A stretch of 53,872 bases of DNA, the filler included, from Jimgerdemannia flammicorona (Eukaryota): NCBI GenBank assembly GCA_003990765.1. It is 2 parts of 2 records of this genome, joined end to end, with 100 filler letters (N's around TTAATTAATTAA, not from the genome) between each part and the next. Parts side by side here need not be neighbours in the genome. Positions count along the whole stretch, not along the records: positions 1 to 26,893 come from RBNJ01000684.1; 1 more part is not named here. The stretch is one strand, 5' to 3'. Position 1 is the first letter of the stretch; every line of letters begins with the position of its first letter. The notes under the pieces were generated by a model. It ran no database searches. It was not told where the DNA came from and was given only the letters and a program-made list of their open reading frames with translations. The position numbers and the translations under genes were made by a program. Positions 1 to 53,872 of this stretch are shown piece by piece.

Positions 1-117
1 AAAAAAAAAAAAAAAAAAAAAACTAAGGCTACAGCCCATGAAAATGTTACAGGACAGAATGACAATATATTGCTAAGCGAAAACAGAAAACAGATGAATC
101 ATACTTGGCCCCATTAT

Positions 118-1611
118 TCAACCTCGATAATCTTTTATCCGATACTTGCATCCTTCCCATAAGCCCACGGCGGGGTACACCTTGCTGGGGAGATTACTCC
201 AAGCTGTTCCGTATTTGAATCCATTGATCGAAAGGGAACAGGTGTGATCATTTAGGTTTAAATGTAAGGTTATGACATCGCCATTTTTAATACTTTTGCC
301 GTATATTTCAACTCTTCTTCCTTCAATAATAAGTGGACTATTGCTGCTGGATTGGAAAGTCCATGCATATGGCCACTTTTCCATGTAACTATCAAAATGT
401 GTGAAGTCCTCTCCAACGAGCCCAATCTCGCAAGTCCCGCCCCTACTAGCAGTAGATTCAACAACAATGTCCCATTGACATAGATTGTTGTGAATATTAG
501 TCCCGGGAACGGAAAGCCGTACAGTCTTTGGCGAATTCCCCGATGGAAGCTCCACGACCTGGCCATCTTCCGAAATGACCACTTGAGAACCGATTTTCGA
601 TCGATCCCACTGGAGACCGACATTGTGATGCGATTTTTCGCGACTTGCGGACGGATGCCCCGTGGAGCATATGGTGTTCTTGCAGGCATGATGGCAAAAC
701 GCCATGTAATGTGGGGAGGTCTCTGCAAACGTGTCGACTGCCTCCGCAAGGATTTTGAGTCGATGCGGACAGATGAGTGTGAGGTCAAAGTGGCTCATCA
801 TTTTGAGCAGCAAGGCGCACGACGCGTCATTTCCTAGCCGGACCGTGCCGTCGCACCCCGCAACCATATCGTTGATGTCATGGAGAACGGCACGGCGCTC
901 CGAAGCCGACGGCGCGCTCTCGTTACGTGCCCAAACCCAGTCGACGACGGACAACAATAGGTCGTGCTCAGGCGTGGAGAGGGTCGCGGCCTCGATCAGG
1001 AGCAGCTCGAGAGCCTCTTCGGAGAGGTCGGTCATCTCACCGATAGCGAGTTTGTGAGCGCGATAGGGGTTCAGGAGCACGTCATAGAGGTCCTTGTTGG
1101 CTTCGTTCCAGGGGATAGCGGCGACAGTTTCGTTGAGAAGCGATGAGGCGACACCAAAATCAGCGAGGTCGTACGCGCGCTGCAGCACCATTTCCATGAG
1201 CTTGGGGAGGAGGAGAAATCTTGCTGCGTGGTATATTCCTACTGCGATGGAAATGTTGATGGTATTGTCGATGGTTTCAGTGTGAATGAAACCAAGGACG
1301 ATCCTAAGTACCGCGGACGTGATATCGTTGAGGACGACGCGTTGGGAGGAACCCTCTCGCATGTTTCCGTACAGCATCGCCTTGAAAACTGGACATCTTT
1401 TTACAGATTATATGAAATTAGGTGTGTGGAAAGTATCATAAAAATGATTGACACAACTAAAGAATCAAAATCGGACAAACCTTGAAGCCAGTACGGCACG
1501 GCATGCGCCCAGTTCGACACCATCGGCGCAGACGACGGCCACATCGTGATAGGTCGGATCTTTCCAGATGGAGGCGATATCGTCCTTGAGGCTAAGACCG
1601 CTGTCGACCAT
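118..1611 (-). CDS. BTB/POZ + C-terminal SPRY/B30.2-like domain protein, ~470 aa, 2 exons (1611-1481, 1396-118)
   Basis: Exon 1 reads MVDSGLSLKDDIASIWKDPTYHDVAVVCADGVELGACRAVLASR (BTB N-terminal pattern). An 84-nt GT..AG intron (1480-1397) joins it in frame to CPVFKAMLYGNMRE...VLRIVLGFIHT. The C-terminus has SPRY-like motifs (WDIVVE, EIGLV, GDVITLHLNL, LSINGFKYGTAWSNLPSKVYPAVGL). Confidence 0.85.
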
Positions 1612-2439
1612 GTTTATAAAAGCGAGAGAAAGGAGTCAAGGTGTGAATTCGGGCCGTGGAACAAATCCTTTCTGTTTTGATCTGAATCGTGGCGCAGCGA
1701 CATCTGACCTCAAAACATTCAATGCATTTCGGACGTATATACAAATGTCGAGGTACCTGCATCGTCAATCCACCATATGGAAATGAAAGTGCATTGTGAA
1801 GTATCCAACACAACGCATTGCACCGCTATGTGGTCAGCACTTCAGGCTGATGTACATTGTTCACATGAGCAGTTAAAAATACACGTTCGTTCATTCTCTC
1901 CTTTCCATTAAGAGTTCGTTCTTTGACCCTGATACTAAAGATCAGTCGCATGAATATATATATTGATCAAAGTTGCTCTCTAGTGCCGCCAATAGAATCA
2001 ACAAATACAAAGGACGTGTAAGGAACATGCCGACGATGCGAAGTAGAATGCAAATATTTTACGAAAAATATTTGCAAATAGACCATGGTTCCAAGCTCCT
2101 TATCTGCAGATTATATGCAAAACAGAATTTCGGCCATTTGGGAATGCCAGTAGTCCACCTTCTGGGCTCATGGATGGGTCTTTTAAACTGCATAGGATAT
2201 GCGGTTGGAGGAGTTTGACATTCATGGTTCTGGATGGAATATATGGCGTGAAATTACACAGAGCTCGGTATTAATTGGATTTCTGAAATGGGAAACATTC
2301 AATCGCAATTTTTCATAGAACCTACAGCTACAACACATCGTGAAAGTTTAAGAAGATACAACACAGGCCTTGATACAGAATGACGATAGTATTCACATTT
2401 CTAAGCTAAAAGTATATAAAACGTCCATGACCCCATCAT

Positions 2440-3675
2440 TCAGCCTCGATAATCGTATATCTGATACTTGCATCCTCCGAAAGCTCATAGGGTATACCTT
2501 GCTAAGGAGATTGCTCCATACCGCCCCATATTGAATTCGTTGATCCAAGGTCATAGGCATGGTCATTTGGGTTTAAATGCAAGGTCGTAACATCACCATT
2601 TTTAATACGTACATTCGCCGTAAGACCTGGAGCCATTTACTTCAGCCAAGTGTACACGGTTTGTTGTCGCAGGATTGGAACCTATGCATATGACCGAAAT
2701 GTCATAGAACTATTAAAATGTGTGAATTGCTCTCCTGCCCAATCTCACAGAAGGCGGTGATGCCAACGGATTCAACTACAATGTCCCATTCGCCATTCGT
2801 CTTGGGGACGGAAAGCCGCGCTGTTTTCAGCGAAGATCCTGATGGAACCTCCACAACCCGACCATCTTCCGAAATGACCACTTGATAACCGATTTTCGAT
2901 CGATCCCACTGGATATCGACTTTCTGCGACATTGGACGGATGCCTCCTGCGGCATATAATGTTCTTGCTTGGGTGATGGTAATACGCTATGTGGAGTGGA
3001 GAGGTTTCCGCTAACGTGTCCACTACTTCCGCAAGGATCCTGAGTCGATGCGTGCAGGTGAGCGTGAGGTCAAAGTGGCTCATTATTTAGAGCAGAAAGG
3101 CGCTCAACATGCCATATTATGCCGTTGCTCCCGTAATCATATCGCTGATTCCGTGGAGAACGGCATGGCGCTCCGAAGCCGATGGCGCGTCATCGTTGCC
3201 TGCCCAGGCCCAGTCGACGACACGTTGCCTCAGCAAGGAGCAGCTCGAGGGCCTCTTCGTCGGGATCGGTCAGCTCGCAAATGGTGAGCTTGTGAGCGCG
3301 GAAGAGGTTGAGAAGCGCGTCGTAGAGGTCTTGGCCGGCTTCGCTCCAGGGGATGGCGGCGACGGCTTCATTTAGAAGCGATGAGACGACACCAAAATAA
3401 ACAAGGTCGTGCGTGTGCTCCAGTACTATTTTTATGAGCTTGGGAAGGAGGAGAAGGCTTGTTGTGCGGTATATTCCTACCGCGATGGAAATGTCAACAG
3501 TGCTGTCGATGGTTTCGGTGTGAATGAAACTGAAGACGATGTTGAGCACCGTGGAGGTGATATTGTTGAGAACGACGCGCTGAGAGGAACCCTCCCGCAT
3601 GTTTCCTTACAGCATTGCTTTAAAAACTAGGCATCATTTAAGAGACCATATGTGTGGAAAGTGTACGGCACGGCA
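2440..3675 (-). pseudogene. Decayed tandem paralog of the BTB-SPRY gene
   Basis: ORF pieces 3190-3600, 2772-3083 and 2702-2932 match the upstream gene (MREGSSQRVVLN, MSHFDLTL, QWDRSKIG) in shifted frames. The splice-donor region is deleted and the 5' end is truncated near 3675. Confidence 0.85.
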
Positions 3676-5844
3676 TTTATAGATATAGAGGGAAGCAGTC
3701 ACAAGATTCATTCATCTGCCTGTTTTACTGGAAACCATTCACCCGCTTTGCTGAGAATTGTCCATTGGCCCGTTTCGCCGGGAATAATCGTCTGTCAACC
3801 CGCTTTCCTGGGAATCATCCACCCATCCGCCTGTTTTGCTGAATCGCCCGCTTGCTGGAATGCCGAATCGTAGTCCGTCCACCCCAGTGACATCACCTTT
3901 GCTGACAAATTGCAATGGTCAATTTCCTATAGATGAGTGACGTAAACACTGATGACATAACAAATTACTCGTATATATTGTAATGGTGACCCCAGAATGA
4001 TGACATCAGCACAGGAGACAGTCTTTCCTTACAAGCCACCAGATCGGAGCACAAGAAGATCATATGGTATGTGAGATGAGCAATGATGACCAACTGTGAG
4101 TCATTGTGACCACAGTACAAGCATCCTGAGGAATATAAAAGAAGGATCAAGGAACCACAGTAACAGCAACCAACAAGACCCACCAATCTCAAAAATAGCT
4201 CAAAGACTCACTATAAATGAAATGCCTACTGTCCACCAAACCTCAAGATCAAGAAACCACCAAGGCATCTCAGTCAAAGAAAGGATGTTCTAAGATATCA
4301 GAAGAGCCATGAGGACCTGCTCAAGAAGGACTCCTAGTATCAACCTGAGTACTGGTGACTCTTATCATTATATCCTCTACTGTGTAAAATGGAAACAAGG
4401 ATCACTATTGCTACTGAATACATCCAAATGTGGCAAGAGTACAAAATAGAAAACCTCCTCTGCTGGGAGTTCCCACAGGCCAGCACTCGAGAGCTACAAG
4501 ATACCACTCCCATGGATATATGTACATGAAACAAGGATAGCTAAGAAGATCCATCAGATCTTTAGGCATGCACCATAGTTGATCTCCAACTTGGAGTATG
4601 TTAGAGTCTCAGATTTCAGTGACCTGTCATCCTGCCATATCAATGCACTAGAAGCCAGAGTGGCTATAGAAGCCCAGTCCACTATCACCCTCAATAGTGA
4701 TGAAGTAGAAGACTTCTGGCATCCCATCCTCCAGGACAACCTAGACCAATTCCTGCAAGGATTGATCTCAGTATTCTAAGGCCCAAGTAGTGCTCTGAAC
4801 GGATGAAGTTGATCCAGATGAGATTCAATTCAGATTCGTCATGTGATAGATTCGAATCAACTCAGATTGGTCTCATGATCTGATCTGGATTGATCTGGAT
4901 TGATCCAGATTGATTGATCCATCCGGATTGATCTGGATTGGTCCATCCAGATTGGTCCATTCGGATTGGTCCATCTGGATTGATCCATCTGGATTGAAAT
5001 CATTAGTGACATCACCCTTTCTTTTGTTTATTTTGCTCTTGTTTTTTTTTTCCTGCTGCACTTTGGTGACATCACCCTTTTCTTTTGCTCCCTCTCTTCT
5101 TTTGTTCTTTTCTTTGTTCTTTTTCTTTGTTCTTTTTCTTTGTTCTTTCCTGCCACATCATGAGCAAACAAAACAGCAGCCCTTAATTTGTACATTGGTC
5201 TAGTCTACTCATTTTTCACCCTGCAATAATTGTCAAAAGAGGGAGTATTCGAGGTGGAAATGCACTCTCTGCTGACAATGTTAGATTCTTTCTCATATGG
5301 ACAGCATACAAGCTGCTCATCGAGAGCCAAAGGGGCAGTGGTGATGGTGATGGTGATGGCGGGAATGAGGGAGAATTCTGGCAACAACTCACGGTGGCCC
5401 TTCAGACCTCGGAATTCACAGACCTTACAGCTATGTACGCAGCAGCCTTTTTGGAGCAGCCGATAGTAGATGTAGGTTGCTCACTTGGCCGCCACTTATT
5501 TACTTATATTTATTTAAACTTTCCCAGCATGACCCAATTCACCTCGTGCTTTTCTTAGGGTCCACAGCTCTATGGTGAGATCTGCCGACTTTATTCGCAA
5601 CATCTGATCAAGATGCAGAAAGGCTGGCGGATGTTGCAGGGCATGCCTTTGGTGGCTGAGCTATTAAGTCAATGCATCACGTGGTGGAGGTCTCAAAGGG
5701 AACAGAAGCAAGCCTTTATGAGCAATCTTGTACAACTTATACAACTCGTCGGCATGTAGCTCACTCACTCACTCACTTATGCTCTTTTTCTGAAATACCC
5801 ATCTCCATGTTTTATTTAATTTCATTTTTATATGGTCTCTCTCT

Positions 5845-6040
5845 AAAAAACACCCACACCCACATGCAACCCACCTGCACACAACCTGTCTGCATACAAC
5901 ACGCCTGCATACAACCTGCCTGCATGCAACCTGCCCACAACCTGCCCGCACACAACCTGCCCGCAACCCGCCCACATGCAACCTGCCCGCATGCAACCCA
6001 CCTGCACACAACCCATCTGCATGCAACCCATCTGCATACT
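5845..6040. repeat. Minisatellite of ~(CATGCAACC(C/T)GCC) units, probably intronic in the cargo gene
   Basis: Visible 14-19-nt imperfect tandem units, immediately followed by CAG acceptor candidates at 6046-6048 and 6054-6056. Confidence 0.75.
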
Positions 6041-6048
6041 TATCTCAG

Positions 6049-7287
6049 TCCCTCAGATCAGGGCTCAGTTCCATTGGAAAGGAGAGTTCAAAGTTACCCA
6101 AGTTCAACCATGTCCGGCATCTGATCAAATAGAGAAATTTGAGGGCAAGATGTTCAGCATGAGCAGTACCAGCATCATCATCAAGGCTTGGGGGTCTACA
6201 TTCGAATCAGAGCCAATCATACTCAACCAAGGGGTCCATTGGCCAGCAGGAGTAACCAACGATGAAGAGAACCATATCTTTATTAATAAACATAGAGAGG
6301 TGGTTGTGATGGTGATAAGGAACCTCTATGGCAATGAGCTTCGCTGCCACATCAATGAGATTTGCGAGGATTGCATCAAATACTGGGTTGCAGGAAAGAG
6401 GGGGCAAAAAAAGCAAGGAGAGGGGGTTTGGATGGGAATTGGGTATACTGCAATACTGGCAAAGGGTGGGTTCTGGAGTTCTGAAATCCCCCGCACTCAT
6501 CTCCCTTTTTTTTTAACCCCTCCCCAGATAAATCACACTCTTCACTGATATACTCTTTTTGACACAATTCCAGGAATGCACAAGATTCTGTACCCCTACC
6601 AGAACTTTAGAAGTACTATCAAAGAGTAAACTGCACATGAGCATGACACAGCCTGTGCGGCAATAGCAGCTATGATCTGGGGTTCTTTGAGCAGATTGGT
6701 AGAGCATACGGCAGGCCAGCTTAGTGGTGATCTTGGTGCAGCTGTATGTACATTCTTGGCACAATTTAGCATGCTGTATGAGGTGAGGAGCTCTGCTTTT
6801 TCGGGGTGTATAGCCTGGGGGGTTTCTGCCCCCCCACATACAAAAAGGACTGACCAGTTGCCATCTGTTTTGGCAGGTTTCCAAGCCAGGGCTCCTGGGG
6901 CTGGACCAAGGGCAGACATCCACCAGCACAGCCTGGCAGTATGAGGTCCTGGGCCAAGGGTTCACCCAACCGTACGCTTGTATCACATCAGGGTATATTG
7001 GGTGCAACCTTTCTCTGCCCACACACACAGACAACAATATCACCCTGGTAATGTTTTATGTCCCGGAAAGGAAGGGCCCAACCTGGGAGGATAGCGGCAG
7101 AGTCTGGTATGACCTCACCTATAGTTTCGGGGTCCCGTTTGCAGTCAACACAGCCATTCTATTCCAACCACATGACCACCATGGCACTGTCGCCTTTGAG
7201 GAGAGCTCGGACACAACAGTTGTTGCACTCATAATGGATGATAGGCTCATCAAGGCCTGGGACCAGCAGGTGGAGCAGTTTTTGTAA
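6049..7287 (+). pseudogene. TET/JBP-like 2OG-Fe(II) dioxygenase cargo gene (exons ~6049-6465, 6574-6782, 6877-7287; one premature TAA)
   Basis: Two GT-AG introns (6466-6573, 6783-6876) with CTGAY branch-like motifs join three frames into one protein. It contains CITSGYIGCNLSLPTHTD (HxD at 7024-7032) and NTAILFQPHDHHGT. One stop at 6627-6629. Further upstream exons (~5230-5755) are possible but unresolved. Confidence 0.6.
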
Positions 7288-7594
7288 GGGTTAGGCAATC
7301 TTTCACAAGGGTTAGGCAATCTTTCGTGAGGGTTAGGCAGCCATTTTGTGTGGATTGAGCAGTCTTATATAGGGGGGGTTGGGCCAGGCACCTCTTATAT
7401 AGCACTAGCTTAGCCATTATGCAGAGCCCTACCAGCTCCTCAGCTCTGCTCTATAGTGCTGCTGGTGCAGTACTGCGGCATAGGATCAGGGTGTCCATGG
7501 GACCTGAACTGGTGACTTCGACTACTGGAAACACCCTCTGACCACCAGAAGCACCCTCTGACTGCCAGAAGCACCCTCCGCCCCAGACTCCTTG

Positions 7595-8070
7595 GTGGCT
7601 TGGGGCTGCCCCTATGCTGCTGGCAGAGGGCTGCAAATTTTGCGCACTCCCTCCACCTACCTTGCCCATCCTGGACACTTGTGGCTTGGGGCTGCCTCTT
7701 GCTGCTAGCAGAGGGCTGCAAATTTTGTATGCTCCCTCCGCCAACCCTGTGCCCACCAACCTGCCAACCGACCCCACCCACTGACCTGGACACTGACAGC
7801 TTGGGGCTGTCCCTTGCTGCTGGTGGAGGGCCGCAAATTTTGCATGCTCCCTCCGCCTACCCCCCCGACCTGGACACTTGCAGCTTAGGGCTGCCTCTTG
7901 CTGCTGGCAGAGGGCCGCAAATTTTGCACACTCCCTCCACTGACCCACTGACCTGTCCACCGACCCACCCACTGACCTGCCCACCAACCTGGGTACTGGC
8001 AGCTTGGGGCTGCCTCTTGCTGCTGGCTGAGGGTTGCAAATATTGTATGCTCCCTCTGCCACCACCGCCA
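7595..8070. repeat. Tandem repeat, ~5 units of ~85-120 bp, inside hAT-1
   Basis: Core GCTTGGGGCTGCCTCTTGCTGCTGGCAGAGGGCTGCAAATTTTG recurs at ~7598, 7684, 7799, 7883 and 8002. Confidence 0.85.
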
Positions 8071-8211
8071 ACCCCACCCCACTTGGGCCACAAATACCAG
8101 GCCAAGTCCTCAGGTTTTTTTTTTCCTTTTTTATTATTTTGAAAGGTATTAATTTGAAAGGTATTAAATATTCCACAAGGCCAACCAACTTATCCATGGA
8201 CCTGCTGAATT

Positions 8212-10762
8212 TTAGCAGCCCAAGCCCCACCAAGACTTCAGACACATATATCCCAGATTGTCTCAGCATTCAGTGTACACCTCTTTGAGGCAACGAGGTC
8301 CACTCCACCTGAGAACACCCACTCAACGGGAGCGCTGGAGGCAGGAATTGCCAGATAGTCCCAAGCCATACTACACAGGCTGGAGAAGTCCATTTGATGC
8401 AGCTGCATGCCCCAGTGGGTAGAGTGGTGGTTAGATTGGTGGGTTAAATTGGCCCAATGCTCGCCTGACAATGCCCACCTGACAACCCACCTTCTACCAG
8501 TTGAGCACCTCTGCACCCTCCAGCAGGACCATGCAGTCACTGGTGAGGTAAATTGTAAAGTTCATCTATTGATGGCAGCTCTTCCACTGACAGCTCCCTC
8601 TTCCTCTTTCTGCTGAAGTAAATGTGGAACAGGAGGGATCCCTTGGCATATTTGTCTGGACTTTGGCCAGAACCTTGCGGTGGTGCATAGTTTTTTTAGT
8701 ATACTTCGATTATGGCCTGCTTGGTTCTCTCAATGAAGTGCTGCTCCCAGCCCTGAACTTTATGGTATTGTAGCTTTAAGCATGGATCCAGCACTGTTCG
8801 AAGAGAAGGAGAGTGAGTTTTGCAGGATTTCTTCTGTTTTGGAAGAGGCAACGGCCACATGCCAACATTGACATACCTGTACTGATTGAGTATATGGCAG
8901 TATCTATTTGGGAGTAGTACTTTCTGAGCTTGCTTAGAGCAATCTCCACAGCATCTCTCTGATCTGGACTTAACCATAAATCACTACAACCCTCCAGCCT
9001 GTCCTCGAGCTTGTCCTCTAGCCAGTCAATCAGAAGGTTGTATACTGGTATCACAGAGCTTATTGTTGGGGTCATTTGTTTGACTATATCCTTCATACAA
9101 TCATTGAAATACTGGCAGTTATATGTGGTGAGGTGTTGCATTGTGTGGAGGCAGACAAAATGAGTGTGGAGCCAGAGCAACCACCACTTACTTCCAAAAC
9201 TCTGACAACATTCCTAAGTATGTCCCACTCACTTTCACCTAGAGCCTTGGCCCATATTTCCTTGTCAGCAGCCATCATTGAATCTATTGGCTTTTTTTTT
9301 TTAAATAAATCTTCCATTATCTGAAACAGTTGCTTCAGCCGACTGAAGAAAAAAAGAATGCATACTACAGCAAACTCCAGTGCATGCTGGATCATTGCAA
9401 ATGTTGAGTTCCAATGCATACAGACATCCAATATAAGCTCTTTCGGGGCTAAACTGATTGCTCTACACTGCACAGTGAATTTATCTCGTCATTGTGAGAC
9501 AATCAGACTGACACAACCAGTTTGCGCAGCTTGGAAATTATACTCAGGGCCCCTCCTCTCTCAGATGTTTTGTCTATGTATGTAAGATAGTCCTGATCAG
9601 TACATGGGCCTGGCATCGCACACAGTAGCTTTCTACACTGAAGGCCATGTTTTCCTGTTTGAGGCTGGCCGCTAAAACTTGGAAAAATGTTGAGTTGTTT
9701 GTGGCATTGTTCATCATAATGGCCAAAATCTATACTTGAAATATTCAGTTAGCAAATTATGTGAAAATAAATAACCAACAAAATCTGTTTTGTTTAAGGA
9801 CCTCTCTCAAAATGCCGACCTGATGGCAAGTCCCCCTTTTTTTACCTTAGTTGTGATCCCAAGCTCCCGGATATAACTAATAAAAGCATCTGCGATGTTG
9901 TCTCCAGAATGAGGGCCAGCAAGTTTGATGAAGTCAAGGGTGAGAGATTTAAGCTGCCAATCAAGGTCAATCCAATGACCGGTAATGTCCAGAAATGAAA
10001 TTGCATTGGGGGATGTCCATGTGTCGATTGTAAACAAAATTTTGCCTGCCAAATTCTGCTTATTGAATGTAAGGTTAAATTGGTGAGCTCTTTTATATAA
10101 TTCAGCTTGCAAAGGTCACAGTGCTGCCCTTATTTTACCTGAAGTATCTGGCAGAGATTGTTGTGCTCCTTCCTATAGGCCTCCAGGACATCTTTGCGAA
10201 TAGTATCAGCACTTGGCAAATATAAATCATGCTTGAGGAGACCAAAGATGCTATGCAATTGATCACTCTTGATGGTTGTGAATGGCTGGTCTGTACACAC
10301 AATCCAGTGAATGAGCTGATTTCAAAATTCTGCCGAAGAGTATGGCTAAATATTTTTGATTAAACAGTATTATTGGTACAGAAATGGTTGGGCAATCGGA
10401 GAAACATACCCACCACAGCTTGGATGTCGATTTTATTTGTCTCTGTATTCTTTTTGATTTTGTCAGAGTGCATGTCTTTTATGTATCAATTCATGTTCGA
10501 GGTCATACCACCAAGCATTTTGAACTTCTGGCTGGTGCAGTTTATGGGAGTGGATGAAACAATATCATATGTGTGTCAAATAAGTCAATAGGTGCATCTT
10601 AATTTTTAACCTGCAATAATTACAAACAACATCATCTCCTATCTTAGCACAATGTTGCCAGATTTCAGAGTGAGGATTGCATGGAAGGTGTGGAACTATC
10701 AGGGATGTTTGACTTGAAGCATCATTGGTACTGTGAACTGTTGAAGACTGATCTGTCGACAT
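8212..10762 (-). pseudogene. hAT transposase with BED zinc finger, multi-intron, disrupted
   Basis: SEIWQH...VVCNYC (BED), FTIDTWTSPN...ITGHWID...LDFIKLAGPHSGDNIA, ELILDVCMHWNSTFAMI, VLDPCLKL, DYLAIPASSAPVEWVFS (hAT dimerisation domain). Confidence 0.9.
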
Positions 10763-11770
10763 ATGTGTTTACATGTTTGCATGTGCATGTGTATGCATGT
10801 GTGTATATTGTGTGTGTATTGTATTGTGGACACATCCGGCATATGAGTCATGTGGAGGATTTGGATTGGAGGATTCAGTTGAAGGATTCAGATGAGGATT
10901 CGGATTGAAGGTTTCAAATTGGAGGATTTGAATTGGAGGATTTGAATTGGAGAATTCGGATTGAGTGATTCAGATTGAGTGATTTGGATTGAGTGATTTG
11001 GATTGAGTGATTCAGATTGAGTAATTCAGATTGGGGTGGTTCAGATGGGTGATTTGGATGGGGTGATTCAGATGGGGCAATTCAGATTAATCCAAGTTGA
11101 TTTGGATGGCTTCAGATTTGAGATTCGGATCGAACCATCATGTGACAAATCAAATCCAGATTTGATTCGAATTGACTCGTTCAGAGCACTAGGCCCAAGC
11201 ATCCAGGTTAGACCTCCCCAAGACCCCACATTTGTTCTCTATTTTGTAGAAGAGAACCTCATAGACTGGAGAGCTCCAGATCTCCTTGTCCTCACTGCCA
11301 CCACTGAATATAATAACATCATCAGCAATGATGTCATCCTGTGTGACATACATGAGATGTATGATGAGCATGGAATATGCAAAGCATGTGAAGTATGCAA
11401 AATGCATGACCTACATGATGATGATGACAAATTTGTAGATCTCATCTCCTTCGAAGACATCCTGATCTCTATGATAAAGCCTCTATGGTCCTAAACATTC
11501 TGCTCTAAGTCCCTTGGTTACACTGGATAATACCAGCACTGGTATTCTGAGGTAATACTGAATAATGCCAGCACTGGCATTCTGAGATAACACTGAATAA
11601 TATCAGCACTGATATTTTGATGTGACACCAAATTATACCAGCATTCTGAACCTATACAACCATCAGTGCCAACCCTGGAACTTAGCAGTTTTTCCTGTTC
11701 TGGCATTTTATTTTAGTTATTGGAATTTATATTTAGCTTTATATCTTAGCAACCATTGAATTATATTTTG

Positions 11771-11808
11771 TATAAATACTCCTCTTATTTTCTCTGAAAT
11801 AAAGTCAG
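11771..11808 (+). promoter_or_regulatory. LTR TATA box and poly(A) signal (5' LTR)
   Basis: TATAAATA at 11771-11778 and AATAAA at 11798-11803, followed by GTCAGT. Same layout in the 3' LTR (24968, 24995) and the solo LTR (42090, 42116). Confidence 0.6.
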
Positions 11809-12009
11809 TTAAGTTCACTTACACACAATCTCTTGCAAGCAATCTAAAAGATAACAAGATAGTTAAAGATAAGAAGTTTGAGGACTATAAGACCTTAGGA
11901 AGGCACTCCAATAAGAACTTGCTTATAACAAACTTGAGTTAGTCTAAGAGATATACCTTGAAGAGAATCTGACATATTTGAAAGACTCAGTGACCACTAT
12001 GTGACAACT

Positions 12010-12027
12010 TGGTGCCCATTGGCTGGT
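12010..12027 (+). other. Primer-binding site (tRNA identity not determined)
   Basis: TGGTGCCCATTGGCTGGT begins 3 nt after the 5' LTR; TGG is complementary to the tRNA CCA end. Confidence 0.7.
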
Positions 12028-12062
12028 GATTCAAGACGAATCTCTCACTTTCAAGCTGAAAA

Positions 12063-13982
12063 ATGAACAACCCCCACAACAACTACCCTGACTACAAGAG
12101 TCACCCCTGCAAGTATTCAAAACATGATAGAAATGCATCCCCCCACATTCTATGGATATACTACTGAAGAGTCAATCCTGATCTTCATTGAAGACTTTGA
12201 ACAGTTTGCTGCCATATGAGCCCTTAGTGTGGATGCACAATTAGCCCTTCTACCAGTCAGTCTCAGAGGACCTGCTAGGGACAAGTTCAATGCAGCCACT
12301 ATTGCTAATAATAGTGCAGCCAAACTTGCCAACATGAAGGCCTTCCTCAGAACAACATATTATACTGAAGAGATCAAGTAAGCTCTCAAGGATCAACTCA
12401 ATACTATCTGCCAGAGACTTAGTAAAGATCCCAACTCATTCTATACCTGAATATGCCACCAGATTTTCTTGACTGGCTATGATGACCACCTTAAGGAACA
12501 AATAGCAGAGTCAACCTTCCTCAAAGAAGTTCACCCTGAAATTGCCCTAGCAATTGGTCTACCCCAGCTGCACTGACTCTTAATCAGAAAGTGGTCTTTA
12601 TATAGAGATATTGGACTGCCAGATACCCTGCCAAACACTTAATAGAGAAAATAACTGGTATCAAGATAGAGCCATCGAAGCCAACTAGTATCATACCTGT
12701 CACAGTTGTAAACAGACAACCAACCCCACCTATCACTAAGACAGCCAAAGCTGACCCAGTGGAAGAACTTGCCAAGCAGTTTACTGAGATGACTGTACAC
12801 CTTGGTAATGTTGTTAGAGAAGTCTGAAGTGCTAACAGGAGATTTGCAGCTGCTATAGAAGAATGCAATATTACATACTTCAGATGTGGAGAAGAAGGCC
12901 ACTATACAAAGAATTACATGATTTAAACAAGACATAAAGCCCAACCAAGCAATGCTAGCAGAACTAGAGAACAAACCAATACAGTAGTCATCAAGGAGAT
13001 TGGTGACACTGATGATGAAGAATACTATGAGGAGCTCAAATTCTACCCTGCTACTGAAGGTACCAGAACTCAGTCCAAGCTCTATGACAAGAAGAGCAAC
13101 AGCAAGCCAGTTGGAAGACCAAAGAAGACCCCAGCTGTTACTATTCAAAGCAAGACCCAACCCAAGGAGATTGATCAAGATATGGAGTTAGATGAAGCTG
13201 CCTGCCAAATTATTAAAGGCACTACTCCAGTCTCAGGAGAAAGCAAGAGCAAGAAGAAACAGAAGCTGTGCAAGACAAAGATCCACCAGTATGATATCTA
13301 TAAGGACCTCAAAGAACAGAAGGTCAATGCTACTTTTGAATAACTAGCTGAAGTCCCTGCCTTCAGACAACAGTTGAGAGTAGGACTTGCAACTACTGCC
13401 AAGAATCAAGAGTACAAGATTGTAGAAGCTCACAATACACAGGAAGAATCTGAAAACTCAGGTGAAGAATTCAAAGATCAGCACAAGACATCAGCCTATA
13501 CTCTATGTCAGATCAAAGACTGTATCTTTGATGTCATCATTGATACTGATGCTGGAGGATACCTCATGAGCAAGAAGGCAATTGACCACCTAGGTTGGAA
13601 TATTGAAGAGTCCACCAAGATGGTCTATGTTATAGCAGATGGTATATAAGCTATCCCCCTTGGCAAAATCCAAAAAGTCTCCATCAAGATAGGAGGAGCT
13701 ACCATCCCAGTAGATGTGATTGTTACAAGTGCCACCAACTATAACATCCTCATTGGCAACCAATGGCTTCACAAGGCCAAGGCCATTATTGATCTCAATA
13801 CTCAGAAGATGCAGATCAACTATAGAGGAAGAAAGGTACAAGTCTCTATCAATGTCCACAAAGGAGTTCTATCAGACATAGAGGAAGGAGATGAAGAGAA
13901 CACAGAGGTCTTCATGCACTCAGTAAACAAGAACAAGAACAAGACACCCAAGCTCACAGATGAGCAGTGGTACAACAAGATC
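12063..13982 (+). pseudogene. Gypsy gag and aspartic protease (degenerate)
   Basis: ATG at 12063. Decayed zinc knuckle (Y)FRCGEEGHYTKN(Y) at ~12876-12918. Protease motif VIIDTDAG at ~13533-13556 and ILIGNQWL. Confidence 0.8.
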
Positions 13983-16900
13983 ATCATCTGCCACCTTTCT
14001 CTGGTACAATTCACATTATACCAACTTCAAGCAACAGTTTTTCAACACAACTCAGAGGAAAGATATTATAACAATATCATTGAGCAAGAGTTCTGCTGGA
14101 TGTGCTGGGTCAGGTGGACCTGGGGCTTTCGGCTAGCAGTATGTAGAGAGGAGTTATGGCCTGGGGATGGGGCCTTTGGAGGGTCAAAGGGTGGCAGGGG
14201 CTCTGGAGGTAGACCAGTATCTGGTAGCCATGGAGAGAGGCCTGGCCCCCCAAGTTTTGTGGATAAGGTAAAGGGGAGTGGGTGGCTGGCTGGGACTGGG
14301 GCTGGTGCTGTGGTAGGGAAGGGCAAGGTGAGCCTAGGGAGGGGGGGAGTTACTCAGGGGGGGAATGCAAGCATAGGTGCTGGAGGTGTAGTGGCTGGGG
14401 ATGGGACTGCTGATAGCAGTGTGATAGGCAATCAAGAAAAAAAAAGAGATATGACAGCTGATGGCAGTGTGGGGCAGGGGTTCCTGATGTAGAAGGGGGA
14501 CCTGACTGATAGTATGATAGGGCTGGTGGTGGCACCATTACTCAGGAAGTCAATCTTGGAGTTTGTGGTGACACTGTGCTTCCAAGGCTTGACAGTAACA
14601 GTGAGAATGGTCTTGGGGCTTGTCTTGAAGCAGGTGGCTGGGGCAGCCTTGGTGAAGTTCCTAAAGGGCCTGAAGGGAGTCGAGGTGGGCTTTGAGGAGG
14701 CAGGCCTACTGGAAGAGGCACTGAAGTCTGGAGTGGTAGTTGGCGAGGTGGTAGTTCCCATGATGTGCTGCCTGAGGTGGGACCCCAGGATGGTACAGCT
14801 GCTGGTGAAGGGGATGCCTACTGTGATGAAGGAGGAGACTAGGAGGAGGGTGGAGGAGGTGATGGCAGAGTATGGTGATGTGGTGGATATCAGTTTCCAG
14901 GTATGGGAGGGGACCTCTATTAGGACTAATGATGTGGAGGTGAGAATTAGACTGGCAGGAAGGGAAGCCACAGAGAAGACAAGTGACTGGCTCTCAGTGT
15001 TGATGTGGGGGGCTTTTGTCTGTAAGGTGATAAGGGTGTGGGGGAATGAAGAGGAGGAAGAGGACTTGTTGGAGGTGCTAGAAGAGTTGAGTGATACTGT
15101 TAAGAGGAGGGTAAAGGCCTGGAAGTTGTATGAGGAGTCGACGCATCTGGAGATTGTTGATGGGAAAAGGATTTGAACTGACAAGGGGCAGTGGGAGCAG
15201 GCCCAGAAGCACAAGTGGCAGAGAGAGTTGTTGGCGAGTATGAGTAGTGGGGCTAAGAAGAAGGCAGATGGGACTGAGGTGTCTGGGGGCATCAAAGCCA
15301 GTGTCTGGACTAGTAAAGGAGAAGGGGTGGTGGAGGCAGGCAAGGAAGGAGCTGGGAAGGTACTGAGTAAGGACCCCTATACCAACAGCACATTTGAGGT
15401 CTGGGAGCAGGAATTGGATACTACCCCCCTCTCTCTTATCAGAAGGGGCCCAGCTGTGAAGAGAGGGACAATAGAGAATATACTGATGCAGGGGGCCCAG
15501 TGAGTACACTTTGGGGTCCCTGATGTGGTGAAAGGGGGCCAGGTGGTGGCAGTTGGCAAGGATGAGCTGGTGGATGTCCCTGAGGAGAAGTGGGATGAGG
15601 CTGCCAGTGTAGGAGCTGATACTATAATGTTGGATACAGGGTGGCCAGAGACTCCAGGAGGAAAGGAGGTGGGGAACTTGTTGTGGATGAGCAAGGTAAT
15701 GGATAACCTTGCGGCAGAGGCATTGGGAGAAGTGGATCTGTGGGTAATGTCTGAGGAGTATTGGGTGCAGATTCTGCATGGCAATGGAGTGGTGGAGGCA
15801 CTGAAGGTGGAGATTCTTGCAATCTTCCTGAAGGAGGAGGGATATGAGGTTGATGAGGTGAGGAAGACAGAGCTGGTGGTGGTTGCTAGTGAATGGGCAG
15901 CCTACTGTTGGGCAGAGCATCATGGTTTGCAGCTCTGGCAGAAGGCCTGTCTGGAGTATTATGAGGACTTTGAGGAGCAAGAAGATGGGGTGATGGTAGA
16001 ACTTCTGGGAGGGTTGGAGGCATGGGAAGCTGGAGAAAGGGAACTAGCTACTGAACATGACTTGGACTTGGTGTAGGAGGAGCTGAATGTGGACTTGTAG
16101 AGGATGAGATCACTATATATCATTTTTTCTTATGAACAATACAACCAACATTTTCTCTTTGAATGTGAATGGGTTAAGGGGATCTGGGCAGCATAAGAAT
16201 ATTTTTACTTAGCTCAAGGGATTGGAGGCTGATCTCTTTTTACTATAGGATGTTCGGTGTGAGGATGAGGATGATCGGGTGGAGTGGACTAGGGAATGGG
16301 GTGGGGCTACTGCTTGGTTTGGAAAAGTAGTGATTCTGGTGAGGAAGGGTAGAGGAGACTTGGGGGGAATCAGGAGCTGGAGTGATCACTTGGTCTGGGG
16401 AGATTGGCATCAGCCAGGGTGGGAGTCAGTGAGGGTTGGCTCTTGCTACTACTCTGCAGTTAGGGGTGAGAGGACTGCATGGATTAAGGAGCTGCTGGAG
16501 GAGGGTATTCTCTTAGAGAAAGGGGTCGATGTTCTCAGTGGGGACTTTAATATGGTTTGGGATCAGCATCTAGACAGAACTGATGGAGAGAGGAGTGCAG
16601 GGGGGAGAAGTGGAGGTCTGGATGCATGGGAGGAGGTGGAGAAGTTGAGCTCCTTAGGGGATATGGGCAGAACATGGTGGGGCAACACCAGGGTCTACAC
16701 ACATTGGGTGAATGGCTTGGGCACAAGGATTGACTGGATTCTGATGGCAGAGTGCTGGGGTTCAGATGTTTGGAAGATGGTAGAGATGGAGTGGTGCCCA
16801 TGGTCTGATCACCTGAGACTGTTGGGGCAGGGGCAGTTTGGGGGGAGTGGAGATGGACCCAGACATTGGCACCTTAACTCCTCCCTGCTGGCTGAGAAGA

Positions 16901-19889
16901 GGTTGTGGGACTCATGGGTGGAGGACATTCAGGCAAAGGTTTTTATCTGGAGGCATGAGGGTTTGTCTGTGGGTGTCTATTGGATGAGATTGAAAGAGGT
17001 TGTGAGGATCTATTGGGGAGGGGCTAGTAGGGAAGCTGGGAGATGGAGGAGGAAGCACACAGGGTGTGCTTCCAGCAGACTGAGGAGACTGCAAATAGAT
17101 TGGGTGGATTTGCTTACTTCTGATGGGGTGGAGGATTGGAGGATAGAGCAGGCAAAATTGGAGATAGTGGAACTGCAACAGGTATTGAGAGAAGAGGAGG
17201 AGACTCATATGTGAGGTATGGCTGCTAGGCTATGGTGGCAGGGGCTTGAGGAGGGTGAGCAGCCTACTAGGTACTTATCAAGACTCCTCAAAGCTAGGAG
17301 GGTGCGACATCAGTAGAATGGGGTCCTGGATGCCAATGGGAATATGGTGCATGGCATACAACAAATATTAGGGGTTTTGAAGGAGAAATGGCAGGGTTTA
17401 TAGAGTGAGGGAGAAGGGGGTGCTGATGAGGCAGTGATTGCAGATATACTAGAGGAGTGGGGGCTGCTGCAAGTAGCTGGACTGAGTGACTTGATCTTAC
17501 TGGTACAAGGAGAGGAGATCCAGAGTGTCCTTGTGGCAACTAAACTTGGAACAGTGCCAGGGGAGGATGGGTTACTGTGGGACTTCTGGAAGAAGATGGT
17601 AAAGGTCCCCGGAGTTTTGGGTGAGATGGCTGCTCTCTGTTACCATGTTCTTCAGAGTGGTGAGTGGGTTGGAGAGCAGGACCTCAGGCTGGTGGCCTTA
17701 TTGTACAAAGACAAGGGGAGGAGAGAAGACTGGAAGAACTGGAGACTGATCATGCTTCTGGATATGGACAGGAAGATGGTGACTAAGGTGATTGTTGCAA
17801 GGCTGCAGAAAGTTGCCCAACAGGTGCTGAGGGAGGAGTAGTGGGGCTTTGTTGGGAGCAGACTTATAAGGGATGGGACTGCATGGGTGCATGGTTTCAT
17901 TGAAGGGGCCTGGGCTTGTGGACTGGATGGCAGGTTGGTCTTTTTGGACTAGGAGAAGGCCTATGACCATGTATGGTAGGTTTGGCTGGGCAAGGTGTTG
18001 GATCGAATTGGTATTCCCTTGAGATTTCAGACTTCTATGTTGAATCTGCTAGAGAGCAGTCAGGCAGCGCTGATGTGTAATGCTCACTGAGGTCTGGCAT
18101 TTTCCTTAGAAAGAGGAGTTCCTCAGGGGGACCCTCTGTTCTCTATTCTCTATGCCCTTTTGTTAGAGCTGTTGATGGATCAGATTTGCTAGAAGGTGGC
18201 AGGGCTCTCTATATATGGTATAGTGTAGAAGATGGGGGCCTTTGCTGATAACATAGTGGTTGGACTTGGGTCTGTAGCAGATGTCAAGGCACTTAAGGAG
18301 ACAGTGGAATGGTATGAGGCTCACTCTAGGGCAAAGCTCAACTGGCATAAGTGTGAGACAATAGTGCCAGGAAATGGGCTAGTAGATGGAGACATCATTG
18401 GAACAATTGTCTCTACTGGTTAGGTGGTGAGGTATCTGAGCATCTTCCTTTCTATATATGGTTCTGTCTTGCCACAAGTGTGGTGGGAGAGCAGGGTGAC
18501 CATTTGGTGGGAGGCCCTTCAAGGTTGGGGAGGCCGCCATATCTCTCTGGCAGGGCAGGTGTCAATTCTGAATGTATACTGGTTCCCCAAGCTGTGGTAT
18601 GTGGCCTATCACCTAGACTTCTCAGCTTGGGTGGTGAAGAGACTGACAAAGGTGGCTAGAGATTGAATTTGGGCAGAGAGAAGGTCCCAGATCAGTTGGG
18701 ATACTCTTGCAACACCAGTGGTCAGAGGAGGTCTTGGCCTTGTGGATTTCCCTAAGAGATTGCACTGCTTGCAAGCCTGATGGTTGAAGAGAGCTACTGA
18801 ACTGCAGAGAGGGGGTTGGGTGCCTCTGCTGCAGAAGGTGTGGAAGATGAGAACCTCCCCTCAAGGGTCCTCAGGAGATCTGCTCTCTTTGATAGGGCTG
18901 AATGGAAATCGGCAGCTGTGGTTTAAGGGCTTTTGGTAGAGGGTGGTAGATGGAGCACACTGAATTGGCCTGTGCTGGCAAGGCAATGAGGGAGAGGTGA
19001 TATAGGGGCCTGATATGTGGTGATGGGATAGACTGCTCCTGGGGGGTGCTCCACTTGCTACATTTGGTTTTGGGGATGGAGTGGAGTGTCAGCAGGGTCT
19101 TGGCCAGAATATTTGGCTAAGTGGCTGGCAGATGGCAGAGATCAGTGAGGAGTGGGACTGGGCAGGTATCTGGTCTTGAAGTGCTGAGGTACAGAGGTGG
19201 CTTTCTCTCAAGTTCTGGGTGATATAGTGGTGAATGCTGCAGAGGAATATCATGTTGAATTTCTGCACTGGGTATCTGGTGAATGGTGGCCGTTTCGATT
19301 GTGAGGAGTGTTACAATATAGGGCAAGCTGGGGGTCCTGTGCAGATGCCAGAACATTGGTTGGGAGAGTGTGAGGTTTTGGAGAACTTTTGGGTAGAAAT
19401 AGGGAATTGACTGAGTGTAGAGCAAAGGCCAGCAGGTGAGGGAGGCTGCTGGGAGGACTTGAGATCTTGGCTAATGGGTGGGATAGGTGATAGTTGGCTC
19501 ACTGTAGGGTGGGTGTTAGCAGTGTAGGTGGGACTGGCAGGACATTGGCTTTTTGTATTTGAGGAGGGGTGGTAGATGGGGCTGCAGAAGAAGGTATTAA
19601 GGTGGGAGGAGCTGTTGGGGGATCTGCTGACTGGATGGTGGGTGGGTTGGGGTCCTCAGGGGGGGGCAACATCATAGTTTGGTGGTAAGGATCTGTGAGC
19701 AGAGTAGTGGGAGGGTAGAGATTGTATTAGACAAAGTGGTCTTTCATCGAGAAGGGGTAGGAGGGGGAGGCCCCCCTAGGGGGATCAGATAGGGGGCAGG
19801 ATCACTATATTTATATGGGATAGATGGGCATAATAAAGGAAGGAAGTCCAAGTGACTATAAAAAAAAAATAAAAAAAAAAAAAAAAAAA

Positions 19890-19930
<41 letters not shown>
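13983..19930 (+). mobile_element. L1/Tx1-like non-LTR retrotransposon (LINE copy 1), full length, degenerate
   Basis: 16-bp TSD GTGGTACAACAAGATC (13967-13982, 19931-19946) and a ~70-nt A tail. ORF1 ~14074-16100. ORF2 from ATG 16132 has APE motifs (SLNVNG, GDFN, SDH, WHLNSSLL) and RT motifs (PGEDG, EKAYD, QGD, FADN, YL). Confidence 0.95.
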
Positions 19931-19932
<2 letters not shown>

Positions 19933-20171
19933 GGTACAACAAGATCGTTAATGGCTATGCCCCTCAAGAAAGATGCCCCCATGGTACTAGGATGTACTGC
20001 TCTGAACACCTGAATGACTGCTGGTCCTATATCAGTGAAGTTAGGAAAATCTGCCAATAGAAACATGAGCAAGAAGCCACTGAAGCAAAAAGGAAAGCCA
20101 AAGAAGATGACCAGCCCCCAGAGCTTCAAGCTGACAGTGATGATGAGGAGGAACAAGAACCAGATATCACC

Positions 20172-20582
20172 CTCAAAGTTAAGAAGTTTCACCCCAAGGC
20201 CAAGATCCCAGAATACAGGACTGAAAGAGCTATAGGAATAGACCTTGCCAGCATTCAAGATGCTATCCTTGAACCATAGACCACCACCCTACTTGTCACT
20301 GGAATTGAAGTCAAGCTGCCAGAAAACTATGCCAAAATTATCAAGACCAGGAGCAGTCTGGCCAAAAGCAAAATCTCAGTTGAAGGAGGAGTAATTGACC
20401 CTGATTACACTGGCGAGATCTTCCTCATAGTCAGGAATCACAACCCCACTACCCCATTTGAAGTCAAGAAGCATGATAGGATTGGCCAGATGCTGATCCA
20501 TGAAATCAAGAAGTCCAAGATCATAGAAGCCATCAAACTCATCAAGACTAAGAGAGGAGAACAAGACTTTGGATCTACTGGA
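20172..20582 (+). pseudogene. dut: dUTPase domain of Gypsy pol
   Basis: All five trimeric dUTPase motifs in one frame: AIGIDL, RSSLA, GVIDPDYTGEI, DRIGQ, RGEQDFGSTG. One TAG at 20277-20279. Confidence 0.9.
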
Positions 20583-20699
20583 AGAGGAGCTTATGCTACT
20601 ACCAAGATTACCAAACTTGAGCACAAGAAAGACAAGGACCAGAATAAGCACACATATACCATTGGAGAAAACTTTCCCCTAGAAGAACAACTTCTCAAG

Positions 20700-23288
20700 A
20701 TCCTGCACTAGAATGAAGGAGTACTTACTACAGACTTCAGGGATATCCACAATCAAGAACCCAAGTACTACCATGAAGTTGACACTGGTGATACCAAGCC
20801 CATCTACCAGAAAGCCAGACCCATACCACCTGCCTATAGAGAATGGCTGTGAGCAGAACTCAAGGAAATGGAAGAAGCTGGAATCATCAAGCAAGCCATC
20901 AGCCCCTGGGCCTCACTCATTGTCCTTGCTCTGAAGAAAGGAAGCAAGCCTGGAGAGTTTGCACCAAGACTCTGCATTGACTACAGAAAGCTCAATGCAA
21001 TCACAAAGAAGGATAGGCAGCCCTTGCCAAATATTCAAGAAATCCTTACCACCTTTAGAAGCAAAGCCAAATACTACACTACCTTGGTTCTGTTCTCAGG
21101 CTTCCATCAGATTGGTCTCACTCAAGATGCCAGTGAGAAATCAGCCTTCATTACACCTGATACCACCTATATCTACCTGCAAATACATTTGGAATGTGCA
21201 ATGCCCTAGCAAGTTTTCAGCAAATGATGAATAGAGTCTTCAGCAACACTATACAGGAACATGTCAATCATATACAGCTAGCTCTCAAGAAGCTCAAGGA
21301 GCATGGCCTCTATATCAAGCCTAAGAAATGCAAGTTTGCAGCTCAGGAAATCACCTACCTAGGACACCTCATCAACCAGACCAGAATCCACACAGATCCT
21401 ATGAAGATTGAGGCTGTTGCAGCCTACCCGAGACCCAGAACAACCACAGAAGTCCATGCCTTCCTTGGACTGGTCAGCTACTACAGAAGATTCATCAAAG
21501 GATACTCCAACATTGCAGTACCTATCTATGAGCTACTGAAGAAGGAAACCAAATTCAAATGGACCAAGGAGTACCAAGAAACCTTCAATGAACTCAAGAC
21601 CAGGTTGACCCAAGCACCTATCCTCAGAAGACTAGATTGGAACCTAGAATTCATCCTGCAGACAGATGCAAGTATCATAGGACTTGGAGCAGTCCTAGCT
21701 CAGAAGAAAGATGGATATGAATATGTCATCTCTTATGCAAGCCAAGGTACCTGCAGAGCAGAACAGAACTATGAGTTATACAAGCTCGAATGCTTAATAG
21801 TAGTTTGAGCAGTAGACAAGTTCCACTACTATCTAGCTGGGAAATACTTCACCATTCAAACAGACCATTCTGCTCTTGCCTGGCTATTCCACACTCTGAA
21901 CCCCAAAGGAATATATGCCAGATGGATCTACAGGCTGCAAGAGTATGACTGTACTATCAAGCACCACTCAGAAAGAACCAATACCAATGCTGATGCACTC
22001 TCAAGGACATCCCAAAATACTCCCATCAAGACTATTCAATATGAATAAGGAGCTATACTATGGATTAATCAGCTATCTTGGGCAGCAGAAGATGCCCAAC
22101 CATCTTAAATCCTGGACAATCACTATCATCAACTGGACTTGAAAACAGTTTGAACTAGACAACACTACACTCAAAAAAGGAGAAAAGCTAGTAATACCCA
22201 AATACAAGAAGTATCAAATAATGAAGGAAGTATATGAGCAAGGATACCTAGGAGGAACCAATACATATGATAAGGTAAGAAGAACCATATGGTGACCCAA
22301 GATGGAAGAAGATCTGTGCCAATTTGTCAAAGGGTGTGACAAGTGCCAAAAACAGAAACAAGATCAGCAAGACCAGGCACCCAGGTTATCAAGAATTGAG
22401 GCTATCCCCTTCCACCACATTGCAATGGATATCATTGGGCCACTACCAGTAACATTATCCGAAAACCACTATATTATAGTTATTGTAGACCTCTTCACCA
22501 AATAGATAGAGGCAGGAGCATTACAAGAAGCCAATGCCCTCTCTATAGCCGACTTCCTGCACTGAGAAATCATCTACCACTACAAGACACTGAAACAAAT
22601 CACAACAGACTGTGGCACAGAATTTGTCAATGGATTCTATGAGATAATGTATCAGAAATACAAGATCCAGTATATCAAGACTACTGCATACCACCCTCAA
22701 AGAAATGGACAAATAGAGAGAACCAATAAGACCCTTAAGAACATTCTGGCAAATATCTCAGAGACATATGAGAATTGGGATAACTATCTCCCAACTGCCC
22801 TCTCTGTCCTATGAGATATATGGTCACAGAGTACACACTTTATCTCAAGGGAACTGCTCTTCAGAGAAGAAGATTCTGATGGAACCTCAGCCACAAATCT
22901 AGACCTAACTTGGAGACAGGTTGATGCAGAAATCCAGAGGCTACACCAAATCAGAAAGAAGGCTGAAGATTACATTATCAAGTCACAAGTACTGACAAGA
23001 AAGAATGCAGAAAAGAATCACAAGACCCTAGAATCCATCCGAATCGGAGAGAAGGTCCTATTATATCAAAATATAGTAGAAGCCTCATAGTCATGAAAAC
23101 TGGAGCCCAAATGGGAAGGACCCTTCTATGTGCAAGATATCAAGGAAACTACCTTCTGGCTTAGAAAAATCTCAGAAACCATACTGCCTACCACAGTATA
23201 TAGGAACAGACTAAAGAAATACCATGAACCTATACAAGAGAAGCAAAATGTGATGACCACCCACAAAGTTCTAGTCTGCGAATCATAA
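20700..23288 (+). pseudogene. Gypsy RT - RNase H - integrase (degenerate)
   Basis: SPWAS, RLCIDYRKLN, KPKKCKF, YLGH, FLGLVSYYRRFI, LQTDAS..GLGAVL, TDHSAL, IAMDIIGPLP, TDCGTEF, YHPQ.NG..ER.N, KWEGPF. Confidence 0.92.
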
Positions 23289-23591
23289 CAGCATGTCCTA
23301 TGATCAGCAGGCTATCTGTCTAGACCATTCTCTAAGGGATACAGCACTAGCAACTACTCATCCATGAGACTTTCGAAGCCAGAGGAGTTTGAACTATCAT
23401 CTGATTGGTCAAGATCAGAATCAGGCCCTTGCTCTATATAAAGGGAGCAACCTTTCACCATTATGCCAAAATATAAAGAGAAGATGCCAGCCTATAAATA
23501 CCACTTTTTGACTCCTTGCCAGAGGTTATGGGATCAGCAAATTTTTCAGGACTGGACCAATGAATAAGGATACTTGAGAAGATTCTTATTC

Positions 23592-23601
23592 AGGAGGAAT
23601 A
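23592..23601 (+). other. Polypurine tract (decayed)
   Basis: AGGAGGAATA lies directly before the 3' LTR. Confidence 0.5.
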
Positions 23602-25214
23602 TGTAATGGTGACTTCAGAATGATGACATCAGCACAGGAGACAGTCTTTCCTTACAAGCTACCAGATCAGAGCACAAGAAGATCATATGGCATACAAGAT
23701 GAGCAATAATGACCAACTATGAGTCATTGTGACCACAGTACAAGTATCCTGAGGAATATAAAAGAAGGATTAAGGAACCACAGTAACAGCAACCAACAAG
23801 ACCCACCAATCCCAAAAATAGCTCAAAGACTCACTACAAACGAAATGCCTGCTGCCTGCCAAACCTCAAGATCAAGGAACCACTAAGGCATCTCAGTTAA
23901 AGAAAGGATATTCCAAGACATCAGAAGAGCCATGAGGATCTGCTCAAAAAGGACTCCTAGTATCAACCTGGGTACTGGTGACCCTTATCATTATATTCTC
24001 TACCACCATGAAATGGAAACAAGGATCACTATTGCTACCAAATGCCTCCAAATATGGCAGGAGTATGAAATAGAAAACCTCCTCTGCCAGAAGTTTCCAC
24101 AGGCCAGCCCTCAAGAACTACAAGATATTACTCCCATGGATATATATGAGGCAAGGACAGCTAAGAAGATCCATCAGATCTTCAGACATGTACTATGGTC
24201 GATCCCTAACTTGGAGTATGTTAGAGTCTCAGACTTCAGAGACCTATTATCTCACCATATCAATACACTAGAAGCCAGAGTGGCTACAGAAGCCCAGTCC
24301 ACTATCACTCTCAATAGTGATGAAGTAGAAGACTTCTGGCATTCTTTCCTCCAGGACAATCTAGACCAATTTCTACAAGGATTGATCTCAGTATTCTAAG
24401 GCCCAAGTATCTAGATTAGACCTCCCCAAGACCCCACATTTGTCCTCTATTTTGTGGAAGAGAACCTCATAGACTGGAGAGCTCCAGACCTCCTTGTTCC
24501 TGCCCCCACCACCACTGAACATGATGTCATCAGTGATAATGTCATCCCGCATGACATATGTGAGATGCATGATGAAGCATATGAAGTATGCGAAATATAC
24601 AACCTACATGACAATGATGACAACAAATTCATGGACCTTATCTCCTTTGAAGACATTCTGACCTCTGATGATGAAGCCCCTATGGTCTTGAACATTCTGC
24701 TCTAAGTCTCTTGGTTACACTGAAGAATACCATTACTGGTATTCTGAGGTGACACAGAATTGTTCCAGTACTGGTATTTTGGTGTAATACTGAATAATAC
24801 CAGCACCAGTATTCTGATGTGACACTGAATTATACCAGCATCCTGAACCTATACAACCATCAGTACCGACCCTGAAACTTAACAGTTTTTTCTGTCCTGG
24901 CATTTTATTTTAGTTATTGAAATTTATATTTAGCTTTATAACTTAGCAACCATTGAATTATATTTTGTATAAATACCCCTCTTATTTCCTCTAAAATAAA
25001 GTCAGTCCATTCAGTCTACTCAGTGCAATACACACTTCCTTGCAAGTAATCTAAGAGATAACAAGACAGTTTAAAGATAAGAAGTTTGAAGACTATAAGA
25101 CCTTGGGAAGGCACTCTAATAAGAACTTGCTTATAACAAACTTGAGTTAGTCTAAGAGATATACCTTGAAGAGAATCTGGTGTATTTGAAGGACTCAGTG
25201 ACCACTATGTAACA
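23602..25214 (+). repeat. 3' LTR (1613 bp)
   Basis: TG...CA termini; collinear with the split 5' LTR. Confidence 0.95.
23845..24705 (+). pseudogene. LTR (U3)-encoded ORF of unknown function, ~286 codons
   Basis: One frame from ATG 23845 to TAA 24705 with three internal stops. Two of them (23884, 24412) are CAA/CAG in the 5' LTR copy. Homologous to the ORF in the solo LTR at 40955-41838. Confidence 0.7.
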
Positions 25215-25631
25215 ATATTTTTATACTAATTTTAGTAAAACTACTAGAGGTTAAAGGATAGATACCAGGTCTTTGAAGTATTAGTATAATTTTTAATATT
25301 CTTAAAAATATAGAACTTTGAGAAATTACTAGTTTAGATAGAGTTGAATGAGTAGAACTTTAATAGAAAATTAAACAATGTAGTTCTTAAGTTTTTGTAT
25401 AAGTTTATCAAAGTTCTAGGCAAAGTTATCAGTATTGTCTACTTGGTCAGACTGGACCAGATCTCTTAGTAGTATATCTGCTACTTTATTTGATATATTC
25501 ATAAGATATAAACTTAGTAATCAGACTAGTAGTAGAGGGTTCTATATATGTAGTACTGGCTTCTGAGACTTTCTGATAATGGGTAATCAGTAAGTTTAGA
25601 GGTAATAATATCTCTCAATGGTTTGGTAGGC

Positions 25632-26635
25632 CATGGGCAAGATGGGCAAGATGGGCAAGATGGGCAAGACGGGCAAGATGGCAAGATGGCAAGAGGGTGA
25701 CATGGACAAGATGGGCAGATGGCAAGACAGGCAACATGGGCAAAATGGGCAACATGGGCAACACGGGCAAACACGGGCAATATGGGAAATATAGGTAACA
25801 TGGGCAACATGGGCAACATGGGCGGGCAAGACGGGCAAGACGGGCAAGATGGGCAAGATGGCAAGATGACAAGATGGGCAAGATGGGCAAGATGGGCAAG
25901 ATGGGCAAGATGGGCAAGATGGGCAAGACAGGCAAGATGAGCAAGACAGGCAAGACAGGCAAGATGGCAAGATGGGTGACATGGGCAAGATGGGCAGACA
26001 GCAAGACAGGTGATATGGGCAAGACAGGCAAAATGGGCAAAATGGGCAAAATGGGCAATACGGGCAACATGGGCGGGCAACATGGGCAACACAGGCAATA
26101 TGGGCAACACGGGTGGGCAACATGGGCAACACAGGTAACACGGGTGGGCAATACGGGCAACACGGGCAACATGGGCAACATGGGCAACACGGGCAACATG
26201 GGTAACATAGGCAACATGGGCAATATGGGCAACACAGGCAGGCAAGACGGGCAAGATGGGCAAGATAGCAAGATGGGCAACATGGACAAGATGGGCAGAT
26301 GGCAAGACAGGTGACATGGGCAAGATGGGCAAAACAGGCAAAATGGGCAATATGGGCAACACAGGCAACATGGGCAATACAGGCAATATGAGCAACATGG
26401 GTGGGCAAGATGGGCAAGATGGGCAAGATGGGCAAGATGGGCAACACAGGCAACACGGGTAAGATGGGCAAGCCGGGCAACACGGGCAACATGGGCAACA
26501 CAGGCAGGCAATACAGGTAACATGGGCAACACAGGCAACACAGGTGGGCAAGACAGACAAGATGGGTAAGATGGCAAGATTGGCAAGATGATATGGACAA
26601 CATGGGCGGGCAAGATGGGCTAGATGGGCAAGACA
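25632..26635. repeat. 1-kb minisatellite of GGGCAAGAT(G) / GGGCAACA(T/C) 8-10-mers
   Basis: Direct reading; the mixed unit lengths argue against a coding repeat. Confidence 0.95.
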
Positions 26636-26893
26636 GGAGGCACTAATAGGGGTAGGTCAGGTGTACTAGATGCCAAGTACTTGAGGTGGTTGGGGCTCAC
26701 AACCCATATCCACTGAGTGGGGCAGGCTGGGTAGGAGGATCTAGTTACTCGGGCAGTGAGGTCGCAACTCACACCCTAAAGGTGCAAGGCTGGGAGTGGG
26801 TTGAGATTAGGGTAGAATGGGACTATTGATATTGTATGAGGATATGTGCCATGTTATAGATAGTTAATAAATGAGGAAAAATTAAAGCTAAAA

Positions 26894-26993
26894 NNNNNNN
26901 NNNNNNNNNNNNNNNNNNNNNNNNNNNNNNNNNNNNNTTAATTAATTAANNNNNNNNNNNNNNNNNNNNNNNNNNNNNNNNNNNNNNNNNNNN
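26894..26993. other. Artificial 100-bp assembly spacer (N44-TTAATTAATTAA-N44)
   Basis: Symmetric N runs flank a 12-mer that has stop codons in all six frames. Confidence 0.95.
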
Positions 26994-27352
26994 CCCCCCC
27001 TCCCAAGGCTCGCCTTGCCCTTCCCCACAGCAGCACCAGCCCTGTCTCCAGCTGGCCATCCACTCCCCTTCACCTTGTCAGCAAAGCTCGAGGGACCAGC
27101 CTTTTCGCCAACACCACCTGTCGCCAGTCCACCTCGCGAGCCCTCACCACCGTTCGACCCTCCAAAGGCCCCCATCCCCAGGCCATAACCCCTCCCCACT
27201 CGCTGCCAGCCGAAAGCCCCAGCTCCCCCCGACCCAGTACGCCCGTCGGAACTCTTGCTTGAAGACATATTGCTAGTACCTTTACTCCTAGTTGTGTCGA
27301 GAACTGTTGCTTGAAGTTTTGTGTAACGTGAATTGTACAGGAGAAAGGTGTG
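26994..27352 (-). mobile_element. 5' end of a young LINE copy (copy 2), cut off by the gap
   Basis: ORF1 start MSSSKSSDGRTGSGGAGAFGWQ...SFADKVKGSGW at 27268. The 5' UTR matches copies 1 and 3, and CpGs are retained. Confidence 0.9.
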
Positions 27353-28888
27353 TATACTATACTAGATATAGATGTAGCACTTAGTACCTTGCTAAGTTAG
27401 AATGCAATCATATAGTATAAGTGTGATCTAATATATCAAGGGATCATCTAACTACTGAGTCAGTTTATAGTCACATCATATAAGGCTAATCTAACTATAC
27501 TATGACTGCTAAGCTATTTATAGATTTAGATACTATCTGATTAGTCTTTGATGACATCACTATTGATGATATCATCCCTAGCAAAGTCTGAGCAGTTTTC
27601 TGACTTCTGATATTATCAGTTTCAAGGTATTGTTACTTCTTTTTTTTTTTTTTTTTTTTTTTTAACAGACTCAAAGTCTTGCAGATTTTTATTAGAAGAG
27701 AACCTAGACTATATAGGCCAAAACTCTCTCTCACCACCTATCAAACACTGCTCTCCTATTAACCTAAGCTAGCTATTATCTAGTAGCTCAACTATACCAG
27801 GTACAGTAGGGCCTATATTGGTCTGCACCTCATTCTGCACACTATGCTCTCTCTACTACTAGGGGAAACCCAGCTATATGCCAATGACCAAAAGCATACA
27901 CCCAAGAACCTAATGTATATACATATAAGACTATGCCCAAGCTGAATAGAATAGTCTCTATCACCCCAAAGAGAATGATAGATAAAGAAAAACCCTCATC
28001 AAAGTACAACATGGTGGGTAGGGCCTGGTTCTCCCAGTTGAGGTGAGTAAAGAACTTATATGTAAGGTGGGAGGAGACCCCCAATACCCTACTACTCAAG
28101 CTTATAGACCTCAATCACATTACTATATCAGCTCTCAGTTCTAGTTAAGTATAGCTAAGATATCTGAAATGGGTAACCTTGGGCCCCCCAAATCCCCTCT
28201 AACAACCAGAGCCCAATCCACTGAATTGCCAAAAGAAGCCAAGAGTGAAACCTATCACCTAACTATACCACACCAATCAAAAGATCCCACCAAAGCAGCA
28301 CCTGTCCCAGCCCCAATGACCACTCCTAGTCTGGCACTCCACTGGTTCACCATTATCACCCTTCCTTCTATCTGTGACAGCCATCTCCCCTCCCATCCCG
28401 ATAACACCTGAAAAACAGTCACCTATGCCAGAACCATACTCACTGGGAAGCTTGCCAAAGCTAGAGGATCCCACCTAGTGCTCCCAACAAATCAAATCAA
28501 GTCAAATTTGACCTCAATTTGATTCAATTTGAAATATTCAAAGGCCAATTTGATTCAATTCAATTTGAATCAAGGTCCCAATTTGATTTGATCAAATTGA
28601 ATCAAAGGTCCAATTCGATTTGAAGTTTGATTTGAACCTTAATTTTTCAAAATTCAACAACTCAACGAAAACATGCCCAAAATTAATGAATTTTAGCTTG
28701 TTGGATTTGCCATATTCAGACGAATCCAACACAATAAATAATATCAAATTTGGACATGTTTTCGTCAAGTTATTGTATTTTGAAGTTTAGGTAGTACTCT
28801 CAATGAATTGAAATTTGATTTGAATTGAACTCAAACAGATTGAATCAAATCAATTCGATTTGAATCTAAATATAGTAGTAATTCATAC

Positions 28889-29267
28889 ATGCAGTTTAAT
28901 ATACAACAACACTCTCTCAAATCAAATATATCTGATGTACTTTTGATACTACTATTTATGGAGAATACTATGGTAATAGCTTCAGTGTCAGATATAAGTA
29001 TAGCTACAACAAGTATAGTCTCATCACAGGTCTCATTATGGTCTGAGAAAGGAAAAGAACACTCTGACATTTGGAAGGAGTTCACAAAGGAGCATATGGA
29101 AAATAAAAATATTCAAATCAAATATAACCACTATAGAGTATTATATAAAGCTATTGGTAGTTCAACAACAAATTTATAAGCACATTTTAACAAATATTAT
29201 AAGAGTTATCAAGGAGGAGGAGAGATAGAGTTATTTTTTTTGCAAGTATGTTTTTTATATAACTTGT

Positions 29268-29345
<78 letters not shown>

Positions 29346-32300
29346 TAATTTATTATTACTTTATAATATTCAAAAATAGCCAAAATTCTCCATACCATTA
29401 TTTCAAGAAAAGCTTGTTCACTGGATTATCAGTGATAGTTAGTCTTTTATAGTTGTTGAGAATTTGGAGTTGAAAGATATTTTTTTCTCTTTTAAAACTA
29501 GACATTATTATGCCTTCTGCTGGAACTATACAAAATGAAATTAAACTGGCCTTTCAACAGAAGTGTGATATTATCAAAATTATGCTACAGATAAGATCTA
29601 ACATTTTGATATTGAATATTAATTCAAATATTTGAATTAATCTTATTGTATTCAAAAATAGAATATATGAGGTTAAATATCCTTCACTGTTGATATATGG
29701 ATATCTCCAAATATGTATGCATTTCTTGGAATTAATGCACACTGGATCTGTCAGAATTGGCAACTCAACTATATACTAATTGATTTTGTCAAGCTATCAG
29801 GATCTTATTCAGGTGAAAATCTCACTGATATCTTTGAAAGATGTGTTTGAGATTTTGGTATATAGATAAAGGTATGTAGATCATATTTTGAAAAGATCAA
29901 AAAAAAAAAAAAGTTGAGATGGTCAGGATTTTTGAAAAGAGTGAGATTTTTGGGATTTTTTGAAAAAGAGTAGGATTTTTCGAAAAAGGGTAGGATTTTT
30001 GAAAAAGATCAGAATTTTTGAAAAAGATTGAAATTTTAGAAAACTTATATTTCGAATTATTGATCTTTCACTCTAGATATTGGTTATAACAATAGACAAT
30101 GTATCTAATAACAATATGTTTTTTCAAGCAATTGGAATAAAGTTTGATACTAGCCTTTATCAGCCAATACAATATATTCACTGCCTGGCTCATATTATTA
30201 ATCTGGCTGCTCAGGTCTTTTTAGTTTATATGAAGGCTGATGATGATGGAGAACTAATTTCAAAACTCCAGATAAGTATTATCAAGATTCAGTTATCATT
30301 ACAATATTCTGATTGATTTAAAGCATAATATAAAGCTTTTGGAATCAGCAATCCAAAAGAACTTATTCTGGATGTTAAGACTTGGTGGAATTTGACATAT
30401 TTTATAATTGAACAGGCCTTAGAATTATCAGAGATAAGTTTTATATTATATTATATTATATTATATTATAATTTATATTATAATAATTTATTTATTAATA
30501 AATTAATTTTTATTAATAGCCCTTAACCACAACAATTATGGCTAATAAAGATTTGCGAAAATATACCATTGAAGATGATATTTGGCAGATGCTAAAAGAT
30601 ATTATGAAAATTCTAAAAAACTTTCAAAAGGTGACAGATCTTGCAGCTAAGTAGAAATATACAACAATTTATATAGCTATTCCAATTTACAACTATCTGC
30701 TGAATAAGTTGGAGAATGATAAAGATATTTAAATGCCAAAGATGGGAGAGCTGATGGATGAGCCGATAGATATTATTCACCAGGCAATAATAGCAGCTAT
30801 TGATAAGTTGAAGATATATTATTCAATAACAGATGGTCTTTATTATATTAGTACTAGTAAGTAAATATTTCACTATCAATAGCGGCGCATCTTTCTCCGG
30901 TAACATTCAGGTTACACAACCCTTTGGCAACACTTTCAACACAGTTTCTGGAGAAAAGCTACTAGTATCATAGTGACCAACAAGCATCCGGAGGTGCGTA
31001 CTGGGCAGGGTGGCCCTAGAGCGTTTGAATGGCAGCAAGTGGGGAGAGGCCCCGGCTTGGGGGGAAGTATGAGGGGCCTGCTGGTGGGGGGCCGCGGTGG
31101 AAGAGGGAGTGGAGCTGGAGGTCAAGGGTCTGGCAGGGTGAGCTTTGTGGAGAAGGTGAAGGAGGGTTAGCAGGGAGCAGGACTGGAGAGCTGGCTGAGA
31201 GGTGGGAAGGTACCAGTGATGGCTTCTAGGCAGCAACCTCTTGGGGGTGCCTCGCTGGAGGGCCATAGGAGTGGAGCTGGGGGGGTAGCGGCTGGGGCGG
31301 GAACTGCTGATGGGGGTGTGACAGGTGATCTGGAAAAAAATCTAGATGGGACTGCTGATGGTGAGCCGAGCTGTGGGAAGAGCATGAGGCCTGGGGATCT
31401 GGCGGATGGTGTAATGGGACTGGCAGTGGCCCCGTTACTCAAGAAATCGATCTCGGCATTTGCAGTCACGCTGTGCTTCCAGGGCTTAGCAGTGATGGCA
31501 AAAATGGTATTGGGGCTTATCGCTAAGCAGGTGGCGGGAGCAGCTTCGGTGAAGTTTCTGAAGGGACTGGAGGAGGTGGAGGTGGGATTTGAGGAGGTGG
31601 GACCACTGGAGGAGGCGCTGAAGGTTGGGTTAGTAGTTGGGGAGGTATACATTCTGATGGCGAGGTATTTGAAATGGGATCCGAGGGTGGTCCAACTGCT
31701 GGTGAAAGGAGTACCCACGGTGACGGTGATGGAGATGAGGAAGAGGGTGGAGAATGTCATGGCGGAGTATGGAGAGGTGGTGGACATCGGATTCAGGGTC
31801 TGGGAAGGGACCACACTCAGGACTGGGGATGTGGATGTGAGGATTCGGCTGGCTGGAAAAGAGGCTACTGGGAAGATGAGGGACTGGCCTTTGGTGTTGG
31901 TCTGGGGGGCTTTCCTGTACAAGGTGATGTGGGTGAAAGGAAGTGAAGAAGAGGAGGAAGATTTATTGGAAGTGCTGGAGGAGCTGGATGGGGCTGTGGA
32001 ATGGCAAGCTAAGGCCTGGAAGACTTTCGAGGAGTCGACACTCCTGGAAGTGGTGGATGGAAAGAGGATTCGAGTGGACAAGGTATAGTGGGAAAGGGCT
32101 CAGGGGTGGAAGAGGCAGAAGAATTTGCTGGCTAAGCTGGGGGGTGGACAACAGAAGGATGCGAGCATGAAGATGGATGCAAAAGGGGCCGGAGCGAGTG
32201 TCTGGGCTGGTGAGAGGAGTGGGAATGAAGGGGCAGGGTCAGGGCAGGCTAAGGAGGTGCAGATTAGAGACCTATATGCTGATGGCACCTTGGAGATTTG

Positions 32301-35300
32301 GGATGATGGCTGGGAGAACTCCCCCACCCCTTCCCCTCTAATCAGGCAGGGCCCAGCTTCCAGGAACAAGCCTGGGGAGGATGTGATGATGCTGGGAACC
32401 CAGCAGGTGAAATTCAGCATTCCAGAGGTGTTGGATGGAGACCAAGTAGTGGCGGCAGGGGAGGAGGAACTGGTGGATGTCCCGGAGGTGTGGGATGAGG
32501 ACGCGAGTGCAGGAGCGGACACCACGATGCTGGATGGAGAGAGGCCAGCGACCCCTGGTGGGAAGGAGGTGGGGAACCTACTTTGGATGTGCCGAATGAT
32601 GAATAACCTGGCGGCAGAAGAGCTGGGGGAGGTGGACTTGCGTGGGATGGGTGACAAGCACTGGACGAGAATTTTGCAGGGGGAAGGAGTGGCGATAGCG
32701 CTGAAGGCAGAAATTCTTGTGGTATATCTAGAGGAGAAAGGGTATGAGGTGGATAAGGAGAGGGAGGTGGAGCTAGTAGTGGTCGCTGGGGAGAAGGCTG
32801 AGTACTGTTGGAACAGGTGTCATGGGTTGCAGCTTTGGCAGGAGGCTTGCATCGAGTACTGAGAGGAGTTTGAGGAGAAGGCTGATGAGGAGATGAATGA
32901 GCTGTTGGCTGGACTGGAGGCTCAGAGGGCTGAAGAGGAGGAGGTGATAGCTGAACATAATCTGGACATGGTACAGGAGGAGAGGGGTATGGAGCAGTAG
33001 GGATTGATTGAGAACCAACCGTATTTTTATTATGAACAGTACAACCAACATTTTTTCTTTGAATGTGAATGGGCTAAGGAGTGCAGTTAGATGCAGGAAC
33101 ATTTTTCTTTGGTTGAAGGGATTGGAGGCCAATCTCTTCCTCTTGCAGGATGTCAGGTGCAAGGATGATGCTGATAGGATGGAATGGACTAAGGAATGGG
33201 GTGGTATGGCGATTTGGAACAGCAAGGTTGGGATTCTGGTTCAGAAAGGCAGAGGAGAGATAAAGGATGTGAGGAGCTGGGGGGAGAGACTGGTCTGGGG
33301 TGAGTGGATTCGAGCAGGTTGAGAGCCAGTCACAGTTGGCTCCTGTTACTGCCCTGTGGTGCGGGGGGAGTGTGTGGATTGGGTGAAAGGGCTCCTGGAG
33401 AGTGGGATCCTTGCTGAAGCTGGGTTGGATATGCTTGGAGGAGATTTCAATATGGTTCGAGATGTACGGCTGGATAGAACTGATGGAGGATGGGGTGCAG
33501 AGAGCAGGAGTGGAGGGTTAGTGACGTGGGAGAAGGTTGAAAGGCTAGGAGCATTGGTGGATACTGGTAGGGAGCACTGGGGGGACAGGAGAGTATATAT
33601 ACATTGGGCTGGAGGTCTGGGGACAAGGATTGACTGGATTCTGACAGCCAACTGTTGGGGTCATGATGTCTGGAAGGGGATAGAGGTAGAATGGTGTCCG
33701 TGGTCAGATCACTGGGGCCTCTTGGGACAGGGGTGTTTTGGGGGAAGTGGCGATGGGCCTGGATATTGGCACCTGAATTCCTCCTTGTTGGATGATGAGG
33801 TCTGGTGGGAGGAGTGGGCAAAAGACATTCAGCTGAAGGTGGCGAATTGGCAGCAGGAAGGGGCTGCGATTGGGGTTCGGTGGATGAGGATGAAAGAGGT
33901 GGCCAGGATGTATTGGAGCGAGGTTGGCAGAGTGGCTGGGAGGCAGCGAAGGCAGAAAGTGCATTGGGCTTCTACTAGATTGGCTAGGCTCCTGGAGGAG
34001 TAGGCGAGACTGGCTGCAGTGGAGGGAGAAGAGAATTGGAGAATAATGAGGGTGAGGATGGAGGTTGGGGAACTGCAACAGGTGCTGCGGGAAGAGGAAG
34101 AGTCAAGGGTGCAAGGCCTGGTGGTACGGCTTCGTTGGCAGGGGGTGGAGGAAGGGGAAAGGCCTTCCAAGTTTCTCACAAGGACACTTCGAGCGAGAAG
34201 GGTACAGCAGTGGTGGGAAGGGGTACTTGACTCAGATGATGTACTAGTGCATGGTGTACAGGACATCCTTGGAATGCTGAAGGCGTGATGGAGTGGATTG
34301 TGGAGTGAGGAGGAGGGTGGGGCGGATGCTACAGCCATTGACCAATCATTAGAAGATTGGCACCCACCACGAGCTGAGGGACTAGGTGACCTGGTGGTGC
34401 CTGTAAAGGAGGACGAGATCCACCAGGTTCTTGCCGCGATAGCCTCGGGCATGGCGCCTGGGGAGGATGGCCTCCCCTGGGATTTCTGGAAGCGAATGGT
34501 TGGAGTTCCGGGCATATTGGGGGAGCTGACAGCACTGTGTAACTCTATATTGCAGTCAGGGAGATGGGTGGGAGAGCAAGACCTTGGGCTGGTGACGCTG
34601 CTTTATAAGAACAAGGGAAGGTGAGAGAATTGGAAGAACTGGCAGCCGATAATGTTGCTAGATATGGACAGGAAGTTGGTGACTAAGGTGGTGGTCGCAA
34701 GGCTACAGAAGGTGGCCCAGCAAATTGTGGGTGTTGAACAGAGGGGCTTCACAGGGGGTTGGCTCATTAGAGATGGCACAGCCTGGGTACATGGAGTTAT
34801 TGAAGGTGCTCGAGCCTGTGGACTGGATGGGCATCTTGTCTTCTTAGATCAGGAGAAGGCTTATGACTGGGTGCAGTGAGTCTGGCTGGCGAAAGTATTA
34901 GATAGAATTGGAGTTCCGGCCCCATTTCAGTCAGCGATGATCGGCCTACTGGAAAGGAGTAGGGCTGCGATCGTGTGCAATGGGCATCGAGGGGTGGCTT
35001 TCCCTCTGGGTAGGGGAGTGCCCCAGGGGGACTCACTGTCCCCCATTTTGTATGCTCTTTCATTGGAACCTTTCATGGACAGGATTCGGCGGAGGATCGT
35101 GGGGCTCTCTATCTATGGAGTTGGCTGGAAGGTTGGAGCCTTTGCGGATGACATGGTGGTTGGTTTGGGAGTGACTGCAGATGTCGAGGAGCTCCAGAAG
35201 ACAGTGGAGTGGTATGAGGTGAACTCTGGGGCTAAGCTGAATTGGCACAAGTGCGAAACAATGGTGCTGGGCAATGGCTTGGTGGGCGGAGAAGTTATTG

Positions 35301-36747
35301 GAACAATTGTCCCCACCGGAGAGGCAGTGCAGTACTTGGGCATCTATTTGTCGGTCTTTGGGTCTGTTTTGCCCAGGCTATGGTGGGAGTGGAGGATTGG
35401 AATTTGGGAGGAGGACCTGCAGGATTGGGGGGGTAGACACTTCTCTCTGGCAGGAAGGATCTCGATTTTGAATGTTTACTGGCTGCCGAAGCTGTGGTAT
35501 TTGGCCTATCATCTGGACTTCCCAGCCTGGGTGGTGAAGAGATTGGTGAAGGTGGCCAAAGAATGGATTTGGGCTGGCAGATGGAGTCAGATTGGTTGGG
35601 AGACTCTGTCCCTACTGGTGGCTAGAGGTGGTCTTGGGCTGGTGGACTTCCCCAAGAGACTACACTGCTTGTGGGCTTGGTGGCTGAGGAGGGCGGTGGA
35701 GTTGCATGGAGGGGGCTGGGTCCCCTTGCTGCAGAAGATATGGGAGAGGAGGACATCACCTAGAGGCTTGACTGGTGATCTTCTTTCATTAGTTGGGCTT
35801 CAGAACACTGCGCAACTGAGATATAAAGGCTTCTGGTGGGGTATAGCTGAGGGGGTACACTGCATTGGTATTCACTGGTGAGGGGATGAGGGAGAGAGGG
35901 CCTGGGGCCCGGCAATGTAGAGATGGGATAGCATTCTTCTGGGTGGCATGCCTTTACTAGAGTTCAACATTCGGGATGGCATCGAATGCCAAAGGGGACC
36001 AGGCCAGGATCTGTGGCCTAGTGGTTGGCAAGGAGTTGGAATTGGTGAGGAGTGGGACTGGCATGGGGTTTGGACCTGGAGTGCCGCAGTGAAAAATTGG
36101 ATGCCGCCGAAGTACTGGATAGTCTGGTAGCATGTGCTGAGGAGGAATGTGATGCTTAACTTCCGCTCAGGACACCTTGTTGTCAGGGGCTGCTTTGACT
36201 ACGAGGAGTGCCATAATGTCAGGCAGGAAGGGGGATTGGTACAGATGCCTGAACATTGGCTAGGGGAGTGTGAGGTGTTGGAAGACTTTTGGCAGGTCAT
36301 TGGGGACCGCTTGGGGGTAAGGCATAGGGGTGATAATGTACGGGGGAGGTGGGAGGATCTGAGGGATCAATTGATAGGAGGGGTAGGAGAGGAGTGGATT
36401 ATGCTAGGCTGGGCATTGGCTATTTGGGTTGGGCTGGCCAGCCACTGACTATTTGTATTTGAGGAGGGGGAGCGACAGAGCTTGGGGAGCTGGTTAGCAA
36501 GATGGCAGTTCCTTATGGAGGATACCTTGACAGGCTGGTGGCATGGTTGGGGGCTGCAGGGGGGTCGGAGGCACCGCTTGGTGGTGAAAATCTGTGGTCA
36601 GAGTGGTGGGAGAGTTGGAGTTGTTAGTGAGAGAGTGGTCTTTATATATGAAGAGGTGGGGTGGGGCCCCCTGATGGGGATCAGTTAGTGAGTGGGGATA
36701 TTGTATACTTATTCATAGACTGGTAATAAAGATGGAGTCCAAGGGAC

Positions 36748-36787
<40 letters not shown>

Positions 36788-37522
36788 GTAAATATTTCGA
36801 TAAATCGATTTTGAAATTTGCTTGGTGCTAAGATAGTTTCAAAATTCGATCAGTTGGTTACTACAAATCTATTTTTTGAAATGAAAACCAGTTCTCAATC
36901 CCAGGATTAAACTAGGATATTATTCATCCCATGATTGGGAAGATATTTGGATTCAAGAGGCTGAAAACACACTTCATACAGTTTATAATAAAAACTATGC
37001 CTCTCCATCTAGATCAGTTTATCGCATAATTTCCAATATTGATATCAATGTCAATATCAGCATTGATATCAATACCGATGTCAATGCTACAATTGAAGAT
37101 GATAATGACATCCTTGCTGAACTAAATAAATATATATTCTATGGCAATAAAAGACAAAAACTGACAACAAATCCTAAGCAGAAGATAGATACTTATTTAA
37201 AAAGTAAAATTGTTAAATTTCAATTAGGAGTTGATACATTATCATGGTGGCAAGTGAGTTAGGCCTTCATATTTGAATTTGATCTATATATTTCTAAAGT
37301 CTTTTTCTAATTAATTCAATTTATTGGAAACATTAGAGCCATAGCAGAGATTTCCAAAATCTAGCAAAAATAGCACATGACTATTTAGCTATCCCAGTAA
37401 TAAGTGCTCTGATTAAGCAGGTTTTTTCAAATAGTACAGATCTTGTAACACCCAAAAGAGGTGCTTTAGACCCTGAAATGATCTGTAAATATATATGTTT
37501 AAAGACATGGCAATCAGTCTAG
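28889..37522 (+). pseudogene. hAT-2 transposase, multi-intron, degenerate, LINE inserted in an intron
   Basis: SDIWKEF (BED), SFTVDIWISPN..AFLGINAHWI, ITIDNVSNN, HCLAHIINLAAQ, ELILDVKTWWN, LNPRIKL, DYLAIPV.SA.IKQVFS. Confidence 0.88.
30872..36783 (+). mobile_element. L1/Tx1-like LINE copy 3, full length (ORF1 ~30973-33000, ORF2 33032-36688)
   Basis: 15-bp TSD GTAAGTAAATATTTC (30857-30871, 36784-36798) and A33 tail. APE/RT motifs include LDQEKAYD, QGDSLSPILY, FADD, SGAKLNWHK and YLG. Scattered stops. Confidence 0.95.
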
Positions 37523-37604
37523 TATTCTGATCTCGAAATATAGTTTCTCAAAATACCAAATATATATACATACCTGATCATTATATTGGAATTCTGAACA
37601 ATGA

Positions 37605-37935
37605 AGTGTCTATATTCCAAGCTCTTGGCTTGCTTATCTGCATCATATTGATTCACTGCATCACTGTCGAAGCTATCTGTTTATACTATTGGCACTACCA
37701 AAGCTTCCTAGTATCACCACTTCGAAACTCTCCTGCTCTGTGCCATATTGGCTCCATTGAAGCTATCTGTCTGCCAAAGCTTCCTGATGGCATCACTGCC
37801 TTGAAGCTCTCCATATTGCCTCACTGTATTACTACTATATTCGAAGCTCTTAGCATCATAGCTATATTTGAAGTTCTCAGCTTGACTGTATCACTACTAT
37901 ATTTGAAGCTCTTGGCATCATACTATATTTGAATC
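37605..37935. repeat. Imperfect tandem repeat (GAAGCT..CATCACT units) inside hAT-2
   Basis: About 9 recurrences of (G/A)AAGCT followed by (C)ATCACT-like motifs. Confidence 0.65.
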
Positions 37936-38019
37936 TAAGCATCAGATAAAAAACATATAAATAGGCTGTCTAAGCTGCACTTCTGTCTGCATTTCAAGCT
38001 AAAAAAAAAAAAAAAAAAA

Positions 38020-38613
38020 ATGACTGACAAATTTCAAAATTACCTTCACCATTTATCCCTATAAGTTTATCTTGAAGACTTGTCTAAGCACTTCAAGAAA
38101 ATGAACAAGACCATCAGTAAAGTTTTCAAATGGCTAAATGATGACAATGATGACAAGACTGATAAAAACTATAAGAAAAATAAGAAGAAAATAGAGAAAG
38201 CACTTGAGAGATTTATCTCAGCCAGCCATACCCTTGCTGACCCTCAAGTCCAAGCCCCTGCCAGCCCTCAAGCCCAAGCCCCTGTCAGCCCTCAAGCCCC
38301 AGCCCCAGCCTCTCAAGCCCCAGCCCCAGCCCCTCAAGCCCTGGCCCCTCAAGCCCTGACTCCTCAAGTCCTGGCCCCTCAAGCCCCAGTTCCTCAAGCC
38401 CCAGTTCCTCAAGCCCCAGCCCTGAAGCTAAGAAGAGGACAACATATTACAAGTTGCCGTAATTGCAGAGTGTATAGTAAAACATGCCATACCATTCCCA
38501 GGATTTGTCAATATCTTGATCCAACCATCTCTGATATTTCTTTAGGCAAAAGACTATATAATAATATATGTCAAATAGCAGCTGCTATAGCCAGGTATGC
38601 TGGGAATACTTGA
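38020..38613 (+). pseudogene. Possible hAT-2 cargo ORF with PQAPA repeats and a Cys cluster
   Basis: ATG 38020 is in frame with ORF 38080-38613 (one TAA between them). TATAAATA at ~37956. C-terminal CRNCRVYSKTCHTIPRIC. Confidence 0.35.
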
Positions 38614-40748
38614 ATTTATGCATCAGGTGATGGATTGCCATTGGTGGTGATATATAGGAAGAATATGGACATAGTAATACTGGGGATTGTGGTAAGTGGT
38701 GGGGGGATGTACTGAGATCGGCCGAGAATGCTGAATTGTGAATGAATTAGGATAGGAATTAGGATGCTTAAATGAATAGTGTGAAAATGAATTATACAGT
38801 GGGTGTCAGGAATGCTGAATTGTGAAAATCGATTACAAATAAAAAGATTGATAATACAAGATTGATGATGTAAGATTCAAATCGAACTCTCAATTCAATT
38901 CGATCGAATCAAATCAGACCCCCAATTCGATTTAACTTTGATTTGATTCAACTTTGATTCAAACCAAAAAATCCTCAATTCAATTCAACTCCAATCAACC
39001 CCAATTTGATTTGATTCAAATTGATTCAATTCATTTGGGAGCACTAGTTCCATCACAGATACTGAGGACCTGCAGATAACTTATACTGAGCACTTGATAC
39101 CCAAGGTCAGCTGACTCTCTACATAGCCCAAGATACCCTGAGATAGCACCTTATTAGTGACAGCAAAAGGAAGAAGGCACTGCACCAAAACAGATGCACT
39201 CCAGATGTAGCTGAAGACACCAGAAACTATGAAAAAATGGAGAAGACACTGATCTGACACCGATAAAGGGGCAACTCATCACCATTGCCTCCCTTCCACT
39301 GCCCTGCAAACCAACCCAAGGTAGAGGGGGTAATAATTGTAGAAAGTGAACTCAGAAGGTTATCTACCAAACCATTGTGACCAGTAAGGTAATAGAGAAA
39401 GATATAGTATTGTCACTTCTATCTCTTGCAAGATTAAGGCTGTCCTTGGTAGCAGTAGTTGTACAAGGATAATAGGTCTTAGTTTTTTTTTTTTTTTTTG
39501 GCCTACTGGCACATTTGCAAGAACTGGCCATCCTTGTCTAGGGTGAGGGCTCTCAATATCATAGCTGGGAGTTCAAATCTCTCAGAAATGATATTTTCTA
39601 TAATCTGAGGTAATTTCTAGTAGTAATATCTATCACACAGATGGCTTGAGATTAGTTTTGATGATGTTGGCTTTCTTGAGTTCAGATGAAGCATCCATCA
39701 TTCTCCAATAGAGGTGACATAGATAGAGTAAACAGAGTTATTCAAATGCATTTTGCTTCTACTAAGTAATGAGGTCTTGTATAGTTATGGTGTATCTTGG
39801 TCTTGAGTTTGATAAGTACAGTTCATGAACCCTTGATGGATGAGATAGGGTCCTTCTTGTCTCAGTTTGAGTTTGGTACCTTTGGTTTCTTTTTTGTAAT
39901 AGTATAGTATATCAAACTAGTTATAGAGGTTGAGAGTTGGTCTTATGGTTGTAGTACTTCTTCTGGTATTCTTGTGTCTTAGTGGTAGGTTCTCATATTT
40001 TCTGGCATATTTTGTGTAACCAGATGATCTCTTCAGTAACTTGTTTTGTAGTCTTGCATGTGGTTTCCAAATTAGTTCTGAGAATAGAGATTGTATACTT
40101 ACAGATATAAAACAGTCAAAGAGATATATCTCATATACTATTAGTTTGAAGATATTTATCTCTTAGATTATTATATAAATAAATTTGAATAATATATAAA
40201 GTTAATTATAAAATAATTTTAAATTTATAAAAAAAAAATGATATAAAATATAAATATATATTTTTATATTCAGTTTATCTGATTTTGTAAAAAATTTTCT
40301 ATATAGCAAAAAAATTGTTCTTATTTTAAATACTTCTAATAGTACTATAATTTATTGAATTCAATATAATATATATAATATCATCTTGCTAACTATACTG
40401 TTATAATAATTAACTGTCTTATTAAGAATTTCTTAGTCTAGATTTTCTTAAGAGTATACTATATATCTAAAAAGTTCTGCTTATAGTTTGATAGGCTTTT
40501 TCTTCAAATACTCCTTTAGAGCTTTATTGCTAGTTAAGTTTATAATATTTGAATACTCTAGATATCATATAATTTAAAATTGAATAAATCAAAAACTGTA
40601 AGTATAGACTATACTAATTAATAATTATTTCAATCTATGAAATATATCTTCTCAATGAGTATTTTATAAATTATACTAATCAGATCATTGATGTTAATAA
40701 GAGTTAATAGGATCTTGAAAGAAAGATATCTTTGAATTCAGTATATAT

Positions 40749-42795
40749 TGTGACGTACACAATTGACAATAGAGTACCGGTGACTGCTAAGATCAGACGA
40801 CATAATGGCATAACAATCGAATAGACAGCCTGACCCATTAGGTGATCACCCCAAAAAGAGCAATGATAATCTGAGCCAAAAGGAAGACTACATTATTTAA
40901 AGAACCATACTCCGCCTCAGGAATCAGCACTAAAGAACAAGTACCCACCACACAATGCCTCCTATCTGCCACCCTAACCAGACCTCCCGCCGCTCTTCCC
41001 CTTGCCTGGCCCAAAGACTCTAATCCTTAAAGCTATCAAAAAGGCTATTTGGCACCCAGACACCTCTGAACATCTGAACTTCTACACTGAGGATCTTGGA
41101 CACTTCATTAATTACTGGTACATAATGACCCAACAGCTCAAAGATACCACTGAACAAATGACCCTCTGGCATGATTATGAAATTGGACACTGCCTTCGTA
41201 ATGAAACCCAAGAAGGCAACCAGGAAGACCTCATTGCCGAAATGTTAACCACTAGCCGGCTAATTAAGAGAGCCCTCCATGTCCACCAAATCTTCCACCA
41301 TATTCCCTAGACTATAGCACACTTATAAGGAGTGACTACTGGAAGTCTTGCCCATCTCTCAACTGAAGATACAGACTGGATAGAATCAGAAGTAGCTGAC
41401 TCTATTGGTAGTAACTGGGTCGCTGTAGGAAGCCAACAAACCAAGCCCACTCAACCAGGCTTTCACACCACTCCACTCTGAGACAACCATCAAGGTCACC
41501 TAATGAGTTTCATGGAAATCTTCGAAGGACCACCCATTACCATTACAACACCTGTTGGAGCAATCCCAACTACTCACCACTCTGTCAGCTACAATTCGCA
41601 CCTCATCATTTGGGAACCAAATCAAGAAGTCCCAAAAGTCCCTACCAATATGGAAACTGAAGGATCTGAGGAAGAAGAAGAGGAGGAACAAAGAATCTAC
41701 CAATCCTCTGTCCACCTTCAAGCAGTCCAAGGGTTGGAGAATGTCATCGAAGATGATTGGCCACAATTCTACCCCCTCACCTCCTGGCCGGTGCTCTCAC
41801 CCTTTGAAGAACAGGATGAAGAAGTCACAACCCAGTAAGATGATTGGATCACTGATGAAGGGTACTTTACCATTCAGTGATCCAATGTCTGTTTCCTCAG
41901 TCCGGTCAGCCAACGTTTGTCAGCAAGTCAGCAACATCTGTTTTCAGTGATACTACCCACAATATCTATATCCAGCACTAGTACTCATCTTATCTCAATT
42001 CAGTGCAAACAATTATTACACCCATATTCAGCAATTAAACCACCACAATGTAGTATACCTTAGCCTCCCCTCCATAGCTAGCAAATTTGTATAAATAACC
42101 CTATATTTTAGAGTGAATAAACCTCAGTCAGTTTGTGTTTAAAGTAAAAAGGATTACAGAGAAACCTCACTGCCTTCAAGAGACCAGATAAATTCTGAGA
42201 ACAAGATAACTAGAGCAACGATCGCTTGAGGTTTGAGTTAAAGAATTTTCTCTTGCCATGGAAAATGTTCAAGATTTGCCACTAAGGAAAGCCACACGAA
42301 AAGCTGTTCAGTTCAGTTTAAAGACCCGCCACTAAAGGAAAGCTGTACAAAAAACCACCAACCACTGCTGAGATCCCACCAGTCCAACTGTCGTGTATTC
42401 GACCCGACTGCCATGCATTCAGAACCAACTGCCATTCAAGGTTCAAGACCGCACATTCGAGACCTGCCATTCAAGTATTAAGACCCCAGCCAAGGAACCC
42501 AAGGATACTTAGCTTAGGAAAGCCAGTACCGTCATCATTCACCTAATAAGTCAGATGGATGAGTTCCTCTTTTACCCACTGTGCCATGAACGTGTACATT
42601 CAAGAAGTAATTCACCACTAGAAAAATTCATCAACCACTAAACAACTGAGCCTCTACTGTATGAATCGGATAAACCGATCATGTGACCATTGACCTGCAA
42701 CTGTCGCAAACATACTCAGTCATATACCATATGCTCTACCAAGTAGTATATTGAGCTGTGGGTGAAGCAACTAGAGATACAAACTGTATGTCACA
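40749..42795 (+). mobile_element. Solo LTR (2047 bp) of a second LTR-retrotransposon family
   Basis: Termini TGTGACGTACA...TGTATGTCACA. TSD ATAT (40745-40748, 42796-42799). TATA/AATAAA/TCAGTC block at 42090-42130. Confidence 0.88.
40955..41838 (+). pseudogene. LTR-encoded ORF, homologous to 23845-24705
   Basis: ATG 40955 with a 1-nt frameshift in a C run near 41000. Then one frame covers ORFs 41002-41310 and 41503-41838, with three internal stops. Confidence 0.65.
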
Positions 42796-43305
42796 ATATA
42801 ATTAGATAGAGTATTTATTATATACAAGTATTTGAAGATATTGAGCTTATTATAATTATATTATTTAGTATATAAGAAAGATATGAAGAAAGTATATTAA
42901 TAAATACTTATCAGAATAAGTAGTAAGATAGAGTATTAGATATAGAAGATATATAGAAGGTATATAGTATATAGTAGATCTTGAGCTCTCTGAAAGAGAG
43001 ATAGAGAGGTCTGTGAAGTAAAAAGAAAGAGAGTACTGATACTGAAGCTATAGAGCACTCTCTGGAGAATTGGCTATCTTTATAGATAGATGGTCTTAGA
43101 GATTTGATTCTACTAGTTAAAGAGGAGAAAATTCTATTGATCTTGAAATAAGATTAGACATAGTATCAGATAAGAATGATTTACTCTGGAACTTTTGGAA
43201 AATAATAGTAGAGATCTTTAGAATATTGGAGGAGATAGTAGTATTTTGTAATTTTGTCCCTATATCTAGAGTGGATCAGAGAGCAGAATCTTAGTCTAAT
43301 AGTAC

Positions 43306-44242
43306 TAATGCTCTCAATAAATCAAATTGAATCAAATTGGACCTAAATTCAATTTGATTTAAGAACTTTAAATTGAATTAAAGTCCAATTTGATTTAAAT
43401 CAATTTGAATTAAGGCTCAATTCAATTTGATTTGAATTTTAATTTAATCCTAAATTTTTAAAATTCAATAACTCAAATTGAATCAAACAAAATCAAGTCA
43501 CAATTTGAATTGAATTCAAAATTTGATTTGAAGTTTAAATTTTGAATTGAATTTAAAATTTGATTCAAAGTTTGAATTTTTGAATTAAATTTAAAATTTA
43601 ATTTGAAGTTCAAATTTTTTGAAATTCAAAACTAAATATAATAATTCAAAACTCATATATAATACAACTTACAACAACAATATATATACATAATCAAGTA
43701 TATTACAATTAAGTATATCAGATATATCTTCTATAATACTACTTATGGTGAATACTATAATAACAGCTTCAGTGTTAGATATAGCTTTAATAAGTATAGC
43801 TATGATGAGTATAGTCTCAATATAATAGTTTAAGAAAGGAAAATCAAAAGCAAAAGAATGCTCTAGTATTTAGAAAAAGTTTACAAAAGAGTGGATAGAG
43901 AATAAAGATATCAGATAAATCAAATATAATTATTATAAAATGATATATAAGTTTATTAGTGACTCTATAATAAATCTATAGATGCATTTTGACAAATTTT
44001 ACAAAAGTTATCAAGTAGGAGTAATAGAATCATTTTTCTCAAAAGTATGGTTTTTATATTATTTGTTTACTTCTTTTGTTTTTTGTTTTTTATTTTTTGT
44101 TTTTTTCTTATTAATTTATTGTTATTTAATATTTCTCTTTTATATCAAATAGTCAAGATTTTCTATAAAATTATTTCAAGATATACTTATTTACTAGATT
44201 ATCTATAATAGTCAATCTTTCATAGTTGTTGAAAATTTAGAG
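43306..44242 (+). mobile_element. hAT-3, 5' fragment (degenerate)
   Basis: Decayed TIR TAATGCTCTCAA, subterminal ATTTG/ATTCA arrays, and a BED-region sequence collinear with hAT-2. It ends at the LINE junction. Confidence 0.8.
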
Positions 44243-47200
44243 CTAGTCTCCCAAGCTTTGCAGACAAGGTTAAGGAGAGTGGGTAGCTAGCTGATACTAG
44301 GGCTGGTGTTGCTGAGGGGAAGGGCAAGGTGAGCCTTAGGAGGGGGGGGGGTGCTCTGGCTGGGAGTGCAGATGTAGGGGCTGGAGGTGCTGTGGCTGGG
44401 GATGTGACTGTTGATGGAAGTGTGATGGGGAATCAGGAAAAAAAAGAAGATGTGATAGCTGATGGCCAGGTGGGGCAGGGGTTCCCGATATGGAAGGGGG
44501 ACCTGGCAGATGGTGTAATGGGGCTGGCAGTGACTCCATTGCTCAAGAAGTTGATCTTGAAGTTTGCGGTAACCTTGTGCTTCTGGGGCTTAGTGGTGAT
44601 GACAAGGATGGTTCTGGGGCTTGTTTCGAAGCAGGTGGCTGGGGCAGTCTCAGTGAAGTTCTTAAAGGGTCTGGAGGTGGTTGAGGTGGGCTTTGAGAAG
44701 GCAGGCCCACTAGATGAGATACTGAAGACTAGAGTTATGGTTGGAGAGGTGGTGGTCCCCATGGTGCAGTACTTATGATGGGACCCCAGGATGATGTAGC
44801 TTCTGGTGAAGAGGGTGCCTATGGTGACTAAGGAGGAGACTAGGAAGAGAGTGGAGGAGGTGATAATTGAGTATGGTGATGTGGTGGATATCAGCTTTCA
44901 GGTGTGGGAGGGGATAATGATCAGGATGGGTGACATTGATGTCAGGATTTGGCTGACAGGCAAGGAGGCCACAGGGAAGGCAAGTAACTGGCCTTCTGTG
45001 CTGATGTGGGGGGCATTCATCTGTAAGGTGTCAAGGGTGAAGGGGAGTGAGGAGGAGGAGAAGGACTTGTTAGAGGTACTGGAGGAGATGAGTGAAGCTG
45101 TGGAGAGGAGGGCAAGGGCCTGGAAGATATATGAGGAGTCAATGCATCTGGAGGTTGTGGATGGGAAATGTATCTGTACTGACAGGAAGCAGTAGGAGTG
45201 GGCACAGGGGCACAGGAGGCAGAGAGAGCTACTTGTGAGTATGAAAGTAGAGGCAAAGCAGAAGGCAGTGGGAGCTGAAGGGTCTGGGGGTGTCAAAGCC
45301 AGTATTTGGGCAAGTAAAGGGGTTGGGGAGGTGGAGGCAGGCAAGAAAGGAGCTGAAAAGATGCTGAGCAAGGACCCCTATACTGATGGCACTTTCGAGA
45401 TCTGGGAGCAGGAGCTGGATGCAACCCCCCCCCCTCTTATCAGAAGGGGCCTGGCTGGAAAGAGATGGACAACAGAGGATGTACTGATGAAGAGGGCCCA
45501 GCAAGTGCACTTTGGGGTCCCAGATGTGGAAAAAGGGGATCAGGTAGTGGTAGTTGGTGAGGATGAGCTGGTGGATGTCCCTGAGGAGGAGTGGGATAAG
45601 GCTACCAGTATAGGGGCTGACACCACGATGTTGGACATAGAACAGCTGGGGACTCCAGGAGGAAAGGAGGTGGGGAACTTGCTGTGGATAAGCAAGGTGA
45701 TGGATAACCTTGTGGCTGAGACTTTGGGAGAAGTGGACCTGCAGATAATGCCTGAGGAGCATTGGGTACAGATTTTACATGGTGAGGGAGTGGTGGAGGC
45801 ACTGAAAGGGGAGATTCTTTCGATTTTCCTAGAGGAGGAGGGATATGAGGTTGATGAGGTGAGGAGGGCCAAGCTGGCAGTGGTCACTGGTGAGTGGGTG
45901 GCATACTGTTGGGTGGAGCAGCATGGTTTGCAGTTCTGGCAGGAGGCCTGTTGGGAATATCATGAGGACTTTGAGGAGCAAGAAGATGGGGCAATGGTGG
46001 AACTTCTGGGAGGGTTGGAGGTACAGGAAGCTGGTGAAAGGGAACTAGCTGCTGATCATGACTTGGATTTGTTACAGGAGAAGCGGGATGTAGAATTGTA
46101 GAGAGTGGGTTTACAATACAACTTTTTTCTCTTATGAATAGTACAACCAACATTTTCTCTTTGAATGTGAATGGGCTAAGGGGATCTGGGTGGCATAAGA
46201 ACATTTTTAATTGGCTCAAGAGATTGGAGGCTGATCTCTTTTTACTATAGGATGTTCGGTGTGAGAATGAGGATGATCAGGTTGAGTGGACTAGAGAATG
46301 GGGTAGGGCTACTGCTTGGTTTGGAAAGTGGTGATTCTGGTGAGAAAGGGTAGAGGAGACTTGGGGGGTATTGGGAGCTGGGATGATCGCTTGGTCTGGA
46401 GAGATTGGCATCAGCCGGGATGGGAGATGGTGAGGGTTGGCTCTTACTACTGTCCTGCAGTTAGGGGTGAGAGGATTGCATAGATTAAAGAGCTGCTAAA
46501 GGAGGGTATTCTCTTGGCAGAAGGAGTTGATGTGCTTGGGGGGGACTTTAATATGGTTCAGGATCAGCATCTGGACTGAACTGATGGTGGAAGAAGTTCA
46601 GGAGGGAGAAGTGGAGGCCTGGATGCATGGAAGGAGGTGGAGAGGCTAAGCTCCTTAGGAGATATGGGCAGAACATGATGGGGCAACTCCAGGGTCTACA
46701 TATATTGGGTGAATGGCTTAGATACAAGGATTGACTGGATTCTGATGGCAGAAGGCTGGGGGTCAGATGTCTGGAAGGTATTGGAGGTGGAATAGTGCCC
46801 ATGATCTGATCACTGGAGACTGTTGAGACAGGGACAGTTTGGGGGGAGTGGAGATGGACCCAGACATTGGCACCTTAACTCCTCCCTACTGGCTGAGAAG
46901 GGGTTGTGGGATTTGTGGGTAGAGGACATCCAGGCGAAAGTTGCTTGCTGGAGGTGTGAGGGTTTATCAGTGGATGTCCATTAGATGAGATTGAAAGAGG
47001 CTGTGAGGGTCTATTGGAGAGGGGCTGAGAGAGAAGCTGGGAGACAGAAGAGGAAGTGCATGAGGTGTGCTTCCAACAGGCTGAGGAGATTGCAAATAGA
47101 TTGGGCAGGTTTGCTCACTTCTGATAGGGTGGAGGATTGGAGGTTAGTGCAGATTAAATTGGAGATAATGGAATTGCAACAGGTGTTGAGAGAAGAGGAA

Positions 47201-49819
47201 GAGGTGCATATGTGAGGTATGGCTGCTAGGCTAAGGTGGTAGGGGCTTGAGGAGGGTGAGTGGCCTACTAGATATTTGTTCCATCTACTCAAAGCTAGGA
47301 GGGTGAGACATCAGTGGGATGGAGTCCTAGATGCCAATGGGAACATGGTACATGGCATGCAACAAATCTTAGGGATTTTGAAAGAGAAATAGCAGGGTTT
47401 GTGGAGTGAGGAAGAAGGGGGTGCTGATGAGATGGCTATTGAAGATACATTAGGGGAATGGAGGCCACTGCATGTGGCTAGACTGGATGACTTGGCCTTG
47501 CTAGTGCAAGGTGAGGAGGTCCAGAGTGTCCTTGTGGCAACTAAAACTGGAACAGCACCAGGGGAGGATGGACTGCCATGGGACTTCTGGAAGAAGATAG
47601 TTAAGGTCTCTAGCATTTTGGGTGAGATGACTGCTCTTTGTGATCATGTTCTTCAGAGTGGTGAGTGGGTTGGAGAGCAGAACCTCGGGCTGGTAGCTTT
47701 ATTATACAAAGACAAGGGGAGGAGAGAAGACTGGAAGAACTGGTGACTGATCATGCTTTTGGACATGGACAGGAAGATGGTGACTAAGGTGATTGTTGCA
47801 AGACTGCAGAAGGTTGCCCAACAGATGCTGGGGGAGGAGCAGCGGAGCTTTATTGGAGGCAGACTTATAAGAGATGAGACTGCATGAGTGCATAGTATCA
47901 TTGAAGGGGCCTAGGCTTGTGGCCTGGATAGAATGTTGGTCTTCTTGGACCAGAAGAAGGCCTATGACCAGGTCCAGTGGGTTTGGCTGAGTAAGGTGTT
48001 GGATCATATTGGTGTTCCTCCAGGATTTCAGGCTTCTATATTGAGTCTGCTAGAGGGCAGTTGGGTGGCATTGATATGTAATAATTACTGTGGTCTGGCA
48101 TTTACCTTGAGAAGAGAGATTCCTCAGGGGGACTCCCTGTCCCCTATTCTTTATGCCCTCTCATTGGAACCATTGATGGATAGGATTTGCCAGAAGGTGG
48201 TAGGGCTCTTTATCTACGGCATAGTGTGGAAGGTGGGAGCCTTTGCAGATGATATGGTGGTTGGCCTTAGGTCTGTGGCAGATGTTGAGGTACTTAAGGA
48301 GATGGTGAAATGGTATGAGGATCACTCTGGGGCAAAGCTCAACTGGCATAAGTGTGAGACTATGGTGCTAGGAAATGGGCTGGTGGGTGGGGACATCATT
48401 GGAACAATTGTCTCTACTGGTGAGGTAGTATGGTATCTGGGCATCTTCCTCTCTGTGTATAGCTCTGTCTTGCCATAAGTGTGGTGGGAGAGCAGGGTGG
48501 CTGTTTGGGGGGAGGCCCTTCGAGGTTGGGGAGGCTGCCATATCTCTCTAGCAGAGTGGGTATCAATTCTGAATATATACTGGTTCCTTAAGCTATGGTA
48601 TGTAGCCTACCACCTAGACTTCCCAGCTTGGGTGGTGAGGAGGCTGACAAAGGTGGCTAGGGATTGGATTTGGACAGGGAGGAGGTCCCAGATCAGTTGG
48701 GATACTCTTGTGACACTGGTGGTTCGGAGAGGTCTTGGCCTTATAGAATTCCCCAAGAGGTTGCACTGCTTGCAAGCCTGGTGATTAAAGAGGGTGGCTG
48801 AACTACAAGGAGGGGGTTGGGTTCCTCTGCTGCAGAAGGTGTGGGAGATGAGAACCTCTCCCCAAGGGTCCTCAGGAGATCTACTCTCTTTGGTAGGGCT
48901 CAATGGAATTCAGAGGCTGTGGTTTAAGGGCTTTTAGTGAGAAGTGGTTGATAGAGTATACAGAATTAGTCTGTGCTGGCAAGGCAATGAGGGGGAGGTG
49001 TTGTGGGGACCAAGTATGTGGCAATGGGATAGACTGCTACTGGGGGATGCTCTACTTGCTATATTTGATATTGGGGACAGAGTGGAGTATCAGCAGGGTC
49101 TTGGCCAGGATCTTTGGCTGAGCAGTTGGTAGGCAGTCAGGATTAGTGAGGAGTGGAACTAGGCAGGTATCTGGTCTTGGAGTGCTGAGGTGCAGTGGTG
49201 GCTTCTCCCCAAGTTCTGGGTAGTGTGGTGGTGAATGCTGCAGAAGAATGTCATGCTGAATTTCCACACCAGATATCTGGTGGATGGTGGCTGTTTCAAT
49301 TGTGAGGAGTGTTACAATGTAGGGCAAGCTGGGGATTTGGTGCAGATGCTAGAACATTGGCTGGGAGAGTGTGAGGTTTTGGGGAACTTTTGGATTGAAA
49401 TATGGAATAGACTAGGTGTGGAGTACAGGCCAGTGGGTGGGGGGATTGCTGGGAGGACTTGAGATCTTGGCTAGTGGGGGGAGTGGGTGATAGTTGGCTC
49501 ACTGTCAGGTGAGTGTTAGCAGTTTGGGTGGGATTGGCAGGACATTGGCTATTTGTGTTTGAGGAGGGGTGGCAGATGAGACTGCAGGAGAAGGTTTTAA
49601 GATGGGAGGAGCTGTTGGGGGATCTGGTGACTGGATGGTGGATAGGGTGGGGTCCTTTAGGGGGGCAATGGTGAGGTTTGGTAGTGAGGATATGCAAACA
49701 GAGTAGTGGGAGGGTGGGGATTGTTTTTGATAGAGTGGTGTTTCATCGAGAAGGGGTAGGGGAGAGGGGCCCCCCTAAGGAGATTGGATAGGGGGTATAA
49801 TAAAGGAAGAGTCCAAGTG

Positions 49820-49863
<44 letters not shown>
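44243..49863 (+). mobile_element. L1/Tx1-like LINE copy 4, slightly 5'-truncated, ending in (TA)n
   Basis: ORF1 and ORF2 (ATG 46134) are collinear with copy 1. The 3' end AATAAAGGAAGAGTCCAAGTGACTAT is followed by (AT)~19. No TSD found. Confidence 0.92.
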
Positions 49864-49865
<2 letters not shown>

Positions 49866-49899
49866 TTAAACAATACAGTGACTGGTCTTGAGAGTTTTC

Positions 49900-50700
49900 C
49901 TGATCTTCTTAGAATATTTGATTATAATATATCCTATTTAGTAATAGAAGAAATAAGCTCTAGATTTCTTTAAATAATCTTTTTCTTCTAAGTAAGCTTG
50001 GTATTTTTCTTATTTATAGCATCTAGGTCTATTGGTACTAGGCTAACTACTTTGGGTTGATTCTTGTGATAGTTCTCAAAATAATTCTTCTTATAGTACT
50101 CTAGTTCAAAGTAGTTACTAAAAATGATAATATCAAATCTATTAGTAATTCTCATGGTTTCATTGAGGGTCTGTGACTCTTCTAGTCTGACCTTGACTTG
50201 TGTATTTCCTTTCAGACCTCAGATATAGCAATCTATCTTTTTATCCTCAGCTATTACTGATAGTTTAAGTAGAATTAACAGAAATTGTATATTATAACTT
50301 TATACAAACTTGAGTTACTTAATGTTCACTAGCTTATCTCAGACTAGCTTAGTAGTATTAATAGACTTGAACTGCTTGTAAAAGGTCTCCTTAAAAGATG
50401 TCTAGTCTCAGATTCTTGTATCCAAATAGATAGTTGTAATTATAATATGATTATACTACTAAATAACTATATTTACTCAGAGAAGTATAGTAGCAAATTA
50501 GACTTATATGTCTTTTTCCATTCTTGTGAGTTCAAAGTATTGATCCAACTAAAAGATCTATACATTTGTAATCAGTCCTCCTCAGTGACTATTAAAGATA
50601 TCTGACTTGAGTAACTTAAAGCTAACTGGTATAGTAGTAGAATATAACATAGCTATAGTTCTTATTTTCTAGTATTCTACTTATACTTAGAGTAGTCAGA
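49900..50700 (-). pseudogene. Heavily mutated retrotransposon gag remnant
   Basis: Minus-strand translation near 50630-50450 gives FKLLKSDIFNSH*GG...IF*LDQYFELT...FATILL*.N.VI**, consistent with a Retrotrans_gag KP..F.G...W.FQ...YF...A..WW pattern after C>T/G>A decay. Confidence 0.55.
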
Positions 50701-51596
50701 TCTAATAGGTTATAGAGATAATTATTTTCTCTAGATTAACTTATAGTTCTGTATTATCTGTTTCTTCTATAATAGAGAGATCTGATTAGTAGGCTAGTTC
50801 TCATGATTTATTTTGAGCTCATATAACTAGTTGTGACTGATTTCTGAATTTGTATAAGGTTTTATAATAAGATAAGATATAATGACACTACTGCTACTAA
50901 GTATAATAGTTCTAGTCTCTTTAAGAGAAAGTAGCTAAGACTGATGATTCTGGTAGATCTAAAGTAGCTTGAAGAGATACTTATAAGTTTAAGTATTCTC
51001 AAAGAAATTTTGAGAGAAAATATTTTACTCTTTATTCAAGTAGAGAATAAGGATAATTTATACAAGATCTGAAAGAAAGATCTGGAAGAACCTTAAAAAA
51101 GAAGAAAAAGACCAAAAAATGGATTCTTGACTAATAGAATTCTATAATGTTCTAAAAGGTTCTATAACTAGATATTTAGTGCTACTTAGTACTGAGAAAA
51201 GATAAAAATATTCTAATAATGTCTTAGTACTAAGAGAAGATTTCTAGATACTCAGGAAGTACTAGAATATAGTAGAATATTTAAGAAAAGACAGAAAAAG
51301 ACTAGCAGAAAAGATATGAAAAGTACGAAAACTAAAATATAACTATGAAATTATTATATATAAGATTATATACTAATATATTAAGTTGTTATCTCAATAT
51401 ATAGTATCAATATTTTGAAGTCTTTAGAGATTGATTTAAGTTTTAATTAGTATATATTTTTCAGATTAAATATTATTTATATTATAATAATATCTCCAAG
51501 CATACTATAGATAGATACTACCAAAAAAGAGAAATCAGAGAGAAGGGTTATATTGAACATATAAATGTAAGTAAGAGAGATAAAGTAAAGAGAGAG

Positions 51597-51600
<4 letters not shown>

Positions 51601-51678
<78 letters not shown>
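51601..51678. repeat. Poly(A) tract (~78 nt)
   Basis: Direct reading. Confidence 0.9.
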
Positions 51679-51680
<2 letters not shown>

Positions 51681-52033
51681 AAGCAAGTGACAAGACAAGC
51701 ATTGGGTTTTGGTTAGATAATATATATGCTTCTTAGACCCACTCTTATCTATAGTAAAGAAGGCCAACTTTTAATTATATCTCACTAGAGATGAGAGAGA
51801 GAGGTATATAAAAATAGCTTGAGAGCTACTACTAAAGACTAATGTTATGTAAAGTACTGATGCTAAGCTATTGTTTAGCTATTGTTCAGCTAAGGGGTAC
51901 TTTATGATAAACAAAAGGTATCCTGAGGTATACTAACTAAGTATACTACTACTGGAGTAAGCTGAGATAAGCTAGCTAATTGAAAAGTCAAACTGAAACT
52001 ATACTGTATATATTATTTCAGTTGGTTTCAGTA

Positions 52034-53824
52034 TAGTGCTCTTAACAAATCGAATTGAGGCCAATTCAATTCAAATCAATTTGAATTGAGATTCAATTCA
52101 ATTCAATTCGAATTGAATTGAAGATCCAATTTGATTTGAGTTTCAATTTAATTTGATTTGATGAGATTTCTCTATCAGCTGAATGGGGGATTATAGTCAT
52201 ATAAGCTACTGCCCAATTGTAAATATTACAATACTAGTATATAAATAAAATAATGTAACAGTCAGCTCAATAATATCAATTTGATCCTCAAAACTCAATA
52301 TGGTAATTGGAAACTCAATATAGTAATTGGAAACTCATATGTGTTGAAACTCACAATATACAACTACCTTCCTTAATGTATTCAAGCATATCAGATGAGC
52401 CTTTTATACCACTATTAGTTACAGAGGATACTATAATAACAGCCATAATGTCAATAGATACAACTTCAACAAGTGCAGTAACAATCTCAATATAATCTGC
52501 AAAAGGAAAAAGAAGAGCATGCTATATACACTCTGATATTTGGAAGGAGTTTATGAAGGTATACAAGGATGATGGAGAAGTTATTCTGAAGTATAACTAC
52601 TGTAAAGTAAAATATAAGTCTAAAGATAGCTCAATAACAAATTTGTAGACACATTTCAATAAACACCATAAGAGTCTTCAGGTTGGAATGATAGATTCAT
52701 ACTTATCATAAGTATGGTTTACCTTTTGACCATGTTGTAATTGGGGGAGCTGGTGGCTATACTGATGAGTATCCTAAGAACTCTCTTTTTTTAAATAGTC
52801 AAAATTCTCTATACAGTTATTTTAAGACAAGCTTATTTGCTGGATTATTGATGACAATTAGCCTTTTACGGTTGTTGAAAGTTCAGAGCTGAAAGATATT
52901 TTTTGCCTTCTGAAACCAGACATTACTATTCCTTCTGCTGGAACTATTCAAAATGAAATCAGACTAGCTTTTCAATGAAGTCATGATGCCATCAAAATTA
53001 AGCTATAGGTAAGATTTAATATTTTGACTTATTCAAATCTTAATTTGAATTAAGCTCATTCCAATTAATTTATTTGGAAATAAAATGTACTTGGTCAAAT
53101 ATCTTTCACTATTGACATATAGATATCACCTAATATGCATGCATTTCTTAGAATTAATGTACATTGGATCAGTTAGAATTAGCAACTCAACTGTATGTTG
53201 ATTGATTTTGTCAAGCTGTCAGGACCTCATTCAAGTGAAAATCTTGCTGATGCCTTTATGAACTGTATCAGAGACTTTGAGATATTGACAAAGGTATATA
53301 ATTTTATATTTTGGAAACAGGTGGTTTTGTTTTATATTTTTACATGAAAAAGATTGTGATTTTTTTTTTTTAAAAAAAATATATATATATTTCGAAATAC
53401 AGTTATCTTACATTTCAAATTATTGATTTTCACTCTAGATATTGGCTATAACAACAGACAATACATCCAACAACAATGTGTTTTTTCAAATAATTCAGGA
53501 GAAATTCAATTACACTTATCTTAACAATCCACCAATATAACACATATGCTACCTGACACATATCATTAACCTGGCTGTTCAGGCATTTTTAATCTATCTG
53601 AAGGCTGAGAGTGAAGATGATGATACAACTGAGAATGGAGAAATATCAAGACTCTGAATGATTATTACCAAGATCTGATCTTCACTATAGCATCGAGAGC
53701 AATTTGCTAAGCAATATAGAATTTTTAGAATCAGCAATCCAAAATAACTCATATTGGATGTTAGAACTTGATGGAATTCAACATATTCGATGATTGAATG
53801 AGCCTAAGAATTATCAGAAGTAAG

Positions 53825-53872
<48 letters not shown>
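52034..53872 (+). mobile_element. hAT-4 with degenerate transposase, running off the window end
   Basis: TIR-like TAGTGCTCTTAAC and subterminal arrays. SDIWKEF..NYCKVKY (BED), SFTIDI*ISPN..AFLRINVHWI, ITTDNTSNN, YLTHIINLAVQ, LILDVRT*WNST. Confidence 0.9.

What the first reader, a model, noticed from the sequence alone, without database searches (positions are those of the whole stretch)
6049..7287. hAT transposon carrying a spliced TET/JBP-like dioxygenase gene
Seen: inside a hAT with perfect TIRs and 8-bp TSD, three plus-strand frames join through two canonical introns (6466-6573, 6783-6876) into one ~345-aa product, convergent with the transposase. The ORF track misses it because it is split. 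It reads ...FINKHREVVVMVIRN...KRGQKKQGEGVWMGIGY...YACITSGYIGCNLSLPTHTDNNITLVMFY...YSFGVPFAVNTAILFQPHDHHGTV... Known: TET/JBP 2OG-Fe(II) dioxygenases show N-x(5)-HxD and a later LLF-x(4-5)-HG motif. In fungi they are described as cargo of Kyakuja-Dileera-Zisupton and Plavaka elements; I do not know of them in hATs. Inference: this may be an undescribed hAT lineage carrying a DNA base-modifying enzyme, possibly countering host methylation. Caveats: this copy has one TAA (6627), and the 2OG-binding Arg after the second His is not evident.
Basis: partly seen in the sequence, partly recalled or inferred. Interest (0 to 1): 0.9.

Follow-up and report, generated by a model that had tools for sequence, protein, structure and literature searches.

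The report
Dead hAT transposon carrying TET-like gene
A broken copy of a cut-and-paste (hAT) transposon from an unidentified soil eukaryote carries a spliced gene for a very divergent TET/JBP-like DNA-base oxidase, a kind of transposon cargo that was first catalogued in fungi in 2025 but not in this transposon lineage or enzyme subtype.

Summary
Window 4788-11191 is a 6,404-bp hAT element. It has perfect 14-bp terminal repeats, an 8-bp target duplication and an uninterrupted empty site elsewhere in the window. Convergent to a fragmented transposase lies a gene of at least four exons.

Two of its three introns sit at the same alignment column and phase as in an intact relative that is only 26% identical. 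Two stored proteins read straight across those junctions. The window copy has one in-frame TAA (6627-6629).

Pfam, NCBIfam, PHROGs and PDB sequence searches find nothing, and both AlphaFold runs failed (pLDDT 36-37), so the fold is untested. Support for TET/JBP kinship is moderate:
- A profile-profile comparison with phage Tet_JBP proteins gives P about 2e-4, with HxD, R-x-G, GG and HG in register. 0 of 200 shuffles reach that score, and AlkB and TauD score at noise.
- ESM Atlas neighbours are Tet_JBP/Tet-like clusters.
- By eye, the protein is collinear with Kojima's (2025) "PE-type" transposon TET-like proteins.

TET-carrying hATs are already in print (hAT7, PU-type, Puccinia). This one differs in having an 8-bp duplication, other termini, a PE-like enzyme with HxD, and no arginine after the distal histidine. 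I rate it a new variant of a known kind, and this copy is a relic.

The parts
4780..4787 (.). left copy of the 8-bp target-site duplication GGCCCAAG
   Evidence: present once in the empty paralog
4788..4801 (+). left terminal inverted repeat (14 bp, perfect)
   Evidence: imperfect extension to 32 nt at 75%
4881..4997 (.). left subterminal array of 14-bp repeats (about 8 copies)
5187..5471 (+). possible further upstream exon (open frame ending at donor GTAGGT); start codon not located; uncertain
   Evidence: L001 seems to have a matching exon end, judged by eye and not tested
5559..5729 (+). exon 1 of the cargo gene; holds an ATG at 5643 that lines up with the first residue of P0006
   Evidence: the acceptor position matches L001's exon start, the donor GTACAA is weak
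6057..6465 (+). exon 2 (N-terminal strands and the G-x-G-Y-T motif)
6574..6782 (+). exon 3 (helical insert); in-frame TAA at 6627-6629
6877..7287 (+). exon 4 (catalytic core): Cys where relatives have Arg at 7003-7005, HxD at 7024-7032, invariant Arg in ERKG at 7066-7077, distal His-Gly within 7177-7188, stop at 7285-7287
7595..7938 (.). internal tandem repeats (about 85-bp units) between the two genes
   Evidence: many length variants among metagenome contigs
8238..10768 (-). hAT transposase remnants in at least 7 open pieces over three frames: hAT dimerisation domain at 8238-8561, weak BED finger at 10565-10768
   Evidence: most related contigs carry an extra T after 9756
10853..11088 (.). 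right subterminal array of 14-bp repeats
11178..11191 (-). right terminal inverted repeat
11192..11199 (.). right copy of the target-site duplication
24370..24450 (+). empty site: paralogous copy of the host repeat without the hAT insertion

Best explanation
Window 4788-11191 is a decayed, non-autonomous copy of a canonical (8-bp duplication) hAT DNA transposon. It inserted into another repeat in a transposon-rich, CpG-methylating genome of an unidentified eukaryote, probably a fungus. Besides its transposase it carries, tail to tail, a gene of at least four exons for a roughly 400-residue Fe(II)-dependent dioxygenase of the TET/JBP superfamily. The enzyme belongs to a very divergent clade that looks closest to the "PE-type" transposon-borne TET-like proteins of Pezizomycetes and Agaricales.

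Inferred mechanism in intact family members:
- The His-x-Asp...His triad binds iron.
- The enzyme oxidises a methylated pyrimidine in DNA, most likely 5-methylcytosine.
- This removes or recodes the host's silencing mark on the element, so it can still be transcribed and moved by the transposase, which acts on the terminal and subterminal repeats.

Shown here: the element's structure and boundaries, the spliced gene, its conservation, and the broken state of this copy. Inferred: the fold, the substrate and the anti-silencing role. In this copy the cargo gene has a premature TAA and Cys in place of a family-conserved Arg, and the transposase is in pieces, so it is a relic.
For: Element. Perfect terminal repeats, the 8-bp duplication with empty sites inside the window and in metagenome contigs, PF05699, and subterminal repeat arrays.

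Gene.
- Canonical introns that join in phase.
- L001 has an uninterrupted 396-codon spliced frame with introns 2 and 3 at the same alignment column and phase, at only 26% identity.
- P0006 and P0022 are contiguous across these junctions.
- 17 invariant columns in 8 sequences include the first His, the His-Gly and an Arg 15 residues after the first His.

TET/JBP kinship.
- hhalign of the family against 7 phage Tet_JBP-type proteins scores 37.6-38.8, P 2.0-2.3e-4, probability 44-47%. HxD aligns on HxD, R-x-G on RRG, GG on GG and HG on HG.
- Reversed controls score 17.0. 0 of 200 column shuffles reach the real score (maximum 30.9).
- 7 of 7 single TET templates score 17.2-34.8, against AlkB 14.6 and TauD 15.5.
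- ESM Atlas, P0006: top cluster 0.96 with 209 of 256 shared features, PF20515 on 15% of members.
- ESM Atlas, the window's own exon 4: 26 of 30 named hits fall in the Tet_JBP set, and a PF20515 cluster is named "Tet-like 2OG-Fe(II) oxygenase superfamily".
- By eye, a series of collinear motifs is shared with PE-type rows of Kojima's Table S1, for example N-T-x-I-x-x-Q-P-x-D-x-H-G-T and R-L-[IV]-K.

Context.
- CpG o/e is 0.06-0.37 in the transposon part against 0.91 in the genic part. This is not RIP-like and not TCG-specific.
- Differences from related contigs are almost all transitions.
- The family is multi-copy in a soil metagenome: 2,488 contigs laid at 80% or more, covering all 30 bins of the element.
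Against: - No hit to Pfam Tet_JBP, PF20515 or any 2OG-oxygenase model, even at E up to 10, for the exons or for full-length P0006. Nothing in NCBIfam or PHROGs.
- Nothing in PDB sequences by phmmer or by profile.
- Both AlphaFold models were useless (pLDDT 36.8 and 36.2), so the double-stranded beta-helix is not shown.
- The hhalign probability is below 50%, with shallow profiles (Neff about 2).
- The reference phage protein, Cooper gp2, itself scores below Pfam's gathering cut-off (26.6 against 34.9 bits).
- The Arg about 10 residues after the distal His, which binds the C5 carboxylate of 2-oxoglutarate in TET2 and NgTET1 (PMC7854593, passages), is absent in all family members.
- The link to the PE type is by eye only.
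- Whether other copies of this hAT carry the cargo is not proven, because the contigs are too short to bridge. The relatives L001 and L002 show no hAT within 3.7 kb.
- No RNA evidence.
Confidence: 0.62

Rival explanations
1. The cargo is a TET/JBP-derived dioxygenase with different chemistry. Having lost the arginine that holds the C5 carboxylate of 2-oxoglutarate, it may use another co-substrate, as algal CMD1 uses vitamin C. Alternatively it may act on thymine, as the ParB-linked phage enzymes are reported to do, or on 6mA, rather than performing TET-type 5mC oxidation.
For: - No Arg or Lys near +10 after the distal His in any of the family members aligned.
- The CMD1 paper states that lack of a working basic residue for the C5 carboxylate explains why CMD1 cannot use 2-OG (PMC7854593, passages).
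- The only profile that matched here is a phage group. Earlier notes of this scan file that group as thymine dioxygenases (not checked by me).
- Kojima leaves other activities open for the PU and PE types.
Against: - An Arg 7 residues before the first His (G-R-C-A) is kept in P0004, P0006, P0022 and L001. Its position is similar to NgTET1 Arg224.
- Residues that bind 2-OG are subfamily-specific, so a missing Arg does not prove loss of 2-OG use.
- There is no structural model to judge the pocket.
Confidence: 0.2
2. The gene is a passively captured host gene (a transduplicate) that does nothing for the transposon. Its presence in this hAT copy is incidental, or it belongs to a different element nested inside the hAT.
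For: - hAT elements do capture host fragments (general knowledge).
- L001 and L002 show the gene without any hAT similarity nearby.
- No contig bridging cargo and transposase was listed.
Against: - The gene is whole: all exons plus conserved introns.
- It has no terminal repeats or duplication of its own.
- Relatives occur as near-identical multi-copy sequence in different metagenomes, and the similarity extends beyond the gene (L001 and L002 align over 2,716 nt). This is how a transposon behaves, not a single-copy host gene.
- All 30 bins of the element, cargo included, are covered in 3 of 4 runs and 29 of 30 in the fourth.
- Transposon carriage of TET-like genes is the rule in fungi (PMC12730594).
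Confidence: 0.1
3. The protein is not a dioxygenase of this superfamily at all, and the HxD...HG spacing and the weak profile match are coincidence.
For: No curated family model matches. There is no fold. The hhalign probability is below 50%.
Against: - Negative controls for hhalign.
- Two queries that are only about 30% identical both land among Tet-like clusters in the ESM Atlas.
- The His, Asp and His-Gly positions are the ones conserved across the family.
Confidence: 0.08

Closest known systems
TET-carrying hAT7 transposons of Puccinia (Kojima 2025, Biology 14:1741, PMC12730594)
   Same: A hAT-superfamily DNA transposon that carries a TET/JBP-type dioxygenase gene beside its transposase. 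The proposed role is escape from methylation-based silencing.
   Different: - hAT7 makes 7-bp duplications and its consensus begins CAACGGTGGG or CAGCGATGGG. This element makes 8-bp duplications and begins TAGTGCTCTGAACG.
- hAT7 carries the PU-type enzyme, which has G-W-R and R-x-G-x-S-x-Q motifs. Here both arginines are missing.
- In three hAT7 families the gene lies upstream of the transposase in the same orientation. Here the two genes are convergent.
PE-type transposon-borne TET/JBP-like dioxygenases of Pezizomycetes and Agaricales (same paper)
   Same: Judged by eye, there are collinear motif blocks along the whole domain. Both lack the Arg of the R-x-G-x-S motif and keep an Arg shortly after the HxD/E strand. 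Both are too divergent for ordinary sequence searches (the paper reports HHpred E 1.4 to CMD1).
   Different: - PE has HxE as its hallmark. This family has HxD.
[quoted passage not shown]
- No formal alignment or tree was made here.
Phage Tet_JBP / 5-methylpyrimidine oxidases next to ParB (Mycobacterium phage Cooper gp2 and relatives)
   Same: This is the only family linked here by a statistical test. The HxD, R-x-G, GG and HG motifs are in register, and the T-S-G-x-I stretch before the HxD is shared.
   Different: The phage proteins keep the Y-R-x-S-x-V-x-Y motif after the distal His, which this family lacks. They are prokaryotic-virus genes without introns. Sequence identity is about 22-25% over 69-118 columns.
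CMD1 of Chlamydomonas (vitamin-C-dependent TET homologue; PMC7854593)
   Same: A TET-family enzyme in which no functional arginine holds the C5 carboxylate of 2-oxoglutarate.
   Different: CMD1 still has the aligned Arg residue, though turned away from the site. It is a nuclear host gene, not described as transposon cargo.

Membership tests
hAT superfamily of DNA transposons | short terminal inverted repeats | tested here: met
   14-bp perfect repeats starting TAG
hAT superfamily of DNA transposons | 8-bp target-site duplication | tested here: met
   GGCCCAAG on both sides; present once in the empty paralog; contigs skip 6,412 = 6,404 + 8 bases
hAT superfamily of DNA transposons | transposase with the hAT C-terminal dimerisation domain (PF05699) | tested here: met
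   E 5.2e-7, 29.8 bits, above the 21.4-bit cut-off
hAT superfamily of DNA transposons | BED zinc finger and DDE/RNase-H-like catalytic core | tested here: inconclusive
   zf-BED E 0.025, below its cut-off; no core-domain hit in the fragments; search for longer homologues found none
hAT7 (Kojima 2025) | 7-bp target-site duplication | tested here: not met
   8 bp here, 7 bp in the paper
hAT7 (Kojima 2025) | termini like the hAT7 consensus sequences | tested here: not met
   The 14-mer is absent from the supplement (0 occurrences). Listed hAT7 consensuses begin CAACGG or CAGCGA. Consensus cells are cut at 400 characters, so only the starts were seen.
TET/JBP dioxygenases (Pfam PF12851 Tet_JBP; PF20515) | match to the curated family model | tested here: not met
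   No Pfam family at E up to 10 for P0006, P0003, P0004 and P0007, or at E up to 1 for the window exons
TET/JBP dioxygenases (Pfam PF12851 Tet_JBP; PF20515) | His-x-Asp ... His iron triad, conserved across relatives | tested here: met
   H283, H335 and G336 are invariant in 8 sequences. Asp is present in all but the P0007 representative, whose cluster mates have Asp. The spacing of 52 residues is similar to NgTET1 His229...His279, whose His229, Asp231 and His279 numbering I recalled; no call shows it.
TET/JBP dioxygenases (Pfam PF12851 Tet_JBP; PF20515) | profile-level homology to accepted members | tested here: met
   hhalign P 2.0-2.3e-4 with catalytic motifs in register; 0 of 200 shuffles reach it; reversed controls score 17; AlkB and TauD at noise. 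This is weak: probability 44-47%.
TET/JBP dioxygenases (Pfam PF12851 Tet_JBP; PF20515) | double-stranded beta-helix fold | tested here: inconclusive
   Two AlphaFold2 runs gave pLDDT 36.8 and 36.2. No fold search was run on them.
TET/JBP dioxygenases (Pfam PF12851 Tet_JBP; PF20515) | two arginines that hold the 2-oxoglutarate carboxylates (TET2 R1261/R1896; NgTET1 R224/R289) | tested here: not met
   There is no basic residue about 10 after the distal His in any member. A candidate for the first Arg (G-R-C-A, 7 residues before the His) is present in 4 lineages, but is Cys in the window and His in P0003. Definition taken from PMC7854593 passages.
PE-type TET/JBP-like (Kojima 2025) | HxE in place of HxD | tested here: not met
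   HTD / HVD in all members; PE hallmark
PE-type TET/JBP-like (Kojima 2025) | sequence kinship with PE-type members | not testable with these tools
   The resemblance was seen by eye in Table S1 rows.

The most novel reading that the evidence does not exclude
This is the first sighting of an uncatalogued clade of TET/JBP-derived enzymes that is spread by canonical hAT elements in a CpG-methylating soil eukaryote. The clade keeps the iron triad but has lost the arginine that anchors 2-oxoglutarate. Like CMD1, it may therefore use another co-substrate and write a DNA base modification that is not 5hmC. That would make it a transposon-encoded epigenetic 'eraser' or 'rewriter' with new chemistry.
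Probability: 0.15. Interest if true: 0.75.

Novelty: new variant of a known kind. Interest (0 to 1): 0.45.

Why it matters
Transposon-borne TET-like enzymes are thought to let DNA transposons undo the host's methylation-based silencing. The 2025 catalogue covers three fungal classes and three enzyme types.

This element adds three things:
- a canonical hAT as carrier;
- a subtype that curated models miss entirely and that protein databases barely contain (4 credible clusters among 1.84 billion representatives);
- a host whose transposons bear the scars of heavy CpG methylation.

If intact copies are active, they offer a small (about 400 residues), naturally mobile DNA-demethylating or base-modifying enzyme with an unusual co-substrate pocket. 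It would also be a test case for the arms race between methylation and transposons outside the lineages already sampled. The copy in the window itself is dead and has no function.

Tried and rejected
- **Whole genome:** none is held for this window. Copy census, consensus and dN/dS across genomic copies could therefore not be done.
- **Family libraries on exons and relatives:** no credible match. Pfam gave only sub-threshold chance hits such as Bys1 and DUF2688. NCBIfam gave none. PHROGs gave three chance hits at E 0.035-0.46.
- **PDB sequence searches:** the profile search gave only designed repeat proteins at E above 1. phmmer of P0006 gave 0 hits.
- **AlphaFold2:** run twice, on P0006 with 8 rows and on P0022 with 12 rows. 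pLDDT was 36.8 and 36.2. No fold search was run on such models because matches would be meaningless.
- **Homologue searches:**
  - The exhaustive phmmer search found 5 proteins, one of them an odd repeat protein.
  - The word-indexed searches added only P0022 and nothing new with the profile.
  - The transposase fragment found nothing.
- **Locus scans:** the metagenome scan gave only 2 loci. The viral contig scan gave none. The genome-contig scan was not possible with this alignment. Searching Pfam models directly on L001 and L002 was not possible.
- **Sequencing runs:** no RNA holder was listed, and only small-share soil-metagenome and 'organism A' contig holders appeared. Splice junctions could therefore not be checked in RNA. 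Contigs are too short to bridge cargo and transposase, and the state of position 6627 in other copies was not among the rows shown.
- **RIP and Pucciniomycotina-type TCG hypermutation:** both rejected as the mutational signature. TpA/ApT is 0.58-0.78, (CA+TG)/(AC+GT) is 1.5-1.7, and all four NCG contexts are depleted.
- **L001 against L002 for selection:** uninformative. There are only 8 exon differences, all nonsynonymous transitions, so this is recent decay of L002.
- **Literature searches with the phrase 'tet jbp'** do not match the printed 'TET/JBP'; one search counts 0 occurrences in Kojima's own paper. Their zero results therefore mean nothing. 'PF20515' found no paper.
- **Earlier findings of this scan for this genome or look-alike sequence:** none.
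Full report
**1. The element**

The 14-mer TAGTGCTCTGAACG lies exactly at 4788-4801 on the plus strand and at 11178-11191 on the minus strand. With up to two mismatches, 0.25 matches are expected by chance, and 0 of 100 shuffles gave the four seen. GGCCCAAG flanks both ends, at 4780-4787 and 11192-11199.

Two independent kinds of empty site fix the boundaries:
- **Inside the window.** A paralogous copy of the flanking repeat (23602-25215; 86.7% over 1,636 nt) reads straight from the left flank through a single GGCCCAAG into the right flank.
- **In public metagenome contigs.** Contigs join 4778 to 11191, skipping 6,412 bases. This equals the 6,404-bp element plus 8. There is 1 such contig in run X1 and 2 in X4.

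On the minus strand, open pieces between 8238 and 10768 carry a hAT dimerisation domain (PF05699, E 5.2e-7, above its cut-off) and a weak BED finger (E 0.025). Arrays of 14-bp subterminal repeats lie inside both ends.

The element is therefore a hAT with the canonical 8-bp duplication. The transposase is spread over at least seven open pieces in three frames. Most related contigs carry an extra T after 9756: depth 117 of 131 in X1, 12.7 of 12.7 in X2, and 8.4 of 8.4 in X4. At least one of the breaks is thus a frameshift peculiar to this copy.

**2. The cargo gene**

Both are GT..AG, and they join the frames in phase. The first splits a Gly codon and the second lies between codons. One in-frame TAA lies at 6627-6629.

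An exhaustive phmmer search with the last exon, over 1.84 billion representative proteins, found 5 proteins at E up to 0.001:
- P0003 (81% identical), P0004 and P0007 are single-exon reading frames from metagenome contigs.
- P0006 is a 374-residue full-length relative.
- P0005 is an odd tandem-repeat protein, discussed under things noticed in passing.

A further search added P0022. One metagenome scan gave two loci, L001 and L002.

L001 holds an uninterrupted spliced frame of 396 codons. Its exons are 501-647, 745-1180, 1267-1451 and 1534-1956, and its introns are GTAAGT/GTGAGA...AG. In a four-way alignment, introns 2 and 3 of the window and of L001 fall in the same columns (211 and 281) with the same phase. 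Intron 1 is within four columns. The two proteins are only 26% identical.

P0006 and P0022 run without interruption across all these junctions. They therefore come from spliced transcripts or from intron-less copies. I could not tell which.

- Exon 1 is 5559-5729. Its ATG at 5643 lines up with the first residue of P0006.
- Intron 1 is 5730-6056 and is filled with a microsatellite-like repeat.
- Exon 2 starts at 6057, where L001's exon starts.
- A further upstream exon ending at the donor at 5472 is possible. I could not find the true start codon.

Only one copy of the gene lies in the window.

**3. What the protein is: negative results**

Ordinary searches say nothing:
- No Pfam family at E up to 10 for P0006, or at E up to 1 for the window's exons.
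- Nothing in NCBIfam and only chance hits in PHROGs.
- Nothing in PDB sequences.

Both AlphaFold2 attempts failed for lack of alignment depth (pLDDT 36.8 and 36.2).

**4. What the protein is: positive evidence**

Three lines point to the TET/JBP superfamily.

*(a) Conservation pattern.* Across eight sequences the invariant positions include the first His, the His-Gly pair 52 residues later, and an Arg 15 residues after the first His. The Asp of HxD is present in all but one decayed representative.

*(b) Profile-profile test.*
- I fetched Mycobacterium phage Cooper gp2, the phage TET/JBP protein used in Kojima's Figure 7. It matches PF12851 at E 4e-6, although at 26.6 bits it is below the 34.9-bit gathering score.
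- I added six diverse tblastn relatives and aligned them as A5.
- hhalign of my family against this set gives a score of 37.6-38.8, P 2.0-2.3e-4, probability 44-47%.
- The alignment puts T-S-G-x-I...P-x-H-x-D on the same phage motif. It puts R-x-G on RRG, GG on GG, and HG on HG.
- Controls: reversing either alignment gives 17.0 (P 0.26). Of 200 column shuffles of the phage alignment, none reaches the real score (maximum 30.9, median 14.5).
- Against single sequences, 7 of 7 phage TET proteins score 17.2-34.8. Six of them align across the HxD-to-HG core. E. coli AlkB scores 14.6 and TauD 15.5, on irrelevant stretches.
- This is a real but modest signal from shallow profiles.

*(c) ESM Atlas (a lead, not a test).*
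- For P0006 the nearest cluster scores 0.96 with 209 of 256 shared features. It carries PF20515 on 15% of its 53 members, from Basidiomycota. A Tet_JBP cluster follows at 0.91.
- For the window's own last exon, 26 of 30 named hits belong to the Tet_JBP set (top 0.91).
- Those hits include clusters named "Tet-like 2OG-Fe(II) oxygenase" and a PF20515 cluster at 0.88.

**5. Relation to what is in print**

Kojima (Biology 2025, PMC12730594) is the key reference. I read the abstract, sections 3.1, 3.2, 3.4 and the first part of section 4. I also read the figure legends, supplement parts 1 and 12, and three text searches of the supplement.

The paper shows that seven lineages of DNA transposons in rust fungi carry a "PU-type" TET/JBP gene. 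These include 20 hAT families named hAT7.

This element is not hAT7:
- hAT7 makes 7-bp duplications, and its consensus sequences begin CAACGGTGGG or CAGCGATGGG.
- The window's terminal 14-mer does not occur in the supplement. Consensus cells there are cut at 400 characters, so only the starts were seen.

Nor is the protein PU-type. PU proteins have G-W-R-K and R-x-G-x-S-x-Q motifs that this family lacks.

By eye the family is collinear with the paper's "PE-type" proteins from Pezizomycetes and Agaricus. The shared blocks, in order, are:
- an N-x-I-x-x-D...E-I-V-x-x-V-x-R-N block;
- G-x-x-x-x-G-Y-[ST]-A;
- a helix I-x-A-x-x-W;
- [RG]-[ML]-D;
- the HxD/E strand;
- an Arg a few residues later;
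- G-G-x-F-[FY]...Y-G-[IF];
- N-T-x-I-x-x-Q-P-x-D-x-H-G-T;
- a final R-L-[IV]-K.

The PE type was itself linked to TET only through predicted structures and a weak HHpred hit (E 1.4 to CMD1). Its hallmark is HxE, whereas this family has HxD. [quoted passage not shown]

This is the main gap in the argument.

A whole-word search for JBP + hAT + transposons + dioxygenase + fungi finds only this paper. Earlier searches using the phrase 'tet jbp' were ineffective. Iyer et al. 2014, the first description of transposon-linked fungal TET genes, I know only from recall and from its citation in Kojima.

**6. The co-substrate pocket**

According to passages of the CMD1 structure paper (PMC7854593):
- Two strictly conserved arginines hold the carboxylates of 2-oxoglutarate in TET2 (R1261, R1896) and NgTET1 (R224, R289).
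- CMD1 cannot use 2-oxoglutarate because no basic residue serves the C5 carboxylate.

In the phage set, the motif Y-R-x-S-x-V-x-Y after the distal His is invariant.

An Arg seven residues before the first His (G-R-C-A) is kept in P0004, P0006, P0022 and L001. It is Cys (TGC, 7003-7005) in the window and His in P0003. Both are what a CGC codon becomes by CpG deamination on one strand or the other. L002 shows the same Arg-to-Cys change relative to L001.

I therefore read the first arginine as ancestral and the second as truly absent. That leaves open a departure in co-substrate or chemistry (rival 1).

**7. Genomic setting and likely role**

- The first 5 kb of the window holds an intron-less BTB/SPRY reading frame and has CpG o/e 0.91.
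- The other ten 5-kb blocks (the last is shorter) are full of retroelement fragments and have CpG o/e 0.06-0.37.
- The hAT itself has CpG o/e 0.26, with an excess of TpG/CpA.
- The RIP indices are not RIP-like, and all four NCG contexts are depleted.

This is the signature of long-term CpG methylation and deamination aimed at transposons. Consistently, differences between the window copy and related contigs are almost all transitions. In X1, A>G 200, T>C 196, C>T 143 and G>A 132, against at most 10 for any transversion class.

The family is abundant in one soil metagenome. 2,488 contigs were laid at 80% identity or more, of which 361 are at 99% or more. Every 221-bp bin of the element, cargo included, is covered in X1, X2 and X4, and 29 of 30 bins in X3.

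Of the six best-supported fixed differences inside exons, four are synonymous (6389, 6575, 6972, 6993). One restores a Pro seen in relatives (6896), and one is Ala/Val (6658). This hints at purifying selection, but the numbers are small and 1,138 further rows were not shown.

A transposon-encoded enzyme that oxidises 5mC fits this setting, and it is the role proposed in print for the catalogued families. It is inferred, not shown.

The source organism is unknown. Short GT..AG introns, the Atlas neighbours' taxa and the PE-like resemblance suggest a fungus.

**8. Verdict**

This is a dead copy of a hAT that carries a TET/JBP-like gene. The kind of thing is published. The carrier lineage and the enzyme subtype appear not to be. 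I rate it a new variant of a known kind, of moderate interest. It has an open and testable question about the missing 2-oxoglutarate arginine.

Noticed in passing
window 1-5000 versus 5001-53872: There is a sharp contrast in CpG content: o/e 0.91 in the genic first 5 kb against 0.06-0.37 in the transposon-rich remainder, with TpG/CpA excess. All NCG contexts are depleted, most strongly ACG/CGT. This suggests transposon-targeted CpG methylation and deamination in the host, not RIP.
   Followed up: partly
window 118-1407 (-): An intron-less 429-residue open frame with BTB/POZ and SPRY domains. It is the only apparent host gene in the window.
   Followed up: no
window 3601-4787 + 11200-12600, and 23602-25215: The hAT sits inside another repeat family that has a second copy in the window (86.7% identical). 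That family is deeper than the hAT in the soil metagenome contigs (flank bins 507-607 against 51-302 inside the element). Its nature was not determined.
   Followed up: partly
window 19995-20008 and 52034-52047: Two 14-mers differ from the hAT terminal repeat by 2 mismatches each. They may be remnants of related elements or chance matches. blastn found no other piece of the element outside 4788-11191.
   Followed up: partly
L001 versus L002 (metagenome loci): Two about 99% identical copies of a relative of the cargo gene come from different metagenome records. All 8 exon differences are transitions and all are nonsynonymous, with two new stop codons in L002, several at CpG. No hAT similarity lies nearby, and the neighbouring open frames have no Pfam match.
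   Followed up: partly
protein P0005 (432 aa, on a 25-kb contig, not in the window): About eight tandem repeats of roughly 55 residues each resemble the first 50-70 residues of the window's last exon (about 27% identity, E 1e-5 per repeat; phmmer E 3e-12 overall). It may be a satellite derived from a fragment of such a gene, or chance resemblance of a repeat.
   Followed up: partly
window 7595-7938 and 5863-6039: About 85-bp tandem repeats lie between the two genes, and a 15/26-bp C/A-rich repeat fills intron 1. Metagenome contigs show many length variants there.
   Followed up: no
window 13650-48478: Many retroelement fragments are present: reverse transcriptase, RNase H, an aspartyl protease remnant, and an endonuclease/exonuclease/phosphatase domain of LINE type.
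   Followed up: no

Follow-up and report, generated by a model that had tools for sequence, protein, structure and literature searches.

A probable accessory gene lying wholly within the long terminal repeats of a dUTPase-bearing Ty3/gypsy retrotransposon lineage in Jimgerdemannia flammicorona

The open reading frame (ORF) identified here within long terminal repeats (LTRs) of Jimgerdemannia flammicorona is probably (at roughly 70% by our estimate) a real accessory gene of a dUTPase-bearing Ty3/gypsy retrotransposon lineage, contained in its entirety within the LTR. As a consequence of this location the ORF is duplicated at both ends of the element and survives in solo LTRs, while the presence of intact relatives in metagenome data indicates that it belongs to a real gene family. 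LTR retrotransposons are usually seen as gag-pol elements, the LTRs of which are purely regulatory DNA; accessory genes in or overlapping U3, such as sag, nef and bet, are held to be a retroviral specialisation of complex retroviruses, and other examples of a gene placed inside an LTR come mostly from a handful of retroviruses. A conserved gene at this position alters annotation, as LTR libraries are normally not screened for genes, and also alters the view of solo LTRs, which would then be coding units even after deletion of the element, and the comparison with complex retroviruses.

The window, by which we mean the whole 53,872-nucleotide stretch of DNA that was analysed, carries one element with two LTRs and one solo LTR of a second family. 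The 3′ LTR of the former (23602..25214, plus strand) begins with TGTAATGG, ends with TGTAACA and is followed by ATAT at 25215-25218, matching the ATAT at 3975-3978 just before the 5′ LTR, although this 4-bp duplication is of low complexity and weak on its own. The 5′ LTR, also on the plus strand, is in two parts, 3979..4787 and 11192..12006, owing to the insertion of a hAT-type DNA transposon (4788..11191, minus strand), which is itself outside the gene and which was recognised by its inverted termini, an 8-bp target duplication (GGCCCAAG, at 4780-4787 and 11192-11199) and a minus-strand match to Pfam Dimer_Tnp_hAT (E 2.7e-5). Self-blastn matched 3975-4789 to 23599-24409 at 89.6% identity and 11191-12007 to 24399-25215 at 84.9%, the LTR pair being about 88% identical. 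The internal region (12007..23601, plus strand) encodes a gag with a decayed zinc knuckle, followed by a protease (13650-14489, Pfam RVP_2), a dUTPase (20280-20708, Pfam), a reverse transcriptase and RNase H (20853-21950, Pfam RVT_1 and RT_RNaseH_2) and an integrase (about 22195-22700, Pfam Integrase_H2C2 and rve), all on the plus strand, and it also harbours a nested LINE (14249-19796). With PR-RT-RNase H-IN in this order on a single strand and an LTR at either end, the element has the layout of Ty3/gypsy (Metaviridae) elements, and it also has their terminal features, namely direct repeats with TG...CA ends, a primer-binding-site-like TGGTGCCCATTGG starting at 12010, 3 nt past the 5′ LTR, and a purine-rich tract, AGGAGGAATA, directly 5′ of the 3′ LTR. 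Soil-metagenome contigs cross the border between the internal region and the LTR, bridging pol into the LTR, and at 10 loose contig ends, in four of four runs, the LTR end continues into the primer-binding-site sequence; as only contigs were placed, differences in bin depth between LTR and internal region, and a near-empty bin at 24491-24607, were not counted as evidence. The solo LTR (40749..42795, plus strand, TGTGAC...GTCACA) is flanked by ATAT on each side, and self-blastn found no DNA similar to it elsewhere in the window.

A preliminary description of this DNA had assigned a frame of about 290 codons to each of the two LTR families, and its coordinates and quoted peptides proved correct. 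The copy in the 3′ LTR, here called copy A (23845..24705, plus strand, within 23602-25214), comprises 286 codons plus stop, reads in frame +1 from 23845 with the start MPAACQTSR and terminates at TAA 24703-24705, while copy B in the solo LTR (40955..41838, plus strand) yields the peptides MPPICHPNQTSR from 40955 and KTLILKAIKK from 41014; the two ORFs start 243 nt and 206 nt, respectively, into their LTRs. The positions and the homology of the two frames stand, but neither is open in the window. Copy A is interrupted by three in-frame stops (23884, 24397 and 24412), leaving a longest ATG-to-stop ORF of 155 aa, and copy B by three stops (41308, 41326 and 41479) as well as by a frameshift near 41003 between its MPPICH start at 40955 and the remainder, which is in frame at 41014-41835. 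Across 100% of its length copy A is 66% identical to an intact relative of 271 aa (P0002), and copy B, across 99% of its length, is 68% identical to one of 325 aa (P0006). A third copy is present on the plus strand of the 5′ LTR and is more damaged than A and B, being broken by indels and split by the hAT insertion: its N-terminal two thirds (4222..4788) match P0002 residues 1-188 at 57% identity (tblastn, E 1.6e-60), and a C-terminal piece at 11192-11470, carried by the second part of the LTR, matches residues 186-257. All three copies in the window are dead. When the proteins of three intact relatives were used in tblastn against the 53.9-kb window, these three LTR copies were the only matches obtained.

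The absence of obvious DNA identity between the two LTRs was confirmed by blastn (word size 7), which returned a single 24-nt match (E=0.025) in the TATA region, with all remaining matches at E>=1.2. The conceptual proteins of A and B do align, as had been proposed, and they do so significantly: the local alignment score of 140 (BLOSUM62) was reached by none of 1000 shuffles (mean 35.9, sd 5.8, maximum 67), corresponding to z=18. This similarity is specific to the proposed frame, in which A and B score 140 as against no more than 58 in the other five frames; the corresponding values for comparison with a third family, L001, are 427 against at most 222 for A and 224 against at most 149 for B. 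Stops are likewise rarest in the sense frame, with 0-3 as compared to 6-29 in the other frames.

Four intact relatives were found in metagenome data, namely P0002 (271 aa), P0006 (325 aa), the L001 ORF (291 aa) and P0010 (342 aa), and these span at least three mutually divergent families which have the start motif and the ends in common; the protein database holds predicted open frames only, so that the intactness of the relatives is in part an ascertainment effect. When 1.84 billion representatives were searched with a profile, 13 clusters came up at E<=1e-3, one of which is a spurious ankyrin protein, and a homologue search with a 17-sequence profile returned three proteins, none of them new. 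The search for related loci yielded one locus out of 203 pattern matches in metagenome contigs and none out of 43 in viral contigs. The LTR context is established for families A and B, and no LTR end was seen in the 1535 nt of L001.

That conservation of the protein implies selection, as the preliminary description argued, is supported by the four intact relatives, by conservation in one frame and by the saturation of synonymous (pS 0.70-0.77) as opposed to non-synonymous differences (pN 0.38-0.53) between families. The resulting between-family pN/pS ratios of 0.50-0.73 are by themselves no proof of selection, since the LTR pair of a single element, expected to be neutral, already gives 0.44 with the same simple estimator owing to the dominance of transitions (105 of the 115 ORF differences), and Nei-Gojobori pN/pS was on these grounds rejected as a clean test of selection. 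Codon-position identities were taken from nucleotide-guided alignments, protein-guided ones being biased by the alignment method; the third codon position was the least conserved, significantly so in the pairs A-L001 (p=0.002) and B-L001 (p=0.013) and not significantly in A-B (p=0.29). Between the 5′ and 3′ LTRs of the Gypsy element 189 of 1598 aligned sites differ, 168 by transitions, and where the window differs from other copies it mostly has T or A where the others have C or G. The CpG observed/expected ratio in the window is 0.04-0.20 in transposons versus 1.13 in the BTB gene, and the window copies have been worn down by the C-to-T/G-to-A decay which has stripped CpG from all transposons here. 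The named Atlas clusters closest to the neighbouring BTB/SPRY protein are those of Nematoda (0.96), Haptophyta (0.95) and Mucoromycota (0.94).

The protein begins with a short basic N-terminus (MPxxR...), continues with a compact domain of seven helices and about 150 residues, and ends in a disordered, strongly acidic tail containing the hydrophobic-acidic motifs DLISFED and FEDLIIFEDL and a conserved C-terminal P-x-V/I-L-N-F-L. The acidic C-termini noted in the preliminary description are seen in the intact relatives, in which the tails carry a net charge of -14 to -26 and the N-termini one of +1 to +8. Structure prediction with AlphaFold gave a confident all-alpha model of the domain (pLDDT 90.4, pTM 0.84) from an input of 15 sequences. 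In keeping with the suggestion that the accessory protein had not been described, the intact L001 ORF matched no Pfam family at E<=1 and the 17 members shared no consistent one, the matches of the window ORFs and of these members (ATG5_HBR, COA8 and similar) being sub-threshold noise, and extra ORFs found in the literature on LTR retrotransposons are placed in internal regions only, none of them inside an LTR. A sequence-profile search of PDB gave no matches at E<=10, neither the full nor the domain model had a Foldseek match in PDB at E<=0.001, BFVD was equally negative at this cutoff, and the ESM Atlas gave no usable match (best feature score 0.83, with a pLDDT of 0.35 for the Atlas's own model). 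With VIA-align the best Z of the full model was 3.8. Among the best 31 rows for the domain model, eight are ParB/SopB/VirB/KorB/Spo0J DNA-binding domains on the same 80 residues, and further helix-turn-helix (HTH) regulators are among the rows listed. The ParB-family chains align on model residues of about 57-142, and SopB-DNA, at Z 4.2 with an rmsd of 4.3 over 77 residues, is below the noise bar of the tool, as are VirB (3.7), P1 ParB (3.3), Spo0J (2.9), KorB (2.9/2.8) and ParB (2.7). These HTH domains are the nearest structural neighbours of the domain model, with Z of at most 4.2, but there is no Pfam match, no PDB profile match and no significant hhalign match to F-plasmid SopB (probability 0.13%, E 0.43), and on present evidence the protein is not a member of the ParB/KorB-type HTH group.

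Two sets of promoter-like motifs bear on where in the LTR the ORF lies. Downstream of the ORF, TATAAATA (24968), AATAAA (24995-25000) and TCAGTC (25002-25007) make up a module at 24968..25007 on the plus strand of LTR A, and the equivalent module in LTR B (42090..42129, plus strand) has TATAAATA at 42090, AATAAA at 42116-42121 and TCAGTC at 42124-42129; the modules start 263 nt (A) and 252 nt (B) past the stop codon, and the TATA-to-A spacing is 36 nt in both. This module is where the sole blastn match between the two LTRs falls. We read it as a core promoter and poly(A) signal that would mark the U3/R border, and on this reading the ORF would lie in U3. Upstream, a TATA-like box, TATAAAAG (23757..23764, plus strand), lies 88 nt 5′ of the copy A ATG, and similar boxes precede the ATG by 61 nt in B (40894) and by 80 nt in L001 (296). 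These are candidate promoters of the ORF itself, although they sit in A-rich sequence and could be due to chance. Their recurrence 61-88 nt before the ATG in all three families with DNA would also suit an arrangement in which the upstream box is the sole promoter of the element, TGTATAAATA...AATAAA is purely a polyadenylation signal, and the ORF lies in R as the first cistron of the genomic RNA, repeated at the 3′ end of that RNA; UGUA/UAUA-type elements 5′ of AAUAAA are known polyadenylation enhancers, which counts in its favour. We regard this arrangement as unlikely, as R would then reach about 1.2 kb with gag behind a 286-codon ORF, and as TATAAATA and TCAGTC recur at an identical 36-nt spacing, in the canonical layout of a TATA box plus initiator, in two families otherwise without common DNA.

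A close parallel in layout is sag of mouse mammary tumour virus (MMTV), an accessory ORF in U3 of a betaretrovirus LTR which lies upstream of the core promoter; each LTR accordingly has a copy, and the genomic RNA carries one at its 3′ end. As in MMTV, a complete ORF is found inside the LTR and in both LTRs, and it would lie 5′ of the core promoter suggested by the motifs, but here the host element is a Ty3/gypsy retrotransposon rather than a retrovirus, no Pfam family is matched, and the model shows an all-alpha domain, soluble in appearance and without a predicted membrane segment, together with an acidic tail. The comparison concerns layout only and does not imply superantigen biology; neither Pfam (E<=1, L001 ORF) nor the fold search against BFVD (E<=0.001) related the protein to Sag or to other accessory proteins of retroviruses. 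The retroviral transactivators Tas/Bel1 of foamy viruses and Tax of HTLV have acidic activation regions and boost their own LTR promoter, and the acidic, hydrophobic-studded tail would make the present protein a functional analogue of these at most, as no sequence or fold similarity to them was found (BFVD, E<=0.001). The additional ORFs (aORF, ORF3, env-like, ORF0) of Ty3/gypsy-type elements are likewise lineage-conserved and of obscure or regulatory function. In the portions of the literature available to us, their carriers include the plant elements Athila, Bagy2, Grande, Retand and Retrosat2 and the bdelloid elements Juno and Vesta, and the ORFs are internal, either in the stretch from pol to the 3′ LTR or ahead of gag (PMC7264820, PMC3485330, PMC5408684). 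The window ORF, unlike these as so described, starts inside the LTR, recurs in the 5′ LTR and has a counterpart in a solo LTR, so that it is neither internal nor single-copy per element. According to PMC5408684 the bdelloid elements have a dUTPase between PR and RT, as does the element in the window; dUTPase is not mentioned in PMC6338049. Three further papers were discarded as precedents for an LTR-borne gene: a Candida review, in which just the start codon of gag lies within the LTR (PMC4139406), and the crapaud paper (PMC10787394) and a choanoflagellate survey (PMC6875170), which concern other subject matter.

As to what the protein does, we tentatively propose, with clear reservations, a transactivator-like nuclear regulator that binds DNA and acts on the LTR promoter of its own element. 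Its message would start from the TATA-like box 61-88 nt 5′ of the ATG and end at the poly(A) signal of the LTR, or else the 3′ end of the genomic RNA would be the source of the protein. More speculative still is the fuller version of this proposal, according to which each LTR is a gene complete in itself, made up of a TATA box of its own, an ORF of 270-340 codons and the poly(A) signal of the LTR, and encodes a sequence-specific DNA-binding transactivator or anti-silencing factor of a previously unseen helical fold; were it true, solo LTRs would go on providing the factor in trans for all members of the family. The gene may have arisen from a 3′ extra ORF that joined U3 once the plus-strand priming site had shifted upstream of it.

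The same gene may instead do another job, its product being not a transcription factor but an adaptor whose short acidic motifs recruit a host factor; it might then serve to export unspliced genomic RNA from the nucleus, to shield the element from silencing or methylation, or to target integration. The conserved hydrophobic-acidic motifs of the disordered tail and its P-x-V/I-L-N-F-L resemble short linear interaction motifs, the resemblance to DNA-binding domains is sub-threshold, and counter-defence would pay in a host that clearly attacks its transposons, as the CpG ratios given above show. An accessory protein for RNA export can moreover be encoded by Ty3/gypsy-type elements (PMC10309623); CERV of C. 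elegans Cer1 is reported to act in nuclear export of unspliced genomic RNA. No feature of the protein singles out RNA binding or a named host partner, however, and the sole recurring structural theme, though weak, is that of HTH DNA-binding domains, so that this role too must be considered doubtful. It is very improbable that the ORF is a captured fragment of a host gene, carried as a neutral passenger without function for the element. LTR retrotransposons do take up host sequence, according to the part of PMC7264820 available to us, and the protein is without a recognisable retroelement domain, but the same source gives captured genes as present in one or few copies, whereas here at least three families, saturated at synonymous sites and each with intact members, have kept the frame, the start motif and the domain order; no non-LTR copy was found in the window by tblastn with the proteins of the intact relatives. 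The reading furthest from an accessory gene, in which the frame is not a gene and its similarity reflects conserved cis-regulatory DNA or chance, could draw on the stops in both window copies and on the failure of Pfam to find anything, but it is refuted, as far as sequence data can refute it, by conservation in one of six frames, by the shuffling result, by four relatives open across 271-342 codons and by an AlphaFold pLDDT of 90 reached from only 15 sequences.

If the self-contained gene proposed above is real, it would be without precedent outside retroviruses as a regulatory gene carried by an LTR, and it would be abundant in soil eukaryotes. As an orphan family with a confidently predicted domain and abundance in soil metagenomes, it offers an accessible target for research on how transposons manage host silencing. 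Of the 12 sequencing-run matches listed, ten are to soil metagenomes and two to an organism, no run being listed as RNA and all 12 being DNA or of unspecified kind, and the family is abundant in soil metagenome assemblies, with thousands of contig pieces placed in one run.

The nested Ty3/gypsy element in the window, delimited by self-comparison and Pfam scans, has its 3′ LTR at 23602-25214 and its 5′ LTR in two pieces (3979-4787 and 11192-12006), between which lies a hAT-type DNA transposon of ~6.4 kb (4788-11191; Dimer_Tnp_hAT match on the minus strand) with inverted ends TAGTGCTCTGAACG... and an 8-bp target duplication, GGCCCAAG. The Gypsy LTRs have the ends TGTAATGG...TGTAACA with ATAT on both flanks, TGGTGCCCATTGG follows the 5′ LTR, and a purine tract lies before the 3′ LTR. 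Aligned over 1598 sites, the LTR pair shows 189 differences, 168 of them transitions. The internal region contains a decayed gag zinc knuckle, read from the sequence, and Pfam matches to protease, dUTPase, RT, RNase H and integrase, with a LINE of 5.5 kb (14249-19796) lodged between protease and dUTPase. A second LTR (40749-42795; ends TGTGAC...GTCACA, ATAT on either side) is unpaired within the window and is therefore a solo LTR.

The preliminary description held that the 3′ LTR and the solo LTR lack obvious DNA identity and that each nonetheless carries a ~290-codon frame whose products align. By blastn the two LTRs indeed share one 24-nt match (E 0.025), all else having E of at least 1.2, while tblastx recovers the proposed frames with a summed E of 8e-8. 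The peptides it cited are present in both LTRs where it had placed them, and the conceptual proteins score 140 in a local BLOSUM62 alignment as compared to 35.9±5.8 (maximum 67) for 1000 shuffles (z=18). Judged from the DNA of copy A (23845-24705, in the Gypsy 3′ LTR), copy B (in the solo LTR) and a related intact ORF on a metagenome locus, L001, conservation is specific to one frame: the sense frame scores 140 (A-B), 427 (A-L001) and 224 (B-L001), whichever of the five remaining frames does best reaches 58, 222 and 149, and stops number 0-3 in the sense frame as against 6-29 in the others. Both frames are interrupted in the window: copy A has in-frame stops at 23884, 24397 and 24412, and copy B at 41308, 41326 and 41479, with a frameshift separating its start codon (40955) from the remainder of the frame. 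The ORF copy in the 5′ LTR is more damaged than either, having indels and the hAT insertion point within it.

Intact relatives were obtained by searching 5.8 billion proteins with read-through translations of A and B (X for stops), which returned five relatives for A and three for B. One relative of A (P0002, 271 aa) shares with it the MPAA start and LNFLL end, at 66% identity over 100% of the query, and one of B (P0006) has 325 aa and 68% identity over 99%; L001 encodes a third, intact version of 291 codons, 43% identical to P0002. Among 1.84 billion representatives, 13 clusters matched the family profile at E<=1e-3, including a fourth intact form of 342 aa (P0010) and six distant fragments; one of the 13, an ankyrin protein, was dismissed as spurious. 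All family forms have an MP-x-x-R start, the motifs YEIGH and HQ(I/V)FRH(A/V)P, and F-x-GP-x-I followed by an acidic tail. As protein databases contain open frames only, the share of intact copies in this set of relatives is inflated. The tail segment between the I-x-W-R and DLISFED motifs (window 24491-24660) varies in length and sequence even among close family-A relatives, and in this segment indels of 15 and 3 nt set the 5′ LTR copy apart from the 3′ one.

With a probability of roughly 70%, an accessory gene lies inside the LTR, the LTR context being that of families A and B. Its start codon is 243 nt (A) and 206 nt (B) into the LTR, and within the window three intact proteins match by tblastn the three LTR copies only. 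Metagenome contigs span the pol/LTR border, for instance a 387-nt contig over 23397-23778, and ten contig loose ends, from all four runs, continue from 25215 into sequence found after the window's 5′ LTR. The sole DNA common to LTR families A and B is a module after the ORF, TTTGTATAAATA followed by AATAAA and TCAGTC (starts in A: 24968, 24995 and 25002; starts in B: 42090, 42116 and 42124), with 36 nt from TATA to A in both. From these motifs we infer a TATA box and initiator, transcription beginning shortly after the poly(A) hexamer, an arrangement that would place the ORF in U3 and leave R short. Another TATA-like box precedes the ATG by 88 nt (A), 61 nt (B) and 80 nt (L001), and the 15-20 nt preceding ATGCCT are alike in all three, which suggests that each LTR may hold a separate promoter for the ORF. 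Were that upstream box the only promoter, the ORF would lie in an R of 1.2 kb; given the shared downstream module, we consider this less likely than a U3 location. In L001, the 12-mer GTCAGGCGGAAC, followed each time by similar A-rich sequence, stands at 172-183 and 1478-1489, flanking the intact ORF; it may be a regulatory motif present twice, or else indicate that LTRs were assembled in tandem.

That protein-level conservation reflects selection on an accessory protein, as had been proposed, is supported in its core: one frame, start and domain order are kept, with intact members in each family. The strongest argument is this qualitative one, as the flanking LTR DNA is unalignable between families and yet these features persist. 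Between families pS is saturated (0.70-0.77) and pN is not (0.38-0.53), and pN/pS was not relied on since the two LTRs of the one Gypsy element, expected to be neutral, already give 0.44 owing to the dominance of transitions. In nucleotide-only alignments of A and L001, identities at codon positions 1, 2 and 3 are 178/272, 180/268 and 144/268, the third being least conserved (p=0.002); the same test gave p=0.013 for B-L001 and was not significant for A-B (p=0.29).

The product is an orphan protein, one domain of which is predicted with confidence. AlphaFold2, given the L001 ORF and an alignment of 17 sequences, reached pLDDT >90 for the greater part of residues 20-165 and modelled the tail as disordered, and the domain alone (residues 15-170) is modelled as seven helices with mean pLDDT 90.4 and pTM 0.84. 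Foldseek found no match in PDB or the viral-protein structure set BFVD at E<=0.001. Exhaustive structure comparison with VIA-align placed ParB-family DNA-binding domains on top, all at about model residues 57-142 and below the tool's noise bar: SopB-DNA at Z 4.2 (rmsd 4.3, 77 residues), VirB 3.7, P1 ParB 3.3, Spo0J 2.9, KorB 2.9 and 2.8, and ParB 2.7; sigma region 4, GerE/LuxR, DeoR and TetR-type regulators were also listed, likewise under that bar. Profile comparison with F SopB by hhalign was not significant (probability 0.13%), and the ParB-family resemblance is a lead and no classification. The C-termini are acidic, as first described, the tails of the four intact proteins having net charges of -14 to -26 and motifs such as DLISFED and FEDLIIFEDL, and the first 40 residues +1 to +8.

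A former 3′ ORF may have joined U3, probably via an upstream shift of the plus-strand priming site; as a part of U3, the gene would be copied to both LTRs every cycle. The protein would be nuclear, its helical domain binding DNA and its acidic tail recruiting host machinery, most likely so that the element's own core promoter is transcribed more strongly or escapes silencing. We regard this role of DNA-binding regulator as tentative, and about equally probable is an adaptor to host factors, acting in RNA export, anti-silencing or targeting.

The nearest known layout is MMTV sag, a retroviral ORF in U3, with no detectable likeness between the proteins. In earlier work (PMC7264820, PMC3485330, PMC5408684) extra ORFs of LTR retrotransposons sit in the internal region, whereas the window ORF starts inside the LTR. 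The dUTPase of the window Gypsy, in the PR-to-RT interval, has the same position as that described for bdelloid and basidiomycete elements in PMC5408684. Full-text searches of literature mostly outside subscription journals turned up no case of an LTR retrotransposon whose LTR holds an accessory ORF, in keeping with the initial view that such a protein was not recognised as described. On this reading, a Ty3/gypsy element carries within its LTR a retroelement accessory gene whose product is an orphan.

The window copies are old and decayed by transitions, and the gene is open elsewhere, as follows from CpG loss, contig differences and the stop positions. Contigs of four soil-metagenome runs were mapped on 21800-25300 at 80% likeness (3243, 329, 166 and 635 pieces), and most differences have T or A in the window and C or G in the others (198 of 312 places in run X1). 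For two of copy A's three stops, most mapped contigs have another letter at the position concerned, and all three are sense codons in every relative covering those columns. The window transposons have a CpG observed/expected of 0.04-0.20, as against 0.53 in the intact L001 ORF and 1.13 in the neighbouring BTB/SPRY gene, and the contrast between gene and transposons suggests that in the host the cytosines of transposons are targeted for methylation or deamination; such depletion beside an undepleted gene, together with a dUTPase-bearing Gypsy, would fit a fungal host. Of 12 sequencing runs that contain parts of the stretch, 10 bear the label soil metagenome and 2 that of a coded organism. The BTB/SPRY frame (121-1407, minus strand) is open over 429 codons and has a second copy 2.3 kb away (2428-3652, 77-81% identical), and the nearest named clusters to its protein are nematode, haptophyte and Mucoromycota.

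The LINE of ~5.5 kb, with Exo_endo_phos and RVT_1, occurs in three diverged copies (14249-19796, 31273-36783 and 44250-49795; 70-84% identical) with extreme plus-strand GC skew, about +0.36 to +0.48, and AT skew nearly nil. Immediately upstream of LINE copies is another repeat family (28920-30442, 43707-44242 and 52793-53829; 72-78% identical), which may be a LINE 5′ region or a separate element. Immediately downstream of the Gypsy 3′ LTR lies a tandem array of 9-nt period (25526-26656). On either strand it can be read in more than one frame over long open stretches, which span as many as 376 codons between stops and are rich in Pro, Leu, His, Ala and Cys; after the array come two runs of 44 N (26894-26937 and 26950-26993).
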